Positions 1-64,000 of a stretch of 64,000 nucleotides of DNA are shown piece by piece (positions within the stretch are counted from its first letter, which is position 1; the number at the start of each line of letters is the position of its first letter). The stretch lies in contig JAHFSD010000002.1 in NCBI GenBank assembly GCA_023265925.1, forward strand, positions 2,569-66,568. The letters are read 5' to 3'. Source of the stretch: an archaeon. Lineage in GTDB: Archaea > Nanobdellota > Nanobdellia > Woesearchaeales > GW2011-AR9. Made by a program: the position numbers and the translations under genes. The notes under the pieces are model-generated. The model worked only from the letters and a program-made list of their open reading frames with translations. It ran no database searches and was not told the DNA's origin.

Positions 1-22
1 TGAACAGGTTATTCATCAGATC

Positions 23-700
23 GTGCTGCAGAACCAGGAACTACCCATGTTTATTTTAAGGCAAATTGAAATCGCCAGGATGTCTTTTATTGTTATCGGC
101 GCTATACTGCTGTTATTTAACAAAAAAATAAATTTTTATAGGGAAAAAATAAAGGGATTAATCCAGGATCGTCCTGAACGTCTGTCATTGATATTACAAA
201 AGGCAGATTTGAACGGCACTAAATACCTTGTAGTTACCAGCGCTATTTTATTGTTATTAACGGTGCACTATCCCTTTGGAATCGCCCAGCAATTTCAGTC
301 AGTGTTCCAAGGAAAGGCATTTTTGTCCGGGCTGGAACCGGTAAGTCTCGCTGATGCGTATCCAGAACTACAAAAGCATTTAAATGCCAACACTGCGGTT
401 CTGACCAGAGAGTACACTTGGGTTATGGCTTTTACCGAGGTTAAGCTTGATAATGTCTATCAGATCTGGAGTTTGCCCCCGTTCCCTGATCTTTCCGGAG
501 AAACTGAAAAAAAGCTGCGTGGTTTGGATGCCATTTTCGTAAGCTTCTGGCTGGAGAGCGCTCGGCCCAACCCCGGAACACAAACGTATCCCCGTTACAT
601 CTTCCATCTAAAACCATTCTTGGAAAAAGCACGTCGGGAAGGCTGGAAGGAAGAAAAAATCAGGGGTTATGGAACTATTTACCTTAAGGAAGAAACATGA
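23..700 (+). CDS. hypothetical protein with predicted TM helices; no recognisable family
   Basis: 225-aa ORF with hydrophobic stretches (MSFIVIGAILLLF, LVVTSAILLLLTV). It sits directly upstream of the radical SAM gene on the same strand. Confidence 0.3.
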   Translation: MLQNQELPMFILRQIEIARMSFIVIGAILLLFNKKINFYREKIKGLIQDRPERLSLILQKADLNGTKYLVVTSAILLLLTVHYPFGIAQQFQSVFQGKAFLSGLEPVSLADAYPELQKHLNANTAVLTREYTWVMAFTEVKLDNVYQIWSLPPFPDLSGETEKKLRGLDAIFVSFWLESARPNPGTQTYPRYIFHLKPFLEKARREGWKEEKIRGYGTIYLKEET

Positions 701-767
701 TTTTGAGAAGAAACATTTAAATATAATTCACCATTTTAATGGAAATAATGAGGAGGATATCGTGTTT

Positions 768-2846
768 ATGAACAAGAAAATTTTCCTGGCTGATCTGACT
801 CATACTGGTAGGGGGATACATGCCTCAACGTTCCCTTTAGGGTTGTCCTATGTGGCCAGTTATGCTAAGAAAGAACTGGGAGATCAGTACGATATTAAAG
901 TTTTCAAATTTCCAGATCATTTGGTTAAAGCAATCATTGATGAATCTCCTGATTTTCTCTGTTTTACTAATTATTGCTGGAATTTGGAATTGAGTTATAA
1001 AATGAGTTCACTGGCCAAGCAGAGAAACCCCAACTTGATTGTCGTTTCCGGGGGACCTAATTTTCCAGTGTTACCTTTAGAAAGACTCCAATTCATGAAA
1101 CAGCGGTCGGGAATCGATTTCTATATCCAGAATGAAGGCGAAATTGGCTTTGTGGAGCTGGTCAGAAAGCTGGGGGAATATAATTTTGATATAGTTGCTT
1201 TAAAACGCAAACGGGAACCAATCATTAATAGCATCTATTTATGTGGTGAAGAACTGGTGGAGGGGCCATTTCAAAGAATCCTTGATCTGAACCTTATCCC
1301 TTCTCCGTATTTAAGCGGAATCATGGACCCTTTTTTTGATATGCCTTTGACACCAATGATTGAAACGACCAGGGGATGCCCATTTACCTGTGCTTTTTGC
1401 GCTGATGGAATAATCTTTAAAAGCAGAGTGATCAGATTTAATCGTGAACGAGCGCTGGACGAGTTGAACTATATTGTAGCGAGAGTGAGAAATATGGATG
1501 AATTGATTATCACTGACCTTAATTTTGGCATGTACAAGGAGGATGTACCCATTGCAGAATATATTGCTGAGATTAAAAGAACGCATAACTGGCCGATTGT
1601 CATCGGTGCATCAACCGGTAAAAATAATAAAGAGCAGGTACTCAAAGTGATCACTATTTTAGGTGGTTCATTAGTGACCGGAGCAGCTATCCAGTCCGCT
1701 GATCCGGAAGTGCTGAAAAACATCAAACGGAACAATATTTCACTCGAAGTTTACCGTGGATTCCTCGAGTTCAGTAACTCTTTCACTAAAGATGCGGTGG
1801 CTTTCACGGAAATTATTCTGGCCTTGCCCGGGGATACCAAAGAGAAACATTTTTATTCCCTGCGCTACGGTATCGACAATGGGGCAAAAATAGTGCGGAT
1901 GTATCAGGCAATGTTATTGTCGGGAACGGAGATGGCTTCCGAGGGCATGCGCCGTGAATTCCAGTACCTGACTAAATTCCGGGTCATTCCTGGGGGAGTG
2001 GGGATTTACCAGTTTGGAGACCAGTGGTACCCCATCGCGGAAGTCGAAGAGATTATTGTCGGCAGCAAAGACCTGCCTTTTGAGGATTATGTATCCTGCC
2101 GGGTGATGAATCTCATTATTGAAACTTATTTCAACAATGCTTTGTTCAGTGAAGTTTTCTCGGCACTTAAAACTCTCCAGGTTTCTGCGTTTGATTGTTT
2201 ACTGTATATCTTTGAGCACCCCGAGTTGTACACACCAACGATGAAGAAAATCTTTAATCGCTTTATCGATGCTACCAGCAAAGACTTGTATAATTCGTAC
2301 GAGGAGGCGATGGCGCATCTCTCCCGGCCGGAAGTGATTGAAAAATATGTCTCGGGAGAACTGGGAATTAATGAATTGCTGGTTCACCGGGCGGAACTGT
2401 ATCAGGAACTGGAAGAAATCTCCACGGTACTGCTGCAGGCGGTGACTGGGTTATTGCAACAACGGGGCTTCTGGAATGACCGAGCTCAATCTTATTTTGA
2501 TCAACTGATTCAATTCATCCTCTGCCGAAAAAAGGCAATTTATCAATACGAGCAGGTCAGCGAGCAGAAATTTAATTATGACTTTAAAGCTCTCGAAGAA
2601 CTGAACTTTGAAATTGATCCCCGCCATCAGGAACTAAGCCCCTGGCCGTTTCGCTTTAAATTTTTCCATGATGAGGGCCAAAAAAGCCATATTCAAAATG
2701 CTCTTCGCCTTTACATTAACACTCCCAGTGGCATTGGGCGATTGCTGCAACGGAGTAACCTTAAAAAGATGTACCGTAATTTTGACTATTGTGCCATAAT
2801 TCAGGAAGCGCCTAAAATGTTACAATCATTAGCTCTGGAAATATAG
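768..2846 (+). CDS. B12-binding (class B) radical SAM enzyme, probable methyltransferase, with a long C-terminal extension
   Basis: N-terminal cobalamin-binding-like region (KKIFLADLTHTG...) followed by a CxxxCxxC radical SAM motif (TTRGCPFTCAFCADG). Start moved to ATG 768, which has GGAGG 11 nt upstream; the track start 669 would overlap the upstream ORF. Confidence 0.8.
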   Translation: MNKKIFLADLTHTGRGIHASTFPLGLSYVASYAKKELGDQYDIKVFKFPDHLVKAIIDESPDFLCFTNYCWNLELSYKMSSLAKQRNPNLIVVSGGPNFPVLPLERLQFMKQRSGIDFYIQNEGEIGFVELVRKLGEYNFDIVALKRKREPIINSIYLCGEELVEGPFQRILDLNLIPSPYLSGIMDPFFDMPLTPMIETTRGCPFTCAFCADGIIFKSRVIRFNRERALDELNYIVARVRNMDELIITDLNFGMYKEDVPIAEYIAEIKRTHNWPIVIGASTGKNNKEQVLKVITILGGSLVTGAAIQSADPEVLKNIKRNNISLEVYRGFLEFSNSFTKDAVAFTEIILALPGDTKEKHFYSLRYGIDNGAKIVRMYQAMLLSGTEMASEGMRREFQYLTKFRVIPGGVGIYQFGDQWYPIAEVEEIIVGSKDLPFEDYVSCRVMNLIIETYFNNALFSEVFSALKTLQVSAFDCLLYIFEHPELYTPTMKKIFNRFIDATSKDLYNSYEEAMAHLSRPEVIEKYVSGELGINELLVHRAELYQELEEISTVLLQAVTGLLQQRGFWNDRAQSYFDQLIQFILCRKKAIYQYEQVSEQKFNYDFKALEELNFEIDPRHQELSPWPFRFKFFHDEGQKSHIQNALRLYINTPSGIGRLLQRSNLKKMYRNFDYCAIIQEAPKMLQSLALEI

Positions 2847-2940
2847 AGAACTGTGCAACTTTGATTACATTTGTGCGCAGTTTTAATCTGGTAAACAGCG
2901 TGTCGAAGTGTGCTATAAGCTACGTAGTTTACCATAACGT
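2847..2940 (+). repeat. structured repeat element, copy 1 (two imperfect hairpins); candidate small RNA or MITE-like repeat
   Basis: Stem 2847-2856/2875-2884 (agaactgtgc / gcgcagtttt; two G-U wobbles) and stem 2890-2901/2922-2933. The element reappears at 45332-45520. Confidence 0.5.
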
Positions 2941-2961
2941 AAACTTGTCAGGAGAAATCTG

Positions 2962-3213
2962 ATGGTCAGGAAAGCATTTGTTGATAAAGATATCTGTATT
3001 GGCTGTACTGTCTGTAGTTCTCTCTGCCCGGATGTTTTTACCGTGAAGGAGGATCCCCATTACCAGTATGGGTTTAAGAGCTTCACCAACGATTCTGTCG
3101 ACCAACAGCCCATCGAGAAGCAGGTTCAGGAGGCTATCGACACCTGTCCGGTGCAGTGTATCAGTTGGCGGGAAAAGAAAGAGGTTCAAGAGTCTGCCCT
3201 GGTCGAGCCTTAG
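2962..3213 (+). CDS. 4Fe-4S ferredoxin (single-cluster type)
   Basis: CIGCTVCSSLCP ... CPVQC cysteine pattern in an 83-aa ORF immediately downstream of the radical SAM gene. Confidence 0.75.
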   Translation: MVRKAFVDKDICIGCTVCSSLCPDVFTVKEDPHYQYGFKSFTNDSVDQQPIEKQVQEAIDTCPVQCISWREKKEVQESALVEP

Positions 3214-4163
3214 CTGGTAGAACTGCTTCGTGGAGAGGTGGCATCCAACCCTTCTTTCACGACCTGAATAATCTTTGCGGTGGTTATTCCATATCGTTCC
3301 ATCATGCTAGCCTGGCTTCCATACCCTTCCATAAACTGGTTGGGCAAGCCGATACGCTGGAACCATTTCGGCCGTTGGTAGTGCTGCTCGGCTAAAAACT
3401 CGGCGATGGCACTCCCTAATCCGCCGATGATTGAATGTTCTTCAATGGTTACGATTACCGGAATGCGGGAAAGATGCTGCTGCAATGCTGGTATGTCTAA
3501 CGGCTTGATCGTGTGCAGATGCAGCACCGTTGCCCGAATCCCCTCCCGCTCCAGCTCAACCGCTGCCTCCAGCGCATTTTTGAGGGTGATTCCCGTGGTG
3601 ACGATCAGCGCATCCTTTCCCTCGCGCAGGCAAATTGCTTTCCCGATCGCAAATGGAAGGTCTGGACGGGAGACGATGGGATCCCCCCCCTTGGCTACCC
3701 GGATATAAATTGGTCCGGGATGATCCACAGTCAAGGGCATAAACCTTCTCATTTCTTCCGCATCGGCTGGACAAACAATAGTCAGATTAGGTATCACTCG
3801 CAAAATAGCGATATCATCGATAGCTTGGTGGGTTGGCCCTAAATTGGCATAGACGACCCCGCCGCCATTGGCAATCAGCCTGACCTTGGCTTTATGCAAA
3901 CCCAAATCGATCACGATCTGCTCAAAACAGCGCCGGGTTAGAAACGTGGCAATGGTATTAACGTAAGGAATTTTTCCCTCTAATGCTAACCCTGCTGCCA
4001 TCCCAATAATATTTGCCTCGTAAATTCCTTCCATAAAAAAGCGTTCGGGCATCTCCTCTTTAAACTGCTTTAGAACACCAAATCCTAAATCCGAGCCAAT
4101 GAAAAAAACTTTATCATTCTTCTTCGCCAGTTCATACACCATATCTAACACTACTTTTCTCAT
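3210..4163 (-). CDS. transketolase, C-terminal (pyrimidine-binding) subunit
   Basis: MRKVVLDMVYELAKKNDKVFFIGSDLG...FFMEGIYEANIIGMAAGLALEGKIPYV is typical of split transketolase TktB. Overlaps the upstream gene by 4 bp. Confidence 0.8.
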   Translation of the reverse strand: MRKVVLDMVYELAKKNDKVFFIGSDLGFGVLKQFKEEMPERFFMEGIYEANIIGMAAGLALEGKIPYVNTIATFLTRRCFEQIVIDLGLHKAKVRLIANGGGVVYANLGPTHQAIDDIAILRVIPNLTIVCPADAEEMRRFMPLTVDHPGPIYIRVAKGGDPIVSRPDLPFAIGKAICLREGKDALIVTTGITLKNALEAAVELEREGIRATVLHLHTIKPLDIPALQQHLSRIPVIVTIEEHSIIGGLGSAIAEFLAEQHYQRPKWFQRIGLPNQFMEGYGSQASMMERYGITTAKIIQVVKEGLDATSPRSSSTS

Positions 4164-6061
4164 GCTGACCTCAATCCGGCATATAATGCTTTAAATTCAT
4201 CAGCGGTAATGGCGCTCTTATGATGCCAGGCAAAATTTCTCTCGAGGAAAGGAAGACCCTTGCCCTTAACAGTATGACAAATGATTGCGCTCGGTTTGGC
4301 TTGTTCGACTGGCAAGTGGGAGAAGACATCGTCAAGCTGATCAATATCATGCCCATCAACTTCCCGAACACCAAACCCAAAACTTCTCCATTTATCAGCC
4401 AATGGTTCTAAATCCTGTACTTCAAACGTGGAATTACAGGACTGCTGTTTGTTATAATCAATGATGACGGTGAGATTGCTGAGTTTATGCTTCCCGGCAC
4501 ATAAAGCTGCTTCCCAGATAGAACCCTCATTAGACTCTCCATCACCGATCACCACAAACGTACGAGAACTGGTTTTCTCATATTTGGCATTAATGGCAAA
4601 GCCCACTCCTATCGGCAGACCATGACCCAAACTTCCCGTTGATACCTCCACGCCAGGAATAAGGTGTTCGGGATGTCCTCCGAGGATGCCATCACTCTTA
4701 CAAAACTTCCACAATTCAGCTTCAGGGAAGAAACCTTTCTCAGCGAGGATAACATACAAAGCGAGACAGCCATGTCCTTTACTCAGAATAAACCGATCCC
4801 GATAAGGCCAGCGGTGATTTTGATGATCATAGTGTAGAATCTTGTCGTATAGTACTCTCAACACTTCCATGATCGAGAAGGCTGAAGGGAGGTGCCCACG
4901 CTGGGTCGATTTTTGTACCATTTCCACCACTTTCTCTCGTAGTTGTATTGATCGCTCATCCAATTTCACTCTACTCACGGGCGTGGTATAGAAATAAGGA
5001 AAACTCTCATATTCCCGCAAAATTTTAGCCAGCAGGGCTTCGGCTTTAATTAACTGTTGCTGCTGGCGCTGTTCTCTTTCTATTCTTTCCTGATCGGCAA
5101 ACTCCCTTCGCTGCAAATATTCCGGCACAAACTCATTGAGTAAGATCGTGCACCACTTTAACCCAAACAAAGGATAGACCAATTCTACTCGTCCCAGCAA
5201 ATTCGGATGCCCGGTAAACACTTCCGGCATAGTGAGCACAAATTCCCGTTGTAAATCATGAGATAACGACATTCCTGGATGCAACAGGAAGTCAGCGACA
5301 GTCTTCGCTGGATCATCCCAGCCAAAATATTCAAAATCTATAAATACTATCTGGCCGTCATCTAAGCGCAGGGCATTATGAAAGCCAAAATCAGAAGGAC
5401 TTAGTATTCGTTCTTCCGGGCTAAGGTCGGCATAAAAAGAAAAACCGTGCCGGTTTAAAGTATACTTACACCACTTGACAATTTTTTCAAAGGCCGGCCT
5501 GAACTGCTGCTGTAAGAAATCATGCAGTTTATGTTCTATCACTGTTTGTTGCGGAACGGCCTTAAGGCGCTGTAACCGCTGTTCTATTGAGGCCACCATG
5601 GCCTGCAGCGAAAAACAGGCTTCCGATGCCGGAGAGAAAAGAGTGCTTCCTGGTCGTGCTTTAAGTTGATTTATGTTCGCCAGAAACTGACCAGCCACCG
5701 TAATATCATCACTGGTAACTTCTTCGGAAGAAATTTTTTTTCCGGGTATAAACTCATAAATTCCCCAGCCTTGCTCCAGGTTCATGGCGATGGGCTTAGG
5801 GACGCAGGTCAGGTTATGCTGCCAGAGAAATTGCAGAGTGTTAAACTCGACTCCGAGCCGGTTTCGGTGATCAAAATTATCACGAAAATAGTGCTTGGCG
5901 ACATAATTCGTTCCATCGGCACACGGAACTTTATACACCCGACTATTCCTTCCCCCCCCTATTTTGTGGAGAGAGAGAGCATTTTTTCCTACTAAGTCTG
6001 AGATGATCGGGAGAAGTATGTCGCCGGTTTTTTCACTATTAGTGGGGGAAGAAGTCGTCAT
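4160..6061 (-). CDS. fusion protein: APH/choline-kinase-like phosphotransferase domain + transketolase N-terminal (ThDP-binding) subunit
   Basis: N-terminal half has kinase motifs (DFGFHNALRLDDGQIVFIDFEYFGWDD). C-terminal half has SKGHGCLALY...GSLGHGLPIGVGFAINAKY...VVIGDGESNEGSIWEAA (transketolase N). Start set to MTTSSPTNSEK (ATG at 6059-6061) rather than 6163. Confidence 0.7.
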   Translation of the reverse strand: MTTSSPTNSEKTGDILLPIISDLVGKNALSLHKIGGGRNSRVYKVPCADGTNYVAKHYFRDNFDHRNRLGVEFNTLQFLWQHNLTCVPKPIAMNLEQGWGIYEFIPGKKISSEEVTSDDITVAGQFLANINQLKARPGSTLFSPASEACFSLQAMVASIEQRLQRLKAVPQQTVIEHKLHDFLQQQFRPAFEKIVKWCKYTLNRHGFSFYADLSPEERILSPSDFGFHNALRLDDGQIVFIDFEYFGWDDPAKTVADFLLHPGMSLSHDLQREFVLTMPEVFTGHPNLLGRVELVYPLFGLKWCTILLNEFVPEYLQRREFADQERIEREQRQQQQLIKAEALLAKILREYESFPYFYTTPVSRVKLDERSIQLREKVVEMVQKSTQRGHLPSAFSIMEVLRVLYDKILHYDHQNHRWPYRDRFILSKGHGCLALYVILAEKGFFPEAELWKFCKSDGILGGHPEHLIPGVEVSTGSLGHGLPIGVGFAINAKYEKTSSRTFVVIGDGESNEGSIWEAALCAGKHKLSNLTVIIDYNKQQSCNSTFEVQDLEPLADKWRSFGFGVREVDGHDIDQLDDVFSHLPVEQAKPSAIICHTVKGKGLPFLERNFAWHHKSAITADEFKALYAGLRSA

Positions 6062-6755
6062 GTAAAATCCTCCAATGGTGAAATAAAAAGATCTTCTCAA
6101 TGGATGCTTGCCGGGCCTGAGGATCATATAACCACTTCCGCACGCCTGCGGGAAAATCAGCATTTACAAAGACCTCGATCAAATCATCAATAAAATCAGT
6201 GCAACCTAATTGAATAAGGCGCTTTACTTTTTCCTCTTGCGTCGACTCAAAATAGACCTGCTCGGGAGCCAGGCCTAAAGTAGGGTCATCAAAAAAGTGC
6301 TGCTCCCGCATCCACGACCATGCCGCTTCCCGCAAATTGACTCCTCCTCCGGATAAGTTAGAGTACATCGTCTTGTGGCTGATAATATAGACTGGAACAT
6401 GGTGCTGCTTACAGGCCGTCAAAAAATCCCGCACTCCTTGGTGTAAAGTAGCCCCCGCAATGGCGTTACCATACGCTTCCACCTGGATTTCCTGCCATTG
6501 TAACTCTCCGCCCGGAAGTTTTCGAATCGTATCCCGGACAGTTCGTTTGTTTTTTGGCACTGCCGAAGAGATCAGGCCTTTTTGTAATGCCAGAGAATGT
6601 ATCACGGGTTCATAACTAATAATCGTATTATCAAAATCAATGCCAATGATCAGTGGTCTTACCGGCTGGGGAGCGGGGGATATTAAGGGATCCATCATTG
6701 TAGGAAAATAGATAATATTTATACTTAAAGATGGTCGAGTTTGCTTTATAAACAT
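6039..6755 (-). CDS. HAD-superfamily phosphatase-like protein
   Basis: DxD motif I (IGIDFDNTI) and a C-terminal DD motif (CTDFIDDL). Confidence 0.5.
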   Translation of the reverse strand: MFIKQTRPSLSINIIYFPTMMDPLISPAPQPVRPLIIGIDFDNTIISYEPVIHSLALQKGLISSAVPKNKRTVRDTIRKLPGGELQWQEIQVEAYGNAIAGATLHQGVRDFLTACKQHHVPVYIISHKTMYSNLSGGGVNLREAAWSWMREQHFFDDPTLGLAPEQVYFESTQEEKVKRLIQLGCTDFIDDLIEVFVNADFPAGVRKWLYDPQARQASIEKIFLFHHWRILHDDFFPH

Positions 6756-6793
6756 TATTGAACTCTGGCTCCTCCAACTGTCTCTTAAAATTA

Positions 6794-7909
6794 TTAGGCC
6801 CAGGCCTCAAAGAACTTCTTAACCTGTTTTATAACCAAGTCTACTTCTTCATCAGTCAACTCCGGATAGATCGGAAGACTTAAGATTCTCTTGCCTTGTC
6901 TTTCACATACGGGAAAATCTCCTTCTTTGTATCCCCAGCTTTGAGCAGCTGGTTGCAGGTGTATTGGAATGGGATAATGTATTTTGGTTTCAATACCCTG
7001 CTCGAGGAGGTAGTTCTGTAATTCGTCTCTGGCAGCACACTCGATTATGAACGTATGATATACCGGCAGCTCATACGGTTGATCCCGGGGGACTTTTACT
7101 AGGCCAGCAAGACTTTCCGTATATTTCAAGGCGATGTTTCTTATTCTCTCATTCCACTGGTCTAAATATTTTAGTTTTATGTTCACTACAGCCGCTTGGA
7201 TACAATCTAATCTGGAGTTGTATCCCCACAATTCACTTTCGTTTCGATTTCGTAATCCGTGGTTCCGCAGTTTGATGATTTTTTCGTATACTTCTCTATT
7301 GTTGGTGGTAATCGCCCCCCCATCTCCGGCTGCGTTGAGATTTTTAAGGGGATGAAAGCTGAAGCAACCGGCGATTCCGAAGGACCCCACCATTTTCCCA
7401 TAATATTTTGCTCCCACTGCTTGTGCTACATCTTCTATCACAGGTATTTTATGTTTATCGGCAATCTCTAAAATCCTGTTCATCTCCGCTGGCCTTCCCG
7501 TCAAATGGATTGGAATGATGGCTTTAGTTCTAGATGTAATCGCTGCTTCGATCAGGTCCGGGTCGATATTGAAATCTTCTTTCACATCTATGAATACTGG
7601 AGTGGCCCCCACCGCGACGATGGCTCCGACTGTTGCCAGGAAAGAATTGGGAGCGGTGATCACTTCATCACCGGAGCCGATATTCAGGCTCTTAAGGCAG
7701 AGAATGATGGCATCGGTTCCATTGGCTACACCCAGAGCATAGCCAGTGCCGCAGTACGTCGTGAAGTTTTTTTCAAATTCTTGAAGCGTTTTTCCTAAGA
7801 TGAATTCTCCCGATTCAAAAAGAGGGATAATGCTCTTCAGGATTTTTTCACGAAGCGGTTTGAACTGCCGGTGAAAATTAGTGTATTTAATTGTGTTCAC
7901 GGTTATCAC
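6794..7909 (-). CDS. DegT/DnrJ/EryC1/StrS-family PLP-dependent sugar aminotransferase
   Basis: SFHPLKNL (PLP lysine), DGGAITTN, and family-typical N-terminus. Confidence 0.85.
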   Translation of the reverse strand: MITVNTIKYTNFHRQFKPLREKILKSIIPLFESGEFILGKTLQEFEKNFTTYCGTGYALGVANGTDAIILCLKSLNIGSGDEVITAPNSFLATVGAIVAVGATPVFIDVKEDFNIDPDLIEAAITSRTKAIIPIHLTGRPAEMNRILEIADKHKIPVIEDVAQAVGAKYYGKMVGSFGIAGCFSFHPLKNLNAAGDGGAITTNNREVYEKIIKLRNHGLRNRNESELWGYNSRLDCIQAAVVNIKLKYLDQWNERIRNIALKYTESLAGLVKVPRDQPYELPVYHTFIIECAARDELQNYLLEQGIETKIHYPIPIHLQPAAQSWGYKEGDFPVCERQGKRILSLPIYPELTDEEVDLVIKQVKKFFEAWA

Positions 7910-7933
7910 CGAAGGGTTTTCTGGGAAATCATT

Positions 7934-9043
7934 TCAGGGCAAAATGTAATGGTAAAATGTGGTAATAGTTTCAATAACATATTCTATTTGTTCCGGCGTA
8001 AGGTGCTGGTGCACTGGAAGCGAAATTATTTTTCTGGCTTGCTCTTCGGCAACCATAAAATCACCCGTCTGATAGCCCAAGTACTGGCTGGCCTGTTGAA
8101 GATGTTGTGGTAGGGGGTAATGTATTTTACAGTCAATCTCCCGCTCTCGAAGATAACGGTATAATTCGTCCCGGCGTTCGGCCATAATCACATAATTGTG
8201 ATACACGTGTTTTACGCCTGGCGTTCGTGGAGGGATGGTTATTTCTGATATCTTTGCGAGCGCTTGATCATAGCGGTTGGCGTGGTGGATTTTGCGGTTA
8301 ATAATCCAATCTACCTCTTTCATCAGGTGCAGCCCGACAATCGCCTGGAGGGGATCCAGTCTGCTGTTATAAGCATAAAACAGGCATTCATCCCGATTTT
8401 TCAGCCCGTGATTTCGCAATAGGAGAAGTTTGTCTCGCAGCTGTTCCGAATTGGTTGTAATCACTCCTCCATCCCCCCAGACATTTATTGGTTTTAGAGG
8501 ATGAAGACTGAAACAACCGGCATCGCCGAATGATCCGGTTCTTTTTCCATTGATTTCGGCACCAATCGCCATACAGGCGTCTTCTATTACTGTGAGGTTA
8601 TGTTTTCTCGCCAATTGGCTTATTTTTTCCATCTCTGCGGGACAGCCATGCCAATGCACTGGTAAGATCGCTTTCGTTTTGGGAGTTATGGTTTTCTCTA
8701 TTAAGTCTGGGTCGAGAGTATAATCTTCTTTGACATCGACATACACGGGGCGCGCTCCCACGGTTACAATGGCACCGATCGTAGCAAAGAAAGTGCTGGG
8801 AGTGGTAATCACTTCATCACCAACCCCAATACCAAAAGCGATGAGTGATAATCGTAAGGCATCAGTTCCCGAAGCAACGCCGATAGCAAATTTGGTGTGG
8901 CAGAGTGTGGCAAAGTTCTGTTCAAATTCTTCAAGATGTTTGCCTAAAGTAAATTCTCCGGAACGGATCAGGCTTTTGATATCGTTCAAAATAGGATCAG
9001 GGTCAGTAAATTGTTCTGACAGGTAAGAGTAACTTACTTTCAT
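7934..9043 (-). CDS. DegT/DnrJ/EryC1/StrS-family PLP-dependent sugar aminotransferase (paralog)
   Basis: SLHPLKPINVWGDGGVITTN; overall collinear with 6794-7909. Confidence 0.85.
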   Translation of the reverse strand: MKVSYSYLSEQFTDPDPILNDIKSLIRSGEFTLGKHLEEFEQNFATLCHTKFAIGVASGTDALRLSLIAFGIGVGDEVITTPSTFFATIGAIVTVGARPVYVDVKEDYTLDPDLIEKTITPKTKAILPVHWHGCPAEMEKISQLARKHNLTVIEDACMAIGAEINGKRTGSFGDAGCFSLHPLKPINVWGDGGVITTNSEQLRDKLLLLRNHGLKNRDECLFYAYNSRLDPLQAIVGLHLMKEVDWIINRKIHHANRYDQALAKISEITIPPRTPGVKHVYHNYVIMAERRDELYRYLREREIDCKIHYPLPQHLQQASQYLGYQTGDFMVAEEQARKIISLPVHQHLTPEQIEYVIETITTFYHYILP

Positions 9044-9182
9044 GATGATTTCTCTTGTTGCTTTTTTATTACTCCTGATTATTGCGTTCTATGAAGGAAC
9101 CATATTAAAGAAGCATATTTTCTTACTTTAATAAAGTTTAAATAGGCTGGTGGAACCGAATGGAGCAAGGTTTAAATACTTA

Positions 9183-10226
9183 ATGAAAAAGGCTATCATC
9201 ACCGGCGGAGCAGGATTTATCGGATCGCATTTGGTAGAATTATTGCTCCAGGAAGGCTTTACCGTGATTGTTCTGGATAATATGTCCAACGGGCAGTTAG
9301 ATAATGTAGAGTTGTTTAAAGATAATCCACGATATCACTTCTATCAGGTTAATTTGGCAGAAGAATTCGATGACTCTGTTTTTAAGGATATAGATTATGT
9401 CTTCCACCTCGCTGCTTTAGCCGATATTGTCCCTTCCATTGACGAGCCGTTCAAGTATCATCAAGCCAACGTCACGGCCACGATTCGCGTTCTGGAAGCC
9501 TGCCGGAAATATGGCGTAAAAAAGTTAGTATATAGTGCCTCTAATTCCTGCTACGGAATTCCTGACTCCTATCCCACTCCGGAGACGGCGGAAATCAAGC
9601 CGGAATATCCTTATGCCTTTATGAAAGCCATTGCCGAGCAGTATGTGCTGTTCTGGGGCAAAGTGTACAACATTCCCGTAATCTCCCTGCGCTATTTTAA
9701 TGTCTTTGGAACGAGAGCAAGAACGAATAATACCTATGGAGCCGTGTTTAAAGTCTTCCTGACCCAGAAACTGCATGACCAGCCGTTAACGATTGTCGGT
9801 GATGGCAGGCAAACTCGTGATTTTACGTACGTCACGGATATTGCTCGGGCCAATTTACTGGCGGCCGAATCAGAGATACAGGGAGAAATTATCAACATCG
9901 CGACGGGGAAACCACAGTCAGTTAATTATCTCGCCCAGTTAATTGGCGGTTCCACCGTGAGTATTCCCCGGCGTCCTGGAGAGCCTGATTCGACGCATGC
10001 GGATATTTCCAAAGCCAAAGCGCTTTTAGGATGGGAACCAGAAGTTTCCTTTGAAGAAGGCGTAAAAATCATGCTGGAAAATATTGACTATTGGCGAACG
10101 GCGCCATTATGGAATTCTGAATCTATCGGGAAAGCGACGGAAAACTGGTTTCGATATCTTGCTAAAGAAAATCCTACCAAGGGAAATACTGCCAGAGAAA
10201 ATACTGCCGGAGGAAACGATGAGTAA
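9183..10226 (+). CDS. NAD-dependent nucleotide-sugar epimerase/dehydratase (extended SDR)
   Basis: ITGGAGFIGSHLVELLL Rossmann motif and YxxxK-type SDR. Start set at MKKAIITGG. Confidence 0.8.
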   Translation: MKKAIITGGAGFIGSHLVELLLQEGFTVIVLDNMSNGQLDNVELFKDNPRYHFYQVNLAEEFDDSVFKDIDYVFHLAALADIVPSIDEPFKYHQANVTATIRVLEACRKYGVKKLVYSASNSCYGIPDSYPTPETAEIKPEYPYAFMKAIAEQYVLFWGKVYNIPVISLRYFNVFGTRARTNNTYGAVFKVFLTQKLHDQPLTIVGDGRQTRDFTYVTDIARANLLAAESEIQGEIINIATGKPQSVNYLAQLIGGSTVSIPRRPGEPDSTHADISKAKALLGWEPEVSFEEGVKIMLENIDYWRTAPLWNSESIGKATENWFRYLAKENPTKGNTARENTAGGNDE

Positions 10227-11238
10227 CGCTAAACAGCGAGTTCTCATTACCGGGGGAGCAGGCTATGTTGGTTCAGTGTTAGTCCCTTTACTTGTCAATA
10301 AAGGATATCCCGTCACGGTACTGGACACTTTTTGGTTTTGGGATTCACCGCAGCAGTATCAAGAGACTATTGGGTTAAGCAACGCTGCATTATTACGCCT
10401 TGTCCAGGGAGATCTCCGCAACAAGGAAGATATCCGTCAAGCCCTGACAGAAGTAGAAAGTGTCATTCATCTGGCCTGTATTTCTAATGATCCCAGTTCA
10501 GATTTAGATGCGGGGTTTACGCATGCGGTGAATTATACCGGTTCGCTGAATGTTATTGATCTTGCTAAGGAAAAAGGTGTGAAACGGTTCATCTATGCTT
10601 CATCCAGCAGTGTCTATGGAATTAAAAGTGAACCAAATGTTACGGAGGATCTCCCTTTAGAACCGTTGACGCAGTATTCCAAGTTAAAAGTAGAAGTGGA
10701 ACATTATCTCCTGCATCGGCTGGATGATGATTTTAAAGGGGTCATTATTCGTCCTTCCACGGTCTGCGGCTATTCTCCCCGGCAACGGCTCGATGTGGTG
10801 GTAAATCTTTTGACCAATTTAGCCCTGAACAAAGGAAAAATTAAAGTGATGGGTGGAAACCAATTGCGCCCAAATATTCACATGAAAGATATGGTGCGAT
10901 TGTATGAGCTGTTGCTGGAAGTGCCCATCGATAAAATCAACAAAAAAATTTACAATGCCGGCTACGAGAATCGAACGGTGCTGGAACTTGCCCTGCTGGT
11001 TAAAGAGGTGATGGGCAAGGTCACCATGGAGGTTGAAGAAACTACTGATCTTCGGTCTTATCATGTTTGTTCTGATAAAATCAGGCAGGAAATTGGCTTT
11101 GCGTCAGAGCATACGGTGAAGGGGGCGATTATGGAGCTGAAAGAAGCTTTTGAACAGGGTAAAATTAAAAATAGTGATGATGAGAATAATTTTAACGTGA
11201 AGAGGATGAAAACGTTGTTGGAACGAAGGGAAACATGA
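10219..11238 (+). CDS. NAD-dependent nucleotide-sugar epimerase/dehydratase (extended SDR)
   Basis: VLITGGAGYVGSVL; YASSSSVYG. Start at MSNAKQ with GGAGG 9 nt upstream. Overlaps the previous gene by 8 bp. Confidence 0.8.
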   Translation: MSNAKQRVLITGGAGYVGSVLVPLLVNKGYPVTVLDTFWFWDSPQQYQETIGLSNAALLRLVQGDLRNKEDIRQALTEVESVIHLACISNDPSSDLDAGFTHAVNYTGSLNVIDLAKEKGVKRFIYASSSSVYGIKSEPNVTEDLPLEPLTQYSKLKVEVEHYLLHRLDDDFKGVIIRPSTVCGYSPRQRLDVVVNLLTNLALNKGKIKVMGGNQLRPNIHMKDMVRLYELLLEVPIDKINKKIYNAGYENRTVLELALLVKEVMGKVTMEVEETTDLRSYHVCSDKIRQEIGFASEHTVKGAIMELKEAFEQGKIKNSDDENNFNVKRMKTLLERRET

Positions 11239-11246
11239 TGCAATTA

Positions 11247-12974
11247 CTATTTCTTCACCAGCTCATACGCCCAGTGGGCAACGCGTTCCGACGATTTCCC
11301 ATCGATGATCGTACAGAACTCTTTCACCATCTTCTGCCTTTCTTTACGCAGCAGGGAGGGGTTGCCGAGCAACTTTTTGATAGCAGGCCGGAGTGATTCT
11401 CTCTCCCAGACGTACAGGGAAGGATCAAAGCCGCCATATTTGCCACTCTTCTTTTGATTGTAGGGGAAGGTGATGGAAGGAACGTCTAAAATCGATGCCT
11501 CCAGCACGCCGGCGGTGGCAAAGAAATTTATCACCACCTTTGCCTCTGCAAGCAGGCGGTAAAGAAGGTTCAGTTCTCCTTTCTGCCGGATGGAGATTCT
11601 TCTGCTCTTAATCTTTCCCCCTTCCAGACGCTGAGCGAGCTCTTGATATCTCTTTATGCCTTTCTCTCGGGGATGTAATTTTATGGTAATGCTGGTCCCG
11701 GGAATGGCCAGTATTTCTTTCAGAACCGTTTCAACCATCTTAAAATAGGCCTTCGTGGAGATTAAATTGTCTTCGATCAGCGGCTGAGTGAGCAGAAGAA
11801 GGTTTTGCCCCGGAGCTGTCTTTGTTCGCTGTTTTACCACCTGATATTTTACAATATTATCATACATGGCAGGACCAGTAACACGAAACTGCTTTTCTGA
11901 TAGGCCTGATTTGATGAAAGTATCTGCTGTTTTCTTGTTGAAGATCGGAAGATACATGTTATCAAGCACGTCCTGGGGTGGAAGATTTCCGATAGCATAT
12001 CCATGTGGCACGAGCATACAGGGAATTCCTTGAGTTTTAGAAGCAGCGGCCAGACAGCGCTCTAACAGGCCATTCTGGCCGGAAATGAAAGTAATGGCGA
12101 CATTCTCTTCTTCAATGATTTTTTTACCGGCTTCATAGTACATCAGTGTGATGAAGAGAAACTCCTTCGACATGAACAAAGAAAAAGCCGGAGAGAGATA
12201 AGGCCATAGCTTATGGTTGTTAACTTTCAAACCCCCGGCGATCATGGCGGTATCCAATTGCTTCCACTGCCCCACAATCTGGGCGGCCTGCTGCTCTGCC
12301 TTGAGTTTAATTTCCTCGTCACAATAGTGGTAGATGGTGCAAAAATCAGGATAATTACTAGAAAAATCCTGCAGGCTTTTTTTGTTTAGGGAGGACAGTG
12401 GTGTCACAAAAAGAGGAAATGGTTCCAGCAGGGCGTCCTGGTGCAGCACATCAATGATACTTTGAATACGATAAAGTTGATTCTCCTCACTAAGATGATC
12501 AGGATAGGTTAAGAAAATGGCTTTTGGCGTATCGGTCTGTCCATGGTGGGCGGAGGTATATTTTTTCCCCCTCTTTGTTGATTGCCGGAAGGCTGCGTTC
12601 ACTTTCCTTCGTTCATTAAAGAGAAGGTATTTCTTTATTACTAACGAGGACAGCTGTAACTGGAGCTGTCGGAGAGGAGTTAGTTCCTTGGCTTCGAGCA
12701 GCTCTTCATAGGTGTTCAGCGGCCGGGGCAGGACATGTTTCAGCAGGTAGCGCTTATAAAACCAGAAGAGGGGGATACTATCTACCTGGAACAGCTCATC
12801 GAAGGATTTTCCATTCGATAATTTTCTGCTGCTAAACACCTTCTGCAACCAGCCTTGGATGAAATCTTCCATCTCGTTCAGGGGTGGTTGCCATGCATTA
12901 AATTTATAAACCTTGTCAAACCCTAATCTCACAGAACAGGAGCGCTGCGGGAGTACTGAAATTAAAAATCCCAA
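11247..12974 (-). CDS. GT-B fold glycosyltransferase-like protein, possibly a CMP-nonulosonate-dependent (sialyltransferase-like) transferase or TagF-like
   Basis: 575-aa protein with a C-terminal region containing an HP motif (ITIKLHPREKG), a hallmark of GT-B sialyltransferases. Assignment is by motif only. Confidence 0.35.
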   Translation of the reverse strand: MGFLISVLPQRSCSVRLGFDKVYKFNAWQPPLNEMEDFIQGWLQKVFSSRKLSNGKSFDELFQVDSIPLFWFYKRYLLKHVLPRPLNTYEELLEAKELTPLRQLQLQLSSLVIKKYLLFNERRKVNAAFRQSTKRGKKYTSAHHGQTDTPKAIFLTYPDHLSEENQLYRIQSIIDVLHQDALLEPFPLFVTPLSSLNKKSLQDFSSNYPDFCTIYHYCDEEIKLKAEQQAAQIVGQWKQLDTAMIAGGLKVNNHKLWPYLSPAFSLFMSKEFLFITLMYYEAGKKIIEEENVAITFISGQNGLLERCLAAASKTQGIPCMLVPHGYAIGNLPPQDVLDNMYLPIFNKKTADTFIKSGLSEKQFRVTGPAMYDNIVKYQVVKQRTKTAPGQNLLLLTQPLIEDNLISTKAYFKMVETVLKEILAIPGTSITIKLHPREKGIKRYQELAQRLEGGKIKSRRISIRQKGELNLLYRLLAEAKVVINFFATAGVLEASILDVPSITFPYNQKKSGKYGGFDPSLYVWERESLRPAIKKLLGNPSLLRKERQKMVKEFCTIIDGKSSERVAHWAYELVKK

Positions 12975-13217
12975 TCACAGCACACGAGCAACTGCGGTTG
13001 CTGGGGTTGCTTATCAGCAACAGCTGTGGTGATTTTTAGTGCAAGACGGGATAGTTTTCCCGTCTGCACAGAAAACAAATCGCTGTTTGTTTTCTTGTGT
13101 TTGTTGGGGAATTTATGCTTTTCACTGCAAGCAGTGGGGTTTTAGACCCAACAAACAAATAAAAAACAATGGAAAAGAAAGTCCCGTAATCTAAATTAAT
13201 CAGAATCAAAAATAACC

Positions 13218-13802
13218 ATGACCAAAGATATCATCGTTGAATACCATCAGGGAAGATGCATTGGTGCACAGAAATGTATTGAAGCTGCACCAGCTTACTT
13301 CTCTTTTGATGGGGAAAAAGCCGTCTTGTTGCTTTCTCAGCAGGAAAATGGTAGCAGCGTTCTCCGCCTGCGGATGAATGAAGAACAGCTTTTGCGGATC
13401 AGGAAAGCAGCGGAATTGTGCCCGGTGAATGCCATTAAAGTAGCCGACGCCGAAGGCAACATTCTCGTTTCCGATACGGTCGAAGTTCAGCAGCAGGGAT
13501 TACGGGAAATCACCGCAGAATACGATGACTTGAAAGAATTTGTTATGGATAAAAAAGGATATTTTCTCATCCGCATTGACCAAAGCACCAACAAAATTGA
13601 AGTGGCCTTTTGCCCCGAATTAAACAAAATCGTGGTCAAAGTAACCGGCAGGAAGCCGTTAGAGATTTACCAGACCATTATTAAGCAGGGCCTGATCTCA
13701 AGGTTAGATCATGCTGCCTACCTTGGCCGGGAATTGCAAAAGGCCTACATTGCTTTGCAGAAGAATATCCTTTATGTACAAGATGATGAGCTTGTTCTTT
13801 AA
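13218..13802 (+). CDS. ferredoxin-like domain protein (N-terminal Cx5C...CP mono-cluster ferredoxin domain + uncharacterised C-terminal domain)
   Basis: RCIGAQKCIEAAP...ELCPVNAI. Divergent from the radical SAM gene 13827-15620. Confidence 0.45.
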   Translation: MTKDIIVEYHQGRCIGAQKCIEAAPAYFSFDGEKAVLLLSQQENGSSVLRLRMNEEQLLRIRKAAELCPVNAIKVADAEGNILVSDTVEVQQQGLREITAEYDDLKEFVMDKKGYFLIRIDQSTNKIEVAFCPELNKIVVKVTGRKPLEIYQTIIKQGLISRLDHAAYLGRELQKAYIALQKNILYVQDDELVL

Positions 13803-13826
13803 TATGCCGGATGATGAGCTTAATCT

Positions 13827-15620
13827 TTAGGCCGTGATCATTTGAGCAGTCTGGTCGACGATGGCCTTTTCCACCTGAATAGCCTGGTCCACACTGATCT
13901 TTCCTCCCTGAACTATCACCTGGACAGCTCCATTGTCCTGCCCATTTCCAGAAACCTCTTTCTTTCCACCAAGGTTACTCTTCTGCCGTGATTCTTTATC
14001 ATAGCGGCGCGCTCCCCTAAACTTGTAATCGCCTTCCAGGTACAGCCGACGATACCCTTCAATAATCTGGTTAGCTTCTTCCAAATCACCTCCAGCATTA
14101 CGAAAATGATGAAAGACAAGCTCTTTGTTTGCCTCAAAAAGCATCTCATTACATTCCTGGTCGGAAAAGCGTGTGAAATTAAATGTTATTAGGTCTGAAT
14201 TCCTGAACTTCTTAAAGAAATCATCCGGTCCTGAGATGATACCTTTCTCTATCGCCTGGTAATATAATGGTGATCCCGGATAAGGAGTAGGCGGTCTGAT
14301 GGTGCGCACCTGATCAAAACGGGTATAGGTTTTAATGGCTTTCACATTCTTCCAAAGAGTTTCTTTTGTATCTTTTTCGAAACCCCAGATAAAGTTAAGT
14401 CCCATGCCGATCTCCACTTTATTTGCTACTTGGAGCGCTTTGAGGTTATCCTCCGCCGTCACCCTCTTGTTCATCTCATCGAGAACAGTTTGATCAACAC
14501 TCTCAAAGCCGATATTGACAAACAAGCATCCGGCCTTTTTTAAGGATAAAGCGACCTCTTCATCGAATAGCGGCGCCCGGGAATTACAGCACCACTTAAC
14601 ATTCAAATTATTTTCTTTGAGCAGCCGTTCAAATTCAAAAACTCTGTTCCGGGGAAAGGTTGATAATTCTTCCAGGAAGTGAAAATAAGTTATACCATAT
14701 TTTGCGGTCAGGTATTTCATCTCTTTAATGATCTCATTCAGGTTGCGCAGGCGCAGGCCTTTCTCGATTCGGTAACAGAAACTGCAGGTATCAGTGCACC
14801 CCCGATTAGCGATGATCGCACAGGTTTTTTCATCACTATCCATCCCCGCCATTCGCCAGCTTTGCGTATAGCTTTCCATGGGAAAGAGGTCCCAGGCAGG
14901 CCAGGGCAGCGAGTCTAAATCACGAAAGACTGGGCGGCGGGGATTTACCTTGACCTGATCACTTTCCCAATAAGTAATTCCTTTGATCTCGCTCAAGCGG
15001 CGCTTGCCCAGTTTGGCATCCATAACTTCAACAATACTGTGCTCAGCTTCTCCCATCAACACCAAATCAGCTCTTGTCCGCTGCAGCATATATTCTGGAA
15101 TGGGCGTTGGACCAGGGCCGCCCAGGAAAAACCAGGCATTTTTTTTGTATTTGTTCACGGATTCGCACAAGCCAACAATGGTTTCTTCAAATCGGGCCGG
15201 CATGAATCCTGCCCCGATAAGGTCATATTCGCTGTTCAAAAGCTTCTTCTCCAGTTGGGCATTAGTGTAATGGAAGACGTCCATGCAGTACACTTCAACG
15301 CTATAGCCTGCTGTTTGCAGCATGGCTGCCAGGTAGCCATAAGCCAGAGGAAAGACATTAAAATCCTGATAAACATCATGGATTATGAGGAGGACGTTTT
15401 TCTTCCAGGGATGGTTGATTTCAATACCTGTTGAAATTGAAGGAATAATTCCCGTTGAAGAACTACCGGCTAAAGAATCGCCTCCTAAAGAATTACCAGT
15501 TAAAGAATCACTTTCTAAAGAATTACCAGCTAAAGAAATACGTGCTGAAGATTGAGCTGAATTTCCATTCATTTCACCATTCCCTCCAACTGTAGGTATA
15601 GGTAAACTATCCACCATCAT
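13827..15620 (-). CDS. B12-binding (class B) radical SAM enzyme with an N-terminal pentapeptide-repeat low-complexity region
   Basis: NRGCTDTCSFCYR (CxxxCxxC) and an upstream B12-binding-like region. The N-terminus is encoded by 15-nt tandem repeats (GNSL/GDSL). Confidence 0.8.
   Translation of the reverse strand: MMVDSLPIPTVGGNGEMNGNSAQSSARISLAGNSLESDSLTGNSLGGDSLAGSSSTGIIPSISTGIEINHPWKKNVLLIIHDVYQDFNVFPLAYGYLAAMLQTAGYSVEVYCMDVFHYTNAQLEKKLLNSEYDLIGAGFMPARFEETIVGLCESVNKYKKNAWFFLGGPGPTPIPEYMLQRTRADLVLMGEAEHSIVEVMDAKLGKRRLSEIKGITYWESDQVKVNPRRPVFRDLDSLPWPAWDLFPMESYTQSWRMAGMDSDEKTCAIIANRGCTDTCSFCYRIEKGLRLRNLNEIIKEMKYLTAKYGITYFHFLEELSTFPRNRVFEFERLLKENNLNVKWCCNSRAPLFDEEVALSLKKAGCLFVNIGFESVDQTVLDEMNKRVTAEDNLKALQVANKVEIGMGLNFIWGFEKDTKETLWKNVKAIKTYTRFDQVRTIRPPTPYPGSPLYYQAIEKGIISGPDDFFKKFRNSDLITFNFTRFSDQECNEMLFEANKELVFHHFRNAGGDLEEANQIIEGYRRLYLEGDYKFRGARRYDKESRQKSNLGGKKEVSGNGQDNGAVQVIVQGGKISVDQAIQVEKAIVDQTAQMITA
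15469..15555 (-). repeat. in-frame 15-nt tandem repeat (about 5 units) encoding xxDSL/GNSL pentapeptide repeats at the 5' end of the radical SAM gene
   Basis: taaagaattaccagY / taaagaatcRc units seen directly in the sequence. Confidence 0.6.
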
Positions 15621-15656
15621 TCCACCTCATTGTTCCATCTCAGAGCACCTTTTGCT

Positions 15657-15908
15657 CTAGAGCACCTCTTTATTTGCTTCATCGAATATTTTAATTACCT
15701 TCACCGGGCAGCTCCGTGCTGCTTCCTGATTTTTGGGAAGATCATTCTCATCGATTTCCCTTTCCCAGATATCATTACCTGTCAGCGTGGCACCCACCAG
15801 ATCTGCTTTGTCATCACTATCCATCTGCCAGAATTTTTCGGCAACGATAGTGCAGGCCGCTACCCCGGTACAGTTAGCCCGATCATAGACCACTTTATAT
15901 TTTGTCAT
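15657..15908 (-). CDS. small ferredoxin (Cx5C...CP type), upstream partner of the radical SAM gene
   Basis: NCTGVAACTIVAEKF...SCPVKVI; 83 aa. Confidence 0.6.
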   Translation of the reverse strand: MTKYKVVYDRANCTGVAACTIVAEKFWQMDSDDKADLVGATLTGNDIWEREIDENDLPKNQEAARSCPVKVIKIFDEANKEVL

Positions 15909-16030
15909 ACCTCAAACCATCATCTGAAGCAGTACATAAGCATATCCTTTTAAAAACTTTCCGGACGAAGTAAGGAAAGTCACGAACTCCAGTGAGTATA
16001 CTTTCCAAAAGGAAAACCTTTAATTAACAT

Positions 16031-17107
16031 TTACTGTCCCCCGCTTTGTAATGAATATACTGCAGAATAAATCTTTTCTATTTCCTTTCCTACCTTTGGT
16101 ACGGCGAACCTGGCCGCTTGGCCTAATCCTTTCTTTACTTTAAGAACATCAGGATGCTGTAATCTCTCCACTATTTTCTCCACCAGCTCTTGGGCATCCC
16201 CGGCCTTGACAAAATCAACACCGCCTTCGGCGATCTCACGCAGCTCTGGTAAATCTGCAGTGACGACAGGAGTTCCGCAGGCCATTGCTTCCAGCAGGCA
16301 TGATGGATTCCCATCCGTGCCGCGCAAATTCAGGTAAGGAAGCGCTACTACATCTGCAAGATTAACATAATCTTCAATTGCTACATCCTTGGTGATGAAT
16401 TGTACCTGAGCTTCGATCTGCTGCTCATTCACTAGATCAACCCAAGGCTGGATTCTTCCATGTCGTGGGAGAAAGAGAAATTGTACGTTGGAATAGCGGG
16501 CCACGATTTGCGGAATAACGGAGATTAAGAGAGCTACGCCTTTGTTCTCGGACAGTGCGCCATAATACAGAATAACTTTGCTCTGCCGGTAGCCACGCTT
16601 TTTTTTAAGATCTTCTTTTTTTTTTGGATAGAACTTTCTGGTATCAATCGGAGAATGGACGACGTGTACCTTGTTGTTGAAGGATAGTGTTTGAGCAAAG
16701 GTTGTCGTTGGGACTGTAATAGCATCCGCAAAGCGGAGGAAGTGATAGCCCAGTTGCCTGAACACGTTTTGTCGATGAGACTTGCTTCGTGGGTAAGACT
16801 TCAGGGAATGGACTAATTTTCCCGGTGCCCAAAGATGAGGCAGGATAAATAGAGGTGAGGCACTAAAACTATGTACAATATCAATTTTTTTTTCTCGATG
16901 CAATTGTCGCAGCAATAAAGGTATCCCTAACATAGGACTTCGGTAAACAGAAAAGCCCTGAATTTCCTCCTGACATTTTGGGCCATTCAGAATTATTCTT
17001 AGGTCATGTCCTTGCTCTTTCAATTCTTCCGCCAGCAGAAAGAGAGTAATCCGTGCTGACTCTTTTCTATTTTTCAGGGCACCGCTGGAAGATAAAACGA
17101 GGTTCAT
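16031..17107 (-). CDS. glycosyltransferase family 1 (GT4-like, GT-B)
   Basis: C-terminal EAMACGTPVVTADLPELREIAEGG motif. Contains T8/T10/T9 homopolymer tracts on the plus strand. Confidence 0.8.
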   Translation of the reverse strand: MNLVLSSSGALKNRKESARITLFLLAEELKEQGHDLRIILNGPKCQEEIQGFSVYRSPMLGIPLLLRQLHREKKIDIVHSFSASPLFILPHLWAPGKLVHSLKSYPRSKSHRQNVFRQLGYHFLRFADAITVPTTTFAQTLSFNNKVHVVHSPIDTRKFYPKKKEDLKKKRGYRQSKVILYYGALSENKGVALLISVIPQIVARYSNVQFLFLPRHGRIQPWVDLVNEQQIEAQVQFITKDVAIEDYVNLADVVALPYLNLRGTDGNPSCLLEAMACGTPVVTADLPELREIAEGGVDFVKAGDAQELVEKIVERLQHPDVLKVKKGLGQAARFAVPKVGKEIEKIYSAVYSLQSGGQ

Positions 17108-17195
17108 ACTATTTACCTATTCTTTCACTGAAGATAATTATTTGTCTAGCATCATCAGGCCAAATGAGTCTCTTCTTTCACCAGAGACGACTACT

Positions 17196-18581
17196 TTACC
17201 TCCTGTTCTGATCTCCATACCACCGGTCATTATAATAAACACTGTCGGCGTGATCCTGAAAAAAACCTTGGGAAAAGGCCTGGGCTGTTTCTACGATCCC
17301 CTGCTGGAGAGTCACTTGGGCAGTAAAACCCAGCAAATGCTGAATCTTAATAAAATCAACACGATAATTCCTTAAATCCACTTCTTTATTCTGATACACC
17401 AGTGATGCGGAGGGAACAACTTCTTTCACGAGATTGGCAATTTGATTGATGGTGAAATTATTTTCGTTGGAGCCGACGTTAAATACCTCTCCGCCAACCT
17501 GTGCAAGCGGTGCCTCTAACACCAGGATGACTGCTCTCGCTACATCGGAGACATGAACATTGGGGCGCCATTGTTCCCCGCCAAAGAGAGTGATTTGATG
17601 GTCACGTACTGCTTTCATCGTCAGTGTATTCACCACCAAATCAAAACGCATTCGGGGAGATACCCCGAAAACGGTTGCGAGGCGTAAGATTGTCGGGCTG
17701 AAAAATCCGTCCGCCATATTGAGCAAGGCCCGCTCGGACTCAATTTTCATCCGGGCATACAGGGAAACTGGATTAACTGGTGATTTCTCCGTCAACAGTG
17801 GGAAATCTTCACCAGCGCCATAGACGCTGCAGGAAGAAGCGTAAATGAAGCGGTTAATTTGAAAATGCTTGCAGACGCTGGCGATGAGCGCGGTTGATAA
17901 ATAATTCATCTGCTGGGTTTTTTCCGGATCTAAAGCGCAAGCCGGGTCACCCACAATCTCCGCCAGGTGAACCACGACGTCAACATCTTTGATGGCAGTA
18001 ATGACCGTCCCTAAATGGCCAGTATCCCCTTCCACCAAGATGAAGGAGGGATGCGTTTGGACCGCCTGCAAGGAGGCAGCGCCAAAAATAAGTTTGTCCA
18101 AAACTTTCACGGCATAGCCTTTTTCCAGCAATTGACGCACCAGGACCGAACCGATGTAGCCTGCCCCCCCTACCACCAGAATGCGCTTATGAAAATTTAC
18201 CTTAGGCGTAAAGAGTGAAGACGGACTTTGAAGAAGGCGTTGGATCTCATCCGTTACCAAGAGATCCACGGCCCGACCGGCCGGATCAATTACCGGAATA
18301 TGCCGGTAAGACCGCTTGCTGGTCAAAGCGACAATCTGCTCCGGCTTATACAACTGGGGAACGGCGGTGAACGAAGAGTTCATAATATTCATTATCGGCA
18401 AGTCCAAAGCAACGCCAGCAAGGATAGCCCGGCGGATATCACCATCAGTAACAATACCCTGCAGGATTTGATCATCGCCAGCCACCAAAGCTACTCCCTG
18501 ACCATTCTGGTCAATTTTCTGGATAACCTGCCGTAACGTAAAACCTGGCTCCACCAAGAATTTCCGTAAATCCTTCTTCAT
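17196..18581 (-). CDS. CBS-pair domain fused to NAD-dependent nucleotide-sugar epimerase/dehydratase
   Basis: N-terminal CBS-like (GIVTDGDIRRAILAG, PVIDPAGRAVDLLVTDEI), then ILVVGGAGYIGSVLVRQLLEKGY and YASSCSVYG. Paralogous to 10219-11238. Confidence 0.75.
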   Translation of the reverse strand: MKKDLRKFLVEPGFTLRQVIQKIDQNGQGVALVAGDDQILQGIVTDGDIRRAILAGVALDLPIMNIMNSSFTAVPQLYKPEQIVALTSKRSYRHIPVIDPAGRAVDLLVTDEIQRLLQSPSSLFTPKVNFHKRILVVGGAGYIGSVLVRQLLEKGYAVKVLDKLIFGAASLQAVQTHPSFILVEGDTGHLGTVITAIKDVDVVVHLAEIVGDPACALDPEKTQQMNYLSTALIASVCKHFQINRFIYASSCSVYGAGEDFPLLTEKSPVNPVSLYARMKIESERALLNMADGFFSPTILRLATVFGVSPRMRFDLVVNTLTMKAVRDHQITLFGGEQWRPNVHVSDVARAVILVLEAPLAQVGGEVFNVGSNENNFTINQIANLVKEVVPSASLVYQNKEVDLRNYRVDFIKIQHLLGFTAQVTLQQGIVETAQAFSQGFFQDHADSVYYNDRWYGDQNRR

Positions 18582-18582
18582 T

Positions 18583-19725
18583 CTACAACACCAGTTTATA
18601 TTTTTGTTGCCGGCTTTGAATTACTTTTATCGCTTCCGTAATTTGCTGTACTTCTTCTTTCGTCATGTGGGAATAAAGCGGCAGGCTTAACACTTTTTGA
18701 GCAATCTCTTCCGTTAACTGCAGCTTATCATTATAACCATCTTTATATTTGTGGTAGGTCTTCTGCAGATGTAACGGCGGATTAAAAAATTTCTTGGTCT
18801 GAATACCTTGTTGCTGTAATTCCTCTGCCAGCAGATCCCGGGTCAGGCCAAACTGTTCCGGATCAATGAGCAACGAAAAATCCTTGTAGGTTGTCCTGAG
18901 TAACGGATCAATCTGCTGGAAGCGTATGCCGGGAACACCGACCAGCAGCTCTTTGTACTTTTTTACGGACTCATTCCTCCGAGCGATATTATGTTCCAGC
19001 ATCGCCAGCGATTTCAATCCCAGCAACGCATTGAATTCTCCCATCCGTGCACTCAGGCCGGGAAATTCACAATCATAATTACCCGGATTACCGTAGTTTC
19101 TTCCGATACGTACGCTCCGTGCCAATTCATCGTTGTTCGTGGCAACGATGCCGCCCTCAACTGCTACCAACAACTTAGTGGGCGAGCAACTGAAGATCTC
19201 TGCATCGCCAAACGTGCCAACCATCTGTGAGCCTACTTTGGAGCCCAGAGCATGGGCTGCATCGAAAATGAGTTTGAGCTGGTGCTCCTGAGCAATCTGT
19301 TGCAGTTCTTCTACCGGAGCAGGACAGCCAAAGATATGCACCGCAAGTATGGCTGAGGTGTGGGGTGTAATGGCTTCTCTCACTTTTGTGGGGTCGATGA
19401 TAAAGCTATCTGGGTCTATTTCTACGAAGCGGGGAGTAAGACCGTTCCAGAGCAGGACATGTCCTGTGGCCGAGAACGTAAAGCTGGGAACAATAACCTC
19501 TCCGGTTAACCCGAGGGCTCTCAGGACGAGCATCATCCCGGAAGTGCAGGATGAAACGGCAATAGCATGTTTAACCCCCAAATAATTCTGCAGCTCCCGT
19601 TCCAATTTTTTTACCTGTTCATGGTTCGTGATCATGCCACTAGCAAAAAAAGCTTTAAATTCTTGCTCAAAATCCTCCCATAGTGGTAAAGTTGGTTTGG
19701 TTATAGGAATCATAAATTGAACCAT
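18583..19725 (-). CDS. DegT/DnrJ/EryC1/StrS-family PLP-dependent sugar aminotransferase (third copy)
   Basis: SCSPTKLLVAVEGGIVATNN; family-typical length. Confidence 0.85.
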   Translation of the reverse strand: MVQFMIPITKPTLPLWEDFEQEFKAFFASGMITNHEQVKKLERELQNYLGVKHAIAVSSCTSGMMLVLRALGLTGEVIVPSFTFSATGHVLLWNGLTPRFVEIDPDSFIIDPTKVREAITPHTSAILAVHIFGCPAPVEELQQIAQEHQLKLIFDAAHALGSKVGSQMVGTFGDAEIFSCSPTKLLVAVEGGIVATNNDELARSVRIGRNYGNPGNYDCEFPGLSARMGEFNALLGLKSLAMLEHNIARRNESVKKYKELLVGVPGIRFQQIDPLLRTTYKDFSLLIDPEQFGLTRDLLAEELQQQGIQTKKFFNPPLHLQKTYHKYKDGYNDKLQLTEEIAQKVLSLPLYSHMTKEEVQQITEAIKVIQSRQQKYKLVL

Positions 19726-19842
19726 CTCTTTTCTTGATTATAGGGATAAGCAGGAGTAAGTAAGAGCGAGGGTTTCCGAAACGTTCCCGGGAAAAAGCAC
19801 TTTTTAAATGTTGTTAATTAAAAATCCAGGTTTACCCGACTT

Positions 19843-20964
19843 TTGCGTTTTATACCAACAGACATAAATAACCATGCCGGAATGATTTTTCTCCCGGGAA
19901 CGCAAAAATGTGACAAAAATGTGAGTTTAATAAGACTTATAAAGTCACTATCAAGTTTTAGAAGTATGCCTTTAATACCAGTTGGTAAGGGAGACTTCCG
20001 CCTCCTGCCACAATTTGCTGAGGGAGATTTTCCGGGTTATGAGTTGTATCTTCCTGAATTTGATGATAAGGTGTATAACTGTCTGGAAGCTCTTCCGGGC
20101 CATATTAAGATAATTTCTATCCATCAGCCGCCTAGTGTGCGTGTCGATGGCCAACTCCATAGGTCAAACATGGTGAACTTTGGAAGAATTGGTGAAGCAA
20201 CTGTCTTCTCTATGAAAAAAATAGTAGAATTATGCCATCAGCGGGGTATCCCTCAAGTGGTGGTTCATGGCGCTTTTTATGATTGCCGAGAGAGGGAGCA
20301 GCAGGAAGCTTTTTCATTGTTTACCAGCAGGTTGAAAAGTTTATCCCATCCAGAAGTGGAATTGTTGTGTGAAAATGATGCTTTGTGGGGACCGGATCAT
20401 TATTCAATCCACTCGCTATTATGTACCATGGAAAATTTTTTGTTGCTAAATAAGCTGATGGATGGAAAAATCAAGATAACGCTCGACATTGAACATTTTT
20501 TGATCACGCACTATTTTACTCGCTTTCTTGGTTCCATCACCGCCAGGGACACGGACTTTTATGTAGGATCTGAGGAAAGAGGAGAGCTTTTACAAAAGGA
20601 TTTTCTCTCTTTTCATGCTCCTCAGGAAAATGTGCTAAAGCAAACTTTATACAGTTCTCTTGGCCAATTCATCAGTTTCTTTAATGACCAGATTGAGATG
20701 GTGCACTTAAATGGCTCTGATTTTCATAATTTTATGTTTGATGCAGGGAAAAAGCTTCCGCTGATCGGAGAGCATTTGCCTCTGGGCTTTGACCAGGGGG
20801 GAGTTAAGGACAGGATTGATTATGGTTTATTGGTAGTGGCACTCCAGAAGCTGCCTCATCATAAAAATATCCCTCTGGTGCTGGAAGTGTGGAGAAAAGA
20901 TCCAGGGGAATTCATTGCAGAAATGCGGCGGTCAAAACAATTTTTAACAAACTATTTAAGCTAG
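19843..20964 (+). CDS. hypothetical protein, possibly xylose-isomerase-like TIM-barrel (sugar phosphate isomerase/epimerase) fold
   Basis: Weak pattern only (IISIHQPP, VVVHGAF, LDIEHF, VHLNGS). Real start may be Met at 19966. Confidence 0.3.
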   Translation: MRFIPTDINNHAGMIFLPGTQKCDKNVSLIRLIKSLSSFRSMPLIPVGKGDFRLLPQFAEGDFPGYELYLPEFDDKVYNCLEALPGHIKIISIHQPPSVRVDGQLHRSNMVNFGRIGEATVFSMKKIVELCHQRGIPQVVVHGAFYDCREREQQEAFSLFTSRLKSLSHPEVELLCENDALWGPDHYSIHSLLCTMENFLLLNKLMDGKIKITLDIEHFLITHYFTRFLGSITARDTDFYVGSEERGELLQKDFLSFHAPQENVLKQTLYSSLGQFISFFNDQIEMVHLNGSDFHNFMFDAGKKLPLIGEHLPLGFDQGGVKDRIDYGLLVVALQKLPHHKNIPLVLEVWRKDPGEFIAEMRRSKQFLTNYLS

Positions 20965-21042
20965 TTTTAACAGGCTGTTTAATTAAAAAACTGTTTAAGC
21001 AAGTCAAATGCTAACAACACATGAAAGAGGAGGTTTGAAAAT

Positions 21043-22062
21043 ATGGTCATCATTGCCGGCAGGGAAATTAAGAATTTTAGTGAACCTTTCATTATAGCTG
21101 AAGTCGGCTCTAACCATAAGGGGGATCTCGCATTAGCCAAGCACTTGATCGATAAAGCAGCGCAATGCGGTGCGGACAGCGTTAAATTCCAGGTGTGGTC
21201 TAAAAAAAGCTTATTCAGCAAGGTGGTCTTCGCCAATAGGCCGGAGCTGGAAGAACAGATTGAACGCTACTCTTTGTCTCTGCCTGATTTCAAAGAACTT
21301 AAAGAATATGGTGATGCCCGGGGAATCATGATCTCAGCTTCAGCATTCTGCAAGGAAGAAGTGGATTTTTTGGTTAGGGAGGTCAATGTAGCCTACCTTA
21401 AAGTAGCTTCGATGGATGTTACTCATCTCCCCTTCCTGGAGTATGTAGCCCAGCAGGGCAAGCCGATAGTCATGTCTACGGGGCTAGCCAGCATTGCTGA
21501 AATTGATGAAGCAGTAACTGTCATTCACCGTTATAACCGTAACTTAATACTGCTTCACTGTACCAGCTTGTATCCTCAACAGGATGAACAATCTCATCTC
21601 AATAATCTCCCATTTTTACAGGAAACCTTTAATGTTCCGGTGGGCTATTCTGACCATAGTTTAGGTATAACTATTCCATTAGGTGCTGTCGTAAAAGGAG
21701 CGTGCTTGTTAGAGAAACATTTTGCTTTAAATAATCAAGATGAGAAGATTTGGGACCAAAATTTCTCCGCCAGTCCAGAAGAATTGAAGAATTTAGTTGT
21801 GGAAAGTAAAAGGTTAGTGAGAGCTTTGGGCAACATTCGGATAACGCTGGATGCAGCCAAACTAAAACAGCGGGAAGTCATGAGGAGAAGCATAGTAACA
21901 TCGCGGCATCTGCCACAAGGACATATTTTAACTATAGAAGATCTCCTTTTCAAGCGCCCGGGAACTGGTCTGGAGCCCAAACAGGTGGCGATTGTGATTG
22001 GAAAACAACTTAAGCGTGATCTTGCACCTGATACTTTGTTAACTTGGGCCGATTTGTTGTAA
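21043..22062 (+). CDS. N-acetylneuraminate/legionaminate/pseudaminate synthase family (NeuB/LegI/PseI-like) with C-terminal SAF domain
   Basis: FIIAEVGSNHKGDLALAKHLIDKAAQCGADSVKFQ. GAGGAGG SD upstream. Confidence 0.85.
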   Translation: MVIIAGREIKNFSEPFIIAEVGSNHKGDLALAKHLIDKAAQCGADSVKFQVWSKKSLFSKVVFANRPELEEQIERYSLSLPDFKELKEYGDARGIMISASAFCKEEVDFLVREVNVAYLKVASMDVTHLPFLEYVAQQGKPIVMSTGLASIAEIDEAVTVIHRYNRNLILLHCTSLYPQQDEQSHLNNLPFLQETFNVPVGYSDHSLGITIPLGAVVKGACLLEKHFALNNQDEKIWDQNFSASPEELKNLVVESKRLVRALGNIRITLDAAKLKQREVMRRSIVTSRHLPQGHILTIEDLLFKRPGTGLEPKQVAIVIGKQLKRDLAPDTLLTWADLL

Positions 22063-22111
22063 ATAGAGTGGAGCAGTCAGTCAAATAGACAGTGAAATAG
22101 ACAGAAAGAAC

Positions 22112-22339
22112 ATGACTCCAGAAGCAATCTTATCCGAAGAGCGCGCAGCACAGCTCATTGAAAGGTGCACTGATTATCAGATAGAATCCATCCAGCTCAT
22201 TCCTGAAGGGGGTAGCCATTACAGTTTTAACTTGGTCTGCTCAGGTTACCCCCTTCAGGAACTCGGGATGGACTTCGTGATCTGTGGAGTGAAAAATTCA
22301 AGGAGTTACTCTTTAAAATCATTGTTAGTGGAACCGTAG
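22112..22339 (+). CDS. small hypothetical protein
   Basis: 75-aa ORF between neuB-like and neuA-like genes; no motif. Confidence 0.2.
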   Translation: MTPEAILSEERAAQLIERCTDYQIESIQLIPEGGSHYSFNLVCSGYPLQELGMDFVICGVKNSRSYSLKSLLVEP

Positions 22340-22487
22340 ATTACGTTCGATACGCTGATATTATCAGCGAAAAAACTAAGCAACCCAGGCGGCCATCAAT
22401 ACTTTAATAAAATGTCAATACTTTAATAAACAACGATACTAGAATCTAATCTAATATAATCTAATACAATATAATCTGATTTGAAAT

Positions 22488-23249
22488 ATGATTAACGGAA
22501 AACGAGTTTTGGCGTACATCCCCGCGCGAAGCGGCTCAAAAGGGATTAAAGATAAGAATATCATCGACCTATGCGGCAAACCGCTGATTGCCTATACCAT
22601 TGAGGCAGCAAGGCAGAGTAAATACATCGATCGGCTGATTGTTTCCACTGATTCCGCAGAGTACGCGTCCGTTGCTAGAAAATATGGGGCGGAAGTACCT
22701 TTCCTGCGTCCCGTTGAGTTAGCAACAGACACCTCTCCAGAGATGCATACGACTTTGCATCTTATGGAGTGGTTGGAAAAAGAAGGCTTGGCAGCATTTG
22801 ATATAATTATACGCCTGCAGGGGACGTCTCCCTTGCGCACGGCCAAAGATATTGACGGGGCTTTAACATTGTTTTTCCACAAAAATGCCGATACGATTAT
22901 CGGGGTCTGTGAGGCGAGAACCACCCCACTGGCGATGAATACCCTACCCGCCGATCACTCCATGCATGATTTTATTCCGGAATGGATCAAAAACAAAAAT
23001 AGGCAGGAGTTGCCTACCTATTATCAGCTTAACGGCGCCATTTTTATTGCGAACTGGAAATTTATCAGGGAACAAAAGAGTTGGTTTTCTGGAAAAAGTT
23101 ATGCTTATATCATGCCTCAAGAGCGATCCGTAGATATAGATAATCCGCTAGATTTAGAGTTTGCGAAGTTTTTGCTGGAGAACAAGTTAAAATCCAAAGA
23201 ATTTTCCACCGGTCCACAACAGGTGAGAAAATTGCCTTTGTGCGTCTGA
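22488..23249 (+). CDS. CMP-nonulosonic acid synthetase (acylneuraminate cytidylyltransferase family, NeuA/LegF/PseF-like)
   Basis: N-terminal AYIPARSGSKGIKDKNI is the CTP_transf_3 signature. Confidence 0.85.
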   Translation: MINGKRVLAYIPARSGSKGIKDKNIIDLCGKPLIAYTIEAARQSKYIDRLIVSTDSAEYASVARKYGAEVPFLRPVELATDTSPEMHTTLHLMEWLEKEGLAAFDIIIRLQGTSPLRTAKDIDGALTLFFHKNADTIIGVCEARTTPLAMNTLPADHSMHDFIPEWIKNKNRQELPTYYQLNGAIFIANWKFIREQKSWFSGKSYAYIMPQERSVDIDNPLDLEFAKFLLENKLKSKEFSTGPQQVRKLPLCV

Positions 23250-23292
23250 CCGATAGTGGGCGGTTCCTTTTTGAGGAAAGAATGGGTAAATC

Positions 23293-24303
23293 ATGATTTC
23301 AGAGCAATTGTTGGCACAACTGGAGAAAGAGTACGGATTATTATTGCAAAAAGTAGAGAGTGATATTCCCATCCAATTTCAGGCTAAAAGTTCATTATCT
23401 CTTCTTAAAGATGAGGAAGATTCTTTTTACATTTTGAAAAGAATTCCTCCGGCTTATTTTAAATTGTCTACACCAGGAGATTATTTTCATGGTTTAAGTT
23501 TGTTCATCAGGCAGGTTCATGCTCATGAAATTCCGTTAGTAAATTATCTCTTTACTCAGGAAGGGGCAGTCTCATTGCAGTATCAAGAAGATTATTATGT
23601 TATCTATCCGTACGTTTCGGCAGCAGGCTATAGTGGTGCTTTAGAAGAAGTGAGAAGTACTGCTTCGATCCATGCCCGTATGAATTGTGCTTTGAAAAGT
23701 ATGGATCCTGCTGAGGTGGATTTTATCAGGAGGAAGATTAAGAATAATTTTCTTACTGATGAACCTCTCCCCGTTCTTCTGGAGAGAGTTAAAGAGAAAT
23801 TGTCTTCCAGTCAGAAAAATGAGGTGACAAAAAAGATCAGCGCATTGGTCCCGGTCGTGGAAGAGTGTCTATTCTCATTTGATGAAAAGCTTTATCATTC
23901 TCTCCCGGCGGGAGTAGCGCATAAAGATGTTTGGCCAGCTAATATTCTGTATGACCAGAACGAATTAAAGGTAATTCTCGACCCTGATGAAGCAATGTAT
24001 ATTCCTCGAGTGCGGGATGTGATGTATTCGATATGGTGTTTTTCAACTCTGACGGCAGAGGGAAGAGTAACTTCGCCAGATCTGATTTCAGCAAATGCTT
24101 ATCTAGATGCTTATGTCAGAGCGGGAGAACTTACCACGGCTGAAGTACGATTTCTTCCGGAAGCGGCGATTCGAATTTGGACTGAAGATTTTCTTCATTT
24201 TATGTTGAAGGTTAATCTTTCTCGTAATCATATTCCTGGCTTAGAAGAAAAAATGACCTATCTAACCGATGCTGTTGCTGCCCGTTCTGCCTGGGGGTTT
24301 TGA
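23293..24303 (+). CDS. APH/phosphotransferase-enzyme-family kinase-like protein
   Basis: HKDVWPANILYD (Brenner HxDxxxxN) and downstream D motif. Confidence 0.55.
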   Translation: MISEQLLAQLEKEYGLLLQKVESDIPIQFQAKSSLSLLKDEEDSFYILKRIPPAYFKLSTPGDYFHGLSLFIRQVHAHEIPLVNYLFTQEGAVSLQYQEDYYVIYPYVSAAGYSGALEEVRSTASIHARMNCALKSMDPAEVDFIRRKIKNNFLTDEPLPVLLERVKEKLSSSQKNEVTKKISALVPVVEECLFSFDEKLYHSLPAGVAHKDVWPANILYDQNELKVILDPDEAMYIPRVRDVMYSIWCFSTLTAEGRVTSPDLISANAYLDAYVRAGELTTAEVRFLPEAAIRIWTEDFLHFMLKVNLSRNHIPGLEEKMTYLTDAVAARSAWGF

Positions 24304-24981
24304 CTTAGTGTTAAAGTGGTGGAGATCCTTTTTAGGATGGAGGGGTATTCCTTTAGGCTTTGGAGAAGGAGATGCGGTTGCTCTTGTTGGAGTGTAGTCA
24401 TCGTTGAAAATCCGGTAGCAACTGCAACGGTGAAACAGGAATTAGCTTTGCCAGCCCGAATATCGTGGACAGTGTCACCAATGACAATCTTTTTTTTGAT
24501 CGGTGCAATTTTTTCTGCTTTATTGATAGCACTTTCAACGAGTTTTTCTCTGTTCTCACCCCGATCAAAGCTAAAAAAACTAAAATAGGAGTATAATCCG
24601 GCCTTTCGGATCATTTTCTCCCCAATATTTTCTTTGTTCCCAGTTACTAATCCCAGAAGATTTTTTTTCTCTTTTTTGAGGTAATTGAGAAATTCTATAA
24701 CTCCCGGTAAAGGCTCCAGAGGAATCAACGCCATTTTTTGGTCAAGATGGAGATAAAAAAAATTTAATAAAATTATTAATTTTCTCGTCTGAATGAATTC
24801 CCATCTTTCGAAGGACGATTCGTGGACCGTCTAGTCCGGCCATCCCAGAGGTCGGGATTATAATTTTGGATGGAACGGTAATGCGGAATACTTCTTGATA
24901 TGCCGCTTGGTGTGCTTGAATATGCAAATGGTCAATATTTATGAAGACACCATCCAGGTCAAAGAGCCAGAGCGTAGCCAT
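24258..24981 (-). pseudogene. HAD-superfamily hydrolase (beta-phosphoglucomutase-like) split by a -1/+1 frameshift in an A8/T8 homopolymer
   Basis: Two ORFs, 24742-24981 (motif I LFDLDGV) and 24258-24734 (PLPGV...GDTVHDI). Removing one base of the tract at 24756-24763 restores ...NNFIKFFYLHLDQKMALIPLEPLPGV... Confidence 0.6.
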
Positions 24982-25042
24982 ACCCGCATTTTATAACGTG
25001 GTTATTAAAATCTTTCGGAACTTCAGGATACTAAAGTATTAC

Positions 25043-25135
25043 GGAACTATGTAATTATTCAGCCATCTGAAGCGTGGTGAGCATCATAACCTTAGGACGG
25101 GGGCGCTTCACGTGGCTGAATAATTACGGAACTAT
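25043..25135. mobile_element. MITE-like element: 24-bp near-perfect terminal inverted repeats (22/24) with a 29-bp spacer, flanked by 8-bp direct repeats (ggaactat)
   Basis: Arm1 25051-25074 gtaattattcagccatctgaagcg; arm2 25104-25127 cgcttcacgtggctgaataattac; DRs 25043-25050 and 25128-25135. Confidence 0.4.
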
Positions 25136-25994
25136 TTCTGTTTATCTCCTCATAAATATACCCTTCAATTTGTTGGGAAGAGTTCACTGCCCGGGGATAG
25201 GGCTCATTCAAAAAATAGTTTGGATCTTCTTTCATTTTTTTCCACAACAATTGATGCATATCCTTCTCTTCGATCACCATAACAGTCCCATCCCCCAATG
25301 TAGTCTTTTTAAGCAGGTGCTTATGTTCTTCAAAAAAAGACCTGAATTTCGATTGGTCGATTTGTGGAGTGGGCACAACCTGCCGATTGCGCACATAGAC
25401 ATCGACGGCTGCTGGTTTGCCGTCAACCGTGCCAGTAAAATTCTTGATATGACGATAGGGGACTTTTGCCTGCTCTTCAACATAATGAAATTGGGTAGTA
25501 GCAGGAACTTCTAATCCCAGCAGCATTATCTTTACTGTACTCTTCTGATGAATAAGGTCGAAGAGGCTTCCTACTCCCGAACAGTTCGTCGTGCAGGCTG
25601 ACAAATAGTAATCCTTATCTTTTCCCATCACCGCCACTGAATAAATAGGGTGACTGGACCGGACAATATTATTTCGCTGTCGAAATACTTCAGATAATAA
25701 ACCAACCTCCGATTTACTATGGATTGAATCAAAGAAACCTGTTTTGCAAAAAGACAGGGTGAAAGTGGGAACAATCAATGTTCCTTCCGAACCGATAACT
25801 GATAAGATAGCTTCAATGAAAATATTGGCAAATCCCTCTTTCGTGCATTCCCCCACGGGCCGGCCAAAAGAAAATAGGCAGGAGTGAATGAAAAGAGTAT
25901 CTCCAGAACTGATGCCGATCTCTTTAAAAGAGTTGGTAATATCGGCAAAAGTGATATTTCCATTAGTACTTTGAATAACCGCATTTTCATTCAT
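25092..25994 (-). CDS. aminoglycoside 3-N-acetyltransferase (AAC(3)/Antibiotic_NAT) family acyltransferase
   Basis: SSGDTLFIHSCLFSFGRPVGEC...GTLIVPTF matches the GDxLxxHSSLxxxG...GG core of AAC(3). The C-terminal ~16 codons lie inside the MITE-like element. Confidence 0.55.
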   Translation of the reverse strand: MNENAVIQSTNGNITFADITNSFKEIGISSGDTLFIHSCLFSFGRPVGECTKEGFANIFIEAILSVIGSEGTLIVPTFTLSFCKTGFFDSIHSKSEVGLLSEVFRQRNNIVRSSHPIYSVAVMGKDKDYYLSACTTNCSGVGSLFDLIHQKSTVKIMLLGLEVPATTQFHYVEEQAKVPYRHIKNFTGTVDGKPAAVDVYVRNRQVVPTPQIDQSKFRSFFEEHKHLLKKTTLGDGTVMVIEEKDMHQLLWKKMKEDPNYFLNEPYPRAVNSSQQIEGYIYEEINRNSSVIIQPREAPPS

Positions 25995-26223
25995 GTTTCA
26001 TTTTCATAACGAGCTTTGCTAGGGTCTCAATAGATTTAAAGCTCTCTTCGATGATATCTTCCCCTTTTATCTTCATATTGAATGTTTTTTCCAATTCGTC
26101 AACCAAATTAATGATATCAAAAGAATCTAAAAAACCAGTGGCGAAAAAGTCTTCAGTATCCGATACTTGTTCTACCTGCTTTATTCTTCTGATAATTTCC
26201 CTAATCTGCGCTGCCTCATCCAT
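25987..26223 (-). CDS. acyl/peptidyl carrier protein
   Basis: 78 aa with a GFLDSFDIINLV phosphopantetheine-attachment-like motif. Confidence 0.6.
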   Translation of the reverse strand: MDEAAQIREIIRRIKQVEQVSDTEDFFATGFLDSFDIINLVDELEKTFNMKIKGEDIIEESFKSIETLAKLVMKMKHE

Positions 26224-26731
26224 GGGTCATTCCTCGGTATTCTGATTGCAGGATATCAAAGCACATCCTATTTTGAAATCCCCCCTCTATGAAATGTGAT
26301 TCCCGCTGTATTCCCGAACGCTTAAAATTGTTTTTTTCAAGGACGCGTAACGAGGCGGCATTTTTTTCAGCTACTATCGCCTGTATGGAATGGAGCTTGA
26401 GGTCAGTGAACGCTTTCTCTAGAAGGAGATTTACCGCGATGGTCATTACGCTTTGTCCAGCATAGGACCGTTCGCCTAAAATATACCATATCATGCCGGT
26501 TTTGTCTAAATTATCAATCAAACTCAACCCCACAAATCCAATGGGCTGATCTAGATCATAAACCATACAAAAGAAATTATCACTTTTTTTCAAGATCCTG
26601 GTGTGAATGATTTGATTATATCTCTCCAAATTATACCGGGAAATCAACCACTTATTATTTTCCGGATTGTGGAACCAGCTAGCTAAAAGTTCGAAATCCG
26701 TATCTCTTACCATTTCAAGTCGAATATTCAT
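26216..26731 (-). CDS. GNAT-family N-acetyltransferase (PseH-like candidate)
   Basis: 171-aa RimL/GNAT-like sequence; position in a nonulosonic acid cluster. Confidence 0.6.
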   Translation of the reverse strand: MNIRLEMVRDTDFELLASWFHNPENNKWLISRYNLERYNQIIHTRILKKSDNFFCMVYDLDQPIGFVGLSLIDNLDKTGMIWYILGERSYAGQSVMTIAVNLLLEKAFTDLKLHSIQAIVAEKNAASLRVLEKNNFKRSGIQRESHFIEGGFQNRMCFDILQSEYRGMTHG

Positions 26732-26820
26732 CTTTCAAGGAAATCTTATCTTTTTTTTCTGTATTCGTTCTCACTAAAGCATTTCTCGGCAAGGCATTTT
26801 TAAATATTATGGTTTAGGAA

Positions 26821-27351
26821 TCAAGGAACCACTTGGAAATCGTACGCCACCCCTATTCTCAATGCGGGAGTTTTTTTTAAGAAGCAATCATAATATCCCT
26901 TACCAAAGCCAACCCTATCCCCCAAAAGATCGAATCCAATACCGGGAATCAAAGCGAGGTCTATGATGACCGGTTCAATGAGTGGACAGGTTGAAACTGG
27001 TTCCTTGATTCCATAACTTCCTTTTATTAAATCACTGATTCCATTTGTTACTTGGGTAACAACCATTGCTCCTGTTTCAGGGTTCACTTTTGGGAAAGCG
27101 ACCCGCTTACTTTCATGAAGGGCATTCTGGGCAATGGCATGAAGGTCTACTTCTTTATCAAATGGGGCGTAACAGAGAATGGTTTTTGCACTGGCATATT
27201 CCGGTAGAGCGAGAATGCGCTTAGAGATTAATTTACTTTTATGGAGGACTTCTTCATTGCTAAGATGCTGATGCCAAAATCGAAGTTCCCGCCGAAGCTC
27301 TGCTTTATTGTGCGCGTTCATGTTTTCAAAGCTAATTTTTTCATTCATCAT
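26821..27351 (-). CDS. 5-formyltetrahydrofolate cyclo-ligase (MTHFS) family
   Basis: ILCYAPFDKEVDL ... GFDLLGDRVGFGKGYYD. Confidence 0.7.
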   Translation of the reverse strand: MMNEKISFENMNAHNKAELRRELRFWHQHLSNEEVLHKSKLISKRILALPEYASAKTILCYAPFDKEVDLHAIAQNALHESKRVAFPKVNPETGAMVVTQVTNGISDLIKGSYGIKEPVSTCPLIEPVIIDLALIPGIGFDLLGDRVGFGKGYYDCFLKKTPALRIGVAYDFQVVP

Positions 27352-28277
27352 TCATTCACAATAATTCCTATCTTTATCTTGTATTGTTCAATAAACTGCG
27401 AAAGCGAAATCCATTCTTGTTTTTCATTTCTGAGTTTTTCTAATGAGATTTGAGCATCATTTACCTGAATGATAATCTGTTCTCCATCTGCGTGGATTAC
27501 TTTCCCCCAGTTGTTTTCTGCAGGTATTTTCTCTGCCCTTCTTATCTGATCGATATAGAAATTTCTGTTATTGATGGTTGACGATGGTCGAATGAGCATG
27601 TTTTCCAGAGGATCAAAGTTAAGTCCTCGAATAAAATTATATATCTTCCCGCTCTCCCAGCGGTAAGACACTACTCCGTTATTGGGGGTGTCTTTTTTTT
27701 TATAGATTGTCCGTTCCGCTTTATTTTGCGGTGTGCCGGTTAGGCGCTGGTCTGTCACTATTGGGAGTACTTCCTTAAATGTATCAATACCATACTTGAT
27801 ACATTTCATAATGAGTTGCAGTGCGGTTTCGTGCTCGCCAATGGGAAATCTTCTTTGGGTGATAATATTTCCGCTGTCCACTCCGCAATCTACATAATGC
27901 CAGGTTATCCCATGTTCTGTTTCACCGTTCACAATCGCCCAGCTGCATACGTTTAGCCCGGCGTATTTTGGCAAAGGCCCATTGTGAAAATTGATGACTC
28001 CTAGGGGAGGGATATTTATAATTTCTTCTTTTAGCAACTGAAAGTTGTTTATGCTGAAAATAATGTCTGGTTTCAGTTCTTTTATCTTATTTGCTATTTC
28101 GTTAATGTTCTTCGTTTCTAGGGGGTGCATTGATTCCGGCACTTTGATGAGGGATTTGCCGATTAGGTTGCTTGCCGGTTCAGTTACAAATCCGATAATC
28201 TCCTGGCTGGCCTGGGCAATCTGTGCGCAATCAATGGCTACTTTCCCATTACCTATTATTAAAATTCGTTTTTTCAT
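27348..28277 (-). CDS. formyltransferase (Fmt/ArnA-N-like; probable sugar N-formyltransferase)
   Basis: INFHNGPLPKYAGLNVCSWAIVNGETEHGITWHYVDCGVDSGNII (Formyl_trans_N) plus a C-terminal domain. Confidence 0.8.
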   Translation of the reverse strand: MKKRILIIGNGKVAIDCAQIAQASQEIIGFVTEPASNLIGKSLIKVPESMHPLETKNINEIANKIKELKPDIIFSINNFQLLKEEIINIPPLGVINFHNGPLPKYAGLNVCSWAIVNGETEHGITWHYVDCGVDSGNIITQRRFPIGEHETALQLIMKCIKYGIDTFKEVLPIVTDQRLTGTPQNKAERTIYKKKDTPNNGVVSYRWESGKIYNFIRGLNFDPLENMLIRPSSTINNRNFYIDQIRRAEKIPAENNWGKVIHADGEQIIIQVNDAQISLEKLRNEKQEWISLSQFIEQYKIKIGIIVNE

Positions 28278-29886
28278 AATCTTCGTTTACTTTCATTCGG
28301 TCTATCTTTCCCGTCGTGGTTCGGGGAAGTTTTTCTACGATTTTAATCTCAGGAATCATATATTTTGGGAGCAGTGTGCTGAGCTCTTCCTGTATTTGCG
28401 CATGGTCCATACTCTTGCTCAGGGCAACGTAGGCAACGAGTTTTCCCGCTTCATGGATTTTTGAGAAAATGACGATGGCCTCTCGTACTGTTGGAAGGGA
28501 CTGCAAGGCTGCTTCAATCTCACCAAGTTCGATCCGATGGCCCATATATTTTATCTGATGGTCTTTTCTCCCCTTAAATAAGTAATTTCCATCTTCCTGA
28601 AGCTGCACCAGATCGCCACTCCAATAGACTTTATCATTCAGATTTGAAAACAAAGGATTCTTAACAAAATGCTCTTCCGTTTTTTGTTGATTATTCCAGT
28701 AGCCTGGACTGACACTCAATCCCCTCACATACAGCTCCCCTAGTTCCCCTACCCCGGCGATAGTCCCGTCCTCTTTTAAAGCAAAAACTTCCAGATGATC
28801 ACAAGCTTTTCCAATGGGAATATTCAAACTCAAATCGGTGGGGACTTTATCAATAATATAATAAGTACATTCCACCGTTGTTTCCGTAGGCCCAAACATA
28901 TTCACAAAAGTCTTTTGAGGAAAGAGGTTCATCCATTGCGCTAGAAACGGAGTAGGAAAAACCTCTCCGGTCGGAATAATGAGCCTTAATTGTGGTATCC
29001 TGGTGGGATTCAGGATATCCACTTTGGCGATGTACGTTAGGATACTGGGAACAGACATCCACACAGAAATCTCTTTCTGCTCCATAAATTGAACCAATCT
29101 TTCCGGAAAGGAATTCAATTCTGGCGGCACGAGAACCAATCGGGCCCCAGATTTAAATGTGGAGTACATATCAAAAGTGGAAAGGTCAAAGTGCATGGGG
29201 GCATGATTGGAAAGTATATCCTCCCTGGCGATGTGGAATTTAGGGACCACCCATTCAATAAAACTGATCACATTAGCATGGGTGATCATTACTCCTTTTG
29301 GTTTTCCCGTTGACCCGGAGGTATAGATTATGTATGCGAGATCGGATCCTTTATTTTCAAAGGGACGGGGTGTTTCTGGCTGTTGTAGCACTGCTTCTTC
29401 GGTGTATAGTTCCCCTTGGTGCTCTTTTTGGTATCTTTTCGTGTTAAAGTCCTGGGGCGAAAGAACAATTAGTTTAGGGAGGGGAGAATCGCCGTTTCTT
29501 CTCTGGAGTATGGAAAGAGTATGATCTAGAGTAGCAGTGTCACAGAGTACGACTGCTGGTGAGCAGTCTTCTACTATTTGTTGCAGTCTTTCAGGGGGGG
29601 AATGGGGATCTAGGGGAACGTAGCAACAATCAGCTTTCAATATCCCCAGGACAGATTTTATGGAATGGAGGGATTTATGGAGACAGAAAGCGATTCGACT
29701 GTTTTGCTGTATTCCAATATGAATAAGAAAGTGGGCAAGCTTATTACTGTAAGCATGCAATTCTGTATAGGTAATATTTTCCTCTTTGAAATTGACCGCA
29801 ACCTGGTTAGGGAATAGTTGTGCTGACTTCATAAAATATTCTTGAATTAAACGTACCATCTTACCTACTCCTGAAAGCCAGAGCAA
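28249..29886 (-). CDS. AMP-dependent synthetase/ligase (adenylation enzyme, DltA/acyl-ACP-ligase-like)
   Basis: IIYTSGSTGKPKGVMITHANV (A3 core), YGPTETT, GELGELYVRG. Confidence 0.8.
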   Translation of the reverse strand: MLWLSGVGKMVRLIQEYFMKSAQLFPNQVAVNFKEENITYTELHAYSNKLAHFLIHIGIQQNSRIAFCLHKSLHSIKSVLGILKADCCYVPLDPHSPPERLQQIVEDCSPAVVLCDTATLDHTLSILQRRNGDSPLPKLIVLSPQDFNTKRYQKEHQGELYTEEAVLQQPETPRPFENKGSDLAYIIYTSGSTGKPKGVMITHANVISFIEWVVPKFHIAREDILSNHAPMHFDLSTFDMYSTFKSGARLVLVPPELNSFPERLVQFMEQKEISVWMSVPSILTYIAKVDILNPTRIPQLRLIIPTGEVFPTPFLAQWMNLFPQKTFVNMFGPTETTVECTYYIIDKVPTDLSLNIPIGKACDHLEVFALKEDGTIAGVGELGELYVRGLSVSPGYWNNQQKTEEHFVKNPLFSNLNDKVYWSGDLVQLQEDGNYLFKGRKDHQIKYMGHRIELGEIEAALQSLPTVREAIVIFSKIHEAGKLVAYVALSKSMDHAQIQEELSTLLPKYMIPEIKIVEKLPRTTTGKIDRMKVNEDYEKTNFNNR

Positions 29887-30253
29887 AAGCCAAGGCTTTA
29901 TCTTTATCGTGAGACAAACTTATTTTTAGACAAAATTTCTCACTTTTTGTAGCGATTAGATTTACATAAGGTATTCCTTTTTTATCGTTATATATCTCAA
30001 TAGTATTTAAAGGTAGCTTAGTTGTGCCCAATACACTTAAAGCTTTTAGTACAGCTTCTTTTGCGGTAAATCTGACCGCCAGGTGTTGTGCCGGGTATTT
30101 TTTAGCAAAACAATACGAAAGCTCTTTTGGGGTGTAGATTCTTTGAAGAAAAGTCTTATCATGAGTCAAGTTCAGCTTCTGAAATCGCTGCAGGGATTCA
30201 ATATCAACGCCAACACCAACTTCCGGCATAAAACCAAGATTTTTATTTTTCAT
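29861..30253 (-). CDS. 4'-phosphopantetheinyl transferase (AcpS-type)
   Basis: VGVDIESL and SLSHDKDKALAFALA motifs; 130 aa. Confidence 0.65.
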   Translation of the reverse strand: MKNKNLGFMPEVGVGVDIESLQRFQKLNLTHDKTFLQRIYTPKELSYCFAKKYPAQHLAVRFTAKEAVLKALSVLGTTKLPLNTIEIYNDKKGIPYVNLIATKSEKFCLKISLSHDKDKALAFALAFRSR

Positions 30254-30394
30254 AGGATAAATCTTTATTTTTCCAAAATTATTTTTATATTACTTACTGG
30301 GCTTTTGCAGTTTTTAACATATAAAGAAGGGGGTATTAAAATGTAATGGAACACAGATAAAGTCAACTTATCGTCTGGATACGAAGTTCAAATC

Positions 30395-31819
30395 TCATAG
30401 TAGTTTTCTCCAGCTTTCTAGGATGATTGTTGTGGTACATTGTTGAATGTCCATAGCGGTGTGGAGGTAGCGAGTGGAAAGGTACCGCTGCAAGAACAGG
30501 TAGTTCTCCCGCTGTTGTTGAAGGTAGTCGTAGGGGTAGATTTTTCGTTCTATCGCGGTAATCTCTTTCCCGGCTTCTCGATTGATTTTCCCCCTTTTTC
30601 TTAATTTTTCTACTTCCAAATCAAGGAGATAGGTGAAATCTGGTTTAGGAAAGAGATGGAGGAGCGGCTTGATCAGGAAGCTGTTGCCGGCGTACGGATA
30701 TTGCCCGTACAGGTCATAAAAATAGCGGTCGGTGATGATGAGATTTCCTTGCCGGAGTTGTGGCCGGAGATGGCAAACGTACCGATAGTAAAATTCAAAA
30801 AAGAGATAGATGAAGAGCAGTTCCTGAAAGAGATCAAATTTTTTAGATTTAGTAACAAAGTTTATTTCTTGAAATAATTTTTTATCATTCTTCTGCAAAA
30901 TCCTGGAAAGTAGTTTCGTCAGTGGAAATTCCGGTTGCCAGCCAAAGTAGTACGATTGCTGTTTCTTGCCGAGATGCCGGGTAAGGGGCTGGTACTGTTC
31001 CAGTGTTTTTCGAGCAAGAGTGCTTTTGCCACTGCCATTGACGCCTATGAACGCAATCAGGCAGCCCCGGCGTTTCCACTGTAGAGGGCGGAAGATCTTT
31101 TGGGCGATTTTCATGCCCACATACGCGGCTGTTGCCGGTTCTTGAACTAATTTTTTTATCCAGGTAGCGGTAATGCTGCCAGGAGGAAGAGTCGGAGAAT
31201 CTTTATACTTTAGAACAGATACAAATCCTCCCTTCCATTTATGGTGAGTAAGTTGCTGCTGGAGGTACTTTCGGTCCATAGGCTTAAGATCCTTTTTGTC
31301 TCTTTTTGGATCACCATTTTTGCTCCTATTTTGATCCAAAAACTGATTTAAGAAGGGCCTTTCTTTCTCCGTCACCTTAAAATTCTCAAACAGCACATGG
31401 GCAGCATGAATCAAGATGGAATCTTCCAGGCTGGGCACAACAATCAGCGGGGTAACTATTTTCTTTCGTTCAAACACCCATTTTTTATCCAGTGCTTTTA
31501 TTCCATGCCAGGCAATCTCACGATGAAGATGAATGAAATGGAAAGTTTTTTCTTTGCCAATATCCGCAAATCCACAATACATCAATTTATACTTCTCAAA
31601 TCGTTCGGAAAAGCGGAGCGCCCAGCCTTGTTGTTCCAGCAGCCGCGCTGCCTGCCCGTAATCATCATCGGTTTCAAACAGAATATCGGCATTCTTATTC
31701 TCTCCCGCGAAAATATGCTCGCATTTAAAGAGAATGTAGCTCAATTTAGCCTGATGAAAGAGTTGCAGCACGTTCATAATTCCCGGGATGGTTTGCTGAT
31801 AGGAAGGGGTGGTAGTCAT
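30395..31819 (-). CDS. hypothetical P-loop NTPase/kinase-like protein (possible N-terminal nucleotidyltransferase-like region)
   Basis: Walker A IAFIGVNGSGKSTLARK in the C-terminal half; N-terminal 220 aa unassigned. Confidence 0.4.
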   Translation of the reverse strand: MTTTPSYQQTIPGIMNVLQLFHQAKLSYILFKCEHIFAGENKNADILFETDDDYGQAARLLEQQGWALRFSERFEKYKLMYCGFADIGKEKTFHFIHLHREIAWHGIKALDKKWVFERKKIVTPLIVVPSLEDSILIHAAHVLFENFKVTEKERPFLNQFLDQNRSKNGDPKRDKKDLKPMDRKYLQQQLTHHKWKGGFVSVLKYKDSPTLPPGSITATWIKKLVQEPATAAYVGMKIAQKIFRPLQWKRRGCLIAFIGVNGSGKSTLARKTLEQYQPLTRHLGKKQQSYYFGWQPEFPLTKLLSRILQKNDKKLFQEINFVTKSKKFDLFQELLFIYLFFEFYYRYVCHLRPQLRQGNLIITDRYFYDLYGQYPYAGNSFLIKPLLHLFPKPDFTYLLDLEVEKLRKRGKINREAGKEITAIERKIYPYDYLQQQRENYLFLQRYLSTRYLHTAMDIQQCTTTIILESWRKLL

Positions 31820-31822
31820 GAG

Positions 31823-32866
31823 TTATCGTCTTGCCGTTAGGGATGAATAAACGTGTTCATACTTCTGTAGGAACAGGAGGTGGGAAAAGTATTTCTCCGC
31901 CGTTTTCCGGCAATTTTGCTGATAGGAATGATAATGCTGTTGTAATTCTTTAATAGCTCTGGCCAGATCTTCAGGGGTAGGTTCAAACACCACACCACAT
32001 TTTTCATTTTTCACTATTTCAGCCATTTCAGTCTTGGTGGAAACCAGCAGGGGCTTTCCGGCCGCGAGACTTTCAATCGCCGAATTGGGAATAAGCTTCA
32101 GATAATTATCATATCGGGTATAGGGGATGATGGTGCAGTGGGTCAAGGCATATTGGTCATTCATTGGGGAACGAATACCCTGATGGCACTGGACATTCTC
32201 CAGCGCGTGCTGCTGAATTTCCCGTTGGATCTTGTCGTAGGCTCCTTTCCGCCACAGTAGCAGAAACTGTAGTTGTTTAGCTCCTTCCGCACAGTTCAGC
32301 AGCAGATAAATTCCCCGTTTGGCAAAATCTTCTGCTCTGGTCGGGCAGCTGGCATTGAGGATGGTGAACGGTCCGGTAGCAGATGTGTAGATAAAAGTTG
32401 CCAGATCAACTGGGGGATAAATAATTTCTATTTTCTCCAGGGAAATTCCCAGCGAAACTAACTCCTGCTGCTGTCGTTGTGATTCAACGATAATTTTTCT
32501 CAGCTGGGAAAGATATTTCATTCTTTTTTGTATCTTGGCCAGATGACAAGAAGCAGCAGCCGTCAGGATGGTGCGCCGCAAGTCCAGTACCGGCAGATAG
32601 GGGAAGTCGCCCAGTGAGGTATAAATATGGTTTAGATCACTGTTTCTGCTGAGCAGATAGGTCGAGGGCAGCAGCAGGGGATAATAGGCAAAGTGAAACG
32701 AACGGAGCGCTGAACTGAATTTTGTCGTCAACAGTCCATCGAGGTGAAGGTCATGAACTTTAACGGTATTATTCTGCGAAAAATGGTTTGCTAACAACTG
32801 CACTTCTTTAGAGACAGCTTCATACTCAGGACGATACCGCTGGACATAATAGGTTATTTTTTTCAT
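31823..32866 (-). CDS. GT-B fold glycosyltransferase / PseG-like candidate
   Basis: C-terminal LAAGKPLLVSTKTEMAEIV resembles the GT1 donor-binding region. Start set to MKKITYY to avoid overlap. Confidence 0.45.
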   Translation of the reverse strand: MKKITYYVQRYRPEYEAVSKEVQLLANHFSQNNTVKVHDLHLDGLLTTKFSSALRSFHFAYYPLLLPSTYLLSRNSDLNHIYTSLGDFPYLPVLDLRRTILTAAASCHLAKIQKRMKYLSQLRKIIVESQRQQQELVSLGISLEKIEIIYPPVDLATFIYTSATGPFTILNASCPTRAEDFAKRGIYLLLNCAEGAKQLQFLLLWRKGAYDKIQREIQQHALENVQCHQGIRSPMNDQYALTHCTIIPYTRYDNYLKLIPNSAIESLAAGKPLLVSTKTEMAEIVKNEKCGVVFEPTPEDLARAIKELQQHYHSYQQNCRKTAEKYFSHLLFLQKYEHVYSSLTARR

Positions 32867-32870
32867 AGGG

Positions 32871-33626
32871 TTATTTTTTCTGACAAAGCACCAGCCATTC
32901 ATAAGGGTTCTCAGATGGAAACTGTTCGAGAGAGTGTATCAATCGCTGTGCAGTCTTTTTGAATCCCAATAATTTTAAAGGGCGGGAAAAGAAAGCCTGG
33001 CTCCAGAAATGGTTAAGCAGGGGATATAGTTTCACAACCCGAAAACCATTTTTCTCCAGTTCTTTAATCAATTCTTCTCTTTGATAGAGTTGGTCATAGA
33101 CGATATAACGCTTCCTTCCCAGCACACACCGTAATGGTGAAACTATTTTTTTATTCATGGCTTCAAAAACAAGATATCCCCCGGGGCGTAAAGAACTAGT
33201 CGCTTGTCGATAGATCTTTTCCCGCTCTGGTTCCTGGAAGTGCAGCAGAAAACGAATACAGAACACCAGATCATATTCTGCCTTCAGGTCCAGGTTCTGG
33301 TTTAGGTTCAGGATATCTCCCTGCACAAAATTCCATTTCTTGCCGGCGTGCTGCATTCTCTTTTGCGCAAGGGCTAACATGCTTGCGCTCGAATCAATGC
33401 TGGTTCCTCCTGCTGTGGCTAATTCTGCGGTAACACGAGCGGGACCAGGAGCAAATTCCAGTATTTTCCGGCAGTTTTGTTCCCGAATGATCTGATTGAG
33501 TACCGCCACCTGCCGTTGATGTTCAATGACATTCAAAGGCTCGCTAAAACGTTTTCTGATATATTTCTCAGCGACGTCTTCCTGTTGATAATATCGCCGT
33601 ACTTCAGCGGAAGTCGTGACCTTCAT
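32871..33626 (-). CDS. class I SAM-dependent methyltransferase
   Basis: KILEFAPGPARVTAELA (motif I) and LRPGGYLVF (motif III-like). Confidence 0.7.
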   Translation of the reverse strand: MKVTTSAEVRRYYQQEDVAEKYIRKRFSEPLNVIEHQRQVAVLNQIIREQNCRKILEFAPGPARVTAELATAGGTSIDSSASMLALAQKRMQHAGKKWNFVQGDILNLNQNLDLKAEYDLVFCIRFLLHFQEPEREKIYRQATSSLRPGGYLVFEAMNKKIVSPLRCVLGRKRYIVYDQLYQREELIKELEKNGFRVVKLYPLLNHFWSQAFFSRPLKLLGFKKTAQRLIHSLEQFPSENPYEWLVLCQKK

Positions 33627-34858
33627 CGCGCGGCCTCATAGCGTTTTTGCAGTTGAGAGCTAACAACGGTAGGGGTATATTGATGAAGGGATTCTCGTCT
33701 TAGCCCAAAATAATTCCGACAATTTTTTTGGCAGGTTTGGAGAGCCTGATGCCAAGCTTCTACGTCTCCAGGAGCAACCAGCACACTCCCCAAAGGCATT
33801 ACCTCCGGAATCGCCCCAATCTTCGACGCCATCACCATTTTCCCCGCCGCCATTGCTTCCAGCGGAATCCGGCCAAATGGTTCCGGCCAAAGTGAGGGAT
33901 AGGCAACAATGTCGGCAGCGGCATACAGCTCTGGAACCTGCTCATAGGAAACCAGCGGATGAATTTCCGCATCCAGTCCATTCTGCACGATCATATCCTG
34001 CAGTTGTTCTTTCAGCACCCCGTCGCCATACAAGTCGCAGTGGCAATCCAGTCCTTTCAGCGCCTGCAGGAGAATCTGCGGCCCTTTGGATTCGATCAGG
34101 GCGCCCAGATAGAGTATTTTCAACTTTTGATTTTTCTCTCTTTTTTGATTTTTTTCTTTCCTGACAGAAGAGAATTTATCTGCTTCAATAATATTGGGGA
34201 TAACAGTCTGGCTCTGAAAACGATGCTGTGCTAATAAATTCTGAACATACCTGCTGATGGAAATCAGCTGGCAATGTCCAAGAGCCTTATTCAAGCGCCG
34301 GTAGTACCAATATATATACAGCAATAGTGGCAGGTTATATTTCAGATACCACTTATTTTTCATCTTGCCAATTTCCGGTGAATGTGCCTGACAAGGCAGA
34401 AACTTAGCTACAGAGCAGACTACTTTACATTCTTCCTTCCCGCGATACCAGCGGTCGCCCTTGGGACAGAGCGCCGGATAACTTTCAATCGTGGCAAACA
34501 AAGGCTTGTGGAGATGTTTTAATTTTGGGGCGGCAATCACGCTGGTTCCCTGGAAATGAATCAGGTCAATGGTGGTTTCCTTAGTCAATTTCCACACTTC
34601 CCGCACAATGGAGCTAGGGAAGAGCAGGCGGCGTTGAATGTTGCTGAGAAATCCAGAAGGGGTTACTCCTGTTTTCAGCCGGCGGTAGATCTTCACTCCT
34701 TCTTTTTCTTCATATCGTTCCAGACCGGGGAAGAACGAGGTCAAGACGAGTACTTTTTGGCCCTGTGCTGCCAGTCCTTTGGCTATTGAAGCCAGGTTTA
34801 TTTCCCCTCCGCCCAGGACTTTGGGTGGGTAATATTCGGAGATGAACAGGATGTTCAT
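33623..34858 (-). CDS. glycosyltransferase family 1 (GT4-like) with Cys-rich insertion
   Basis: YPSLWPEPFGRIPLEAMAAGKMVMAS; insert CPKGDRWYRGKEECKVVCSVAKFLPC. Confidence 0.8.
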   Translation of the reverse strand: MNILFISEYYPPKVLGGGEINLASIAKGLAAQGQKVLVLTSFFPGLERYEEKEGVKIYRRLKTGVTPSGFLSNIQRRLLFPSSIVREVWKLTKETTIDLIHFQGTSVIAAPKLKHLHKPLFATIESYPALCPKGDRWYRGKEECKVVCSVAKFLPCQAHSPEIGKMKNKWYLKYNLPLLLYIYWYYRRLNKALGHCQLISISRYVQNLLAQHRFQSQTVIPNIIEADKFSSVRKEKNQKREKNQKLKILYLGALIESKGPQILLQALKGLDCHCDLYGDGVLKEQLQDMIVQNGLDAEIHPLVSYEQVPELYAAADIVAYPSLWPEPFGRIPLEAMAAGKMVMASKIGAIPEVMPLGSVLVAPGDVEAWHQALQTCQKNCRNYFGLRRESLHQYTPTVVSSQLQKRYEAAR

Positions 34859-34891
34859 AGTTTAAATCGCTTAAAAGTAGGTATATAATAG

Positions 34892-36070
34892 TTATGGTCG
34901 AGTATTCTGGTGGTGATTCTTCTGGTCAAGAAGCTTCTGATAGATTCCTAAATACTGCCAAATGCTTTCTTTCCATTCAAACTTTTTTCGCGGCTGGTGA
35001 AGAAATTCCTTCCTAGCTATCTTCACCACCTTCTCTGCCAAATCCCGTACATCTTTACTTCGAAACACCTGATATTTCCCCCCCACAATTTCCGGCAGAG
35101 AACCGGCATCGCTGACCACCAGCGGCTTGTTCATGGCCAGCGCTTCCACGGCAGTATAGCCAAAGCCTTCGGCAAGGGAAGGAACAACGATACAATCTGC
35201 TGCCTGCACGTAATTCCGTAATTCTTCGTACGGTTGGGAATCCAGCAGCTGAATCTGCTCCTGCTTAATTTGATGGGAAAGAGTAAGCTCCTGAATCAAC
35301 CAACGTAATTCCCGATATTTTTGTGGATATTTCTCCCTTGAGCCGAGCATCAGCAGCAGCACGGAATCAGGAATCTGCTGGGCAATCAACGGAACCGCTT
35401 TAATCAGGTATTCAAAGCCCTTGGACGGCCCCGGCCGGCCCCAGGAAAAATAGGCAAATTTATGGTAGAGGTTATGCCGCTTCTTAATATCTTTAACGAC
35501 AGCAGCCTTGACTTTCTTTGGATTCCAGAATTCATAATCCAGCCCATTGTAGATGACCTCTACTTTTTCTGGCGCTATTTCCTGCCGAAGTAAATCGTCT
35601 TTAGTTGCCTGAGATACACAGATATACTGATCAAACGGCAGGCGGTAAATCAACCCTTCGAGAAATTCATGGAGGGCACTTTTCCAGCGAGGAAAGCCAG
35701 TAATTTCCCGCCACTTCCCCTGCCAGGCTTCATGTACCGTCAGGACAACCGGTTTTCCGGCAAGTTTGGCTGCCAGCCAAGCCGGAAAAGCGCCGTTAAA
35801 GGTGGTGGTTTGGATGAGATCATGTTTTCGGGCCAGGCGGATGGCGGCCGGGATAGAAAAAAAAGTGAAGAGGTAGCGGGAACTAAACGAAAGGATTCGT
35901 CGGACGGTAACTCCCCCAATCACGTCACTCCTGGCCGTTCCTTTCAGCCAATGGGTAAGAACGGTAGCAGCATGTCCTTCTTTCACCGATCCCTCGGCCA
36001 GGTTCTTAAACAGCACTTCGGCGCCGCCATAATGGGGGTGATAATTCTCGCAGACAAACAGAATTCTCAT
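34892..36070 (-). CDS. glycosyltransferase family 1 (GT4-like)
   Basis: VVPSLAEGFGYTAVEALAMNKPLVVSDAGSLPEIV. Confidence 0.8.
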   Translation of the reverse strand: MRILFVCENYHPHYGGAEVLFKNLAEGSVKEGHAATVLTHWLKGTARSDVIGGVTVRRILSFSSRYLFTFFSIPAAIRLARKHDLIQTTTFNGAFPAWLAAKLAGKPVVLTVHEAWQGKWREITGFPRWKSALHEFLEGLIYRLPFDQYICVSQATKDDLLRQEIAPEKVEVIYNGLDYEFWNPKKVKAAVVKDIKKRHNLYHKFAYFSWGRPGPSKGFEYLIKAVPLIAQQIPDSVLLLMLGSREKYPQKYRELRWLIQELTLSHQIKQEQIQLLDSQPYEELRNYVQAADCIVVPSLAEGFGYTAVEALAMNKPLVVSDAGSLPEIVGGKYQVFRSKDVRDLAEKVVKIARKEFLHQPRKKFEWKESIWQYLGIYQKLLDQKNHHQNTRP

Positions 36071-36414
36071 TTTTTTTCAACTTTCTGCAACGCGTCCTGC
36101 CGGACAAATTGCTCCAGTTTCCGCTCCATTCTCTTGACGGAACTGTAGTTGAAGAAGCCCAGGCCGAGCAGGACGAAAAATCCTATCACCACAAAAAAAT
36201 CTAGCCGGCGGTAAAAGCGCAGCGGGGCTATGATTGAATCAAGGGCAAAGGGGATGATTGCAATGACCACCAGCAGAATCCAGCCGGTGAACCAGATCAT
36301 TAACTCAGTTTTAGTAATCTCTTTTCGCTTGAATTTCACAAATGTAAAGTACATCATCCCTAAGCCAAAGATAACGCCGAGGAACTGAATCCAAAAAGTT
36401 GTGCTAAGTCCCAT
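36067..36414 (-). CDS. small integral membrane protein (DUF2304-like partner of Dol-P GT2)
   Basis: 115 aa with 3-4 TM helices, translationally coupled to the upstream GT2. Confidence 0.45.
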   Translation of the reverse strand: MGLSTTFWIQFLGVIFGLGMMYFTFVKFKRKEITKTELMIWFTGWILLVVIAIIPFALDSIIAPLRFYRRLDFFVVIGFFVLLGLGFFNYSSVKRMERKLEQFVRQDALQKVEKK

Positions 36415-37097
36415 TATTTAAATAACCTCCAGCCAATCATTTTGGCCACGATCATCAATCCATCCAAAACGGTTGTTCCTTTATATTTATCGCTGTAAAT
36501 TGTTTCAATGGGAATTTGGGTATACTTTAATCTTTTCTTGCCGGCTTTAATGACCATCTCCATCTCCACATAGTAATTCAGCGCCTCCCAGCGGATTTTC
36601 TGATAGGCCGCTGCGGTAAAAGAGCGGTAGCCGCATTGGCTGTCAGTGATGGTAATGTTATAGAGAGTGCTCAGGGTCTGGTTGATAACTTTGTTGCCCA
36701 CCAGCATCACTAACGGCATGGAATCCGGTACCGTTCGTGCGCCTAAAGCAATATCATGCTGCTGCAAGGCTGCCAGGAACTCTGGTATTTTGTTCGGATT
36801 ATGCTGGCCATCAGCATCCATCACCACCAGCCGCTCGGCACCCTGCTGTAAGGCGTACTCGCAGCCAGTTTTCAGTGCTGCTCCTTTGCCTAAATTAACC
36901 CGATGCCGAAGAACAGTTGCTCCGGTCTCTTCGGCCCGGCGAGCGGTGTCATCCTCTGAACCATCGTCCACGACGATGATGTTCTCGACGTGTTTCTGAG
37001 CAGCCCTGATCACCGGGCCAATTCGTTCACCTTCATTATGGGCCGGAATCACGACTGCGGTTGTCATGGAAACAGGATCACCACTACTTTTAGCCAT
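36414..37097 (-). CDS. glycosyltransferase family 2, dolichyl-phosphate hexosyltransferase-like (DPM1/AglD-like)
   Basis: VVIPAHNEGERIG...VVDDGSEDDT. Start set at MAKSSGD. Confidence 0.8.
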   Translation of the reverse strand: MAKSSGDPVSMTTAVVIPAHNEGERIGPVIRAAQKHVENIIVVDDGSEDDTARRAEETGATVLRHRVNLGKGAALKTGCEYALQQGAERLVVMDADGQHNPNKIPEFLAALQQHDIALGARTVPDSMPLVMLVGNKVINQTLSTLYNITITDSQCGYRSFTAAAYQKIRWEALNYYVEMEMVIKAGKKRLKYTQIPIETIYSDKYKGTTVLDGLMIVAKMIGWRLFK

Positions 37098-37159
37098 AGG
37101 AATCACACGGCGGAAAATTGCTTTATAAAAATTGTGGAAGTATTCCTGTTTCCGGCCCC

Positions 37160-40100
37160 TCACCGTTCCCGTTTCTCCCGCACCAGTATCAGATGATACC
37201 CGAATTGCGTCTTCACCGGCTCAGAAATTTCTCCGATATTGAGAGCAAAAGCAGTTTGTTCAAATTCCGGCACCATCGCTCCCTTCCCGAACCAGCCTAA
37301 ATCCCCCCCATTATCTTTCGACCCGGGATCCTGAGAATATTTCTGGGCATACTCGGCAAAATTGGCCGCAGTAACATTTTTTCTGATTTCCTCAATAAGC
37401 GCCAGCGCTTCCTCTTCCGTTTTATTTTCAGTGGAAATCAAAATATGGGCAGCCTGGACTTCCGGCTTGGACTGGAAGAAAACATTGTTCTCCTGCTGGC
37501 AATCGTAATCCACAATCCAGGTAATGATTCGCCCCTGGCCATAACTTTGGGTGTCATAAAACTTCTGGAAACATTTTAATCCGTGTCCCTCAAAGAAAAA
37601 CAGTTTGGTAAACGTGCCAGCCGCCTGCAGCGGATCAGCCAGCAGATAGACGTAGCCTTCTCCCTGAGGGATCAGGACGACGGAAAAGCCCGTTTTCTGC
37701 TGCCCGGCCAATTCTTTTTCGAAAACACTTTCTTTTGTGGCATACACTAGGGAGTTGGGAGTTATCTCTGGATTGCTTTCAAAGCTGGCATTCCAGGTTG
37801 TGGTATCGATGTGCAAGGCAAAATTCTGTCCCTGCACCGAGCCAGGACAGCGCAGTTCCACATCAGAGAGCCTCTCGCAGCTCTGGAAACCGGAAAGGTA
37901 GCCAGGCCAGGGAGCAATCCATCTATCGGCTTCGGTCGACTGCACTTCAGCGTAAATCGTCTCGGCCTCCGGTTCGCTGGTGTTAAACGTTGTTTTCAAA
38001 TAGTTGATGGCATCTGCTCGATTGAGCTTCTTCACTTTTTGATACATGACCGCTTTCCTAAAATCCCAGCTGCCAAAATGGCCCCAGACACCGGCTTTGC
38101 CGACCATGTCTTCCGAAGTGATGAAATAATCCGTGGGCGCAGCGCAATGGGTATAGCGGATAACGGAGGCAATTTGCTCTGAAGTTAATCCCTCTCGGTT
38201 AAGTGTCTTAATCGCGTCGGACTTTTCCTGCACGATAATTTCATTGAGAAGACCGATCTCCCGCAGGGGATCTTTCCCAAACTGGTCCAGTTCTTCAAAG
38301 GCTGAGTTTTGTCCGCAATTCAGCATGCGGATAAGGCCGACGGTCACTTTTTCATCGTCAGTGAGCAGGGACTTGCCTACCCAATGGGCACCATACCCCA
38401 ATTGATTTCCTCCGTCAAACGTTACCGGCCTATCGGCAATAGCCTTGAACCAATGGCCAAAATCCCACCAGGAGGTGATGATGCTATTTTCCGGAGCTTC
38501 CGTTTTGATTTTAATTAAGGTGTTGTACCAGGCATCATTAATGCTGGGAACAGAATTATAAGCCTGGCTGTACCCGGATTTAATCGGGCTAAGGAGGAGG
38601 AAGCCCAATGCTAAAAAAAAGATTGTTTTCATGATAACAGGACTTAATTTTAATTCTTTGGCCGTCCAGCGGGAGGCATAATACCAGCTGATGCCCATAA
38701 ATGCACCAAGGCCCATGGCAAACGCTGGTGTAAGTTGTAAAATGAACCGTATACCTTTGGTGGTGGCAAAGGCCGAGGCGGCAAACCACATCGCCAGGAA
38801 GAAAGCTATTTTAAAGTCCCATTTTCCGTGTTCATCTTTTCTGAACGCCGTCAGCAGGATGCCGGCTATCGCCAGGGCAAAATAGAGCTGGCCGTCAAAT
38901 TGTTCAATGACATTGGAAAATGCGGGGACGTTCAATTCGGCAACCGTGGTGCGGATGTTGGGCCAGTAGGAGCTTACCGCGACAGCTTTCAAACGGAGAA
39001 AACCCAAAGGACCAAACACGACCCGGATAAGTTGGTTAAAAGAGGTAAAGACGCTGACAAATAGGGCCGAGGTAAGAAGATATGTTCCTATAACTGTGAC
39101 GGCATTAGTGAACGGGGATGATTTTATCAGTGCGGGGATCGTTTTTAGGTTTATCAGCAGCAGATAGAGCAGGTACACACCCATTGTTATGAAAATAAAC
39201 GTTGCAATGTACCACCAGCCCGTCCAGGCAAAGGCAAAGACGCCGGTGGCAAAACCGGCGAGACTCATCCAGAAAATTTTCTTTTTCAATGTCCCGGCAT
39301 CCAGTGCTTCCAGAAACAGCCAGGTGATTAACACCGGAAAAAAGACCGCATAGACGTCCGTATCAGAGCTTTCTCCGGTGGTTCGGGCCACAAAAAAGCT
39401 GGAAACGGCGAGGAGCATTGCGGTAAAAAATCCGCCCACATTGTTCTTGGTGATAATCCTTCCAATGAAAAAAGCCGGGATGACCGTCAGGGCCGAGAAG
39501 ACCGTTCCCACCAGAAAAAAGGTGAACATCAGCGGAAATGTGCCAAACAGGTTTAGGAAGCGGTGCCACCAGGCGCCAAACCAATGGTGGAAATTCCATT
39601 CTCCCAAATCTCCTAAAGGAGCCAGGCGATAGCCATCAATGATTTTTCCGTCCCTGATTTCACTGCCCGGATAGCCGTTCTTCAGGACATATTCTGTCTG
39701 CCGGAAATAATAGTAAGGATCAATACCGAGGAGATAGGTCGTCCCCTGATCGTCCCGGAACTGGTTTTTGTACTGCTGGGAAAGTTGTTTAATCTGCGCA
39801 TCGATCTGCTGCTTATTCTGCTGACGGGTCTTTTCCCATTCTGTTGCTGCCAGGACTTGCCGGTTTTGCTCTGGCAGGTTGGGGTATTGCTGGCTGATCT
39901 GCTGCTTAATTTGATCCTGATAAAAATTAAAAACTGCCCGCTCCGCCCAACTATCGGCAATCGGCAGCCGCAGCGGCATCGTGCGGAGGTAGATCGAAAT
40001 AGACATCGCCAGCAGGATGCAGGCCAGCGGGATTATCCAGCGGGAATGGGTATTCCAGAACTGCTTAACCTTGTTCCAGTCCAGGGAAATCTCCTCATCT

Positions 40101-40294
40101 GATTGCTTCGCGTGCTTCTTTTCTTCATGGTGATGATGTATTTCCGGCTGATGCTGGGTATGCTGGGCCTTTGCCGGCTCTCCAGTTGATTCTTTCTTCC
40201 ACCATCCTTTCAGTTTTGCTCCTAGTTTGGAGAAATCAATTACAACGTCATCATCCTTTTTGGGTTCTTTTTTAGTTTCTTCTGTCACCCGCAA
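37160..40294 (-). CDS. aglB: archaeal oligosaccharyltransferase AglB (STT3 family) fused to a C-terminal parvulin (PpiC-type) peptidyl-prolyl isomerase domain
   Basis: Multi-TM N-terminal domain, WWDFG (WWDYG-type) motif. C-terminus YSQDPGSKDNGGDLGWFGKGAMVPEFEQTAFAL...TQFGYHLILV is a classic parvulin signature. His-rich cytoplasmic N-terminus. Confidence 0.8.
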   Translation of the reverse strand: MRVTEETKKEPKKDDDVVIDFSKLGAKLKGWWKKESTGEPAKAQHTQHQPEIHHHHEEKKHAKQSDEEISLDWNKVKQFWNTHSRWIIPLACILLAMSISIYLRTMPLRLPIADSWAERAVFNFYQDQIKQQISQQYPNLPEQNRQVLAATEWEKTRQQNKQQIDAQIKQLSQQYKNQFRDDQGTTYLLGIDPYYYFRQTEYVLKNGYPGSEIRDGKIIDGYRLAPLGDLGEWNFHHWFGAWWHRFLNLFGTFPLMFTFFLVGTVFSALTVIPAFFIGRIITKNNVGGFFTAMLLAVSSFFVARTTGESSDTDVYAVFFPVLITWLFLEALDAGTLKKKIFWMSLAGFATGVFAFAWTGWWYIATFIFITMGVYLLYLLLINLKTIPALIKSSPFTNAVTVIGTYLLTSALFVSVFTSFNQLIRVVFGPLGFLRLKAVAVSSYWPNIRTTVAELNVPAFSNVIEQFDGQLYFALAIAGILLTAFRKDEHGKWDFKIAFFLAMWFAASAFATTKGIRFILQLTPAFAMGLGAFMGISWYYASRWTAKELKLSPVIMKTIFFLALGFLLLSPIKSGYSQAYNSVPSINDAWYNTLIKIKTEAPENSIITSWWDFGHWFKAIADRPVTFDGGNQLGYGAHWVGKSLLTDDEKVTVGLIRMLNCGQNSAFEELDQFGKDPLREIGLLNEIIVQEKSDAIKTLNREGLTSEQIASVIRYTHCAAPTDYFITSEDMVGKAGVWGHFGSWDFRKAVMYQKVKKLNRADAINYLKTTFNTSEPEAETIYAEVQSTEADRWIAPWPGYLSGFQSCERLSDVELRCPGSVQGQNFALHIDTTTWNASFESNPEITPNSLVYATKESVFEKELAGQQKTGFSVVLIPQGEGYVYLLADPLQAAGTFTKLFFFEGHGLKCFQKFYDTQSYGQGRIITWIVDYDCQQENNVFFQSKPEVQAAHILISTENKTEEEALALIEEIRKNVTAANFAEYAQKYSQDPGSKDNGGDLGWFGKGAMVPEFEQTAFALNIGEISEPVKTQFGYHLILVREKRER

Positions 40295-40365
40295 ACACCC
40301 TGCCGCTGCGGGGGTGAGGTTGGTTTATAAGGTTTATTGTCTTCCATTGTGGTGATAGGAAAAGA

Positions 40366-42183
40366 TTAAAGCTGATAGAGAATATCTTCCATCGGCTGCC
40401 GGTACAATGGCTCATTCAGCCGTTTCTGGTCTAAGATATGCCCAATCAGGCCAATGCTTCTGGCCAGGGCAAAGAGGCCGTTCATGTATCCTATTTCCAG
40501 AATCTCCTTGATTTCTTCGTTGGCGAATTTTCCAGAACTGACTAAAGCGTCCACAAACAACACACCAATACACCCATCCACATTAAGGATTAAGTTTTCT
40601 GCCTTCTGCAGTGTGATTTTTTCCACTTCCAACGCGTAGTTGAGATACGTTGTTTTGGGAAAATTCTTTTGGGAAAATTGTTTTAGCAATTCCACCCTCT
40701 TATCCGGATTCCTCTTGGATTTAATCCGATGCCCGATACCAGGGATGAGCAGGCCTTTTTTCTTCATCTCTTCCACAAAATTAGTAGGATCCTGCTTTTT
40801 ATCACCAGCCTCATGGAAGTAACGGGCCGCATCATCAATCGCCCCGCCAAATCGTGGCCCGATCGTCAGCAGGCCGCTGCATAAAGCAGAGATAACATCT
40901 TTTCCTGCTCTCGCGGCAACTATCGCATTATGCGCTCCTGAAACAGCGGGACCATGATCGGCACAGAGGAGAATAGATAGCTCCAGGAATTTGGTGAAGT
41001 AGGTCGGCAGTTTTTTCTTGAACCAGAGCAGGGCAATGACCTCCCCTACCGAATAATTCTGTTCAATGATCTCACTCATCGGAATCGTCCCATACGTGGG
41101 CTCTTCACCAATATCTGAAGAAATGGTAGTGGTAAATTGAGTTTGTTTTCGCACCAGCCCTTGCGCGACCGCCTCGTTATAGTCTAATGGCATTCCCGGA
41201 GGATTGATTTCTTCTTTTGCCGGCAGGTTTAATGATAAAAATGTTTTCTTGATGGTCTTTTCCAACTCTTCAAACGAATCGGGGACAATAATCCCTGCTT
41301 CCCTCAGCGCCTTATTTTTCGCTTCCGCGCTTTCTTCTTCCTTTCCGGCCTTGGCGCCAGCATGGCCAAACTGCACTTCCCAGGGAAAAATCGAGGCAGA
41401 GGTTCCTGAAACCAAGATCACCAACGGCTTGGTTAATTTTCCTTCCCGTTTTGCCTTGATGATCTCATATTCGTCCTTTCCACCCAGTTCGCTCAGGGCA
41501 ACCAGCAGCTTAATATCCGGGTTAGCTTCATAGCGCCGCAGGTGATCTAACAACGTTGAGCCGGGATAGGCATCGCCGCCAATGGCAATTCCTTCATTAA
41601 TGCCATCCGTTGTCCTGGCAATGATATTAAACAGCTCATTCATCATCCCGCCAGACTTGGAGACCAAGCCAACACTGCCCGGGCGGTAGAGTTTTGCCTT
41701 CAGGATATTTTCCATCAAACCGCCGGCATGGCCTATCCGGAATTGGCCGGCGATAATGCCGCCCACGGTAGCGGGGCCAATGATCCATTTATTTTTTTGC
41801 CTGGCGAGGGCAATCAGTTCTTTGGCCTGCCGTTCGGGAAGGCCTTCGGCAACGATGACAACGGTGTTGATAGTTGGCGATTCCAGCGCTTCCTTAGAGG
41901 AAGAATAGGCCGAGCGAAAGGAGGCAAAGTTAATTAACACGTCTGCCACAGGGTGTTTTGTGGTTGCATCCTGTAAAGTTGAGTAAATGGGAAGAATTAT
42001 TTCCTTGCTGCCAAAAAAGGCTTTATGGAATCCTTTCCGTCCGGGATGGATTATTCCGGCCAAGCTGGGCTTTGCCTTCCGGCAGATAAAATCATAATCG
42101 AGCATCTGCTGTAGTGGAAGAGGTTTTAGGTTGTAGAAGAACGCTTCCGTGCTCCGGGTGAAGAGGTGGGGGGGGTTGTTCAT
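40366..42183 (-). CDS. aclA: ATP-citrate lyase large subunit AclA (CoA-binding/SucD-like + citrate-synthase-like domains)
   Basis: SVGLVSKSGGMMNELFNII and C-terminal IPGIGHRIKSKRNPDKRVELL (GHR motif as in ACLY). Confidence 0.75.
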   Translation of the reverse strand: MNNPPHLFTRSTEAFFYNLKPLPLQQMLDYDFICRKAKPSLAGIIHPGRKGFHKAFFGSKEIILPIYSTLQDATTKHPVADVLINFASFRSAYSSSKEALESPTINTVVIVAEGLPERQAKELIALARQKNKWIIGPATVGGIIAGQFRIGHAGGLMENILKAKLYRPGSVGLVSKSGGMMNELFNIIARTTDGINEGIAIGGDAYPGSTLLDHLRRYEANPDIKLLVALSELGGKDEYEIIKAKREGKLTKPLVILVSGTSASIFPWEVQFGHAGAKAGKEEESAEAKNKALREAGIIVPDSFEELEKTIKKTFLSLNLPAKEEINPPGMPLDYNEAVAQGLVRKQTQFTTTISSDIGEEPTYGTIPMSEIIEQNYSVGEVIALLWFKKKLPTYFTKFLELSILLCADHGPAVSGAHNAIVAARAGKDVISALCSGLLTIGPRFGGAIDDAARYFHEAGDKKQDPTNFVEEMKKKGLLIPGIGHRIKSKRNPDKRVELLKQFSQKNFPKTTYLNYALEVEKITLQKAENLILNVDGCIGVLFVDALVSSGKFANEEIKEILEIGYMNGLFALARSIGLIGHILDQKRLNEPLYRQPMEDILYQL

Positions 42184-42190
42184 GGGTTTT

Positions 42191-42901
42191 TTATTTTGGT
42201 CGTCGTAGTGTGATCAGCCACTCTTCTGAATTGGATTCAAGATGTTCTACTATTTTCTGGGCAACAAACTGCGGATCCATAAATTCCTCCATTTTTCGTC
42301 CCGGTTGTCTTCGGAAGAGTTCTGTCTTCATCCCGCCCGGATTGAAGCAGGTAACGTTGATTCCCGTTCCTTGCAGTTCTGTTCTCAACGAGCCGCTAAA
42401 ACCAACTAGCGCTGATTTGGAAGAGCCATAGGCAATATGACTGGTTTTGTAATCCAATGCAGAGGTGGAACCAATGTTGATAATATGGCCAGAGCCTTGC
42501 TTTTTCATAACTGTTACTGCTGCCTGTGCACAGAAAATGGGGCCAAAGACGTTTGTTCTATAGGTATCCAGAAGCTCTTCTTCGGCAATTCCTTCCAGCG
42601 GAGTAAGTTTGTGCAAAACACCAGCGTTGTTAATCAGCAGATCCAGCCGACCAAAGCGTTTTACTCCCTGTTCTATGAGCCGATAGCAATTTTCTTTCTT
42701 CTGTACATCCATTACTACTGCTTCTACCTCCGTGAAGTTTTTCATTTTTTCTGCAAAGGCATTTAATTTTTCTTTATCCCTTCCTCCCAGAACAAGGGCA
42801 TAGCCTTTCTTTGCCAGTAATTCAGATAGCGCTGCACCTAGCCCACTATACACCCCTGTTATAGCCGCAACTTTCTTATCTTTCATCATGGTCATTTCCA
42901 A
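42191..42901 (-). CDS. short-chain dehydrogenase/reductase (classical SDR)
   Basis: AAITGVYSGLGAALSELLAKKG; NNAGV; YGSSK. Confidence 0.75.
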   Translation of the reverse strand: MEMTMMKDKKVAAITGVYSGLGAALSELLAKKGYALVLGGRDKEKLNAFAEKMKNFTEVEAVVMDVQKKENCYRLIEQGVKRFGRLDLLINNAGVLHKLTPLEGIAEEELLDTYRTNVFGPIFCAQAAVTVMKKQGSGHIINIGSTSALDYKTSHIAYGSSKSALVGFSGSLRTELQGTGINVTCFNPGGMKTELFRRQPGRKMEEFMDPQFVAQKIVEHLESNSEEWLITLRRPK

Positions 42902-44143
42902 TCACCTCACTTTCTCCATCGCCTTCGGCACCATCATTGTCATCGGCATTTCCGGCCCAGAGACTTCCATCGGAATCCTGAGTTCTAAGCCCGTTCTTTT
43001 CATCAATTCCAAACCCTTCTCCCAATTCGGCCCGCCTCTCCGTACAAAGATAGACACTTTTCCTGCTCGCAACTTTTCCTGATATTCCCGCAGGGCCCTG
43101 ACGACGCCCGTAAACGTCTTCTCCACATCGGTAAAATTGGCAATCGCTCCTGCTATGAACAATATCTTCCCACCGGGAATGCTGGGGCTCCGCGTCATGG
43201 CGTCCAGCACCGTCTTCGCATACTGATACGATTCCTCCGTTGTCGGATTGCCGCTGTATTCCCCATAGTTAGCGATGCTTCCGGCCTGGCCATGATTGGC
43301 AATGGCATCTAAATATATAATGCTGGCTCCGCCTCCAGAAAGAATGTTCCAGATTCTTCCCTGCGGATTGAGCACCGTTAATTTGAGGGAAGCACCACTC
43401 TCCTCATCGAGTTTAGCAATATAATCTTCTTCCGGAAAAGATTTCCGGCCGAATGGCGGGGGAAAGGGAAGATCACCCCATCGTTTCCCATTCCTGAATT
43501 GGGCACAATCGTCCACTTCCGCGACGGTGTCAAGAAGGATGACCTGGCCCTGCTGATCCAGGGTGAAAGGATTAAATTCCAGATAGGTAAAATCCAAATC
43601 CCGATAGAGCTGAAAAATCGCTTTTACAAAGGGCTGGAGTTGCTCGGGAATTCTATTATCTAAATCTACCTCCTCTTGGAGCGTGGGGACGGCGATCTTC
43701 TGTACCTTATCCCACTGCTCTTCAATGTCCATCCCCCCCTGCAGGGAAAAGTGGATGATGTCGTGGTCTCGCTCGGAAGTTATCGCCAGATAATACTCTT
43801 CCTGATGGGAAATGTATGGCTCAATCAGGAAATGGGTAAGCCTGTCCGTCACCGTACCGATAGTTACTTCCTTATTGTGGTATTCTTTCAGCCACCGTAC
43901 TGCTTCCTCCCATCCTGCCTCCAGCAGCACCAAGCCCAGCTTTTTCCTCTTCCCGAAAAGCTGATCAGGCTTAACCACCAATTTCGTCCTGGAAAGCCAG
44001 GGATAGTGCTGGGGAAGGTTTTCCAAGCTTGTTTCAGGACCGATTAAAACAGCGTTATTGATAAGATTAACCTTTCCATATTGTAGGATATTATCTGCTA
44101 TGATTCGTTTAGCATCAAATTCACGTATCTTACGGCGTCCCAT
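42902..44143 (-). CDS. aclB: ATP-citrate lyase small subunit AclB (ATP-grasp/SucC-like)
   Basis: N-terminal REFDAKRIIADN; 413 aa, matching AclB architecture. Confidence 0.7.
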   Translation of the reverse strand: MGRRKIREFDAKRIIADNILQYGKVNLINNAVLIGPETSLENLPQHYPWLSRTKLVVKPDQLFGKRKKLGLVLLEAGWEEAVRWLKEYHNKEVTIGTVTDRLTHFLIEPYISHQEEYYLAITSERDHDIIHFSLQGGMDIEEQWDKVQKIAVPTLQEEVDLDNRIPEQLQPFVKAIFQLYRDLDFTYLEFNPFTLDQQGQVILLDTVAEVDDCAQFRNGKRWGDLPFPPPFGRKSFPEEDYIAKLDEESGASLKLTVLNPQGRIWNILSGGGASIIYLDAIANHGQAGSIANYGEYSGNPTTEESYQYAKTVLDAMTRSPSIPGGKILFIAGAIANFTDVEKTFTGVVRALREYQEKLRAGKVSIFVRRGGPNWEKGLELMKRTGLELRIPMEVSGPEMPMTMMVPKAMEKVR

Positions 44144-44288
44144 TCAATGCCAATAAGCTCTCCATTTTAAAAAGATTGTGTAATTATACTTGAAAATACA
44201 GTTTATAATATATATTTCCAAGAGGAGTTAGGGGGTGGGAATCTTTAAATAGTAGTACAGTTTACCTTCTGTTATCATCAAAAACGAG

Positions 44289-45227
44289 GTGTTGACCATG
44301 AAAAAAATAGTTCTCTTACCGTTATTGACATTGCTAGCAGTCGCGGTCTTGTTCATTGCGGCCTGTGCGCCGGGGAAGGCAACAGCGGGGCAGGCTACTG
44401 GTGGACGTGGTGGTGGTTCGGATACTGTAGTACTAGCTGATGTAGGAAGTTGTTCCAGCACTATTACCGGAATAGAGGGAGATAAAAAAAATGGGGATAA
44501 GTTCACCTATACTAATGATTGTAAGAGCAATAGTATGGTAAATAAATATTACTGTACCACAGATAAGGCTACCAAAAGAAATGCTGTAAGAAAAAGTACT
44601 TTTTCCTGTACTAATACTCAAGTATGTCAGAATGGAGCTTGTGTGGCAACAGCACCGCCAGCAGCAGTCTGCGGTAACAAGGTCAGAGAAGGCTCCGAAG
44701 TCTGTGATGGTACTGATTTAGGAGGGTTCACTTGTACCGCCGGACTGAAAGATCCCGGAGCAACGGGGACGCTCGGCTGTAAGTCTGACTGTACAGCGTT
44801 TGATACGAGTGGATGTGTGGCATCGGAAACTCCTCTTGAGGTAACGCCGGTTGTTCAGGCTCAGGAATTTTGTGATGGCGTAGATAATAATAATAATGGA
44901 GTAATTGATGACGGTTGTGATGCTGATAATGATGGGTTTTGTAAGGCTGGTTTACTGAAAAAAGACACTTACTACAATTGCGGTGCTTTGGCGAATGATC
45001 CCAGTATGGATTGGAAGAATGACCCCAATAATGAGTGTTGTCCTTGGGGTGAAGGTCCTCAATCACCTCAAACCCCCCCTGATTGTGACGATACAAATGG
45101 AGCGGTAAGACCAAATGCAGGTGAAGTGTGTGCCAATAGTATCGATGACAATTGTAATGGGCAGATCGATGAGGTTGCTTGTCCAGCAATAGTAGATCAA
45201 ACTGGCAATAAAAGCAACACCACTTAA
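44289..45227 (+). CDS. secreted/lipoprotein, Cys-rich with MopE-like putative metal-binding repeats
   Basis: Signal peptide MKKIVLLPLLTLLAVAVLFIAAC. Repeats CDGVDNNNNGVIDDGCDADNDGFC and DDNCNGQIDE (CxDxDNDCDGxIDE pattern). Confidence 0.5.
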   Translation: MLTMKKIVLLPLLTLLAVAVLFIAACAPGKATAGQATGGRGGGSDTVVLADVGSCSSTITGIEGDKKNGDKFTYTNDCKSNSMVNKYYCTTDKATKRNAVRKSTFSCTNTQVCQNGACVATAPPAAVCGNKVREGSEVCDGTDLGGFTCTAGLKDPGATGTLGCKSDCTAFDTSGCVASETPLEVTPVVQAQEFCDGVDNNNNGVIDDGCDADNDGFCKAGLLKKDTYYNCGALANDPSMDWKNDPNNECCPWGEGPQSPQTPPDCDDTNGAVRPNAGEVCANSIDDNCNGQIDEVACPAIVDQTGNKSNTT

Positions 45228-45286
45228 TTTTTCCTTTTTTTTCCTTTCCCTTTTTCATCTTCTTCATTTTCTCTCAGAACAGAATG

Positions 45287-45309
45287 CCCCCTGGCAAACT
45301 CTGTGGAAA
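45287..45309 (+). repeat. 23-bp direct repeat, left copy (ccccctggcaaactctgtggaaa)
   Basis: Identical 23-mer recurs at 45668-45690. Confidence 0.7.
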
Positions 45310-45331
45310 GGAAGCGCTTCTGGTGGTATAG

Positions 45332-45520
45332 AGAACTGCGCAATTTAGATCACATTTGTGCGCAGTTCTAATCTGGTAAACTGCGTGTCGAAGTCTACAC
45401 TTTTGCGTTTCTGAGAGAATCAATCGCCGCAAAAGTGTAGATTACGAGGCTTTTGCCTAATCAGATATAAAACGCAAAAGTCGAGGAAGTGTGACATAAG
45501 CTACGCAGTTTACCATAGCA
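45332..45520 (+). repeat. structured repeat element, copy 2 (same two hairpins as 2847-2940, perfect stems, plus a nested ~100-nt insertion carrying a 13-bp perfect hairpin at 45395-45440)
   Basis: Stems 45332-45341/45360-45369 and 45375-45386/45503-45514. Inserted hairpin ctacacttttgcg/cgcaaaagtgtag. Confidence 0.55.
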
Positions 45521-45667
45521 GAGATTGAAGGGAGTAAGGCTGCCCCCAGGCAGATATTCCTCATTGCTTCCTCTGATCATGTTGTAGTCTAAATGCTTGA
45601 GAATAACGAGAACTTTCTCTTCGACGTGTTCTTCGGTTATGAGGTGTTTCCTGTCCTGATTTTTCCA

Positions 45668-45690
45668 CCCCCTGGCAAACTCTGTGGAAA
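45668..45690 (+). repeat. 23-bp direct repeat, right copy
   Basis: Identical to 45287-45309; 381 bp apart. Confidence 0.7.
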
Positions 45691-45925
45691 AGAGCGTTTT
45701 ACTAACCCAAACAGAAACTATTCCAGTGGTGGAGTGCGCCCCTAAAGGTAGACAAATAGTTAAGATTCAACTTTTGCGGTTTTTAGCATAGCCCACCTGG
45801 TTGGTGCTGGGAAGAACAGATGTGCAGCTGACTTTGAAAAGGCAGTTGGATGGGTTTGTTCGGTAAGCCAAGAAAACGTTTCCTTATTTCCGCCAACAAT
45901 CTTTTTATAGTAACCTCGTTTTAAG

Positions 45926-46783
45926 TTGGTGATGATGAATCCAAAAAATCGCCTTAATGACCTCTCCGCCCAGGACTGGCTGCGCTTTACCAAAACCTGG
46001 TTCATCCATAATCCTCCCCGCCGGAAAAAGAGTGAATTACTGCATCCGGCAAAATATCCGGAAGATCTGATTGCTGAATTCATCCAATTCTTTACCAAGC
46101 CTGGCCAGATTGTGTTTGATCCATTTCTGGGAACGGGAAGTACCCTGGTGGCCTGCCATACGACGGGGAGAAATGGGATTGGCATCGAACTGCAGAAAAA
46201 ATATGCCGACATCGCCCGGCAGCGAATTCAGCAGCTCGAGTCGCAGCAGAAATTGGCACCGGACGGAAGTAAACAAGTATGCCGGCAGTTGGTGCTGCAG
46301 GGAAATAGTGCAGAATTAGAAAAGATGTGGACAAGCCATTCCCTACCGGAAGTGGATTTCGTCATTACCTCTCCTCCCTATGGACCGATGCTGAATAAAA
46401 AAGGATTAGCGACGCAGGAACGGGAGGAAGCAGGTCTCGATGTTAAATACAGTGACGATGCGGAAGATCTCGGGAATGCCGCAAGTTATCAAGAATTTGT
46501 ACAGCGATTGGTTGATATTTTCCGGAAGATCAAGCTGAAATTAAAACCAGAAGGATATCTGGTCGTCATCCTGCAGAATTACATGGATAAAGGAGAATAT
46601 CAGACCTTAGCCTGGGATGTGGGAAAAGAATTGGGAAAACATTTCCAGCTGCGCGGCGAGAGAATCTGGCTACAGGACAATAAGACGCTTTACCCTTACG
46701 GTTATCGCTACAGCTTTGTGCCCAATGTACATCATCATTATTGCTTGATTTTTAAGAAAGTTGGTTTCAAAGAAGTGGATTAA
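45926..46783 (+). CDS. N4-cytosine/N6-adenine DNA methyltransferase (N6_N4_Mtase family) with permuted motif order; orphan
   Basis: HPAKYPEDL...VFDPFLGTGST (motifs X-I) lies N-terminal to VITSPPYG (motif IV). No restriction enzyme adjacent. Confidence 0.6.
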   Translation: MVMMNPKNRLNDLSAQDWLRFTKTWFIHNPPRRKKSELLHPAKYPEDLIAEFIQFFTKPGQIVFDPFLGTGSTLVACHTTGRNGIGIELQKKYADIARQRIQQLESQQKLAPDGSKQVCRQLVLQGNSAELEKMWTSHSLPEVDFVITSPPYGPMLNKKGLATQEREEAGLDVKYSDDAEDLGNAASYQEFVQRLVDIFRKIKLKLKPEGYLVVILQNYMDKGEYQTLAWDVGKELGKHFQLRGERIWLQDNKTLYPYGYRYSFVPNVHHHYCLIFKKVGFKEVD

Positions 46784-46942
46784 GTAATTTTAGGATTTAA
46801 AAGAGGTCTTTCTTTCAGTTTCCGTCCTTTTCCTGCAGTTAGTTCTGGCCGGGATTTTTCTAATCGAAATTTTGATAATCGGGACTGCAGTTCCGTCTCC
46901 AGGATAAAAGAACTTCCAAGAACTTTCTCCCTGAAATAGAAT

Positions 46943-47203
46943 TCACCGAAATGAAATGATCTGTAACCCATACTTTTCCACGTCCTCTTTTGGCCAGAAT
47001 TTCACCTCGCTGGTTTTCAGGACAAAAGTTACTTCCTTTTCCATCATCCTGCCGGTATACTGTTTCATCGTAGGATCCCATTCCTTAAGCACCAGAACGT
47101 CTCCCGATCGGCATTCAAAATCCGCCAGGCGCAGTTCATACTTCTTCTCTCCCCGGAGAATCCGTTCAAAAAATTCCGGCCAGACTTTTTTTTCAATTTT
47201 CAT
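46943..47203 (-). CDS. ASCH-like (DUF3850-type) small protein
   Basis: MKIEKKVWPEFFERILRGEKKYELRLADFECRSGDVLVLKEWD resembles the DUF3850/ASCH N-terminus. Confidence 0.45.
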   Translation of the reverse strand: MKIEKKVWPEFFERILRGEKKYELRLADFECRSGDVLVLKEWDPTMKQYTGRMMEKEVTFVLKTSEVKFWPKEDVEKYGLQIISFR

Positions 47204-47206
47204 TGT

Positions 47207-47926
47207 TTAGTGCTGCCGATAGATCAACTCCTCTTCCTGAAACCCATGCTTGCCTTTCATCGGCACAAATACAAACGGGCCCAGAAATTCCAGTTCCAGA
47301 CGGCCATTGACTTTGCTGCCCCGTACCATCGTCTGGCTTTGTAAATCACCGATAGGTGCGATCACTATACCGCCTTCTTTCAATTGATCGATCAACGGCT
47401 GCGGGACAGTGGGACAGGCAGCTGTGATGATAATCTTGTCGTAGGGCGCCTCTTCCGGATAGCCTTCCCCACCATCACCTTCAATCACCAGGACATTCTT
47501 CAGGCCCAGTTCTTCCGCATTCCCGCGAGTCATCTGCACCAGTTCCGGAATGACGTCAGACGTAACTACTTTTCCCCGCTTCCCTACCAGCTGGGAAATT
47601 AACGCGGCCTGATAGCCCATTCCTGCGCCCAGTTCAAACACCTTATCGCCTTTCTGCAACTCTAACGCCTGCAGCATGATCATGACCGTCGTCGGCTGGG
47701 AGATCGACTGCTTTCTGATCGTGGGCAGGGGCTGGTCTTCGTACGCATACGCCCGCAAGTGCGGCGGGATAAAGTTCTCCCGCGGAATGGCGGCAAAGGC
47801 TTCCAGCAGGCGGGGATCAAGGTTCTGCTGGTGCCAGAAGTGCAGCAACTGCTGCTTGGAGGTAGGCGGCCTTCTCGGCTGCTCGACACCAAAATAGGCC
47901 TGAAAAGTCATTGTTGATACCAGCAT
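47207..47926 (-). CDS. pcm: protein-L-isoaspartate O-methyltransferase (PCMT)
   Basis: VFELGAGMGYQAALISQLVGKRGKVVTSDVIPELV. Start set at MLVSTMTF (47926); the 48052 start is less likely. Confidence 0.75.
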   Translation of the reverse strand: MLVSTMTFQAYFGVEQPRRPPTSKQQLLHFWHQQNLDPRLLEAFAAIPRENFIPPHLRAYAYEDQPLPTIRKQSISQPTTVMIMLQALELQKGDKVFELGAGMGYQAALISQLVGKRGKVVTSDVIPELVQMTRGNAEELGLKNVLVIEGDGGEGYPEEAPYDKIIITAACPTVPQPLIDQLKEGGIVIAPIGDLQSQTMVRGSKVNGRLELEFLGPFVFVPMKGKHGFQEEELIYRQH

Positions 47927-48042
47927 AATTTTGGATTTTAAATAGTTTTCTCTGCCAGTTACACTAGGCGAGTGCTTTAATTGTTTCCTCTTGGTCCATA
48001 CCCTGCAGCTTGCTGCGACTATCGAAGTCAGAGGAAACACCA

Positions 48043-48067
48043 AAAACCCCACTGTAGCGGGGTTTTT
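48043..48067 (+). other. GC hairpin followed by T5 (terminator-like stem-loop) in a divergent intergenic region
   Basis: aaaacccc-actgtagc-ggggttttt. Confidence 0.25.
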
Positions 48068-48108
48068 GATTTGCGTTGATAACCTTTATATAAAACTCCT
48101 GCCAGGAA

Positions 48109-48603
48109 GTGATTGTGAAACTCTTCAGTGGTTTGATGGTACTTCTGCTGCTGCTGGGCTGTTTGCCCTGGCAATCACCAAGTGGAAATTCCGATCCATC
48201 AGCAGCACTACCTCCAGAAGTAAAAGCAAAAGATCATTCTTCTGCTCCTTCCTCCCAAACCAGGCAGCAGCCTTTTCAACCCTCGAGAATTCCTTCTTCC
48301 GGCTCGAGCATCGAAGTAACGGCCACCATTACTCATCCCGCCACCATTCTGGGCAAGCCCGGCTTTTCACCTGCCGAATTGGCCATTGAAGCCGGCGATT
48401 CGGTAACATGGACTAACCACGATCCGCAGAAAAAAGTGTTGGTATTGACGTTTCAGAAAGCCGGCACCCGTGAATTTATCACCAGCCGGGCCATTCGGCC
48501 GGGAAGGGAATGGGATCACGTCTTCACTGAGCCGGGTGAGTATATTTATTGGACGGTGGGGTATGGGGTGAAAGGGAAAGTGATGGTGAGGGAAGAGCAG
48601 TAG
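48109..48603 (+). CDS. secreted cupredoxin-fold-like protein (no obvious Cu ligands)
   Basis: GTG start; signal peptide LMVLLLLLGCLPW; beta-rich C-terminal domain EAGDSVTWTNHD...GEYIYWTVGYGVKGKVMV. Confidence 0.4.
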   Translation: MIVKLFSGLMVLLLLLGCLPWQSPSGNSDPSAALPPEVKAKDHSSAPSSQTRQQPFQPSRIPSSGSSIEVTATITHPATILGKPGFSPAELAIEAGDSVTWTNHDPQKKVLVLTFQKAGTREFITSRAIRPGREWDHVFTEPGEYIYWTVGYGVKGKVMVREEQ

Positions 48604-48606
48604 ATT

Positions 48607-49590
48607 TTATTTCCCATACATCTCCGGATTCACCAAAAAGGGCGGTTTCTTCCCCCGCAGCACCGCCAGAATATTCTCGGCCGCATCCAGCGACATCTCT
48701 GACCGGGCTTCCACCGTGGCAGAAGCAGTATGGGGAGTAAGAACAACATTATCGAGCTTAGTGAGCCCCGCCGCCAGTTTTGGCTCAAATTCATAGACGT
48801 CCAGGCCAGCACCAGCGATTTGCTTTCTCTTGAGGGCCTGTATTAACGCTTTTTCATCCACCACTGGCCCCCGGCTGGTATTAATGAGATAAGCAGTCTT
48901 CTTCATCAACGATAATTCTTTTTTCCCGATTAAATGGTGGGTGGTAGGCAATAAAGGGACGTGCAGCGAAACAAGGTCTGCTGTTTTCAGCAATTCCGAG
49001 AGGGAACAATAACGGGCGGTAAATTCCTTTTCAAACCAGGGATTACGTTTCACGTCATGATACACTACTTTCATGCCCAAGGCTACTGCTCTTCTGGCGA
49101 CGCCAGAACCAATTCTTCCCAAACCGACAATACCGATGGTTTTTCCCACCAATTCCATGCCCATCAACAGCTGCGGTTCCCAGCCGTGATATTTTCCAGC
49201 GCGGATGAAACGGTCAGCTTCGGCGATGCGACGGCAGACGGCTAACATCAGGGCAAAAGTATGCTCGGCCACTGCATCCACAATGGCTCGGCCGGGCGTG
49301 TTGGTGACGGGAATACCTTTCTGAGTAGCATAACGCACATCAATATTGTTGAAGCCGATGGCATAGTTAGAAATGACTTTTAGGTTGGGATTGGCGTCAA
49401 TTACTTCTTGGTCAATCTTATCCGTCAGCAGGCACAGCAGGGCATCTCCCCATTTCACGCCTTTAAGGATTTCTTCCCGGGGAATTATTTGGTCTTTTGG
49501 ATAGACTTTGACCAGACAGGATTTTTGCAGGAGTCTAATTCCAGAATCCATGATCTGGCGGGTGACGAAGACTTTTGGTTTAGTTGGCAT
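48607..49590 (-). CDS. D-isomer-specific 2-hydroxyacid dehydrogenase (glyoxylate/hydroxypyruvate reductase-like)
   Basis: GKTIGIVGLGRIGSGVARRAVALGMKV NAD-binding and catalytic-domain layout. Confidence 0.8.
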   Translation of the reverse strand: MPTKPKVFVTRQIMDSGIRLLQKSCLVKVYPKDQIIPREEILKGVKWGDALLCLLTDKIDQEVIDANPNLKVISNYAIGFNNIDVRYATQKGIPVTNTPGRAIVDAVAEHTFALMLAVCRRIAEADRFIRAGKYHGWEPQLLMGMELVGKTIGIVGLGRIGSGVARRAVALGMKVVYHDVKRNPWFEKEFTARYCSLSELLKTADLVSLHVPLLPTTHHLIGKKELSLMKKTAYLINTSRGPVVDEKALIQALKRKQIAGAGLDVYEFEPKLAAGLTKLDNVVLTPHTASATVEARSEMSLDAAENILAVLRGKKPPFLVNPEMYGK

Positions 49591-49988
49591 GCCTTGAGAA
49601 ATATTCTTTTATATTTAAAGGTTGGTGACGATAGATTCTCCCTAATCATCGGCATAGGCCTGTTTAATCGTTGTAAGTAGTTGAAATTTCTTTCCTAATT
49701 TTAATTTTATCTTTGCCCTTTCAGCTGCTCTTACACTTTCGGCAGATAAAGCGTTGCTTTTTACCACATTGGTTATAGCGGAATCCCGCTCTCACAATAT
49801 TCTCAAACGATTTACAAAAGATACAGGGCGTTTTCATATCCATCACCAGGTTAAAGAAAAGAAGTACTTATATCTAAATATGCTTAAGATTAAACGGTGT
49901 CACTCCGGCGCAATCTTTATAAACCACCCCCTGTCCCTAGCACAAATCCGTTATCACACTGGCCAGCAGGACTGGTTTATTGATATAG

Positions 49989-50076
49989 AGAATTCCGCTA
50001 ATTGAGTGACATATTGGCGGAATTCTTATATAGTCAATTCCGAAAAGGATGTAACCTAATAATCGGAATTGACTAT
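49989..50076 (+). other. two adjacent perfect hairpins (10-bp and 14-bp stems, 18-19-nt loops) sharing a gaattcc core; candidate sRNA/regulatory element about 150 nt upstream of rpl3
   Basis: 49989-49998/50017-50026 and 50030-50043/50063-50076. Confidence 0.4.
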
Positions 50077-50226
50077 ACCGGTGAGCTGCCTGCAAAGGCA
50101 ACCATCCTTGGTGTTCTGGGATGGAAGCCAGATAAAGGCAATTTGTACGAGTACCGTATCAATTGGCTTGGGCAACGAGATAAATATAGATGAGATAATT
50201 ATAGTATAGAATAGAGTATTATACAA

Positions 50227-51186
50227 ATGGGTAATATCCGCCATCCCCGACGGGGGAGTTTGCAGTACTGGCCGCGGAAACGCGCCAAGCATTCGTTAGC
50301 GAGAGTGCGTTCCTGGATTGCCGAAAGCAAGGCTAAACCGCTGGCCTTTATCGGCTATAAAGCCGGCATGACCCACCTGATGCTGACCGACAACCGGCCC
50401 AAGTCGCTGACCAAAGGCGAATCTATCGCCGTTCCTTCCACGATTATTGAATGCCCGCCGCTGAAAGTGGCCGGCCTGGCCTTCTACAAAATGACCATGA
50501 ATGGGCTGCAGAAAGTAACTTCCTTGATTTCTAATCCGGAAAAACATCTCTCCCGGTTAATTCCCCTCGCCAAAAAACAGCCCAAGGAATTTCCTGCCCC
50601 GGAAACCTTTGATGATCTGCGATTGCTGGTTCATACCACGACGGAATCCATTCCCGCCGGCACCAAAAAGCCAAAGTTATTGGAAGTTGCCATCGGCGGG
50701 ACAAAAGACGAGAAAATTAAGTATGCCCAAAGCCTGCTGGGGAAAGAACTGGCCATTACTGACGTGTTTGATCCGGGAAATCAGGTTGATGTTCGCGGCA
50801 TTACCAAAGGCAAGGGCTTTCAGGGAACGGTCAAGCGTTACGGCGTTCCCGTGCGGCAGCACAAGGCAGAAAAAACTAAACGCGGCATTGCCACTCTAGG
50901 ATCATGGACGCCTAAGCGGGTAGAGTTTACGGTTGCCCAGCCCGGACGGATGGGCTACCATCTCCGGACAGAATATAACAAGCAGATCCTGAAGATTGGC
51001 ACAAAAGGGAGTGAGGTGACGCCGGCGGGCGGGATCACCAAATATGGCCTTGTCCGGAATTCCTATCTTCTGCTTAAAGGTTCGGTGATGGGACCACGAA
51101 AACGGGCCGTCGTGATGACTGCTCCCTACCGGCCGAATTATAAAGTGCCTAAGGATGCTCCGGAAATAACCTACATTTCCAAATGA
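50227..51186 (+). CDS. rpl3: 50S ribosomal protein L3 (uL3)
   Basis: Archaeal uL3 N-terminus MGNIRHPRRGSLQYWPRKRA. Confidence 0.9.
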   Translation: MGNIRHPRRGSLQYWPRKRAKHSLARVRSWIAESKAKPLAFIGYKAGMTHLMLTDNRPKSLTKGESIAVPSTIIECPPLKVAGLAFYKMTMNGLQKVTSLISNPEKHLSRLIPLAKKQPKEFPAPETFDDLRLLVHTTTESIPAGTKKPKLLEVAIGGTKDEKIKYAQSLLGKELAITDVFDPGNQVDVRGITKGKGFQGTVKRYGVPVRQHKAEKTKRGIATLGSWTPKRVEFTVAQPGRMGYHLRTEYNKQILKIGTKGSEVTPAGGITKYGLVRNSYLLLKGSVMGPRKRAVVMTAPYRPNYKVPKDAPEITYISK

Positions 51187-51193
51187 AACCAAA

Positions 51194-52000
51194 ATGAAAC
51201 TGCCCATCATTACGCTACAACAAGAACGAAAGGGAGAACGAGCCTTGCCCAGCCAGTTCCAGGAAGCGTATCGCCCGGACTTAATTCGCCGGGCCGTGCA
51301 GGCCCTGCAGAGCCGGCAGCGCCAGCCCTATGGTGCTTCGCCAACAGCAGGATTGCGTCATGCGCATGACGTCAGCAAGCGCCGGCGGGATTATAAGACC
51401 AGCTATGGCAAGGGAATAAGCCGGGTTGCCCGCAAAGTGCATACCAAGCGAGGCATGCAGATGAATTGGGTGGGGACATTTTCCCCGCAGACGGTGGGAG
51501 GAAGGCGGGCGCATCCGCCGAAAGCAATGAAGATCTGGGCGCAGAAAATCAATCAGAAGGAAAACCGCAAGGCAATTCGTTCCGCCATGGCGGCCACGGT
51601 GAGCAGGCAATTGGTCCAGCAGCGCGGGCATAAACTGCCGGAAGGGTATCCGTTTATCATTGATGCTGCCCTGGAAACGATGAATAAGACTGCGGAAGTG
51701 GAAAAAGCCCTCACTGCTTTTGGTTTTGAGCAGGAATTAGCCCGTTCGGGACAGAAAAAAATCCGGGCCGGAAAAGGCAAACGGCGCGGGCGGAAATATA
51801 AACGCAAGAAAGGCATTTTAATTGTGGTGAGTGGCGATTGCCCTTTATTGAAAGCAGGAAAAAACATTCCCGGGACGGAGATCATTCCCGTCCGGGCCCT
51901 GAATGCCGATCTGCTTGCTCCTGGCGGGTTGCCCGGGCGCGTCACGCTTTGGACGAGTACCGCGCTTGATCAGGTCGAGCAGAAGAAATTATTCACTTAA
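51194..52000 (+). CDS. rpl4: 50S ribosomal protein L4 (uL4)
   Basis: Position and sequence match archaeal L4/L1e. Confidence 0.85.
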   Translation: MKLPIITLQQERKGERALPSQFQEAYRPDLIRRAVQALQSRQRQPYGASPTAGLRHAHDVSKRRRDYKTSYGKGISRVARKVHTKRGMQMNWVGTFSPQTVGGRRAHPPKAMKIWAQKINQKENRKAIRSAMAATVSRQLVQQRGHKLPEGYPFIIDAALETMNKTAEVEKALTAFGFEQELARSGQKKIRAGKGKRRGRKYKRKKGILIVVSGDCPLLKAGKNIPGTEIIPVRALNADLLAPGGLPGRVTLWTSTALDQVEQKKLFT

Positions 52001-52003
52001 ACC

Positions 52004-52297
52004 ATGGCAAAAAAAATACAACCGCCAACCGGAACAGTTAATCCCTATACCATCTTAAAGTATCCTCTCTCAACGGAGAAAAGCATCCGGCAGATGGAAT
52101 TTGAGAACAAAATCGTGTTCGTGGTGGATCCCGGCGCCACGAAACCAGATATCAAGCGGGCTCTGGAAGAGCTGTTTAAGGTCAAAGTGCTGAAGGTGAA
52201 CCTGCAGAATGCCTTTACGGGAGAAAAGCGAGCATATATAAAGCTGCGGCCGGAACATCTGGCTTCCGATATCGGGGCAGAACTAGGGTTGATTTAA
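52004..52297 (+). CDS. rpl23: 50S ribosomal protein L23 (uL23)
   Basis: 97 aa; position between L4 and L2. Confidence 0.85.
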   Translation: MAKKIQPPTGTVNPYTILKYPLSTEKSIRQMEFENKIVFVVDPGATKPDIKRALEELFKVKVLKVNLQNAFTGEKRAYIKLRPEHLASDIGAELGLI

Positions 52298-52298
52298 C

Positions 52299-53012
52299 AT
52301 GGGTAAAAATCTCATTCAACAGCGTCGTGGACGAGGCTCGTTACTGTATCGCTCACCTGGCTTTCGCTTTCAGGGAGCGGTCAAGCATAGCGCCGAGACG
52401 GCCACGACGGTCACGGGAAGAGTGGATGACATCATCCATTGTGCTGGCCACTCGGCGCCCTTGCTGCAACTCTCTTTATCGACTGGTACCTCCGCGTTGG
52501 TATTTGCGCCGGAAGGCATCAGTGTCGGTGCTGAGCTTCAGATCAATACCACGGAAGTGAAGGACGGCAATGTCCTGCCCTTATCGGCCATCCCGGAGGG
52601 AACGGCAATTCATAACATTGAGCTTCATCCCGGTGATGGAGGAAAAGTAGTTCGTTCCTCGGGAACGTCGGCTCGCATCGTGGCAAAAACGGAACAGGGC
52701 GTGCTCATAAAATTGCCATCACGAAAAGAGCGGTTATTTCAGCCGGCCTGCCGGGCAGCGATCGGTGTGGTGGCGGGCGCCGGAAGATTAGAGAAGCCCT
52801 TCCTGAAAGCGGGGACGCGCTTCTGGAAGATGAAAGCCAAGAATAAGCTCTATCCGCGGGTCTGCGGCATTTCCATGAACGCGGTCGATCATCCGTTTGG
52901 CGGGAAGGGCTCCCATACCAAAGGGCGGCCGACCCAGTCGCCGAGAAGTGCTCCCCCCGGACGAAAAGTGGGAAAGATTGCACCAAGAAGGACGGGAAGA
53001 AGGAAGATGTAA
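52299..53012 (+). CDS. rpl2: 50S ribosomal protein L2 (uL2)
   Basis: MGKNLIQQRRGRGS...GGKGSHTKGRP. Confidence 0.9.
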   Translation: MGKNLIQQRRGRGSLLYRSPGFRFQGAVKHSAETATTVTGRVDDIIHCAGHSAPLLQLSLSTGTSALVFAPEGISVGAELQINTTEVKDGNVLPLSAIPEGTAIHNIELHPGDGGKVVRSSGTSARIVAKTEQGVLIKLPSRKERLFQPACRAAIGVVAGAGRLEKPFLKAGTRFWKMKAKNKLYPRVCGISMNAVDHPFGGKGSHTKGRPTQSPRSAPPGRKVGKIAPRRTGRRKM

Positions 53013-53067
53013 TAGTAAATCTTATCAATAATAAAAAATAACAAAATAATAATAATATAATCACAAA

Positions 53068-53448
53068 ATGGTCAAAGAATTTCGCTGGCACGGGAAGACG
53101 GAAGAGGAAGTGAAGAAGTTAGACCTTCGTGAATTCCTGCCGCTCGTTCCGGCACGAGCCAGGCGCAGCCTGAAACGCGGCTTTACCGATTTACAGAAAC
53201 GATTGCTGGCCCGGGTGGAAAAAGATGAAAAAAACATCCGCACCCAGTGCCGCGACATGATCATCATCCCCAGCATGATCGGGAAAACTATCAAAGTGCA
53301 TCATGGCCGGGATTATCTGCCGGTCCTGATCACGGTGGAAATGCTTGGCCACACGCTGGGGGAATTTGTCATGACCCGCAAGCCCGTCAGCCACAGTGCT
53401 GCCGGCATCGGTGCCACACGATCAAGCAAAGCCATCTCCGCACGATAA
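53068..53448 (+). CDS. rps19: 30S ribosomal protein S19 (uS19)
   Basis: [28 protein letters not shown]. Confidence 0.9.
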
Positions 53449-53460
53449 CCATAAATCATC

Positions 53461-54033
53461 ATGAAAACCATGGCCACGACCACAACACCATCATCAGCAA
53501 CTCCACTGACTGCCATCGCTACGATGCGGAACGTGCCAATCTCGACTAAGCATGCCGTAATGGTTTGCCGCAGCGTGCGCTATCAGGATACCGCTTCCGC
53601 CAAGAAACTGTTGAATGAGGTCATGGCCCTGAAGACGCCCATAGCCTATCCGCGCTCTAACTTTGACTTGGGCCATCGGCGGGGGATTGGGCCGGGCCGT
53701 TATCCACAGAAAGTGGCCAGGGAAGTATTGCGCCTGATTAAATCGGCAGAAGCGAATGCACAGGTGAAAGGATTAACTACGACCAATTTAAAAATCACTA
53801 AGCTGATGGCACACAAAGCATCTATTCCATTTACGGGAAACCGCTGGTTTCACCGCACCAAGCGGTCGCACCTGGAGATTGAAGTGCAGGAGAGGAAAGT
53901 GAAGGAGAGAAAGGTGAAGGAAACAGCAAAGGAAGGAAAGAAAGAAGAAGGAAAGGCAGGAAAAGCTCGAATGGAAAAGGGGCCAACAGCAGGGACAAAA
54001 CAGCCAGCTCTACAACAGGAGAACCATGATTGA
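53461..54033 (+). CDS. rpl22: 50S ribosomal protein L22 (uL22) with Lys/Glu-rich C-terminal extension
   Basis: Core uL22 followed by EVQERKVKERKVKETAKEGKKEEGK. Confidence 0.85.
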   Translation: MKTMATTTTPSSATPLTAIATMRNVPISTKHAVMVCRSVRYQDTASAKKLLNEVMALKTPIAYPRSNFDLGHRRGIGPGRYPQKVAREVLRLIKSAEANAQVKGLTTTNLKITKLMAHKASIPFTGNRWFHRTKRSHLEIEVQERKVKERKVKETAKEGKKEEGKAGKARMEKGPTAGTKQPALQQENHD

Positions 54034-54907
54034 ACGCAACTTCATTGCTCAGAAGACGAAAGAGTACTACCTTAAGAAATATATTAAGAATATGCTGACC
54101 AATGTCGGTATTTCGCAAATCAAGCTGAAAAAAATCCCTTTAGGTGAGAAAATCATCATTCACACCAGCCGGCCCAGCCTGGTGGTCGGGTCCAAGGGAT
54201 CTAACATCAAGGATTTGACCAGGACGCTGAAGAAAGAGTTTCAGCTGGAGAATCCGCAGGTGGAGATCAATGAAGTCAAAAATATCTTTTTGGATGCCCA
54301 GCTGGTTGCGGAGAAAATCGCTTCCTCGTTAGAGCGCTTTGGCTCAGCGCGTTTCAAAAGTGTCGGGCATAAAATTATGGAGAATGTGATGAATTCCGGT
54401 GCCTTAGGGGTGGAATTAGTGATTTCCGGCAAGATTCCCAGTGCCCGTGCCAAGAGTTGGCGGTTTTATCAGGGCTACCTGAAGAAATGCGGGGACATTG
54501 CCGTGGTCGGCGTGCGGCATGCGCAAGCTGCTGCTTTGCTCAAAAGCGGCATCATTGGCATTAAAGTCTCGATCATGCCGCCGGATTTACAGTTGCCGGA
54601 TCATGTCGAAGTCTTGGACGAGCCGATCAAGGTCGTGGAAGTAATTCCCACTGAACCGGAAAAAGCGGAAAAGAAGCGCAAGAGGGCAGCCAAATCAACG
54701 CCAAAAAAGAAGACGGTCAGGAAAAAAGAAGAACAATCAGGGAAAGCAGCGGCAGATAGCGGCAGCGTCCCAGCAGCAGCACTACTACCATCGGGACCGC
54801 CTGTTGTACAACCTGCTGCACTACCTGTTGTACCGGAAGAGTTGGCGGAAACTGCAACAGAAACAGCAACAACAGCAGCAACAGTAGAGAACGGTGAAGG
54901 GCAATGA
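54026..54907 (+). CDS. rps3: 30S ribosomal protein S3 (uS3) with long Ala/Pro/Thr-rich C-terminal extension
   Basis: KH domain core; ~90-aa low-complexity tail. Confidence 0.9.
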   Translation: MIERNFIAQKTKEYYLKKYIKNMLTNVGISQIKLKKIPLGEKIIIHTSRPSLVVGSKGSNIKDLTRTLKKEFQLENPQVEINEVKNIFLDAQLVAEKIASSLERFGSARFKSVGHKIMENVMNSGALGVELVISGKIPSARAKSWRFYQGYLKKCGDIAVVGVRHAQAAALLKSGIIGIKVSIMPPDLQLPDHVEVLDEPIKVVEVIPTEPEKAEKKRKRAAKSTPKKKTVRKKEEQSGKAAADSGSVPAAALLPSGPPVVQPAALPVVPEELAETATETATTAATVENGEGQ

Positions 54908-55134
54908 AAATCATGAAAGAACTGCGTGATCTCAACCGGGAAGAACTTCATTCCCGGCAGCGGGAGTTGCAGAAGGAGCTGTTAAAGCTGAACGTCTCTG
55001 TTTCCACCGGCGTGAATCCTGCTAATCCGGGAAAACTCCGGCTGGCTAAAAAGAACATTGCCCGCCTCACCATGCTGCTCAGCGAGAAACAAAATATCCA
55101 CGAGAAACAAAATCAGGAGGTCTCCCGGCGATAA
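54904..55134 (+). CDS. rpl29: 50S ribosomal protein L29 (uL29)
   Basis: MKIMKELRDLNREELHSRQRELQKELLKLN. Confidence 0.85.
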   Translation: MKIMKELRDLNREELHSRQRELQKELLKLNVSVSTGVNPANPGKLRLAKKNIARLTMLLSEKQNIHEKQNQEVSRR

Positions 55135-55137
55135 ACC

Positions 55138-55446
55138 ATGGTGGATGTCTGTAACCAGTGTGGACTGCCGCAGGACTTATGCGTCTGTGAGACAATTGCC
55201 CGTGAGCAGCAGAGAATCACCGTGCAGATTGAAAGAAGAAAGTTTGGGAAAAAATATACCATTGTCGGCGGGATGGGCAAGGAAGCTAACATTGAGGAAA
55301 TCCTGCGTAAATTGAAAAACAAGTTTGCCTGTGGCGGCACGGCCAAGACCGGGCAAATCGAGCTGCAGGGTGACCATACTACCAGAATGAAAGCAGCGTT
55401 AGTCGAGCTGGGTTTTCCGGTAGAAACCATTGATGTAAAAGTGTGA
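55138..55446 (+). CDS. translation initiation factor aIF1 (SUI1)
   Basis: SUI1 core QIERRKFGKKYTIVGGMG...FACGGT. Confidence 0.85.
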   Translation: MVDVCNQCGLPQDLCVCETIAREQQRITVQIERRKFGKKYTIVGGMGKEANIEEILRKLKNKFACGGTAKTGQIELQGDHTTRMKAALVELGFPVETIDVKV

Positions 55447-55482
55447 AACTGTCAAACTATAAAATCATAAAACTGTCAAACT

Positions 55483-55728
55483 ATGAAACCATTTGCCGGA
55501 GAGCTGATCGGGAAGACCATTGAGATTGTGGGGGCCACGAATCCAACACTGAACGGAAAGAAAGGAACCATCATCAACGAAACCAAAATGACCATCACTT
55601 TACGCCAGGGAACGCGAATGAAAACAATCCTGAAAAGTGCCATTGTGCGCTTGAAATTGGCCGACCGCCTGTTGGAAGGAAGAAGCCTTCTGGGCCGGAC
55701 GGAGGAACGACTTAAATGGCATCACTAA
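55483..55728 (+). CDS. rnp1: RNase P protein component 1 (Rpp29/Pop4)
   Basis: Conserved position between L29/SUI1 and S17 in archaeal operons; Rpp29-like beta-barrel sequence. Confidence 0.7.
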   Translation: MKPFAGELIGKTIEIVGATNPTLNGKKGTIINETKMTITLRQGTRMKTILKSAIVRLKLADRLLEGRSLLGRTEERLKWHH

Positions 55729-55824
55729 TAGCACCACTAATATATACCACTAATATGATACCACTACTAATGGCATCATTAACATACATCACTAACATGA
55801 CATCAGTAACATGGCACCACTAAC
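55729..55824 (+). repeat. degenerate about 14-bp tandem repeat (~8 units, a[ct]cactaa[ct]at..) running into the rps17 start codon
   Basis: Units atggcatcactaata / atggcatcattaaca / atgacatcagtaaca / atggcaccactaaca. Confidence 0.6.
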
Positions 55825-56134
55825 AGTGCTGGGTGTGGCGTCCCCCGCCAAAAGCTGTACGGACGGGAAATGTCCCTTCCACGGAACGGTTACGGTAAAG
55901 AAAGAACTCTTTACCGGGAAGGTGGTTAAGAAAGACATCAATCGTTCCGCCACCATTGAATGGTTCCACTCACAGTACATTCCCAAGTATGAACGGTTTG
56001 CCTGGCGCCGGTCGCGAATGCGAGTGCATAACCCCTCCTGCCTTGACGCTGCTCCCGGTCAGAACGTGCTGGTGGCTAAAACGCGGCCGTTAAGCAAGAC
56101 AAAACATCACGTCATCCTGAAGGTGATCTCATGA
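55811..56134 (+). CDS. rps17: 30S ribosomal protein S17 (uS17)
   Basis: Sequence and position. Confidence 0.9.
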   Translation: MAPLTVLGVASPAKSCTDGKCPFHGTVTVKKELFTGKVVKKDINRSATIEWFHSQYIPKYERFAWRRSRMRVHNPSCLDAAPGQNVLVAKTRPLSKTKHHVILKVIS

Positions 56135-56532
56135 AAGCGTTACCGAGCAGGATCGGGCGGCCCCTGCCCTTGCAGGCGACGGTAGAAGTCTGTGACAATT
56201 CCGGCGCTAAGCTGTTGAAGATCGTCGCCGTGAAAGGGCATAAAACTGTTCGCGGACGGGTGCCCGCTGCTGGTATCGGTGATTTTGTCCTAGCGTCGGT
56301 GAAGAAGGGGAAGTTAGAGCTGCGTAAAACGGTGGTGCCAGCCATCATTGTGCGGCAGCGCAAAGAATTCCGCCGGGCCGACGGCATGCGCGTTCAATTT
56401 GAGGACAATGCCGCCGTCGTGCTGAAAGACGACAAAGGAAATCCCAAAGGGACATTATTTAAGGGTCCGATCGCCAAAGAAGTTGCCGAGCGCTGGCCGG
56501 CAGTAGCTAAAGTAGCCAGCATGATACTGTAA
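56131..56532 (+). CDS. rpl14: 50S ribosomal protein L14 (uL14)
   Basis: ATVEVCDNSGAKLLKIVAV. Confidence 0.9.
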   Translation: MKALPSRIGRPLPLQATVEVCDNSGAKLLKIVAVKGHKTVRGRVPAAGIGDFVLASVKKGKLELRKTVVPAIIVRQRKEFRRADGMRVQFEDNAAVVLKDDKGNPKGTLFKGPIAKEVAERWPAVAKVASMIL

Positions 56533-56571
56533 TGCATGATACTGAATGATACTGTAATTTAGAAAGCAAAA

Positions 56572-57027
56572 ATGATTGATATGATCAACAGGACTACCAT
56601 GACCAACCGGAAACCATTTTCCACCGCCTGGAACAGCAGCACCCGGCCGGGGAAGCAGCGGAAGTATAGCTATACTGCCCCGCTTCATCGCCGGCAAGCC
56701 CTGATGCACGCTCACTTAGCCAGGGAACTGCGTACGAAGTACGGCTATCGCCACCTGCAGGTGCGCACGGGAGACACGGTCAAAGTAATGCGTGGCCAGT
56801 TTGCCAAAAAGGAAGGGAAAGTTGAACGCGTCCAGCTGCGCTATGGCAAAGTCTATGTGGCGGGCATAGAATTGATCAAGAAAGATGGCACGAAACGGCC
56901 GTATCCCCTTCACCCCTCTAATCTGCTGATCACGGCACTCGAATTAGGCGACCGATACCGTAAAGAAAAGTTAGAATCAAAAATCAGAATCAAAGAAAGA
57001 TCAGAATCAAAGCTCAAGAGCACGTAG
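56572..57027 (+). CDS. rpl24: 50S ribosomal protein L24 (uL24, KOW) with repeat-encoded C-terminal tail
   Basis: GDTVKVMRGQFAKKEGKVERV. True start may be an internal Met. Confidence 0.8.
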   Translation: MIDMINRTTMTNRKPFSTAWNSSTRPGKQRKYSYTAPLHRRQALMHAHLARELRTKYGYRHLQVRTGDTVKVMRGQFAKKEGKVERVQLRYGKVYVAGIELIKKDGTKRPYPLHPSNLLITALELGDRYRKEKLESKIRIKERSESKLKST

Positions 57028-57061
57028 CTAAAGAACAGGTAAATAAAGAACACGGAAACAA

Positions 57062-57757
57062 ATGAAACTGCACCTGAAACAGATTACCGCACCTAAAACG
57101 TGGATAGTTCCCCGCCAACGGCGCCGATTTATCCTTCGCCCCCGGCCGGGCGGGCACCCGGTAGAGTTAGGGCTACCTCTCGGCCTTATCATTCGTGACG
57201 TGCTGCAGTACGTTTCCACGACTGCTGAAGCCGGCAAACTGTTGCAGGCACAGGAAGTCCTGATTGATGGAAGGCGCAGGACCGATCCTCATTTTCATGT
57301 CGGCCTGTTTGATGTCCTTTCTTTCCCCCGGCTGAAGAAAAATTATCGTCTCGTGCTCGATGGCAAGGGCCGGGTGGTCATCCGGGAAATTCCTGCTGCG
57401 GAAAGTTCCCTGAAACCCTGTAAAGTGATTGGGAAAACTGTGCTGAAAAAGGGCCAGATACAGTATAACTTACATGATGGGAAGAATATCATCGTCAAGG
57501 AAAACATTAAGGAAAAAGCAAATGTTGGCGATACGTTTGTTCTGCACCTGCCCCAGCTGAGCGTCCAGTCTATTTTACCTTTACAGCCCGGCATGCTGGT
57601 GTTCCTGACTAAGGGGAAGCATAGCGGCCAGCTGGGCCGGCTGCAGGAGCTGCGGGGGACCGAAGCGCGGTATCTCATTGACCAGACACCGGTAGAGACG
57701 GCGAAAGCGTACCTGTTCGTGGTGGGCGAAAAGACGGCAGTAGCAACGGTAACATAA
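57062..57757 (+). CDS. rps4e: 30S ribosomal protein S4e (eS4)
   Basis: MKLHLKQITAPKTWIVPRQ. Confidence 0.9.
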   Translation: MKLHLKQITAPKTWIVPRQRRRFILRPRPGGHPVELGLPLGLIIRDVLQYVSTTAEAGKLLQAQEVLIDGRRRTDPHFHVGLFDVLSFPRLKKNYRLVLDGKGRVVIREIPAAESSLKPCKVIGKTVLKKGQIQYNLHDGKNIIVKENIKEKANVGDTFVLHLPQLSVQSILPLQPGMLVFLTKGKHSGQLGRLQELRGTEARYLIDQTPVETAKAYLFVVGEKTAVATVT

Positions 57758-57759
57758 AA

Positions 57760-58263
57760 ATGGCAAATTCCATGAAAGAGATCAACGTGGCTAAAGTCAC
57801 GGTAAATATGGGGGCGGGAAAGAACGAAGAACTCCTGCAGCGAGGTTTAAAGCTGTTGCAGAACATGACGCCTCTTCAACCTGTCAAGACCTATACGAAA
57901 AAGCGCATTCCCGGCTGGGGGTTGCGTCCGGGATTGGCCATCGGGGCAAAAGTAACCGTGCGGGATAAGGCCCGGGCCTTTCTGCTCCGCTTGCTGGAGG
58001 CGAAGGGAAAAGTGATTTCACCAGACAACTTTGATGGTCAGGGAAACTTTTCCTTTGGCATTCCGGAATATATTGACATTCCCGGGCTGGAGTACGATCC
58101 GGAACTTAAAATCATGGGGATGGAAGTGGCGGTTACCCTGGAGCGGCCGGGCTACCGCGTCAAGCGGCGCAAGATCCGCCCCGGAAAAATCGGGAAGCAT
58201 CACCAGATCACTAAAGATGAAGCGATCCACTTCGTTCAAGATTTAGGGGTGACGGTCCAATGA
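57760..58263 (+). CDS. rpl5: 50S ribosomal protein L5 (uL5)
   Basis: Sequence and position. Confidence 0.9.
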
Positions 58264-58490
58264 GCTACAGCGATTGGCGCAAGGCCTTTACCCAACTGAA
58301 CGCCAAGCCAGTTAAGAAAGCGAAGTATGTTAAATTTAACTCTCCCAAACCAAGAAGCTGTGGCTTTTCGTTACGAAAATGCCGCAACTGCGGCCGGATC
58401 CGGGGGCATGTCAACAAATACGGGCTGCATCTCTGCCGGCAATGCTTCCGCGAGATGGCCACGGACTTAGGATTTAAACAATACAGCTAA
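58260..58490 (+). CDS. rps14: 30S ribosomal protein S14 (uS14, zinc-binding type)
   Basis: [22 protein letters not shown]. Confidence 0.85.
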
Positions 58491-58549
58491 AAAAGGTACA
58501 CTATGGACAAACCACAGTACAATAAGTACAGTACATTCATAGACACACT

Positions 58550-58939
58550 ATGTTAAACGACCCACTGGCCGCGGCCTTAACCAAGATCATGAACGCCGAG
58601 AAAGTCGGTAAGAAGGAGGTAGAGGTCCGTCCGGCGTCCAAGCTCATTAAGAAAGTGCTGACGATTCTCAACGATCATTCTTATGTGGGGATGTATGAGG
58701 AAGTGCCGGATGGCCGGGCCGGCATATTAAAAGTGCATCTTTTAGGAAATGTCAACTGGTGCGGCGTAATCAAGCCACGGTTCTCGGTCAAATGCACGGC
58801 GTTTGAAAAGTGGGAAAAGCGGTACCTGCCCGCCAAGGATTTCGGCCTGCTGATTGTCTCGACGCCACTGGGCGTGCTGAGCCATTCCCAGGCAAAAGAA
58901 AAGCGGACGGGAGGAAAATTAATCGCCTACTGCTACTAA
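58550..58939 (+). CDS. rps8: 30S ribosomal protein S8 (uS8)
   Basis: Sequence and position. Confidence 0.9.
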   Translation: MLNDPLAAALTKIMNAEKVGKKEVEVRPASKLIKKVLTILNDHSYVGMYEEVPDGRAGILKVHLLGNVNWCGVIKPRFSVKCTAFEKWEKRYLPAKDFGLLIVSTPLGVLSHSQAKEKRTGGKLIAYCY

Positions 58940-58945
58940 CTTAAT

Positions 58946-59512
58946 GTGATGGCCATGATCAAACCAGGATTAACACGGGAAATTGCACTGCCGGCGGGAG
59001 TGAGCGCTTCCCTTCGCCATACTACCGTCATTATCAGAGGTTCAGAGGGTGAAGCGCAGCGGGACATCAACCACCCTCACGTCAAAGTCAGTGTTGAAAA
59101 GGATAATGAAAAGAATAAAATCGTCCTCTCCACCGTCCGGGGAACACGGCGGGAAAAGACCCTTCTTGGCTCTTTGGCCGCGCACCTTAAAAATCTGGTT
59201 AAAGGGGTCCAGGAGCAGCAGGTGTATAAGCTCAAGGTTTGTTCCGGGCATTTTCCCATGACGGTAACAGTAAGTGGCACAGAATTCGTCGTCAAGAATT
59301 TCCTGGGAGAAAGTGTTCCCCGAACTGTGGACGTCGTGCCCGGTGTTACCATCAAGGTCAATGACAAAGAAATCCTGGTGACCAGCCCCGATAAGGAAAA
59401 AGCGGGATTGATGACAGAACGCATTGAACAGCTCTGCCGGATCACTAATCGTGACGTGCGCATCTTCATGGACGGCATTTGGATCACCGAGAAAGCGGGG
59501 AAAGCAGTATGA
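58946..59512 (+). CDS. rpl6: 50S ribosomal protein L6 (uL6)
   Basis: Sequence and position. Confidence 0.9.
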   Translation: MMAMIKPGLTREIALPAGVSASLRHTTVIIRGSEGEAQRDINHPHVKVSVEKDNEKNKIVLSTVRGTRREKTLLGSLAAHLKNLVKGVQEQQVYKLKVCSGHFPMTVTVSGTEFVVKNFLGESVPRTVDVVPGVTIKVNDKEILVTSPDKEKAGLMTERIEQLCRITNRDVRIFMDGIWITEKAGKAV

Positions 59513-59536
59513 GGAAAAAAACATGAGGAAAGAAGT

Positions 59537-60166
59537 ATGAGCCTACTGGCATTGCGTAAGGAACGGAAACGGCATAAGCCAATTTTCGTCGTGAAAGAAG
59601 CACATCATGGCGGCCGGGTCAAGTGGCGCTGGCGCGCTGCCCGTGGTATCCATTCCACCGTGCGGCAGGTGCATCATGGCAAGCCGGCCATGCCTACTCC
59701 CGGCTATGGCTCGCCAAAAGCTGTCTATGGGTTGCATCCTTCGGGAATGGAAAGTGTGCTGGTGCATAATGCTGCGGAATTGCTGCGGCTGGATACGGCT
59801 CGGCAGGGAGTGTTGCTTTCATCTACTTTGGGCCTGAAAAAACGGCTGGAATTGCTGCGCCTGGCAGTGGAGAACAAAGTGCGGCTGCTGAATGGGCGTG
59901 ACCCGCAGCAGGAATTAGATCGGTTAACCGCTTCATTTACAGTGCGGAAGAAAGCGAAGCAGGAGCGCCAGACTGACCAGCAGAAAAAGCAGGCAGAAAA
60001 AGAAAAGAAAGCGCAGGAGAAGAAGAAAAAGGCAGGGGAGAAAAAAGTTAAAGGGCCAGGGCCCGAAGAAAAAATAGAAGAGGTGAACCAGGAAGCCCTT
60101 CAACTGGAAGAAGCACAACGGGAAGAAAAAGAACTGGCAGAGAAAGTACTGATTAAACCGCAATAG
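59537..60166 (+). CDS. rpl32e: 50S ribosomal protein L32e (eL32) with Lys/Glu-rich C-terminal extension
   Basis: HHGGRVKWRWRAARGIHSTVRQ core; ~80-aa KE-rich tail. Confidence 0.85.
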   Translation: MSLLALRKERKRHKPIFVVKEAHHGGRVKWRWRAARGIHSTVRQVHHGKPAMPTPGYGSPKAVYGLHPSGMESVLVHNAAELLRLDTARQGVLLSSTLGLKKRLELLRLAVENKVRLLNGRDPQQELDRLTASFTVRKKAKQERQTDQQKKQAEKEKKAQEKKKKAGEKKVKGPGPEEKIEEVNQEALQLEEAQREEKELAEKVLIKPQ

Positions 60167-60232
60167 ATTAAAATAAGTTAAACTGGAATAGATTAAACCG
60201 CCATAAAAAGCATCAAAAAATAAAAAGATACC

Positions 60233-60691
60233 ATGAGACAAAAACGCCAATTAGCGGCAAAGGTATTGGGAACAGCACTGTCCAAGATACGGTTTGATCC
60301 GGCGGCTTTAGAAGACATTTCCAAAGCCATTACCCGGTCGGACATCCGGGGGCTGGCAGCTGTGGGGAAAATTCAGTATCGCCGGGATAACGAACAGTCG
60401 CGTGCCCGGGCACGGTACCTGTTGTTGCAGAAGCGGAAAGGGCGGCGAAAAGGGCATGGGACCAGCAAAGGAAGCAAGTATGCCACGGTTTCCCGCAAGC
60501 GGCAGTGGATCAACACCGTCCGTGCCCAACGGGCCTTCCTACAAAGTTTGAAAGAGAAAAACCTGCTTTCACCAGTGAATTACCGGCTGTTATACAGCAA
60601 AAGCAAAGGCGGCTCTTTCCGCAGTGTGCGGCATATTAAGCTGTACATCACGGAACATCAGCTGATTCAGAAACCATTTCAAAAACTATGA
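60233..60691 (+). CDS. rpl19e: 50S ribosomal protein L19e (eL19)
   Basis: Sequence and position. Confidence 0.9.
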   Translation: MRQKRQLAAKVLGTALSKIRFDPAALEDISKAITRSDIRGLAAVGKIQYRRDNEQSRARARYLLLQKRKGRRKGHGTSKGSKYATVSRKRQWINTVRAQRAFLQSLKEKNLLSPVNYRLLYSKSKGGSFRSVRHIKLYITEHQLIQKPFQKL

Positions 60692-61197
60692 AACCACAAA
60701 CAGTCCCTTACCGTCGGAAGAGAGAGCAGCGTACCAATTACCGGAAGCGGATCCGTCTGCTGCTCTCGGGGAAGCCGCGGTTAGTAGTCCGGATTACCAA
60801 TCAGAAGATCATCGCCCAGCTGATTGAGTTTGCTCCTCACGGCGATAAGGTGGTGGCGGGATTAGATTCCTTCTGCTTGCGCCAGATGGGCTGGCCCGCA
60901 TCCTCAGCATCCTGTAAGAGCATTCCGGCGGCGTATGCCACGGGCATATTAACAGGAAAAGAAGCAGTCAGGAAAGGCTACCAGGAAGCAATCCTTGATA
61001 CCGGGTTTAAATCAGCAGTGCGCCAGGGCAGAATTGCTGCTTTCCTGAAAGGGGCAGTGGATGCCGGGATGAAGATTCCTGTTACCAGTGATACTGGTGA
61101 GATCTTTCCCTCTCCCGAGCGGCTGAATGGCCAACATTTAAAAAAGGCAGTAAAGCTCAACGAAATGCTCAATGAAATCAGGGCAAAGGCGAAATAA
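60688..61197 (+). CDS. rpl18: 50S ribosomal protein L18 (uL18)
   Basis: MKPQTVPYRRKREQRTNYRKRIRLL. Confidence 0.9.
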   Translation: MKPQTVPYRRKREQRTNYRKRIRLLLSGKPRLVVRITNQKIIAQLIEFAPHGDKVVAGLDSFCLRQMGWPASSASCKSIPAAYATGILTGKEAVRKGYQEAILDTGFKSAVRQGRIAAFLKGAVDAGMKIPVTSDTGEIFPSPERLNGQHLKKAVKLNEMLNEIRAKAK

Positions 61198-61223
61198 CGA
61201 TATGGCAAAGGTGAAATGACAAT

Positions 61224-62042
61224 ATGGTGGATACTACGGTAATGCCGGTGGAAGAAGCCGCGGGCGTGGAAGGAGCAGCAGGAGTTCCCCCGGAAATAGA
61301 AGAAGTGCCGGAACTTCAGCGTTCCTGGAAGCCCGTAACGGCAGTCGGCAAGTTAGTGCAGCAGGGTGTGGTTGCTGATATCGAAGAGCTGTTTGCCAAA
61401 GGTTATCCGATTTTGGAAGCAGAAATTGTCAACTGCCTTCTTCCCACTATCGAAGAAGATTTGCTCTTGATCGGGCAGGCGAAGGGAAAATTTGGCGGTG
61501 GCCAGCGAAGAATCTTTCGCCAGACGCAGAAGAAAACGGCAGAAGGAAACCGGGTCCATTTTACCACCTGTGCCTTGGTGGGCAACCGCGACGGTTACGT
61601 CGGTGTGGGAACGGGGAAGAGCAAAGAGACGGTTCCTTCCCGCGATAAAGCCAAACGACAGGCACGGCTCAATGTAATCCGTGTCCGGCGCGGCTGTGGC
61701 AGCTGGGAATGCAACTGCCGCACAGCGCATTCCATTCCGTTTGCAGTGACGGGGAAATGCGGCTCTTCAGAAATCAGGCTGGTGCCGGCGCCGAAAGGAA
61801 AAGGGCTCTGTGTGGAAAGAGAAGTGGCTAAAATATTGGCAATGGCCGGCATTAAAGATGTCTGGAGCAAGACCTTTGGCCAGACCAAGACAAAATTAAA
61901 CCTGATCGGTGCAACCATTGCTGCCCTGAAGAAGCTATCACAGATAAAAATCCACCCGGAAGATATCGGGCACTTAGGCATCGTGGAGGGAAAAGTAAAA
62001 CCGGGCGCGACAGCTGAGATGACAGCTGAAGTGACATCTTAA
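61224..62042 (+). CDS. rps5: 30S ribosomal protein S5 (uS5)
   Basis: Sequence and position; N-terminal extension. Confidence 0.9.
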   Translation: MVDTTVMPVEEAAGVEGAAGVPPEIEEVPELQRSWKPVTAVGKLVQQGVVADIEELFAKGYPILEAEIVNCLLPTIEEDLLLIGQAKGKFGGGQRRIFRQTQKKTAEGNRVHFTTCALVGNRDGYVGVGTGKSKETVPSRDKAKRQARLNVIRVRRGCGSWECNCRTAHSIPFAVTGKCGSSEIRLVPAPKGKGLCVEREVAKILAMAGIKDVWSKTFGQTKTKLNLIGATIAALKKLSQIKIHPEDIGHLGIVEGKVKPGATAEMTAEVTS

Positions 62043-62043
62043 T

Positions 62044-62469
62044 ATGGCAACAGTAGCAGTCGTGTTGGTGCGTGGACAGGCGCGCGTCAGGAAAGATATA
62101 GTAGATACCATGAAGTTATTACGGCTTCACCGTAAAAATACCTGTGTGCTGTTGGAGGATACTCCTGCTCTGCGGGGGATGATCAATAAGGTGAAAGATT
62201 TTGTTGCCTGGGGAGAAATTTCCGAGGCGACGTTCCAAGAGTTGATTAAGAAACGGGGACAGTTGTATCAGGGCCGGCGTACCGACACCAAAGAAAAATA
62301 TCAATATAAAGCAGCAGCGATCCACGGGCAGAATTATAAGCCGTATTTTACCTTAAATCCGCCCCGGAAAGGCTTTGGCCGGAAAGGCATTAAAGTTGCC
62401 TATGCTGCCGGAGGGGCGCTAGGCTATCGGGGAGACAAAATCAACGATCTCATTCAACGCATGATCTAG
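62044..62469 (+). CDS. rpl30: 50S ribosomal protein L30 (uL30)
   Basis: Sequence and position. Confidence 0.9.
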   Translation: MATVAVVLVRGQARVRKDIVDTMKLLRLHRKNTCVLLEDTPALRGMINKVKDFVAWGEISEATFQELIKKRGQLYQGRRTDTKEKYQYKAAAIHGQNYKPYFTLNPPRKGFGRKGIKVAYAAGGALGYRGDKINDLIQRMI

Positions 62470-62531
62470 GGGATAGGAGATATAACAATACCCTAATATC
62501 CTCATTAACAACAATACAACAACAATAAACC

Positions 62532-62993
62532 ATGGTAATCCATCGGCGCAAGAAAGTGGGAAAGTACCGCGGCCATACTACTCACGGGCATGGCCATCGC
62601 AAGAAACGAAGGGGAGCTGGTTCCCGCGGCGGCCGGGGGAAAGCAGGTTCTGGAAAGAAATCCGGCCATAAAAAGAACCTGTTTGGTCCTCTGGGCCAGA
62701 AGGGCTTCACCAGTATTTGGCGGAAGGAAGATCACGTTGTCAATATCGGGTACTTTACCCCTTCCACTCTACAGAAATTCCTGCAGGAGGGAAAAGCAAC
62801 GAAAGATAAGGATAAAAGTAAAGAGAAAGAAGTGGTGGTGATTGATTTAACCAAGTTAGGGTATGATAAATTGCTCGGTTCCGGTTCTTTGTCAAGTTCC
62901 TTATCAATGAAGGTTAAATTTATCGTTCCGGCCTGGAGTGCCTCGGCCGAGAAGAAAGTAAAAGCTGCCGGGGGGGAGCTGGTGAAAGCCTAA
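62532..62993 (+). CDS. rpl15: 50S ribosomal protein L15 (uL15)
   Basis: HRKKRRGAGSRGGRGKAGSGKK. Confidence 0.9.
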   Translation: MVIHRRKKVGKYRGHTTHGHGHRKKRRGAGSRGGRGKAGSGKKSGHKKNLFGPLGQKGFTSIWRKEDHVVNIGYFTPSTLQKFLQEGKATKDKDKSKEKEVVVIDLTKLGYDKLLGSGSLSSSLSMKVKFIVPAWSASAEKKVKAAGGELVKA

Positions 62994-62994
62994 A

Positions 62995-64000
62995 ATGTCC
63001 TTTCTTGACACGTTAACCGCGCACCTACCGGAAGTGAAAGGGCCGTTACAGAAACGATTGCCGTTCAAGGAAAAGTTAAAGTGGAGCTTAATCATTTTGG
63101 TTTTGTTCTTTGTGATGGGGCTGGTCCCTTTGTTTGGACTGGGAGCAAATGCCCTGCAGCAGTTTGAATTCCTCTCCATAATCCTTGGTGCATCGTTTGG
63201 CAGCATCATCTCTTTAGGCATTGGACCCTTGGTCACTGCCTCGATTGTGCTGCAGCTGTTGGTAGGGACGGGAATCCTGAAATTTGACCTGGCCACGTCC
63301 GAAGGGAAGAAGAAGTTTCAGGGATTGCAGAAAGTGACCTCCATCTTTTTCATCATCTTTGAAGCAGCGATCTACGTGCTGATGGGCGGGCTGGCACCAT
63401 CGCCGGGCCTGGCAGGGACAGCCGCGTATGCCCAGTTGGAAATCGTGTTAATTGTCCAGCTTTTCATCGGTGGCATCATGATCCTGTTCATGGATGAAGT
63501 CATCAGTAAATGGGGCTTTGGCTCGGGCATCAGCCTGTTCATCGCTGCCGGGGTAGCACAGCAGATTTTCATTACTGCGTTTAATTTCCTTCCCTCACCC
63601 ACCAATCCGGAAATAGCGGCTGGGGCAATTCCAGCTTTATTTCAATCGCTGGCAGCAGGAGATGTAACGACTGCAGCCTTAAAATTGGCAGCGGTAATTT
63701 CTACCGTTATCGTCTTTGCAATTTGCGTGTTTGGCCAGGCGATGAAAGTGGAAATTCCCCTCACTTTTGGGCGGGTGCGCGGCTATGGCATCCGCTGGCC
63801 ATTGAATTTCTTTTACACTTCCAACATCCCGGTCATTTTAATTGCCGCCTTGATGGCGAATGTTCAGTTATTTGCCACCTTATTAGAACGCTGGGGCTAT
63901 CCGCTTCTGGGAACCTTTTCCGGCAATACGCCGATTAGCGGCTTAGTCTACTGGATCAACTCTCCGGACCTAGTGCAGAATATGATCCGGGGCAGTTTTA
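62995..64000 (+). CDS. secY: preprotein translocase SecY (partial, runs off the window end)
   Basis: MSFLDTLTAHLPEVKGPLQKRLPFKEKLKWSLIILVLFFVMGLVPLFGLG; multi-TM; canonical position after L15. Confidence 0.85.
   Translation, partial: MSFLDTLTAHLPEVKGPLQKRLPFKEKLKWSLIILVLFFVMGLVPLFGLGANALQQFEFLSIILGASFGSIISLGIGPLVTASIVLQLLVGTGILKFDLATSEGKKKFQGLQKVTSIFFIIFEAAIYVLMGGLAPSPGLAGTAAYAQLEIVLIVQLFIGGIMILFMDEVISKWGFGSGISLFIAAGVAQQIFITAFNFLPSPTNPEIAAGAIPALFQSLAAGDVTTAALKLAAVISTVIVFAICVFGQAMKVEIPLTFGRVRGYGIRWPLNFFYTSNIPVILIAALMANVQLFATLLERWGYPLLGTFSGNTPISGLVYWINSPDLVQNMIRGSF

Follow-up and report, generated by a model that had tools for sequence, protein, structure and literature searches.

The methylases among the class-B (cobalamin-dependent) radical SAM enzymes are known almost wholly from antibiotic, cofactor and lipid pathways. 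TokK, ThnK and CysS are all radical methylases. TokK and ThnK (PDB 7KDX, 7KDY), the sequential C6 methylases of carbapenems, have three domains: a Rossmann domain for cobalamin, the radical SAM core and a further large one. The substrate of TokK, which serves antibiotic formation, is a pantetheinylated carbapenam. CysS (PDB 9N1B-D), the iterative methylase of cystobactamid formation, acts on a carrier- or pantetheine-bound methoxy-aminobenzoate. In TokK and CysS the third domain builds the substrate channel and binds the pantetheine arm. [quoted passage not shown] GenK, GenD1 and MoeK5, which act on antibiotic sugars, and Fom3 are classed as Csp3-methyltransferases (2026 review); they belong to secondary metabolism, not to cell-surface glycans. 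Class B also contains non-methylases, e.g., OxsB, BchE and ThnL. BchE is a cyclase. [quoted passage not shown]

Here we describe a class-B radical SAM gene and the ferredoxin gene which follows it on an archaeal stretch of 64,000 nucleotides, analysed as a whole and called the window. The enzyme belongs to a large, unnamed and biochemically uncharacterised family which is found in bacterial and archaeal sugar clusters; marine Thaumarchaeota and single cells of SAR11 are among the carriers. What is new is the family; the enzyme class is a known one, and the system is not of a new kind. Literature searches on cobalamin-dependent radical SAM enzymes in connection with nonulosonates (also legionaminic and pseudaminic acid), transketolase, heptose, O-antigen or reductants returned no paper on this family, and the 2026 review lists nothing comparable. 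On balance we favour a radical methylase of the TokK/ThnK/CysS type, fed by the ferredoxin as a presumably low-potential donor, which would C-methylate a nucleotide-activated sugar intermediate. The features on which the argument is built are collected in Table 1.

Table 1. Features of the window, in order of position (nt, numbered from the first letter of the window).
Feature	Position	Strand	Basis or remark
Last 225 aa of a protein of 684 aa which has hydrophobic segments; gene directly upstream of the radical SAM gene	23-700	+	Contig continued upstream by locus L001
Class-B (cobalamin-dependent) radical SAM enzyme, 692 aa, TokK/CysS-like three-domain architecture	768-2846	+	Pfam, NCBIfam, PDB sequence search, AlphaFold, Foldseek
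Cobalamin-binding Rossmann domain, aa 21-131, with invariant Trp71 (nt 978-980)	828-1160	+	Pfam, alignments, papers
Cys204-X3-Cys208-X2-Cys211, predicted ligands of the radical SAM [4Fe-4S] cluster	1377-1400	+	Read from sequence
Third (C-terminal) domain, aa ~392-675, mostly helical	1941-2792	+	Family conservation, structural match to TokK and CysS
95-nt double-hairpin repeat between radical SAM and ferredoxin genes; supplies the radical SAM stop TAG (2844-2846)	2842-2936	+	Copy comparison, folding
Single-cluster [4Fe-4S]/[3Fe-4S]-type ferredoxin, 83 aa, proposed dedicated electron donor	2962-3213	+	Pfam, PDB search, conserved adjacency
Transketolase C-terminal subunit (pyrimidine-binding and C-terminal domains), conserved cassette	3210-4163	-	Pfam, NCBIfam
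APH-family kinase fused to transketolase N-terminal (ThDP-binding) subunit, conserved cassette	4160-6163	-	Pfam, NCBIfam
Small protein with weak HAD-IB phosphatase resemblance, conserved cassette	6039-6755	-	TIGR01489, E 8e-5, far below cut-off
Two DegT/PseC-type sugar aminotransferases (6794-7909, 7934-9043), conserved cassette	6794-9043	-	Profile searches
Two SDR-type nucleotide-sugar epimerase/dehydratases, conserved cassette	9150-11238	+	Profile searches
NeuB	21043-22062		18 kb from the radical SAM gene
CMP-sugar synthetase	22488-23249		
78-aa carrier protein with GFLDS motif	25987-26223		
Adenylating enzyme	28249-29886		
Phosphopantetheinyl transferase	29861-30253		
Second repeat copy, extra ~96-nt insert in the loop of hairpin 2	45327-45518	+	Copy comparison
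Divergent third member of the repeat family	49984-50080	+	nhmmer E 0.2; MFE -42.2 kcal/mol, z -9.4

The radical SAM enzyme and its described relatives

The mechanical open reading frame spans 669-2846. We place the start at ATG 768 and not at the edge of the frame because a GAGGAGG lies 11 nt upstream, homologous proteins open with MKxKIYFADLTH at this very position, and the preceding gene ends at 700. Two Pfam domains are found above their cut-offs, B12-binding (PF02310, aa 21-131, E 4.7e-14, 52.7 bits against 32.1) and Radical_SAM (PF04055, aa 198-359, E 4.9e-10, 40.3 bits against 29.5). The three cysteines of the cluster motif are invariant across 80 homologues. Residues ~390-675 match no Pfam model, yet they are kept throughout the family. 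Thus the preliminary description, made from the letters alone, was correct in reading a class-B enzyme with a CxxxCxxC motif, a B12-like N-terminal domain and a C-terminal extension of ~300 aa. As to the three profiles it named, PF02310 and PF04055 are present; DUF4070, its candidate for the extension, was not found at E<=0.01, and a third domain of the TokK/CysS type takes its place. The one identity which it had set against itself, an oxidative cyclase like BchE or HemN, is excluded: the BchE model (TIGR02026) gives 39.1 bits against a cut-off of 481, and a HemN-like identity was looked for and not found. The enzyme is of the cobalamin type, with predicted binding of cobalamin and of the cluster.

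In a sequence search of the PDB, CysS and TokK are the sole matches (E ~2e-35), CysS at the top with E 2.3e-35 over aa 60-390 and TokK with E 2.6e-35 over aa 37-364. The AlphaFold model (pLDDT 91.4, pTM 0.91) extends this likeness over the full length: Foldseek aligns it with TokK at TM 0.71/0.74 (~697 columns) and with CysS at TM 0.67/0.73 (~719 columns), third domain included, whereas TsrM, OxsB and MgmA reach only 0.39-0.47 (query-normalised), TsrM over ~460 columns. Sequence identity to TokK and CysS is only ~20-30%. Nevertheless, HMMER alignments place Trp71, which is invariant in the family, on the tryptophan below the cobalt in TokK and CysS. Seven basic residues, K285, R321, R395, R405, R445, K588 and R670, are invariant as well. 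A second active-site residue of TokK differs. Trp215, which stands by the cobalamin and the substrate and is important for TokK catalysis, corresponds to Ile198; CysS likewise has an isoleucine in this alignment column, therefore Trp215 may not define the TokK/ThnK/CysS group.

The best NCBIfam match is the KedN5 family of methylcobalamin-dependent radical SAM C-methyltransferases (NF033712; 134.2 bits, E 4.4e-39, aa 20-391), far ahead of the runner-up at 47 bits. This match covers the cobalamin and radical SAM domains, i.e., model positions 14-389 of 624, and leaves the C-terminal 300 aa of the enzyme unmatched. With 134 bits against a cut-off of 700 the enzyme is not itself a member of KedN5. 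Among characterised enzymes, TokK, ThnK, CysS and the KedN5 family stand closest. The preliminary description had named GenK, GenD1 and Fom3 as the type and had allowed for C- or N-methylation. Neither holds up: GenK, GenD1, MoeK5 and Fom3 share with our proposal the radical C-methylation of an sp3 carbon, a likeness of chemistry alone, as none has a PDB entry or NCBIfam model matching the enzyme; N-methylation is, according to the literature, not a reaction known from the radical class-B methylases in this clade.

Might the cobalamin serve something other than methyl transfer? The non-methylases of class B, such as OxsB and BchE, provide precedents for a sugar chemistry in which cobalamin is not a methyl carrier, e.g., a rearrangement, ring contraction, epimerisation or oxidation. 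The missing Trp215 fits such a view, as does the fact that many loci of the family are already equipped for methylation, with ordinary SAM-dependent C-methyltransferases in 24 of 59 and class-I methyltransferases also in 24 of 59. Nonetheless we consider this unlikely. All characterised enzymes which possess the whole three-domain fold together with the tryptophan under the cobalt, namely TokK, ThnK and CysS, are radical methylases, the best family model is that of a methylcobalamin-dependent C-methyltransferase, and OxsB and TsrM fit the model much worse than TokK and CysS do. A radical methylase is the reading which we retain.

The ferredoxin and the repeat which separates it from its partner

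A small downstream ferredoxin had been noted at the outset and is borne out by two single-cluster Pfam models, Fer4_13 (E 1.5e-13, 51.6 bits, cut-off 24.5) and Fer4_15 (E 6.5e-12, 46.4 bits, cut-off 22.4). The cysteine motif is C12xxC15xxC18xxxC22P ... C62PxxxC66, and a ribosome-binding site, AGGAG at 2950-2954, is positioned 7 nt ahead of the ATG. The nearest solved structures are those of D. africanus Fd I (8.9e-11), the P. furiosus ferredoxin and the T. maritima ferredoxin. To our knowledge, TokK has no dedicated ferredoxin gene.

We examined eight places which carry either a relative of the radical SAM enzyme with at least ~61% identity or the nearest ferredoxin orthologue. In seven of them (the window, L049, L084, L085, L003/L083, L004 and the P0279 contig) the radical SAM gene is immediately followed, on the same strand, by a ferredoxin homologue. 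The intergenic gaps range from -4 to ~41 nt, stop and start codons often overlap or abut, and the adjacency spans several archaeal lineages. A database-wide search yielded 13 ferredoxin homologues in total at E<=1e-8. Every one of these with a sufficiently long contig adjoins a class-B radical SAM gene, and a 48% identical ferredoxin in a DPANN archaeon is encoded directly upstream of a different class-B enzyme. No ferredoxin was found beside the radical SAM gene in ~76 more distant loci; the ferredoxin is therefore a lineage-specific addition.

Its absence from most family members could also be taken to mean that the ferredoxin is a housekeeping protein which stands here by chance or serves another enzyme of the cluster, since anaerobes use single-cluster ferredoxins like this one as general carriers. 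In our view this is quite improbable. It would leave unexplained the seven adjacencies among eight related places with their overlapping or abutting codons across several lineages, and also why the few detectable orthologues all adjoin class-B enzymes, even where gene order and radical SAM family differ; the second class-B radical SAM gene of the window, flanked by a ferredoxin-domain protein as well, speaks in the same direction. By comparative genomics the ferredoxin is a dedicated partner of the radical SAM enzyme, as the preliminary description had surmised, and its putative role is that of electron donor.

The two radical SAM/ferredoxin pairs of the window do not stem from a recent duplication, since the two ferredoxin domains have no detectable mutual similarity and the two class-B enzymes are only distant relatives.

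The radical SAM and ferredoxin genes of the window are separated by a structured repeat (MFE -27.9 kcal/mol, z -2.5). Positions 2834-2936 are 88-91% identical to 45319-45517, and another copy is located in an unrelated metagenome contig (L086). The core common to these three copies runs from TATAGAG to TACCATA. The divergent member of the family in the window retains the TATAGAGAA head and the two-hairpin plan, with the 7-mer AATTCCG in place of AACTGCG in all four arms. At gathering thresholds Rfam gave no family anywhere in the window, thus the repeat is not a described RNA. A metagenome scan with a 29-nt repeat pattern had no match, and a shorter pattern gave one copy, that in L086. A tRNA scan found none.

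According to the preliminary description the last codons and the stop of the radical SAM gene fall inside a repeat at 2847-2940. The overlap is real, but these coordinates are ~5 nt too far to the right and, taken literally, exclude the stop. Because the three-copy core is 2842-2936, the stop TAG and two of the three bases of the last codon, ATA (2841-2843), lie within it; the looser two-copy boundary at 2834 puts the last three codons inside. The consequences for the protein are small, as the tail touched by the repeat is disordered (pLDDT below 50) and unconserved. As to an ancestral stop that overlapped the ferredoxin start, excision of 95 nt would let the gene end with ...ATC TGA overlapping the ferredoxin ATG, an outcome which depends on the boundaries chosen; excision of 93 nt, assuming a TA duplication, would give a TAA at 2940-2942. 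The repeat inserted into a once tightly coupled gene pair and changed only a tail which is disordered and not conserved.

Gene neighbourhood and the candidate substrate

The sugar-cluster setting assumed at the outset is borne out in the family. Sugar-pathway genes are located within 10 kb of the radical SAM gene in 51 of 59 large loci. Within the same distance the transketolase cassette is present in 19 and heptose genes (SIS, PfkB, HldE-like) in 20 of the 59, either of them in 32. The commonest conserved partners are the kinase-transketolase/HAD/aminotransferase/SDR cassette and heptose-nucleotide genes; nonulosonate genes are rarer. The entire cassette of the window recurs together with the radical SAM gene as a single operon in loci L037, L028, L008, L054 and L060. 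Near the radical SAM gene in other loci the transketolase C-terminal subunit has homologues with 50-64% identity, the small HAD-like protein, which has no Pfam match, has homologues in 9 loci, and the first SDR has 50-59% identical homologues in many. The kinase-transketolase gene probably starts near 6061; the same gene is called with 633 aa on an ENA contig. The truncated protein upstream matches no Pfam family, and homologues are found near the radical SAM gene in L003/L083 and L085.

One homologue, P0008, is fused to a nucleotidyltransferase resembling HldE domain II. It is the sole informative fusion; a look through the best 150 representatives added one intein-bearing homologue and N-terminal extensions without domains. 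The substrate of Fom3 is CMP-activated, a logic which the nucleotidyltransferase fusion in P0008 parallels. No neighbour gene is universal across the loci, hence the substrate cannot be read from context.

Two other substrates have to be weighed here. The preliminary description had predicted methylation of the nonulosonic acid or its precursor; in this cluster that would be a sialic-acid-like acid, or the compound directly before it, from the pathway of the NeuB and CMP-transferase genes. Such genes are indeed present in the window, homologues of NeuB and/or the CMP-sugar synthetase occur near the radical SAM gene in 13 of 83 loci, and in L069 and L075 the synthetase homologue follows it directly. 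However, within 10 kb NeuB or CMP-transferase genes are present in only 10 of the 59 large loci, to be compared with 32 for transketolase or heptose genes, and most family members have none. In the window these genes lie 18 kb off, past other gene sets, and it is the transketolase cassette, not the nonulosonate genes, which stays contiguous with the radical SAM gene. The link to nonulosonates is thus weak, and we regard a substrate from this pathway as rather improbable.

The second is suggested by the relatives themselves. TokK and CysS both use pantetheine-tethered substrates and not sugar nucleotides, which counts against sugar methylation. Since the enzyme resembles them over its full length, including the domain which binds the pantetheine arm, and since the window encodes an adenylating enzyme, a carrier protein, a phosphopantetheinyl transferase and N-acyltransferases, one could imagine that it methylates an acyl or aminoacyl group on the phosphopantetheinyl carrier protein and that the modified acyl is then passed on to an amino sugar. 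Yet the adenylating-enzyme, carrier-protein and transferase genes are 23-27 kb away, and a search of 86 sequences, namely the contig of the window and ~85 further loci, gave no homologue of any of them outside that contig, whereas transketolase, aminotransferase, SDR and heptose genes do recur near the radical SAM gene. Elsewhere the family, unlike CysS, goes without carrier-protein genes and, unlike TokK, resides in surface-glycan clusters. We give the carrier-bound substrate little credence and prefer a nucleotide-activated sugar.

The proposed reaction and its possible meaning for envelope glycans

From domain content, fold, conserved residues and neighbourhood statistics we infer the following chemistry, with steps taken from the work on TokK and CysS. 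A first SAM would methylate cob(I)alamin to methylcobalamin. A second SAM would be cleaved reductively at the [4Fe-4S] cluster, and the resulting 5'-deoxyadenosyl radical would abstract hydrogen from a substrate carbon which is unactivated and sp3-hybridised. The methyl group would then move from methylcobalamin to the substrate radical and leave cob(II)alamin. Reduction of the cluster and of cob(II) to cob(I) would together require two low-potential electrons per turnover, and both may be supplied by the ferredoxin. Considering how poorly the BchE ferredoxins form cob(I)alamin, a single-cluster ferredoxin may not cover both reductions. The substrate would most likely come from the adjacent cassette or from the heptose-nucleotide pathway seen beside homologues, probably as a nucleotide-activated higher-carbon or amino-deoxy sugar bound for an archaeal surface or N-linked glycan; the window also encodes an AglB oligosaccharyltransferase.

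What we report is the annotation, well supported by comparison of sequences and predicted structures, of a family which is so far uncharacterised. Beyond this, we tentatively raise the possibility that here, for the first time, a cobalamin-dependent radical SAM family is dedicated to glycans of the cell surface. The enzyme would then add a single C-methyl group or more than one, with ethyl or isopropyl branches perhaps built up stepwise as by TokK and CysS, to a nucleotide-activated heptose-like or amino-deoxy sugar from a transketolase/kinase/phosphatase route, and the products would be found in N-glycans of archaea and in surface polysaccharides of bacteria. A broad family of the TokK/CysS type in surface-glycan clusters would extend class-B chemistry to the sugars of the cell envelope. 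It would predict unusual C-alkylated sugars which in glycan analyses are unassigned to any enzyme. The archaeal members, with a ferredoxin of their own, would offer a natural, genetically defined candidate reductant for enzymes which are hard to activate in vitro. Finally, given that SAR11 and marine Thaumarchaeota are among the carriers, the structure of the cell envelope would be tied to the supply of vitamin B12.

The radical SAM enzyme and its structural relatives

The mechanical open reading frame of the radical SAM (rSAM) gene spans 669-2846 on the + strand, and some gene callers use a 725-aa version of the protein. The biological start is ATG 768: GAGGAGG lies 11 nt upstream, the preceding gene ends at 700, and the homologues all start at an equivalent MKxKIYFADLTH. 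A class-B (cobalamin) enzyme had been proposed in the preliminary description, and indeed the B12-binding and Radical_SAM domains both exceed the Pfam cut-offs. The expected CxxxCxxC motif is present as Cys204-X3-Cys208-X2-Cys211, invariant in 80 homologues. The C-terminal extension is there too, as ~300 further residues without a Pfam model. DUF4070, which had been considered for this protein, was not detected in the Pfam search. In P0265, a homologue of 930 aa, an intein with an HNH endonuclease is inserted roughly where the CX3CX2C cluster motif lies.

Among NCBIfam models the best match is KedN5, a family of methylcobalamin-dependent radical SAM C-methyltransferases, yet the score of 134 bits (aa 20-391) is far under its cut-off of 700 bits; the runner-up reaches 47 bits and the BchE model 39 bits. 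A sequence search of the PDB returned CysS and TokK as sole matches (E ~2e-35, first 390 aa). AlphaFold modelling with 80 homologues gave a confident structure (pLDDT 91.4, pTM 0.91). When it was compared with the PDB by Foldseek, TokK ranked first (TM 0.71/0.74, ~697 aligned columns), ahead of CysS (0.67/0.73); TsrM, MgmA, and OxsB came next with 0.39-0.47 (normalised to query). The extension is therefore a third domain of the TokK/CysS type, which in TokK and CysS forms the substrate channel jointly with the other two domains. Trp71 is invariant across the family and aligns with TokK Trp76 and CysS Trp75, positioned 3.8 A under the cobalt. Such a Trp is reported to be common to TokK, ThnK, and CysS, whereas other class-B methylases are without it. 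TokK Trp215 is not conserved; Ile198 occupies the aligned position. Every enzyme of this structural type characterised so far is a radical C-methylase that acts on unactivated sp3 carbons, often several successive times. Thus the rSAM is a class-B enzyme of the TokK/CysS type, without DUF4070, and by analogy probably catalyses methylation.

Features of the window discussed here (protein domains by residue)
Feature	Position	Strand	Remarks
rSAM	768-2846	+	692 aa, start ATG 768
B12-binding domain of rSAM	aa 21-131		E 4.7e-14
Radical_SAM domain of rSAM	aa 198-359		E 4.9e-10
Repeat, copy 1	2834-2936		core 2842-2936, 95 nt
Ferredoxin	2962-3213	+	83 aa; matches single-cluster models Fer4_13, Fer4_15
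APH-kinase/ThDP-half of split transketolase fusion	4160-6163	-	
Second class-B rSAM pair	13218-13802 and 13827-15620	+ and -	tail to tail; one partner a ferredoxin-DUF4346 fusion
Acylation module	24258-30253	-	aminoglycoside-3-N-acetyltransferase-like protein, 78-aa carrier protein, GNAT, 5-formyl-THF cyclo-ligase, formyltransferase, adenylating enzyme, phosphopantetheinyl transferase
STT3/AglB oligosaccharyltransferase	37160-40294	-	fused C-terminal PPIC-type peptidyl-prolyl isomerase
ATP-citrate-lyase-like protein	40366-42183	-	CoA-ligase and citrate-synthase C-terminal domains
26-nt direct repeat	45287-45312 and 45668-45693		25/26 identical
Repeat, copy 2	45319-45517		88-91% identity to copy 1
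Divergent repeat member	49984-50080		weak nhmmer match
Archaeal ribosomal protein operon	50227-62042	+	L3, L14, L24, S4e, L5, S8, L6, L32e, L19e, S5

The ferredoxin partner

The ATG of the ferredoxin is preceded by AGGAG, 7 nt before it. The + strand unit ends with this gene; those which follow converge from the - strand. Among solved structures it is closest to the monocluster ferredoxins of Desulfovibrio africanus, Pyrococcus furiosus, and Thermotoga maritima. Loci with rSAM homologues, 82 in all, were searched by tblastn, phmmer, a Cys-motif scan, and an HMM from four orthologues. Of these, only the window's own contig (L001), L049, L003, and L004 have a ferredoxin homologue immediately downstream of the rSAM in the same orientation. 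Look-ups of gene context contributed L084, with a gap of 16 nt, L085, where the genes overlap by 4 nt, and L083 (gap 0), which is the same place as L003. The only close relative without a ferredoxin is P0008 (~64% identity), which instead has a fused nucleotidyltransferase domain.

Searching from the ferredoxin side, 5.8 billion proteins yielded only 13 homologues at E<=1e-8, and every one on an informative contig adjoins a class-B rSAM. In the P0279 contig the ferredoxin starts 1 nt past a split copy of the rSAM, directly 3' of it, with convergent transketolase genes as in the window. P0283, a ferredoxin of a DPANN archaeon with 48% identity, is encoded immediately upstream of another, different class-B rSAM within a polysaccharide cluster. 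These two contexts indicate that the partnership was kept through rearrangement. At more distant rSAM loci a ferredoxin was found in 0 of ~76, which limits the partnership to an archaeal sub-lineage. Within it, adjacency is conserved and the earlier view of a ferredoxin dedicated to this rSAM is borne out. In the related archaeal P0279 contig (ENA) the rSAM is annotated as two genes overlapping by 4 nt, of 296 aa (B12-binding domain) and 404 aa (no Pfam match), i.e., either a frameshift/pseudogene or a naturally split enzyme.

We infer that the ferredoxin serves as electron donor to the rSAM: it would supply the two electrons needed, one to cleave SAM and one to reduce cob(II) to cob(I). This proposal follows from the electron need of the accepted mechanism and from BchE, the activity of which ferredoxins were shown to drive; in the same study ferredoxins made little cob(I)alamin.

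The second class-B rSAM of the window is unrelated to the first, with generic BchE/HpnJ/PhpK-like scores. In the neighbouring protein DUF4346, a pterin-binding-like C-terminus that MtrA and dihydropteroate-synthase-like proteins also have, is fused to a ferredoxin domain of the single-cluster kind. The two genes lie tail to tail, and the cluster therefore contains two B12-rSAM/ferredoxin pairs. Mutual similarity between the two ferredoxin domains was not detectable.

A double-hairpin repeat at the rSAM stop codon

The rSAM stop codon, TAG 2844-2846, falls within the repeat core, so its earlier placement inside a repeat was correct; the element itself had been set ~5 nt too far to the right (2847-2940). 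The core, TATAGAG...TACCATA, is common to three copies, the third being found in a metagenome contig scan on an unrelated 180-kb contig (L086 3153-3247, - strand). Folding gives two hairpins (-27.9 kcal/mol, z -2.5). In copy 2 (45327-45518) the loop of hairpin 2 holds an extra insert of ~96 nt, itself a hairpin. The family shares the head TATAGAGAA and the double-hairpin plan. All four arms of each element are built on one 7-mer: three copies use AACTGCG, and the divergent member, which has the same head and plan (-42.2 kcal/mol, z -9.4), uses AATTCCG. Thus the arms co-vary and alternative pairings are possible. Rfam has no family match anywhere in the window; the element may be mobile, REP-like, or an RNA. 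The 26-nt direct repeat flanks copy 2 plus ~150 nt of further sequence and looks like a duplication from an insertion event.

For the rSAM protein the overlap is incidental and of little consequence: the last conserved block, ...MYRxFDY, ends at aa ~674, the tails beyond it (3-40 aa) are unrelated among homologues, and residues 678-692 are disordered in the AlphaFold model. The rSAM-ferredoxin gap is -4 to ~41 nt in relatives vs 115 nt in the window, a difference accounted for by the 95-nt element. The element therefore is an insertion into a formerly tightly coupled gene pair, which probably was coupled translationally.

Glycan context, candidate substrates, and spread of the family

The window is archaeal, as evident from ribosomal proteins S4e, L32e, and L19e and the archaeal forms of L3, L14, L6, and S5. 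It is a surface or N-glycan factory, in agreement with the sugar cluster initially described, and besides the oligosaccharyltransferase it encodes NeuB, a CMP-sugar synthetase, three DegT aminotransferases, several SDRs, several glycosyltransferases, a formyltransferase, and a 5-formyl-THF cyclo-ligase. The acylation module suggests N-formyl and carrier-protein-delivered N-acyl decoration of amino sugars; its carrier protein has a GFLDS motif and, as an ORF <120 aa, is easily missed. This carrier-protein module is absent from the other loci searched. The ATP-citrate-lyase-like gene directly adjoins the glycosylation genes.

Neighbourhoods were counted within 10 kb of the rSAM in 59 loci of at least 15 kb each. 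Sugar-pathway genes occur in 51, SDRs in 36, DegT aminotransferases in 23, classical sugar C-methyltransferases in 24, and cupins in 22. A transketolase pair is present in 19 and heptose-pathway genes (SIS, PfkB, HldE-like) in 20, either of them in 32 of the 59. NeuB or CMP-synthetase is present in 10/59. Consequently, the nonulosonic acid or its precursor, the substrate first suggested, is linked to the rSAM more weakly than are the transketolase or heptose modules. L069 and L075 have a CMP-synthetase homologue directly after the rSAM; in P0008 the fused domain is HldE-domain-II-like and lies beside SIS and PfkB genes.

In the window the neighbours are TktC, the APH-kinase-TktN fusion, a HAD-like protein, two DegT aminotransferases, and two SDRs. 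This cassette recurs together with the rSAM, as one uninterrupted operon on a single strand, in Thalassospiraceae (L037), Acidobacteria (L028), Bacteriovoracaceae (L008), Rhodospirillaceae (L054), and SAR11 (L060), with 50-64% identity of transketolase, kinase, and first SDR in most of these. The fusion is found beside the HAD-like protein from Proteobacteria to Thaumarchaeota (50-61% identity). No function is known to us for this fusion, which may synthesise a higher-carbon ketose or aldose and subsequently 1-phosphorylate it. Together, a C-C bond-forming enzyme, kinase, HAD phosphatase, nucleotidyltransferase, SDRs, and aminotransferase are reminiscent of the pathway to NDP-heptose and of that to GDP-octose in lincosamide biosynthesis. 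The rSAM substrate would be a sugar from a higher-carbon or amino-deoxy pathway in nucleotide-activated form. Taken together, the initial observation at this locus is confirmed and its interpretation partly supported.

A word-indexed search with the rSAM gave 1,777 matches; the best 120 all cover the full length with an identity of at least 49% and carry either no name or a generic one. When 50%-identity representatives were searched exhaustively, 11,511 matched at E<=1e-3, of which 1,098 reached E<=1e-30; the best 150 are mostly near full-length (aa ~4-672) with identity down to ~30%, some two dozen being fragments or partial matches. A scan of species-representative genomes located 241 loci. 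Archaeal carriers include DPANN, Methanosarcinales, and marine Thaumarchaeota (L072, L074, L076, L082); bacterial carriers include Omnitrophota, Elusimicrobia, Planctomycetes, Acidobacteria, many Alphaproteobacteria, and a Synechococcaceae genome. Among the Alphaproteobacteria are about ten single-cell genomes of SAR11/Pelagibacteraceae (L026, L029, L030, L034, L036, L038, L040, L046, L060, L068). Neither literature searches nor a 2026 review on B12-dependent radical SAM enzymes turned up a glycan- or polysaccharide-linked member.

The rSAM family, then, is a new, uncharacterised one inside a known enzyme class, to which archaea have added a ferredoxin. To our knowledge SAR11 is generally described as having no need for B12, and therefore a cobalamin-dependent enzyme within SAR11 glycan islands would be notable.

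Follow-up and report, generated by a model that had tools for sequence, protein, structure and literature searches.

The stretch of DNA analysed here, 64 kb in length and referred to below as the window, encodes an archaeal AglB/STT3 and an archaeal ribosomal-protein operon, and its L3 protein is nearest (60–72% identity) to proteins named Woesearchaeota, Nanoarchaeia and Nanoarchaeota. Close to one end, a gene for a B12-binding radical-SAM (rSAM) protein is followed by a gene for a single-cluster 4Fe-4S ferredoxin, and between the two lies a short repeated element with two hairpins (copy 1; Table 1), whose letters run TATAGAG...TTTACCATA or, in a longer reading, TATAGAGAACTGTGCA...TGCGCAGTTTTAATCTGGTAAACAGCGT...ACGTAGTTTACCATA. 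An initial annotation, made from the letters of the window, had described a discrete element here and at a second place. The element is real at both places, but copy 1 extends from 2842 to 2936 rather than from 2847 to 2940, with a core (2844–2934) set between TA dinucleotides at 2842–2843 and 2935–2936 that we presume to be a target-site duplication.

Table 1. Positions of the repeat copies, their hairpins and associated features in the window.
Feature	Position	Strand	Remarks
B12-binding radical-SAM (rSAM) gene	669..2846	+	B12-binding and Radical_SAM domains
Putative MITE copy 1, subfamily A	2842..2936	+	91 bits; ends set where 19–21 copies cease aligning
Hairpin 1 of copy 1	2847..2884	+	11-bp stem, 2847–2857 with 2874–2884
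Hairpin 2 of copy 1	2890..2933	+	12-position stem, 2890–2901 with 2922–2933
Putative ancestral rSAM stop TAA	2940..2942	+	from the sequence and the TA duplication seen at L004/L037
Single-cluster 4Fe-4S ferredoxin gene	2962..3213	+	start 25 nt 3' of copy 1
Stand-alone relative of the second mini-element family	19835..19913	+	ACTTTTGCG termini
Putative MITE copy 2, subfamily A	45327..45517	+	perfect stems; TA at 45327–45328 and 45516–45517
Nested 91-nt element, second mini-element family	45395..45485	+	in the loop of copy 2 hairpin 2; terminal inverted repeat CTACACTTTTGCG / CTCGACTTTTGCG
Putative MITE copy 3, subfamily C, diverged	49984..50077	+	profile search; 92 bits; stems AGAATTCCGC and TAGTCAATTCCG

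The repeat and its gene context

Copy 1 is closely interwoven with the genes on either side. As initially noted, the element supplies the stop codon of the rSAM gene: the open reading frame ends in a TAG (2844–2846) that forms the first three bases of the terminal repeat of copy 1, within the conserved TATAG terminus. The element was also correctly placed upstream of the ferredoxin gene, at a distance from the ATG at 2962 that is 25 nt and not 20 nt, and an AGGAG motif 8 nt 5' of this ATG is retained, with the ATG itself, just downstream of the copy. If a TA duplication is assumed, removal of the core and one TA from copy 1 gives the pre-insertion sequence ...CTG GAA ATA ACG TAA. On this reconstruction, copy 1 would have entered the TA of the penultimate rSAM codon (ATA), two codons ahead of the original stop; the terminal TAG of the element would have taken the place of the last rSAM codon (ACG) and the original TAA, shortening the protein by one residue and leaving that TAA stranded downstream. 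The 93-nt double hairpin is probably co-transcribed with the rSAM and ferredoxin genes between which it lies, and any effect that it has on the RNA would be a by-product rather than the reason why the element exists.

Hairpin 1 of copy 1 contains two G·U wobbles (2848 G·T 2883 and 2854 T·G 2877) at positions where copy 2 has G-C and C-G. The initial annotation had described these pairs accurately and had taken them for compensatory changes, but they are one-sided C-to-T transitions rather than compensatory double substitutions. It had made no mention of two features of hairpin 2, an A·A mismatch (2897/2926) and a third C-to-T wobble, the G·U pair at 2898/2925.

Further copies in the window

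The 20-mer GGTAAACWGCGTGTCGAAGT, taken from the central part of the element, has exactly two occurrences in the window, where zero are expected (none in 100 shuffles). Copies 1 and 2 were aligned by a repeat finder at 88% identity across 76 nt, and both are predicted to fold as two hairpins. In copy 2, hairpin 1 occupies 45332–45369 and the arms of hairpin 2 lie at 45375–45386 and 45503–45514. The length of this copy, 191 nt, is reached only because an unrelated 91-nt inverted-repeat element has been inserted, a member of a second mini-element family that also has a stand-alone relative in the window (Table 1); the insert is bordered by a GAAGT duplication (45390–45394 and 45486–45490), and the corresponding loop of copy 1 is uninterrupted. 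Both copies first reported are genuine, but a third, diverged copy at 49984–50077 had been overlooked, as had the part played by the nested insert in the length of copy 2. Copy 3 is flanked by TA at 49984–49985 and 50076–50077 and is inserted in the conserved leader of the L3 ribosomal-protein operon. In total, the window holds five mini-elements in 64 kb, or about 78 per Mb.

Family size, subfamilies and hosts

Searches of the window and of further loci with a profile, a covariance model and a hairpin-doublet pattern recovered 27 copies, which fall into four subfamilies, occupy at least 10 contigs, lie in unrelated flanks and all come from Woesearchaeota-like MAGs and metagenome contigs. Subfamily B is represented by 12 copies (stem core AATTGC(G)), subfamily A by 8 (AACTGCG), subfamily D by 6 (GGTTTGA / CTTTGAA) and subfamily C by a single copy (AATTCCG); besides these 27, one solo hairpin was found (n=1; L006 13069–13113). 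The family has sharp boundaries, TATAG at its left end and ATA at its right, beyond which the flanks cannot be aligned. A repeat family with two conserved hairpins, as initially proposed, is therefore well founded, with true double changes between subfamilies. The initial annotation had also reckoned with the chance that only its two copies exist; there are 27, and its RNA reading, considered below, fails on other grounds.

An exact-pattern scan of one genome per species located the central 22-mer in 3 archaeal MAGs, and a degenerate pattern matched eleven further places in JGI metagenome contigs; a degenerate-pattern scan of viral contigs gave no match to the core. The family is lineage-restricted as judged by the covariance model, which detected nothing in 106 kb of sequence from further Woesearchaeota relatives and IS630-bearing contigs. 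When strain variants of the window's own loci were sought by exact protein match, the only contigs recovered (L017 and L018) were 100% identical and hence showed no polymorphism. We found no prior description of this two-hairpin repeat family in the searchable literature.

One MAG with the element is labelled 'Methanosarcinales', which would have implied transfer across phyla. This reading was rejected, since the MAG too is a Woesearchaeote: the MetK that it encodes, of bacterial type, shares 97% identity with the MetK of JACPTG01, a Woesearchaeota MAG, and the named relatives of this MetK are without exception Woesearchaeota or Nanoarchaeota.

Stem conservation and strand symmetry

RNAalifold, applied to 19 full-length copies, recovered two stems with 21 pairs, 6 of which have changed on both sides. 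Some 98% of cells are paired, compared with 30–48% in slid-partner controls, and no shuffle matched either the observed pairing or the observed covariation: the palindromes are real and maintained. Conservation is far higher in the stems and the TCTAATCT linker than in the loops, and an invariant TA lies centrally, in the linker.

The initial annotation had attributed such hairpins to a structured RNA rather than a DNA palindrome, that is, to a gene or cis-element read from the plus strand whose hairpins are kept for an RNA function. The double changes at 6/21 pairs, the nearly complete pairing and the conservation of stems and linker above the loops are all as that reading would have them, as is the very probable location of copies 1 (intercistronic) and 3 (5' leader) within transcripts. 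Copy 1 also folds better on the plus strand (−27.9 kcal/mol) than on the minus strand (−19.1 kcal/mol), but it is an outlier in this respect, the mean minimum free energy of the family being near −32 kcal/mol for either strand, and G·U and A·C mismatches stand at 5:5 over the 19 aligned copies. Because every transition in a Watson-Crick pair creates a wobble on either the plus or the minus strand, the presence of two or three on the same strand of a single copy carries no weight. Orientation relative to neighbouring genes is likewise mixed: among copies between co-directional genes, 7/11 are co-oriented and 4/11 opposed, a split that is not significant and is no proof of randomness either. The flanks being unrelated, there is no conserved upstream promoter, and the Rfam 15 covariance models gave no match over the window at the gathering threshold, the best matches of a permissive search reaching 17 bits against cut-offs of 50–65.

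The manner in which the stems vary bears on the same question. Alignment pairs 12:43 and 59:91 switch jointly, as do 14:41 and 61:89, and both hairpins alter their stem sequence in concert between subfamilies. The stems are thus kept as sequence, which fits a protein reading one motif at four places rather than two independent RNA helices each preserving a fold. Given in addition that copies are truncated, chimeric or split by insertions of 49 nt, 91 nt and 1.1 kb, and that the presence or absence of a copy is accompanied by a TA duplication (see below), we regard a plus-strand structured RNA as extremely unlikely.

Two further candidates were also rejected. An H/ACA-like two-hairpin match (17.5 bits, cut-off 65) is without a pseudouridylation pocket or K-turn, its stems are kept as sequence and the ACA/ANA spacing is absent. 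An operator or regulon does not agree with unrelated neighbour genes, nor with the conservation of loops and of whole 95-nt units.

Hairpin 2 of subfamily C is by itself a perfect TA-TAG...CTA-TA unit, and its sequence suggests that the doublet originated through fusion of two minimal hairpin units at a TA.

Evidence for mobility

A filled and an empty site were found in two genomes, CAZDCW01 (L004) and JACPTG01 (L037), whose MetK proteins are 97% identical and whose MetK / MazE-like / ROK neighbourhoods are collinear. The site in L004 holds a subfamily-A copy and reads AAAAGT-TA-[TGGTAAAC...TTCTCTA]-TA-TTAAGT, with 93 nt inside, and that in L037 reads AAAAGT-TA-TTAAGT, the rest of the intergenic region being about 95% identical. 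Once the 93-nt core and one TA are taken away, L004 is collinear with L037, save for a separate 20-nt local duplication 10 nt off. In the case of copy 3, the L3-operon leader is alignable and uninterrupted in four other Woesearchaeota genomes, all four without the element, and removal of the core and one TA leaves a spacer of 12 nt, equal to that of the most similar relative (L020).

The 20-nt duplication complicates the alignment of L004 with L037, which are the sole filled/empty pair between close relatives. Formally, a TA duplication has the same outcome as insertion beside a TA of an element whose own terminal bases are TA.

The element has no coding capacity: all reading frames of the 93-nt core are broken, and there is no ORF. 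Its imperfect terminal inverted repeats start with TAG (5'-TAGAGAAYTGCGC... / ...GCARTTTACSA-3'), and the element-end sequences of the family are TAGAGAAYTGCGC, TAGAGAATTCCGC and TAGAGAGAGGTTTGA. When the left end is compared with the reverse-complemented right end, 13/20 positions match in subfamily A, 15/20 in B and 16/20 in C, rising to about 20/24 in D with a 2-nt offset allowed. Because this similarity extends over 20–27 nt, the element possesses terminal inverted repeats besides its local hairpins.

Individual copies record a varied subsequent history. A B copy and a D copy abut in L012 and L015 with a single TA in common, the copy at L003 6512–6595 is truncated, and chimeric A/B copies in L010 and L006 account for the C·A mismatches. 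Nested insertions are found in the window (45395–45485; 91 nt), in L001 (2946–2994; a 49-nt double hairpin) and in L013 (a 1.1-kb IS). The element is a multi-copy, dispersed family; related genomes differ by the presence or absence of the entire two-hairpin doublet, and the copies decay, recombine and receive nested insertions.

The same observations help to decide whether the repeats could be REP/REPIN-like or PATE-like, with a Y1 HUH transposase (RAYT or IS200/IS605 TnpA) moving them in the form of single-stranded DNA hairpins. Such a reading implies insertion beside a specific short target without duplication. It would accommodate a doublet of two similar inverted hairpins with one recognition motif in common, the solo hairpin in L006 and a short conserved tag at each hairpin foot, but that tag is TATNG, neither the GTAG nor the CGTC tag of the REP superfamilies (PMC3733652). 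The TA at both ends could in principle be target plus element end and not a duplication, yet the empty site has one TA where the filled site has two, and the ends, unlike those of IS200/IS605, are inverted repeats proper, up to about 27 nt in length. Moreover, a survey of complete genomes found Archaea with only IS200-type Y1 enzymes and no REP-associated classes (PMC6006769), and the sole transposase that we found associated with a copy is of the IS630 type, making movement by a Y1 enzyme very unlikely.

A probable link to IS630-family transposases

The transposase in question lies in L013, where a 1.1-kb IS occupies a TA in the hairpin-2 loop of a subfamily-B copy, with the TA duplicated. 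This IS encodes HTH_33 and DDE_3 domains, matches the NCBIfam IS630-family model NF033545 in two fragments (42.9 and 82.9 bits) and has the ends TA-TAGCTTAGG... and ...CATACTA-TA. Its relatives all have TATAG...CTATA ends in varying flanks; the matches are mostly unnamed, the two named ones being a Woesearchaeota archaeon and a Brocadiales bacterium. One IS end from this group, TATAGTAAATAACTTTAATT, and the right end of subfamily B, TATCGTAAATTGCGGTAATT, match at 15/20 positions and at 11/15 past the TATNG, a level attained by 0.15% of 1936 background TATNG sites in these genomes. Other ends match at 8–9/15, with two further ends of the repeat at 9/15 (3% of background).

Insertion at TA with TA duplication is the hallmark of the IS630/Tc1/mariner superfamily. 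The occurrence of IS630 elements in archaea has been documented (PMC13343696). No full-length or kilobase-scale element with TAGAGAAYTGCGC ends was present in the 330 kb searched. Neither the window nor the other host loci examined encode an IS630 transposase, L013 being the only locus that does, and an all-against-all comparison of the ORFs near copies gave no recurrent transposase.

A probable TA-duplicating MITE of Woesearchaeota-type archaea

We conclude that the element is very probably a TA-duplicating MITE, that is, a non-autonomous DNA transposon of Woesearchaeota-type DPANN archaea. Copies would insert at TA dinucleotides and duplicate the TA, and would be mobilised in trans by a DDE transposase. 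That this enzyme belongs to the IS630 family (Tc1/mariner superfamily) seems likely to us on three grounds: duplication of TA, termini that begin with TAG and a modest resemblance between ends. In addition, an insertion sequence of the IS630 family is present in at least one of the host loci (L013), and the insertion sequences of this family use TA and are bounded by TA-TAG...CTA-TA. The conserved stems may be the recognition sequence of the transposase, present four times, twice per end and inverted, and a recognition sequence in this four-fold form would explain why both hairpins change jointly between subfamilies. The four-fold motif may exist because the transposase binds at four sites, because hairpin DNA is required or because the palindromes have been homogenised.

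A plain MITE requires outer repeats only, and the concerted change of four arms and the conservation of stems and linker go beyond this simplest model; both would also fit a selected structure. Four arms that track one another, an invariant TA in the linker and solo hairpins are the basis for considering the design non-incidental. It is nevertheless improbable that the element transposes by a hairpin-dependent or four-site synaptic route, undescribed for IS630-type elements, or that its hairpins are a selected RNA or DNA module. An intercistronic or leader element in ultra-compact DPANN genomes would be an example of such a module.

A further reading accepts an origin as a MITE and holds that the copies within transcripts were co-opted, for example as mRNA-stabilising, processing or insulating elements between genes. 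Roles of this kind have been proposed for bacterial REP/BIME and Correia elements. Many copies lie 2–40 nt from gene ends or between co-directional genes (copy 1 and those in L006, L009, L008 and L012), as co-option would predict, but short-spacer insertions are expected anyway in a nearly all-coding genome, and the orientation of the copies is inconsistent. Likewise, the intact stems of most copies, while compatible with a function in the host, are equally well explained by selection for transposability. Copy 3 has remained unpurged inside a conserved operon leader, which argues for co-option; on balance, we think it unlikely.

The MITE reading has consequences for how these genomes are understood and annotated. 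DPANN genomes are among the smallest and most gene-dense cellular genomes, and active mobile DNA within them is informative on genome change. The family has moved recently, between genomes with 97% identical MetK, and it has inserted into the conserved leader that precedes the main ribosomal-protein operon and, by donating the rSAM stop, appears to have altered where a gene ends. For annotators, this means that conserved, covarying hairpins in a repeated element are not evidence for an RNA gene. The covariance model of the family could be used to mask copies and to track strain-level variation in Woesearchaeota metagenomes.

Comparison with known systems

Correia elements (CREE/NEMIS) duplicate TA, have termini starting with TATAG, are about 100–155 bp long and are often co-transcribed with neighbouring genes. 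To our knowledge, they have no cognate transposase and are confined to Neisseria. Their size and their assignment to the MITE class have been described (PMC3184786). In size, TA duplication and TATAG termini they are a near analogue of the element described here, but their sequence is unrelated past the TATAG, they are bacterial, their inverted repeat is single and long (26 bp), and they contain promoters as well as an IHF site.

In haloarchaea, the IS200/IS605-derived, palindrome-associated PATEs are likewise short, non-coding archaeal elements that carry a hairpin close to either terminus. IS200/IS605 derivatives lack inverted repeats at their ends and insert without a duplication. Our element also has subterminal hairpins but differs from PATEs in its inverted-repeat ends and duplicated TA. 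REPINs and BIMEs with their RAYT enzymes resemble it as intergenic doublets of similar, inverted palindromic units that also occur as singlet hairpins. In contrast to the TA duplication and TAG termini seen here, however, REPINs make no target duplication, carry GTAG/CGTC tags and depend on Y1 HUH enzyme classes not found in Archaea (PMC6006769).

Among archaeal elements, the Sulfolobus MITEs (SM1-4, SMN1 and SM3A) are non-autonomous and mobilised in trans by resident IS transposases (PMC3718332). They differ from the present family in their crenarchaeotal hosts, in sequence, in length (164–320 bp for those cited) and in being without the double-hairpin design. In a 2024 census, one Woesearchaeal genome, with 105 MITEs per Mb, ranks with the most MITE-dense of archaea (PMC11602168); the MITE richness of some Woesearchaeal genomes being already published, the advance made here is descriptive.

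The closest kind are the IS630/Tc1-mariner MITEs, such as Stowaway in plants and bacterial IS630-type elements, e.g. MITEEc1. Unlike these, the element described here has a DPANN archaeal host, its terminal repeats are recopied internally in inverted orientation to give two local hairpins and four co-varying core motifs, and a matching autonomous parent was not found in the 330 kb searched. It resembles them in being short, non-coding, multi-copy and mainly intergenic, in its terminal inverted repeats, TA duplication and hairpin folding, and probably in having a related autonomous family in the same genomes. The element would then be of a fairly ordinary kind in an unusual host, with the four-fold motif as the only part that offers some potential for novelty.

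A conserved leader of the L3-operon

The L3-L4-L23-L2 ribosomal-protein operon is preceded by a conserved leader, which we consider a candidate for a ribosomal-protein leader RNA in Woesearchaeota. Five sequences were compared: the window, the corresponding loci of relatives L019 (9790-10000) and L020 (9785-10000), and those of L021 and L022. The hairpin covaries among them (CCAG/CTGG, TCAG/CTGA, CCCTG/CAGGG), the nested domain takes the form GCCUG..GGC[CAUCC..GGAUG]GCC..UAGGC, and RNAalifold gave 24 pairs across the five sequences, with double changes in six. No match to the leader was found in Rfam. In the window, the two parts of the leader are separated by inserted copy 3 of the MITE, the ~95-nt two-hairpin, TA-duplicating element.

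Additional mini-elements and insertions

A second mini-element family in the window carries terminal inverted repeats CT(A/C)(C/G)ACTTTTGCG, and the ACTTTTGCG motif occurs five times there against 0.6 expected. The 5-bp duplication at its nested copy implies a transposase type other than that of the MITE.

Coordinates of the leader, mini-elements and insertion sequence
Feature	Location	Description
L3-operon leader	window 49918-50226	TTTATAAA box, then covarying hairpin, then nested domain
Second-family mini-element	window 19835-19913	stand-alone copy
Second-family mini-element	window 45395-45485	nested in MITE copy 2; 5-bp GAAGT duplication
49-nt double hairpin	L001 2946-2994	CCCAAATCAC..GTGATTGGG + CCCAATTAAGC..TTAATTTGGG
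89-nt double-hairpin element	L006 6818-6906	TATAAT...ATTATA ends
Solo hairpin	L006 13069-13113	ATAGCAATTCGCA...TGCGAATTGCTA
IS630-family insertion sequence	L013 464-1569	1.1 kb; inside subfamily-B MITE; TA duplication

MITE copy 2, together with ~150 nt of non-coding DNA, is flanked by a 26-nt direct repeat, CCCCCTGGCAAACTCTGTGGAAAGGA (45287-45312 and 45668-45693; 96% identical), each unit of which would, within a short ORF, code for PPGKLCGKE; the pair may stem from a local duplication or be what is left of a gene.

Elsewhere, the double hairpin of contig L001 is a third kind of mini-element, interrupting the hairpin 2 5′ arm of a subfamily-B MITE copy with no detectable duplication flanking the insert. 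On contig L006, the 89-nt element has unrelated stems, and the solo hairpin, immediately 5′ of a gene start, is similar to the MITE's first half. Frameshifts or decay have left the L013 insertion sequence with a transposase in three separate ORFs; close relatives of the element lie mostly on ~1.1 kb contigs, as expected of a multi-copy insertion sequence that breaks assemblies.

Beside a site that is filled by a MITE in L004 and empty in L037, comparison of L004 3045-3075 with L037 8112-8128 shows a 20-nt local duplication, GGCCGTGTTATTTAGTTTAT, in the filled allele only. It lies 10 nt away from the insertion site and may have been left by repair or have arisen independently. The MAG containing L001 and L004 (CAZDCW010000001.1 and CAZDCW010000003.1) is titled 'uncultured Methanosarcinales archaeon'; its MetK is of bacterial type and shares 97% identity with the MetK of Woesearchaeota MAG JACPTG01, and the Methanosarcinales label is very probably wrong.

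Other genes in the window

A long minus-strand ORF (13827-15620) contains a short in-frame periodic repeat (15458-15547) of 15- and 30-nt, AAAGAATTACCAGCT-like units. Two neighbouring genes (40366-44143) encode ATP-citrate lyase subunits, with Citrate_bind/ATP-grasp followed by CoA-ligase/citrate-synthase domains, an unusual pair of metabolic genes for a DPANN-type genome.

Follow-up and report, generated by a model that had tools for sequence, protein, structure and literature searches.

A sugar-biosynthesis cluster in a 64,000-nucleotide stretch of woesearchaeal DNA (the window) encodes a transketolase in two parts, whose ThDP-binding half is fused to a small-molecule kinase and stands beside a HAD-fold phosphatase (Table 1). 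This arrangement raises the question of which reaction would call for a kinase, a phosphatase and a transketolase together. The three genes are a fused version of a conserved cassette of HAD phosphatase, APH kinase, transketolase N-terminal subunit (TK-N) and transketolase C-terminal subunit (TK-C), which recurs in surface-sugar clusters across many bacterial phyla and whose probable reaction is the attachment of a two-carbon unit to a keto sugar, giving a sugar not yet described. Building on the observed domain architecture, conservation, active-site remodelling and gene context, we tentatively read the cassette, with a probability of about 0.4, as a transferase that places a hydroxyacetyl (C2 ketol) group on a 4-keto sugar bearing an activating nucleotide, the sugar probably being a heptose, with the kinase and phosphatase adding and removing a transient phosphate.

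Table 1. Cassette genes and adjoining features of the window (positions in nucleotides).
Feature	Position	Strand	Remarks
Small 4Fe-4S ferredoxin	2962..3213	+	Convergent on the TK-C gene; Pfam Fer4_13 / Fer4_15
Transketolase Pyr + C-terminal subunit (TK-C)	3210..4163	-	317 aa; Pfam Transket_pyr, Transketolase_C
Transketolase N-terminal (ThDP pyrophosphate-binding) domain (TK-N)	4160..4969	-	C-terminal part of the kinase fusion polypeptide
APH/choline-kinase-like small-molecule kinase domain	5027..6061	-	First ~345 residues of the fusion protein (633 aa)
HAD-fold phosphatase	6039..6698	-	219 aa; mechanical ORF 6755..6039, likely start 6698
DegT-family sugar aminotransferase A	6794..7909	-	Pfam DegT, E 1e-114
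DegT-family sugar aminotransferase B	7934..9043	-	Orthologous (48-57% identity) to the module's second DegT elsewhere
Extended SDR 'a', 4-epimerase/decarboxylase-like	9150..10226	+	Orthologous (51-57% identity) to an SDR of other cassette loci
Extended SDR 'b'	10219..11238	+	Closest solved structure 6vo6

The fusion gene lies in an open reading frame (6163..4160) of 667 aa, in which the ATG at 6061, with GGAGG 8 nt upstream, is the likely start of a 633-aa protein. The HAD gene runs 23 nt past the kinase start, and the ATG of TK-C shares an ATGA with the TGA stop of the fusion gene, an overlap by which TK-C is predicted to be translationally coupled to the fusion gene. Most genomes carry the kinase and TK-N as separate genes with an overlap of a few bases, and a one-base error could join them. 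However, there is almost no chance that the fusion arose from an assembly or frameshift error or that the gene is a pseudogene. Pfam places APH and Transketolase_N in a single uninterrupted frame with no stop between the domains, an identical 633-aa protein is recorded in both NCBI and ENA on two contigs (67.6 and 48.3 kb), and the catalytic residues are all conserved in both domains. The architecture also recurs: among the best 115 homologues, 44 are kinase::TK-N, three HAD::kinase::TK-N and two HAD::kinase, and there are 47 independent fused proteins, with 40-86% identity, across deep branches. One fused protein nests amid unfused ones. In a search with the kinase profile, about 16 of the best 150 matches were proteins of 512-594 aa in which the kinase forms the C-terminal part.

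Over 30 genomes in more than ten phyla carry the unfused four-gene cassette, HAD-kinase-TKN-TKC, always within glycan clusters, and the HAD and kinase genes remain adjacent even where they are split from the transketolase genes. The cassette usually comes with a divergent heptose-nucleotide pair (HldE/GmhA), a Cj1427-like SDR and DegT aminotransferases; an HldE-like gene accompanies it in 27 of 36 loci and a GmhA-like gene in 20 of 36, with the cassette following them, and a Zn-alcohol dehydrogenase (Zn-ADH) gene lies downstream in 14 of 36. The window has no HldE-like, GmhA-like, class-I methyltransferase or Zn-ADH gene, all companions of the cassette elsewhere. The genes near the cassette in the window are those for two DegTs, two SDRs, B12-radical-SAM proteins, NeuB, a CMP-synthetase, GT4s and STT3. 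Since the cassette travels elsewhere with HldE- and GmhA-like genes, and NeuB homologues occur within 10 kb in only two cassette loci, it is not tied to this window's NulO genes. The sequence-only reading had described a kinase::transketolase-N fusion with a TK-C and a HAD phosphatase in a sugar cluster, outside canonical nonulosonic-acid pathways, and this description holds throughout: Pfam (PF00456, PF01636, Transket_pyr, Transketolase_C) confirms the domain calls, and no clustering with pentose-phosphate genes was found, the transketolase family being associated solely with sugar-tailoring genes.

TK-N matches Transketolase_N (E 4.4e-40, nt 4942-4184) and, among solved structures, best resembles 6yak, the N-subunit of the split transketolase of Carboxydothermus hydrogenoformans (E 2.3e-65). 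The GDGE...DYN motif is invariant, as are the residues that correspond to human H37, H77, H110 and H258, and the histidines that hold the dihydroxyethyl-ThDP intermediate are all conserved. TK-C matches Transket_pyr (E 2.8e-30) and Transketolase_C (E 3.9e-27), with 6yaj as its best structural match (E 1.7e-63). Relative to human transketolase it retains E366 and R318 and has His for Q428, as does the C. hydrogenoformans enzyme, and it carries the replacements H416 to G, E423/D424 to N/L, S345 to G and R474 to K. The changes at H416, D424 and S345 occur in every cassette member of the alignment, in which human transketolase, 6yaj and two other loci (L059 and L076) have the canonical acceptor residues. 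While the C. hydrogenoformans enzyme shares the two-gene architecture and is the closest solved structure for both halves, it is a genuine transketolase with H, GED and S at the acceptor positions, where the window enzyme has G, ANL and G, and it has no kinase fusion. The residues for ThDP binding and ketol transfer are intact, and the Asp, His and Ser for reading a sugar-phosphate acceptor are lost. On the acceptor side, the enzyme lacks two of four phosphate ligands and the Asp for recognition of the acceptor C2-OH; two positively charged phosphate ligands, R318 and the lysine at position 474, are kept.

These non-canonical residues, present in all members, make it very unlikely that the enzyme is an ordinary transketolase paralogue that raises the supply of sedoheptulose-7-phosphate for a heptose-nucleotide pathway. 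The co-occurrence of GmhA-like and HldE-like genes would fit such a role, as would the bona fide transketolases among the closest structures. However, the cassette is also found without GmhA or HldE, the kinase and phosphatase fusions are left unexplained, and close relatives lie in CDP-deoxyhexose clusters, where sedoheptulose-7-phosphate is irrelevant.

These relatives are informative about the acceptor. In the TK-C tree, the cassette clades are nested inside a glycan-cluster superclade that is separate from canonical transketolases and from a catabolic clade associated with FGGY kinases and ABC transporters. Kinase-less members of the superclade have their transketolase genes close to the CDP-glucose pathway genes RfbF/G/H. 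In Paenibacillus chibensis (L067), they follow RfbH, RfbF and RfbG (739, 446 and 505 bits; cut-offs 423, 300 and 278) after one further SDR gene, and RfbF/G/H homologues are also present in L033, L039, L041, L044, L054 and L078. RfbF/G/H make CDP-3,6-dideoxy-4-keto-hexose. This compound is the known acceptor of the ThDP enzyme YerE (PMC12247030), which in the yersiniose A pathway of Yersinia pseudotuberculosis is encoded after genes for a nucleotide-activated 4-keto sugar and transfers a C2 unit onto the ketone to form a branched sugar. The kinase-less transketolases sit near RfbF/G/H just as YerE does. Given this nesting among RfbF/G/H-linked split transketolases and the loss of the Asp, His and Ser, a nucleotide-activated 4-keto sugar is a likelier acceptor than a free phosphorylated sugar. 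YerE itself, however, belongs to the decarboxylase/acetolactate-synthase family of ThDP enzymes, uses pyruvate as donor and forms an acetyl branch, whereas the cassette has a split transketolase with histidines for a hydroxylated C2 unit, a presumed hydroxyacetyl branch, and a kinase and phosphatase; the two share no sequence homology beyond the ThDP fold.

The same chemistry has been proposed, but never shown, for the split-gene transketolases of miharamycin and amipurimycin biosynthesis, in which a keto sugar would receive a hydroxyacetyl group (PMC12247030, section 2.3). Compared by description only, they are likewise split into TK-N and TK-C within a sugar-building cluster and are preceded by a putative ketone-making oxidoreductase (PMC12247030), but they putatively act on a nucleoside antibiotic intermediate in Streptomyces. 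The 13 split-transketolase candidates identified bioinformatically in biosynthetic gene clusters are all streptomycete (PMC12247030). The cassette, by contrast, occurs within surface-glycan clusters in more than ten phyla, and its transketolase is fused or coupled to the kinase and the HAD phosphatase.

In the window, both SDRs and both DegTs have orthologues in cassette loci elsewhere, and the assignment of a heptose to this genome rests on these two SDR and two DegT orthologies at 50-57% identity. In 18 of 32 cassette loci, the HldE-like gene is preceded by an SDR gene orthologous (51-57% identity) to SDR 'a'. SDR 'b' is the commonest SDR partner of the cassette, preceding it in 23 of 32 loci (at least 40% identity). 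Its best PDB match is 6vo6/6vo8 (E 1.3e-34, at only 123 bits), of which 6vo6 is presumably Cj1427, a GDP-heptose C4-dehydrogenase. Orthologues of DegT A (44-52% identity) adjoin the cassette in seven loci (L003, L006, L014, L016, L018, L020 and L026), and its best structural matches include QdtB, DesV and WbpE, which we take to be C3-aminotransferases. In the Campylobacter jejuni GDP-heptose pathway, Cj1427 oxidises a nucleotide-heptose at C4 to a reactive 4-keto intermediate that is then tailored (PMC10680097). The resemblance to this pathway lies in SDR 'b'; the 4-keto heptose of C. jejuni is epimerised and reduced, unlike that proposed here, and no ThDP enzyme, kinase or phosphatase takes part.

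In combination, these data suggest a scheme whose donor, acceptor, phosphate position and product are drawn from gene context. With hydroxypyruvate or a ketose phosphate as ketol donor, the split transketolase would take up a dihydroxyethyl (glycolaldehyde) unit and, instead of handing it to an aldose phosphate, attach it at the carbonyl group of a keto sugar activated by a nucleotide. The likeliest acceptor would be the 4-keto derivative of an NDP-heptose from the adjacent Cj1427-like SDR, and the product a C-hydroxyacetyl-branched nine-carbon sugar. This sugar may then be modified by aminotransferases and methyltransferases, and in other genomes also by the Zn-ADH. YerF reduces the branch carbonyl in the yersiniose pathway; the Zn-ADH, and an aldo-keto reductase encoded upstream of the transketolase in four relatives, are candidate reductases of the new branch carbonyl. 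A point against the scheme is that R318 and K474 would suit a sugar phosphate no less than a nucleotide diphosphate.

Structure comparisons of the kinase and HAD proteins offer no hint of a substrate. Over nt 5968-5246 the kinase matches PF01636 with E 1.2e-12 and 48.5 bits (cut-off 23.2), and G37 and N39 of the GRNS loop, K56, E72, D224-x4-N229 and D242 (DFE) are invariant. The kinase family counts 2677 representatives of 50%-identity clusters at E<=1e-30. Its AlphaFold (AF2) model (pLDDT 92) has a generic APH/ChoK fold, with best PDB matches at TM 0.6-0.7 and 12-16% identity. The HAD protein has no Pfam match and only a sub-threshold NCBIfam match to MtnX-like HAD-IB (22.8 bits against 81.55), and none of its 438 homologues is named. 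The four HAD motifs (DFDNT, SHKT, K and DD) do not vary among cassette homologues, and the Foldseek matches of its AF2 model (pLDDT 94) are HAD phosphatases in the PDB (among them MtnX, a deoxyribonucleotidase and AphA), none of them close. Its HAD subfamily is a Pfam orphan whose cap is inserted directly after motif I.

As this sole library match is MtnX-like, MtnK has the APH fold (rank 37 among kinase structure matches) and the window holds at least two B12-radical-SAM genes, the enzymes might salvage a radical-SAM by-product, with an MtnK-like kinase, an MtnX-like phosphatase and the transketolase turning 5-deoxyribose or methylthioribose into a 7-deoxy-heptulose-type compound. The odds of this are slimmer still than those of sedoheptulose-7-phosphate supply: the HAD match is far under threshold, the kinase is no nearer MtnK (TM 0.46) than other APH proteins, homologues of the window's two B12-radical-SAM genes are in only a few fetched loci, and the strict synteny is with nucleotide-sugar enzymes.

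In the branching scheme, the kinase and phosphatase, coupled physically or translationally to the transketolase, would phosphorylate the acceptor or product transiently, the phosphate being added by the kinase and later taken off by the phosphatase. The HAD::kinase, kinase::TK-N and HAD::kinase::TK-N fusions link the three activities and make such a phosphate-handle role plausible. As the kinase-less relatives act on 6-deoxyhexoses, the heptose side chain (O7/O6) is a candidate position. Branching does not require either enzyme, and their role is its weakest link.

The same fusions would fit consecutive steps around one phosphate in a chain extension at the sugar-phosphate level, the main proposal of the sequence-only reading. 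Here the kinase would act on a free (amino)sugar, the transketolase would add C1-C2 to its aldehyde, making a ketose longer by two carbons, and the HAD protein would dephosphorylate that ketose. Where HldE- and GmhA-like proteins are encoded, these divergent enzymes could isomerise the new ketose phosphate and activate it with a nucleotide; both score far below the NCBIfam cut-offs of the true enzymes (115 against 521 bits and 89 against 209), so their substrate might be another ketose phosphate. Binding of a phosphate by R318 and K474 would still be possible, and NUDIX hydrolases in two loci (L082 and L087) could free a sugar from its nucleotide. The logic would be analogous to that of two known routes. 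ManNAc kinase and the HAD-type Neu5Ac-9-P phosphatase bracket the sugar-lengthening C-C step of Neu5Ac-9-P synthase, and in the LmbR-N-P-K-O route to the GDP-octose of lincosamides an isomerase, kinase, phosphatase and nucleotidyltransferase activate the new sugar. In these routes, a PEP-condensing synthase or a transaldolase forms the bond, not a transketolase, and we know of no such gene fusions in them and no homology to the cassette kinase. Chain extension is nevertheless less likely than branching: the acceptor C2-OH Asp and two of the four phosphate ligands are gone, no isomerase, PfkB kinase or nucleotidyltransferase lies near the cassette in the window, L085 or L087, and sister transketolases occur in clusters holding only nucleotide-sugar enzymes. 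Some loci (L003, L082) additionally encode a genuine GmhB, and the HAD protein is therefore not simply a GmhB replacement. Of the earlier proposal, the ketol chemistry and a branched or extended sugar stand, in line with the conserved histidines, but the phosphorylated acceptor is less likely, given the lost Asp, His and Ser; handling of the phosphate by the kinase/phosphatase pair stays plausible, though dispensable for branching.

It is uncertain whether the ferredoxin belongs to the module. No counterpart was found in the remaining cassette loci compared, but on contig P0002 a ferredoxin and a B12-binding gene likewise lie downstream of the cassette. The ferredoxin probably serves the adjoining B12-radical-SAM methyltransferase (669-2846).

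The window encodes a protein in which an APH/choline-kinase-like kinase is fused to the ThDP-binding half of a transketolase (TK-N), and the gene is flanked by those for a HAD phosphatase and for the remaining transketolase half (TK-C). The sequence-only reading had called these three genes; all are on the minus strand, and open reading frames, Pfam matches and, for the HAD protein, motifs and an AlphaFold model bear out their positions and domains. The most likely start of the fusion gene is the ATG at 6061, which has GGAGG 8 nt upstream and yields the same 633-aa protein as in public archives, while the start codon of TK-C lies inside the fusion-gene stop, as ATGA. An assembly artefact, which that reading had named as a possible refutation, can be excluded as the origin of the fusion: the frame is unbroken, an identical protein record is held in NCBI and ENA on two contigs, and the fusion recurs in homologues.

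Features of the window considered in this section (window coordinates)
Feature	Position	Strand	Description
B12-binding radical-SAM genes (KedN5-like C-methyltransferase)	669-2846; 13827-15620	+; -	each with a small 4Fe-4S ferredoxin
Small 4Fe-4S ferredoxins	2962-3213; 13218-13802	+; +	one with an additional pterin-binding DUF4346 domain
TK-C gene	4163..3210	-	transketolase pyrimidine-binding and C-terminal domains (Pfam)
Kinase::TK-N ORF, 667 aa	6163..4160	-	Pfam APH, E 1.2e-12, and Transketolase_N, E 4.4e-40; single unbroken frame
HAD phosphatase gene	6698..6039	-	four HAD motifs; capped HAD fold in AlphaFold model
SDR-a	9150-10226		51-57% identity to cassette partners elsewhere
SDR-b	10219-11238		mostly 45-54% identity to cassette partners elsewhere
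DegT-A and DegT-B			mostly 46-57% identity to cassette partners elsewhere
575-aa ORF	11247-12974	-	weak alpha-2,8-polysialyltransferase-like match
NeuB	21043-22062
CMP-NulO-synthetase-like gene	22488-23249
Second APH-family kinase	23293-24303	+	adjoins CMP-NulO-synthetase-like gene and NeuB
Small HAD hydrolase	24258-24734	-	adjoins CMP-NulO-synthetase-like gene and NeuB
Acyl-decoration set	24.7-30 kb	-	Antibiotic_NAT-family N-acetyltransferase, acyl carrier protein, GNAT, 5-formyltetrahydrofolate cyclo-ligase, formyltransferase, AMP-dependent ligase, phosphopantetheinyl transferase
STT3 oligosaccharyltransferase, 1044 aa	37160-40294	-	C-terminal PPIC-type peptidyl-prolyl isomerase domain fused
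ATP-citrate lyase subunits	40366-42183; 42902-44143	-	SDR between

Among the 115 top homologues, 44 are kinase::TK-N fusions, three are HAD::kinase::TK-N fusions (855-857 aa), two are HAD::kinase fusions and 66 are stand-alone kinases. In the kinase-domain tree, fused proteins occupy several deep branches, and one of them (P0006) is nested within unfused proteins. At E<=1e-30, the kinase-domain profile retrieves 2677 representatives of clusters at 50% identity; among its best 150 matches, about 16 have the HAD::kinase form, with a length of 512-594 aa and the kinase C-terminal. In unfused genomes the kinase stop overlaps the TK-N start by a few bases, so that loss of a stop codon suffices for fusion.

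Scanning a single genome for each species gave 80 loci (L numbers below), and clustering of their ORFs revealed the order HAD, kinase, TK-N, TK-C in more than 30 of them. Hosts of this cassette include Bradyrhizobium sacchari, Bradyrhizobium sp. SSUT77, Nitrospirillum iridis DSM 22198, an Akkermansia MAG and Kamptonema, as well as members of the Rokubacteria, Nitrospirota, Omnitrophota, Myxococcales, Coxiellaceae, Acidobacteriota, Verrucomicrobiota and Dehalococcoidia. The HAD and kinase genes are still neighbours in seven loci where they lie apart from the TK genes. No study of the cassette was found in the literature on split transketolases and heptose or O-antigen sugar genes. A link to bradyrhizose, raised by the two Bradyrhizobium genomes with the cassette, was rejected, as the described 11-gene cluster is without a transketolase and belongs to other strains.

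Both TK halves have their closest solved structures in 6yak and 6yaj, from the Carboxydothermus hydrogenoformans split transketolase. Residues were numbered by placing the human TK sequence, identical to PDB 4kxu over 623 residues, on an alignment of 80 TK-C sequences. The ThDP/Mg motif is invariant in the fusion protein as GDGE (D507, G508, E509) and DYN (N537), and the cofactor-activating Glu (human E366) is found in all sequences of the TK-C alignment. The catalytic histidines (human H37, H77, H110 and H258) correspond in the fusion protein to invariant H390, H430, H463 and H613, and the position of human Q428 (yeast H481) is His. From the sugar-phosphate binding set (human R318, S345, H416 and R474), only R318 is kept; S345 is replaced by G, H416 by G and R474 by K in the window, in almost every cassette member and in the majority of glycan-cluster split TKs. 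In addition, the position of human D424 (yeast D477) is occupied by Leu in the window and in every cassette member except L079, which has Asn. The motif GED thus reads ANL or APL in cassette TK-C proteins, with E423 and D424 replaced by P or N and by L, respectively, and a gap-free HMMER alignment to 6yaj agrees (ATHAGLTVGEDG vs ANGGGVVYANLG). The canonical acceptor residues are present in human TK, 6yaj, L059 and L076 in the same alignment. In transketolases, recognition of the C2-hydroxyl on an aldose acceptor falls to this Asp, and the phosphate is bound by the His and the Ser. Since the catalytic residues are kept while the acceptor residues are replaced, the window TK is predicted to retain C2 ketol transfer in a rebuilt acceptor pocket. 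The two-carbon ketol chemistry proposed in the sequence-only reading appears broadly right. A plain transketolase supplying S7P is contradicted by these pocket residues and by cassettes without heptose genes.

The relatives of the cassette enzymes provide clues to the acceptor. In the TK-C tree, canonical enzymes are outermost, followed by a clade associated with FGGY kinases and ABC transporters, and then by a superclade of glycan-cluster enzymes that contains two cassette clades. In kinase-less members of the superclade, nucleotide-sugar genes are found near the TK genes. In Paenibacillus chibensis NBRC 15958 (L067, 4371-12468 of that locus), the gene order is LegC-like aminotransferase, RfbH, glucose-1-phosphate cytidylyltransferase, CDP-glucose 4,6-dehydratase, SDR, TK-N, TK-C and methyltransferase, and the scores of RfbH (739 bits, cut-off 423), the cytidylyltransferase (446, cut-off 300) and the dehydratase (505, cut-off 278) are well above threshold. 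The split transketolase of this locus is kinase-less and of the same non-canonical type, and NeuB- and CMP-synthetase-like genes are also present. RfbF/G/H homologues accompany the TK at seven further loci, among them L033, L039, L041, L044, L054 and L078, and an aldo-keto reductase lies 5' of the TK in four other superclade loci. The product of RfbF/G/H is CDP-3,6-dideoxy-4-keto-hexose. YerE, which is ThDP-dependent and creates the two-carbon branch in yersiniose, uses this compound as its physiological acceptor (PMC12247030). Additionally, transfer of a hydroxyacetyl group onto a keto sugar by split-gene transketolases has been proposed, though not shown, for miharamycin and amipurimycin (PMC12247030).

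As in YerE systems, the ThDP gene of these relatives thus lies near genes for makers of 4-keto sugars, and the candidate equivalent in the window is the product of SDR-b, the commonest SDR partner of the cassette. The best solved match of SDR-b is 6vo6 (E 1.3e-34, 123 bits), which we take to be Cj1427. Cj1427 oxidises GDP-heptose to a 4-keto sugar (PMC10680097). Unlike YerE, the TK proteins match only the transketolase, DXS and E1 families and no ALS-type domains; the mechanism would be alike, but the family is not.

The split TKs of the FGGY/ABC clade (L055, L060, L061, L063, L065, L066, L068, L071 and L077) also lack the canonical Asp, have the motif GELGPTH and are linked to a carbohydrate kinase and ABC sugar transporters. 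These enzymes look catabolic, and the sole Streptomyces locus fetched, L063, is among them.

The usual operon around the cassette has the order SDR-a, HldE-like, GmhA-like, SDR-b, often two DegT aminotransferases, cassette and class-I methyltransferase. At the 36 cassette loci, an HldE-like protein (a cytidylyltransferase-like domain followed by PfkB) occurs 27 times, a GmhA-like isomerase 20 times and the methyltransferase after the cassette 27 times. Against the NCBIfam models for the true enzymes, both the HldE-like and the GmhA-like proteins fall far short of the cut-offs. The methyltransferase is followed by a Zn-alcohol dehydrogenase (14 loci) or by a LIC12192-family pair, TIGR04323/TIGR04324 (13 loci), and a WbuC cupin and an RmlD-like reductase are also listed at the downstream end. 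The best solved relatives of DegT-A include QdtB, DesV and WbpE, which are C3-aminotransferases.

TIGR04323 (LIC12192 family) and TIGR04324 (2OG-Fe(II) oxygenase), known as 'sporadic carbohydrate cluster' proteins, lie near the cassette in L011, L013, L016, L018, L020, L024, L027, L032, L035, L045 and L082, and directly 3' of it in most of these loci. The product of this long-known orphan cluster may be the same modified heptose as that of the cassette.

The likeness of SDR-b to 6vo6, that of DegT-A to its solved relatives, and the HldE-like and GmhA-like genes together point to a pathway on an oxidised NDP-heptose. In such a pathway, the NDP-heptose would be oxidised before the ThDP step, and the ThDP-bound glycolaldehyde carbanion would then attack the oxidised sugar to give a hydroxyacetyl-branched nine-carbon sugar. 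The Zn-alcohol dehydrogenase could act as the reductase for the carbonyl of the branch, and the product could be decorated by methyltransferases and by aminotransferases. The boldest form of this reading, to which we assign a probability of roughly 0.3, is that the cassette TK is the first natural member of the transketolase family to act on the ketone of an NDP-4-keto-heptose, with the fused kinase and the phosphatase placing and removing a transient phosphate on the side chain. The resulting, hitherto undescribed 4-C-hydroxyacetyl (or, if reduced, 1,2-dihydroxyethyl) C9 sugar would be carried on surface glycans or N-glycoproteins in more than 10 bacterial phyla. The main rival is the model of the sequence-only reading, according to which a free sugar is phosphorylated, extended at C1 and then dephosphorylated. 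This chain extension is compatible with the same fusion types, but the acceptor pocket is rebuilt, and no isomerase or nucleotidyltransferase lies near the cassette in window-type loci.

The kinase belongs to the APH/choline-kinase-like family (PF01636, 48.5 bits, cut-off 23.2), and its catalytic loop (D224...N229), Mg-binding D242 and ATP-binding K56 and E72 are invariant in the cassette. The AF2 model (pLDDT 92) matches APH(9), LicA, NahK and Mph with a Foldseek probability of 1.00. Against PDB sequences, the single query gave no significant match and a 35-sequence family profile none better than E 0.13, and the best structural matches (12-16% identity, TM 0.5-0.7) reflect the generic APH fold. 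The kinase falls outside the subfamilies of known substrate that were tested: MtnK, NahK/AmgK, LicA, FN3K, ThiK and the aminoglycoside kinases. The phosphatase is assigned to the HAD superfamily by the invariant motifs D21-F-D23-N-T25, S107-H-K-T, K157 and D171-D172, and its AF2 model (pLDDT 94) has a capped fold whose PDB matches are generic HADs. Among curated models, it has no Pfam match and reaches 22.8 bits with NCBIfam TIGR01489 (MtnX-like HAD-IB), below the cut-off of 81.55; none of 438 HAD homologues has a Pfam domain. In PDB and Foldseek searches, neither protein has a close characterised relative or a structural match that hints at its substrate.

Since sister TKs manage without a kinase and HAD, synthesis of the donor is an unlikely task for this pair. 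The sister TKs are found with 6-deoxyhexoses and the cassette with heptose genes, which favours transient phosphorylation of the heptose side chain. Speculatively, the phosphate group could hold the substrate in place, or could prevent formation of a hemiketal in which the 7-hydroxyl hides the 4-ketone. A logic of 'install - react - remove' agrees with the three types of fusion.

Several other roles were rejected. A thiamine kinase serving the cofactor was suggested only by a COG-style label on some homologues, and salvage of a radical-SAM by-product had the sub-threshold HAD match as its sole basis. Replacement of GmhB by the HAD is at odds with the true GmhB in L003 and L082, and replacement of an anomeric heptose kinase by the APH protein with the PfkB domain already in the HldE-like protein.

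To our knowledge, very few enzyme types make branched and higher-carbon sugars, reaction of a transketolase with a ketone, and with a nucleotide sugar, has been postulated in the case of two antibiotics and never demonstrated, and the coupling of a transketolase to a kinase and phosphatase has no precedent. As judged from sequence, new here are a widespread four-gene cassette with a putative role and recurrent fusions, a signature that separates cassette TKs from true transketolases (Asp to Leu, His to Gly and Ser to Gly), and a contextual link to 4-keto nucleotide sugars. The family offers a large and phylogenetically broad test set for transketolase action on ketones of nucleotide sugars, with culturable hosts in B. 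sacchari, N. iridis, P. chibensis and Kamptonema; in P. chibensis, the proposed branching on CDP-3,6-dideoxy-4-keto-hexose is directly testable. If the reading is true, C-branched heptoses would have a new route of synthesis and alpha-hydroxylated tertiary alcohols a new biocatalyst, and the reading would explain the 'sporadic carbohydrate cluster' of thousands of genomes.

The version of the module in the window is minimal. A tblastn search of the whole 64-kb window found no HldE-like, GmhA-like, class-I methyltransferase, Zn-alcohol dehydrogenase, GmhB, WbuC or LIC12192-family gene. The four genes adjoining the cassette (SDR-a, SDR-b, DegT-A and DegT-B) are orthologues of its usual partners elsewhere, and the two further fused relatives that were examined likewise have a minimal set, two SDRs with the cassette, and no heptose genes within 10 kb. 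NeuB and the CMP-synthetase of the window are 15-19 kb from the cassette (15-25 kb with the acyl-carrier genes), and only two other loci have a NeuB homologue within 10 kb of it and one a CMP-synthetase, so that there is no steady co-occurrence with a NeuB/PseI/LegI synthase and a CMP-NulO synthetase. Given this distance and the rarity of NeuB at other loci, the cassette module is autonomous and not a tailoring set for nonulosonic acid (NulO). The earlier framing as NulO tailoring on a phosphorylated sugar is thus probably wrong, both for the distance of the NulO genes and for the rebuilt acceptor pocket.

The second APH-family kinase and the small HAD hydrolase have no detectable similarity to the cassette kinase or HAD, and may mark a route to NulO through a phosphorylated intermediate. 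The acyl-decoration set implies unusual N-acyl or N-formyl groups on amino sugars, and the 575-aa ORF is possibly a NulO transferase or polymerase. After the cassette, a ferredoxin and radical-SAM pair fills the place that the class-I methyltransferase takes in most other genomes. The STT3::PPIC protein suggests that the glycan of the large cluster is put on proteins. The ATP-citrate lyase subunits hint at a host with the reverse TCA cycle, possibly Nitrospirota-like, and together with the STT3 gene they speak against a cyanobacterial source. The synteny of ATP-citrate lyase, STT3, GT2 and GT4 genes recurs beside a fused cassette in another of the fetched loci, L085.
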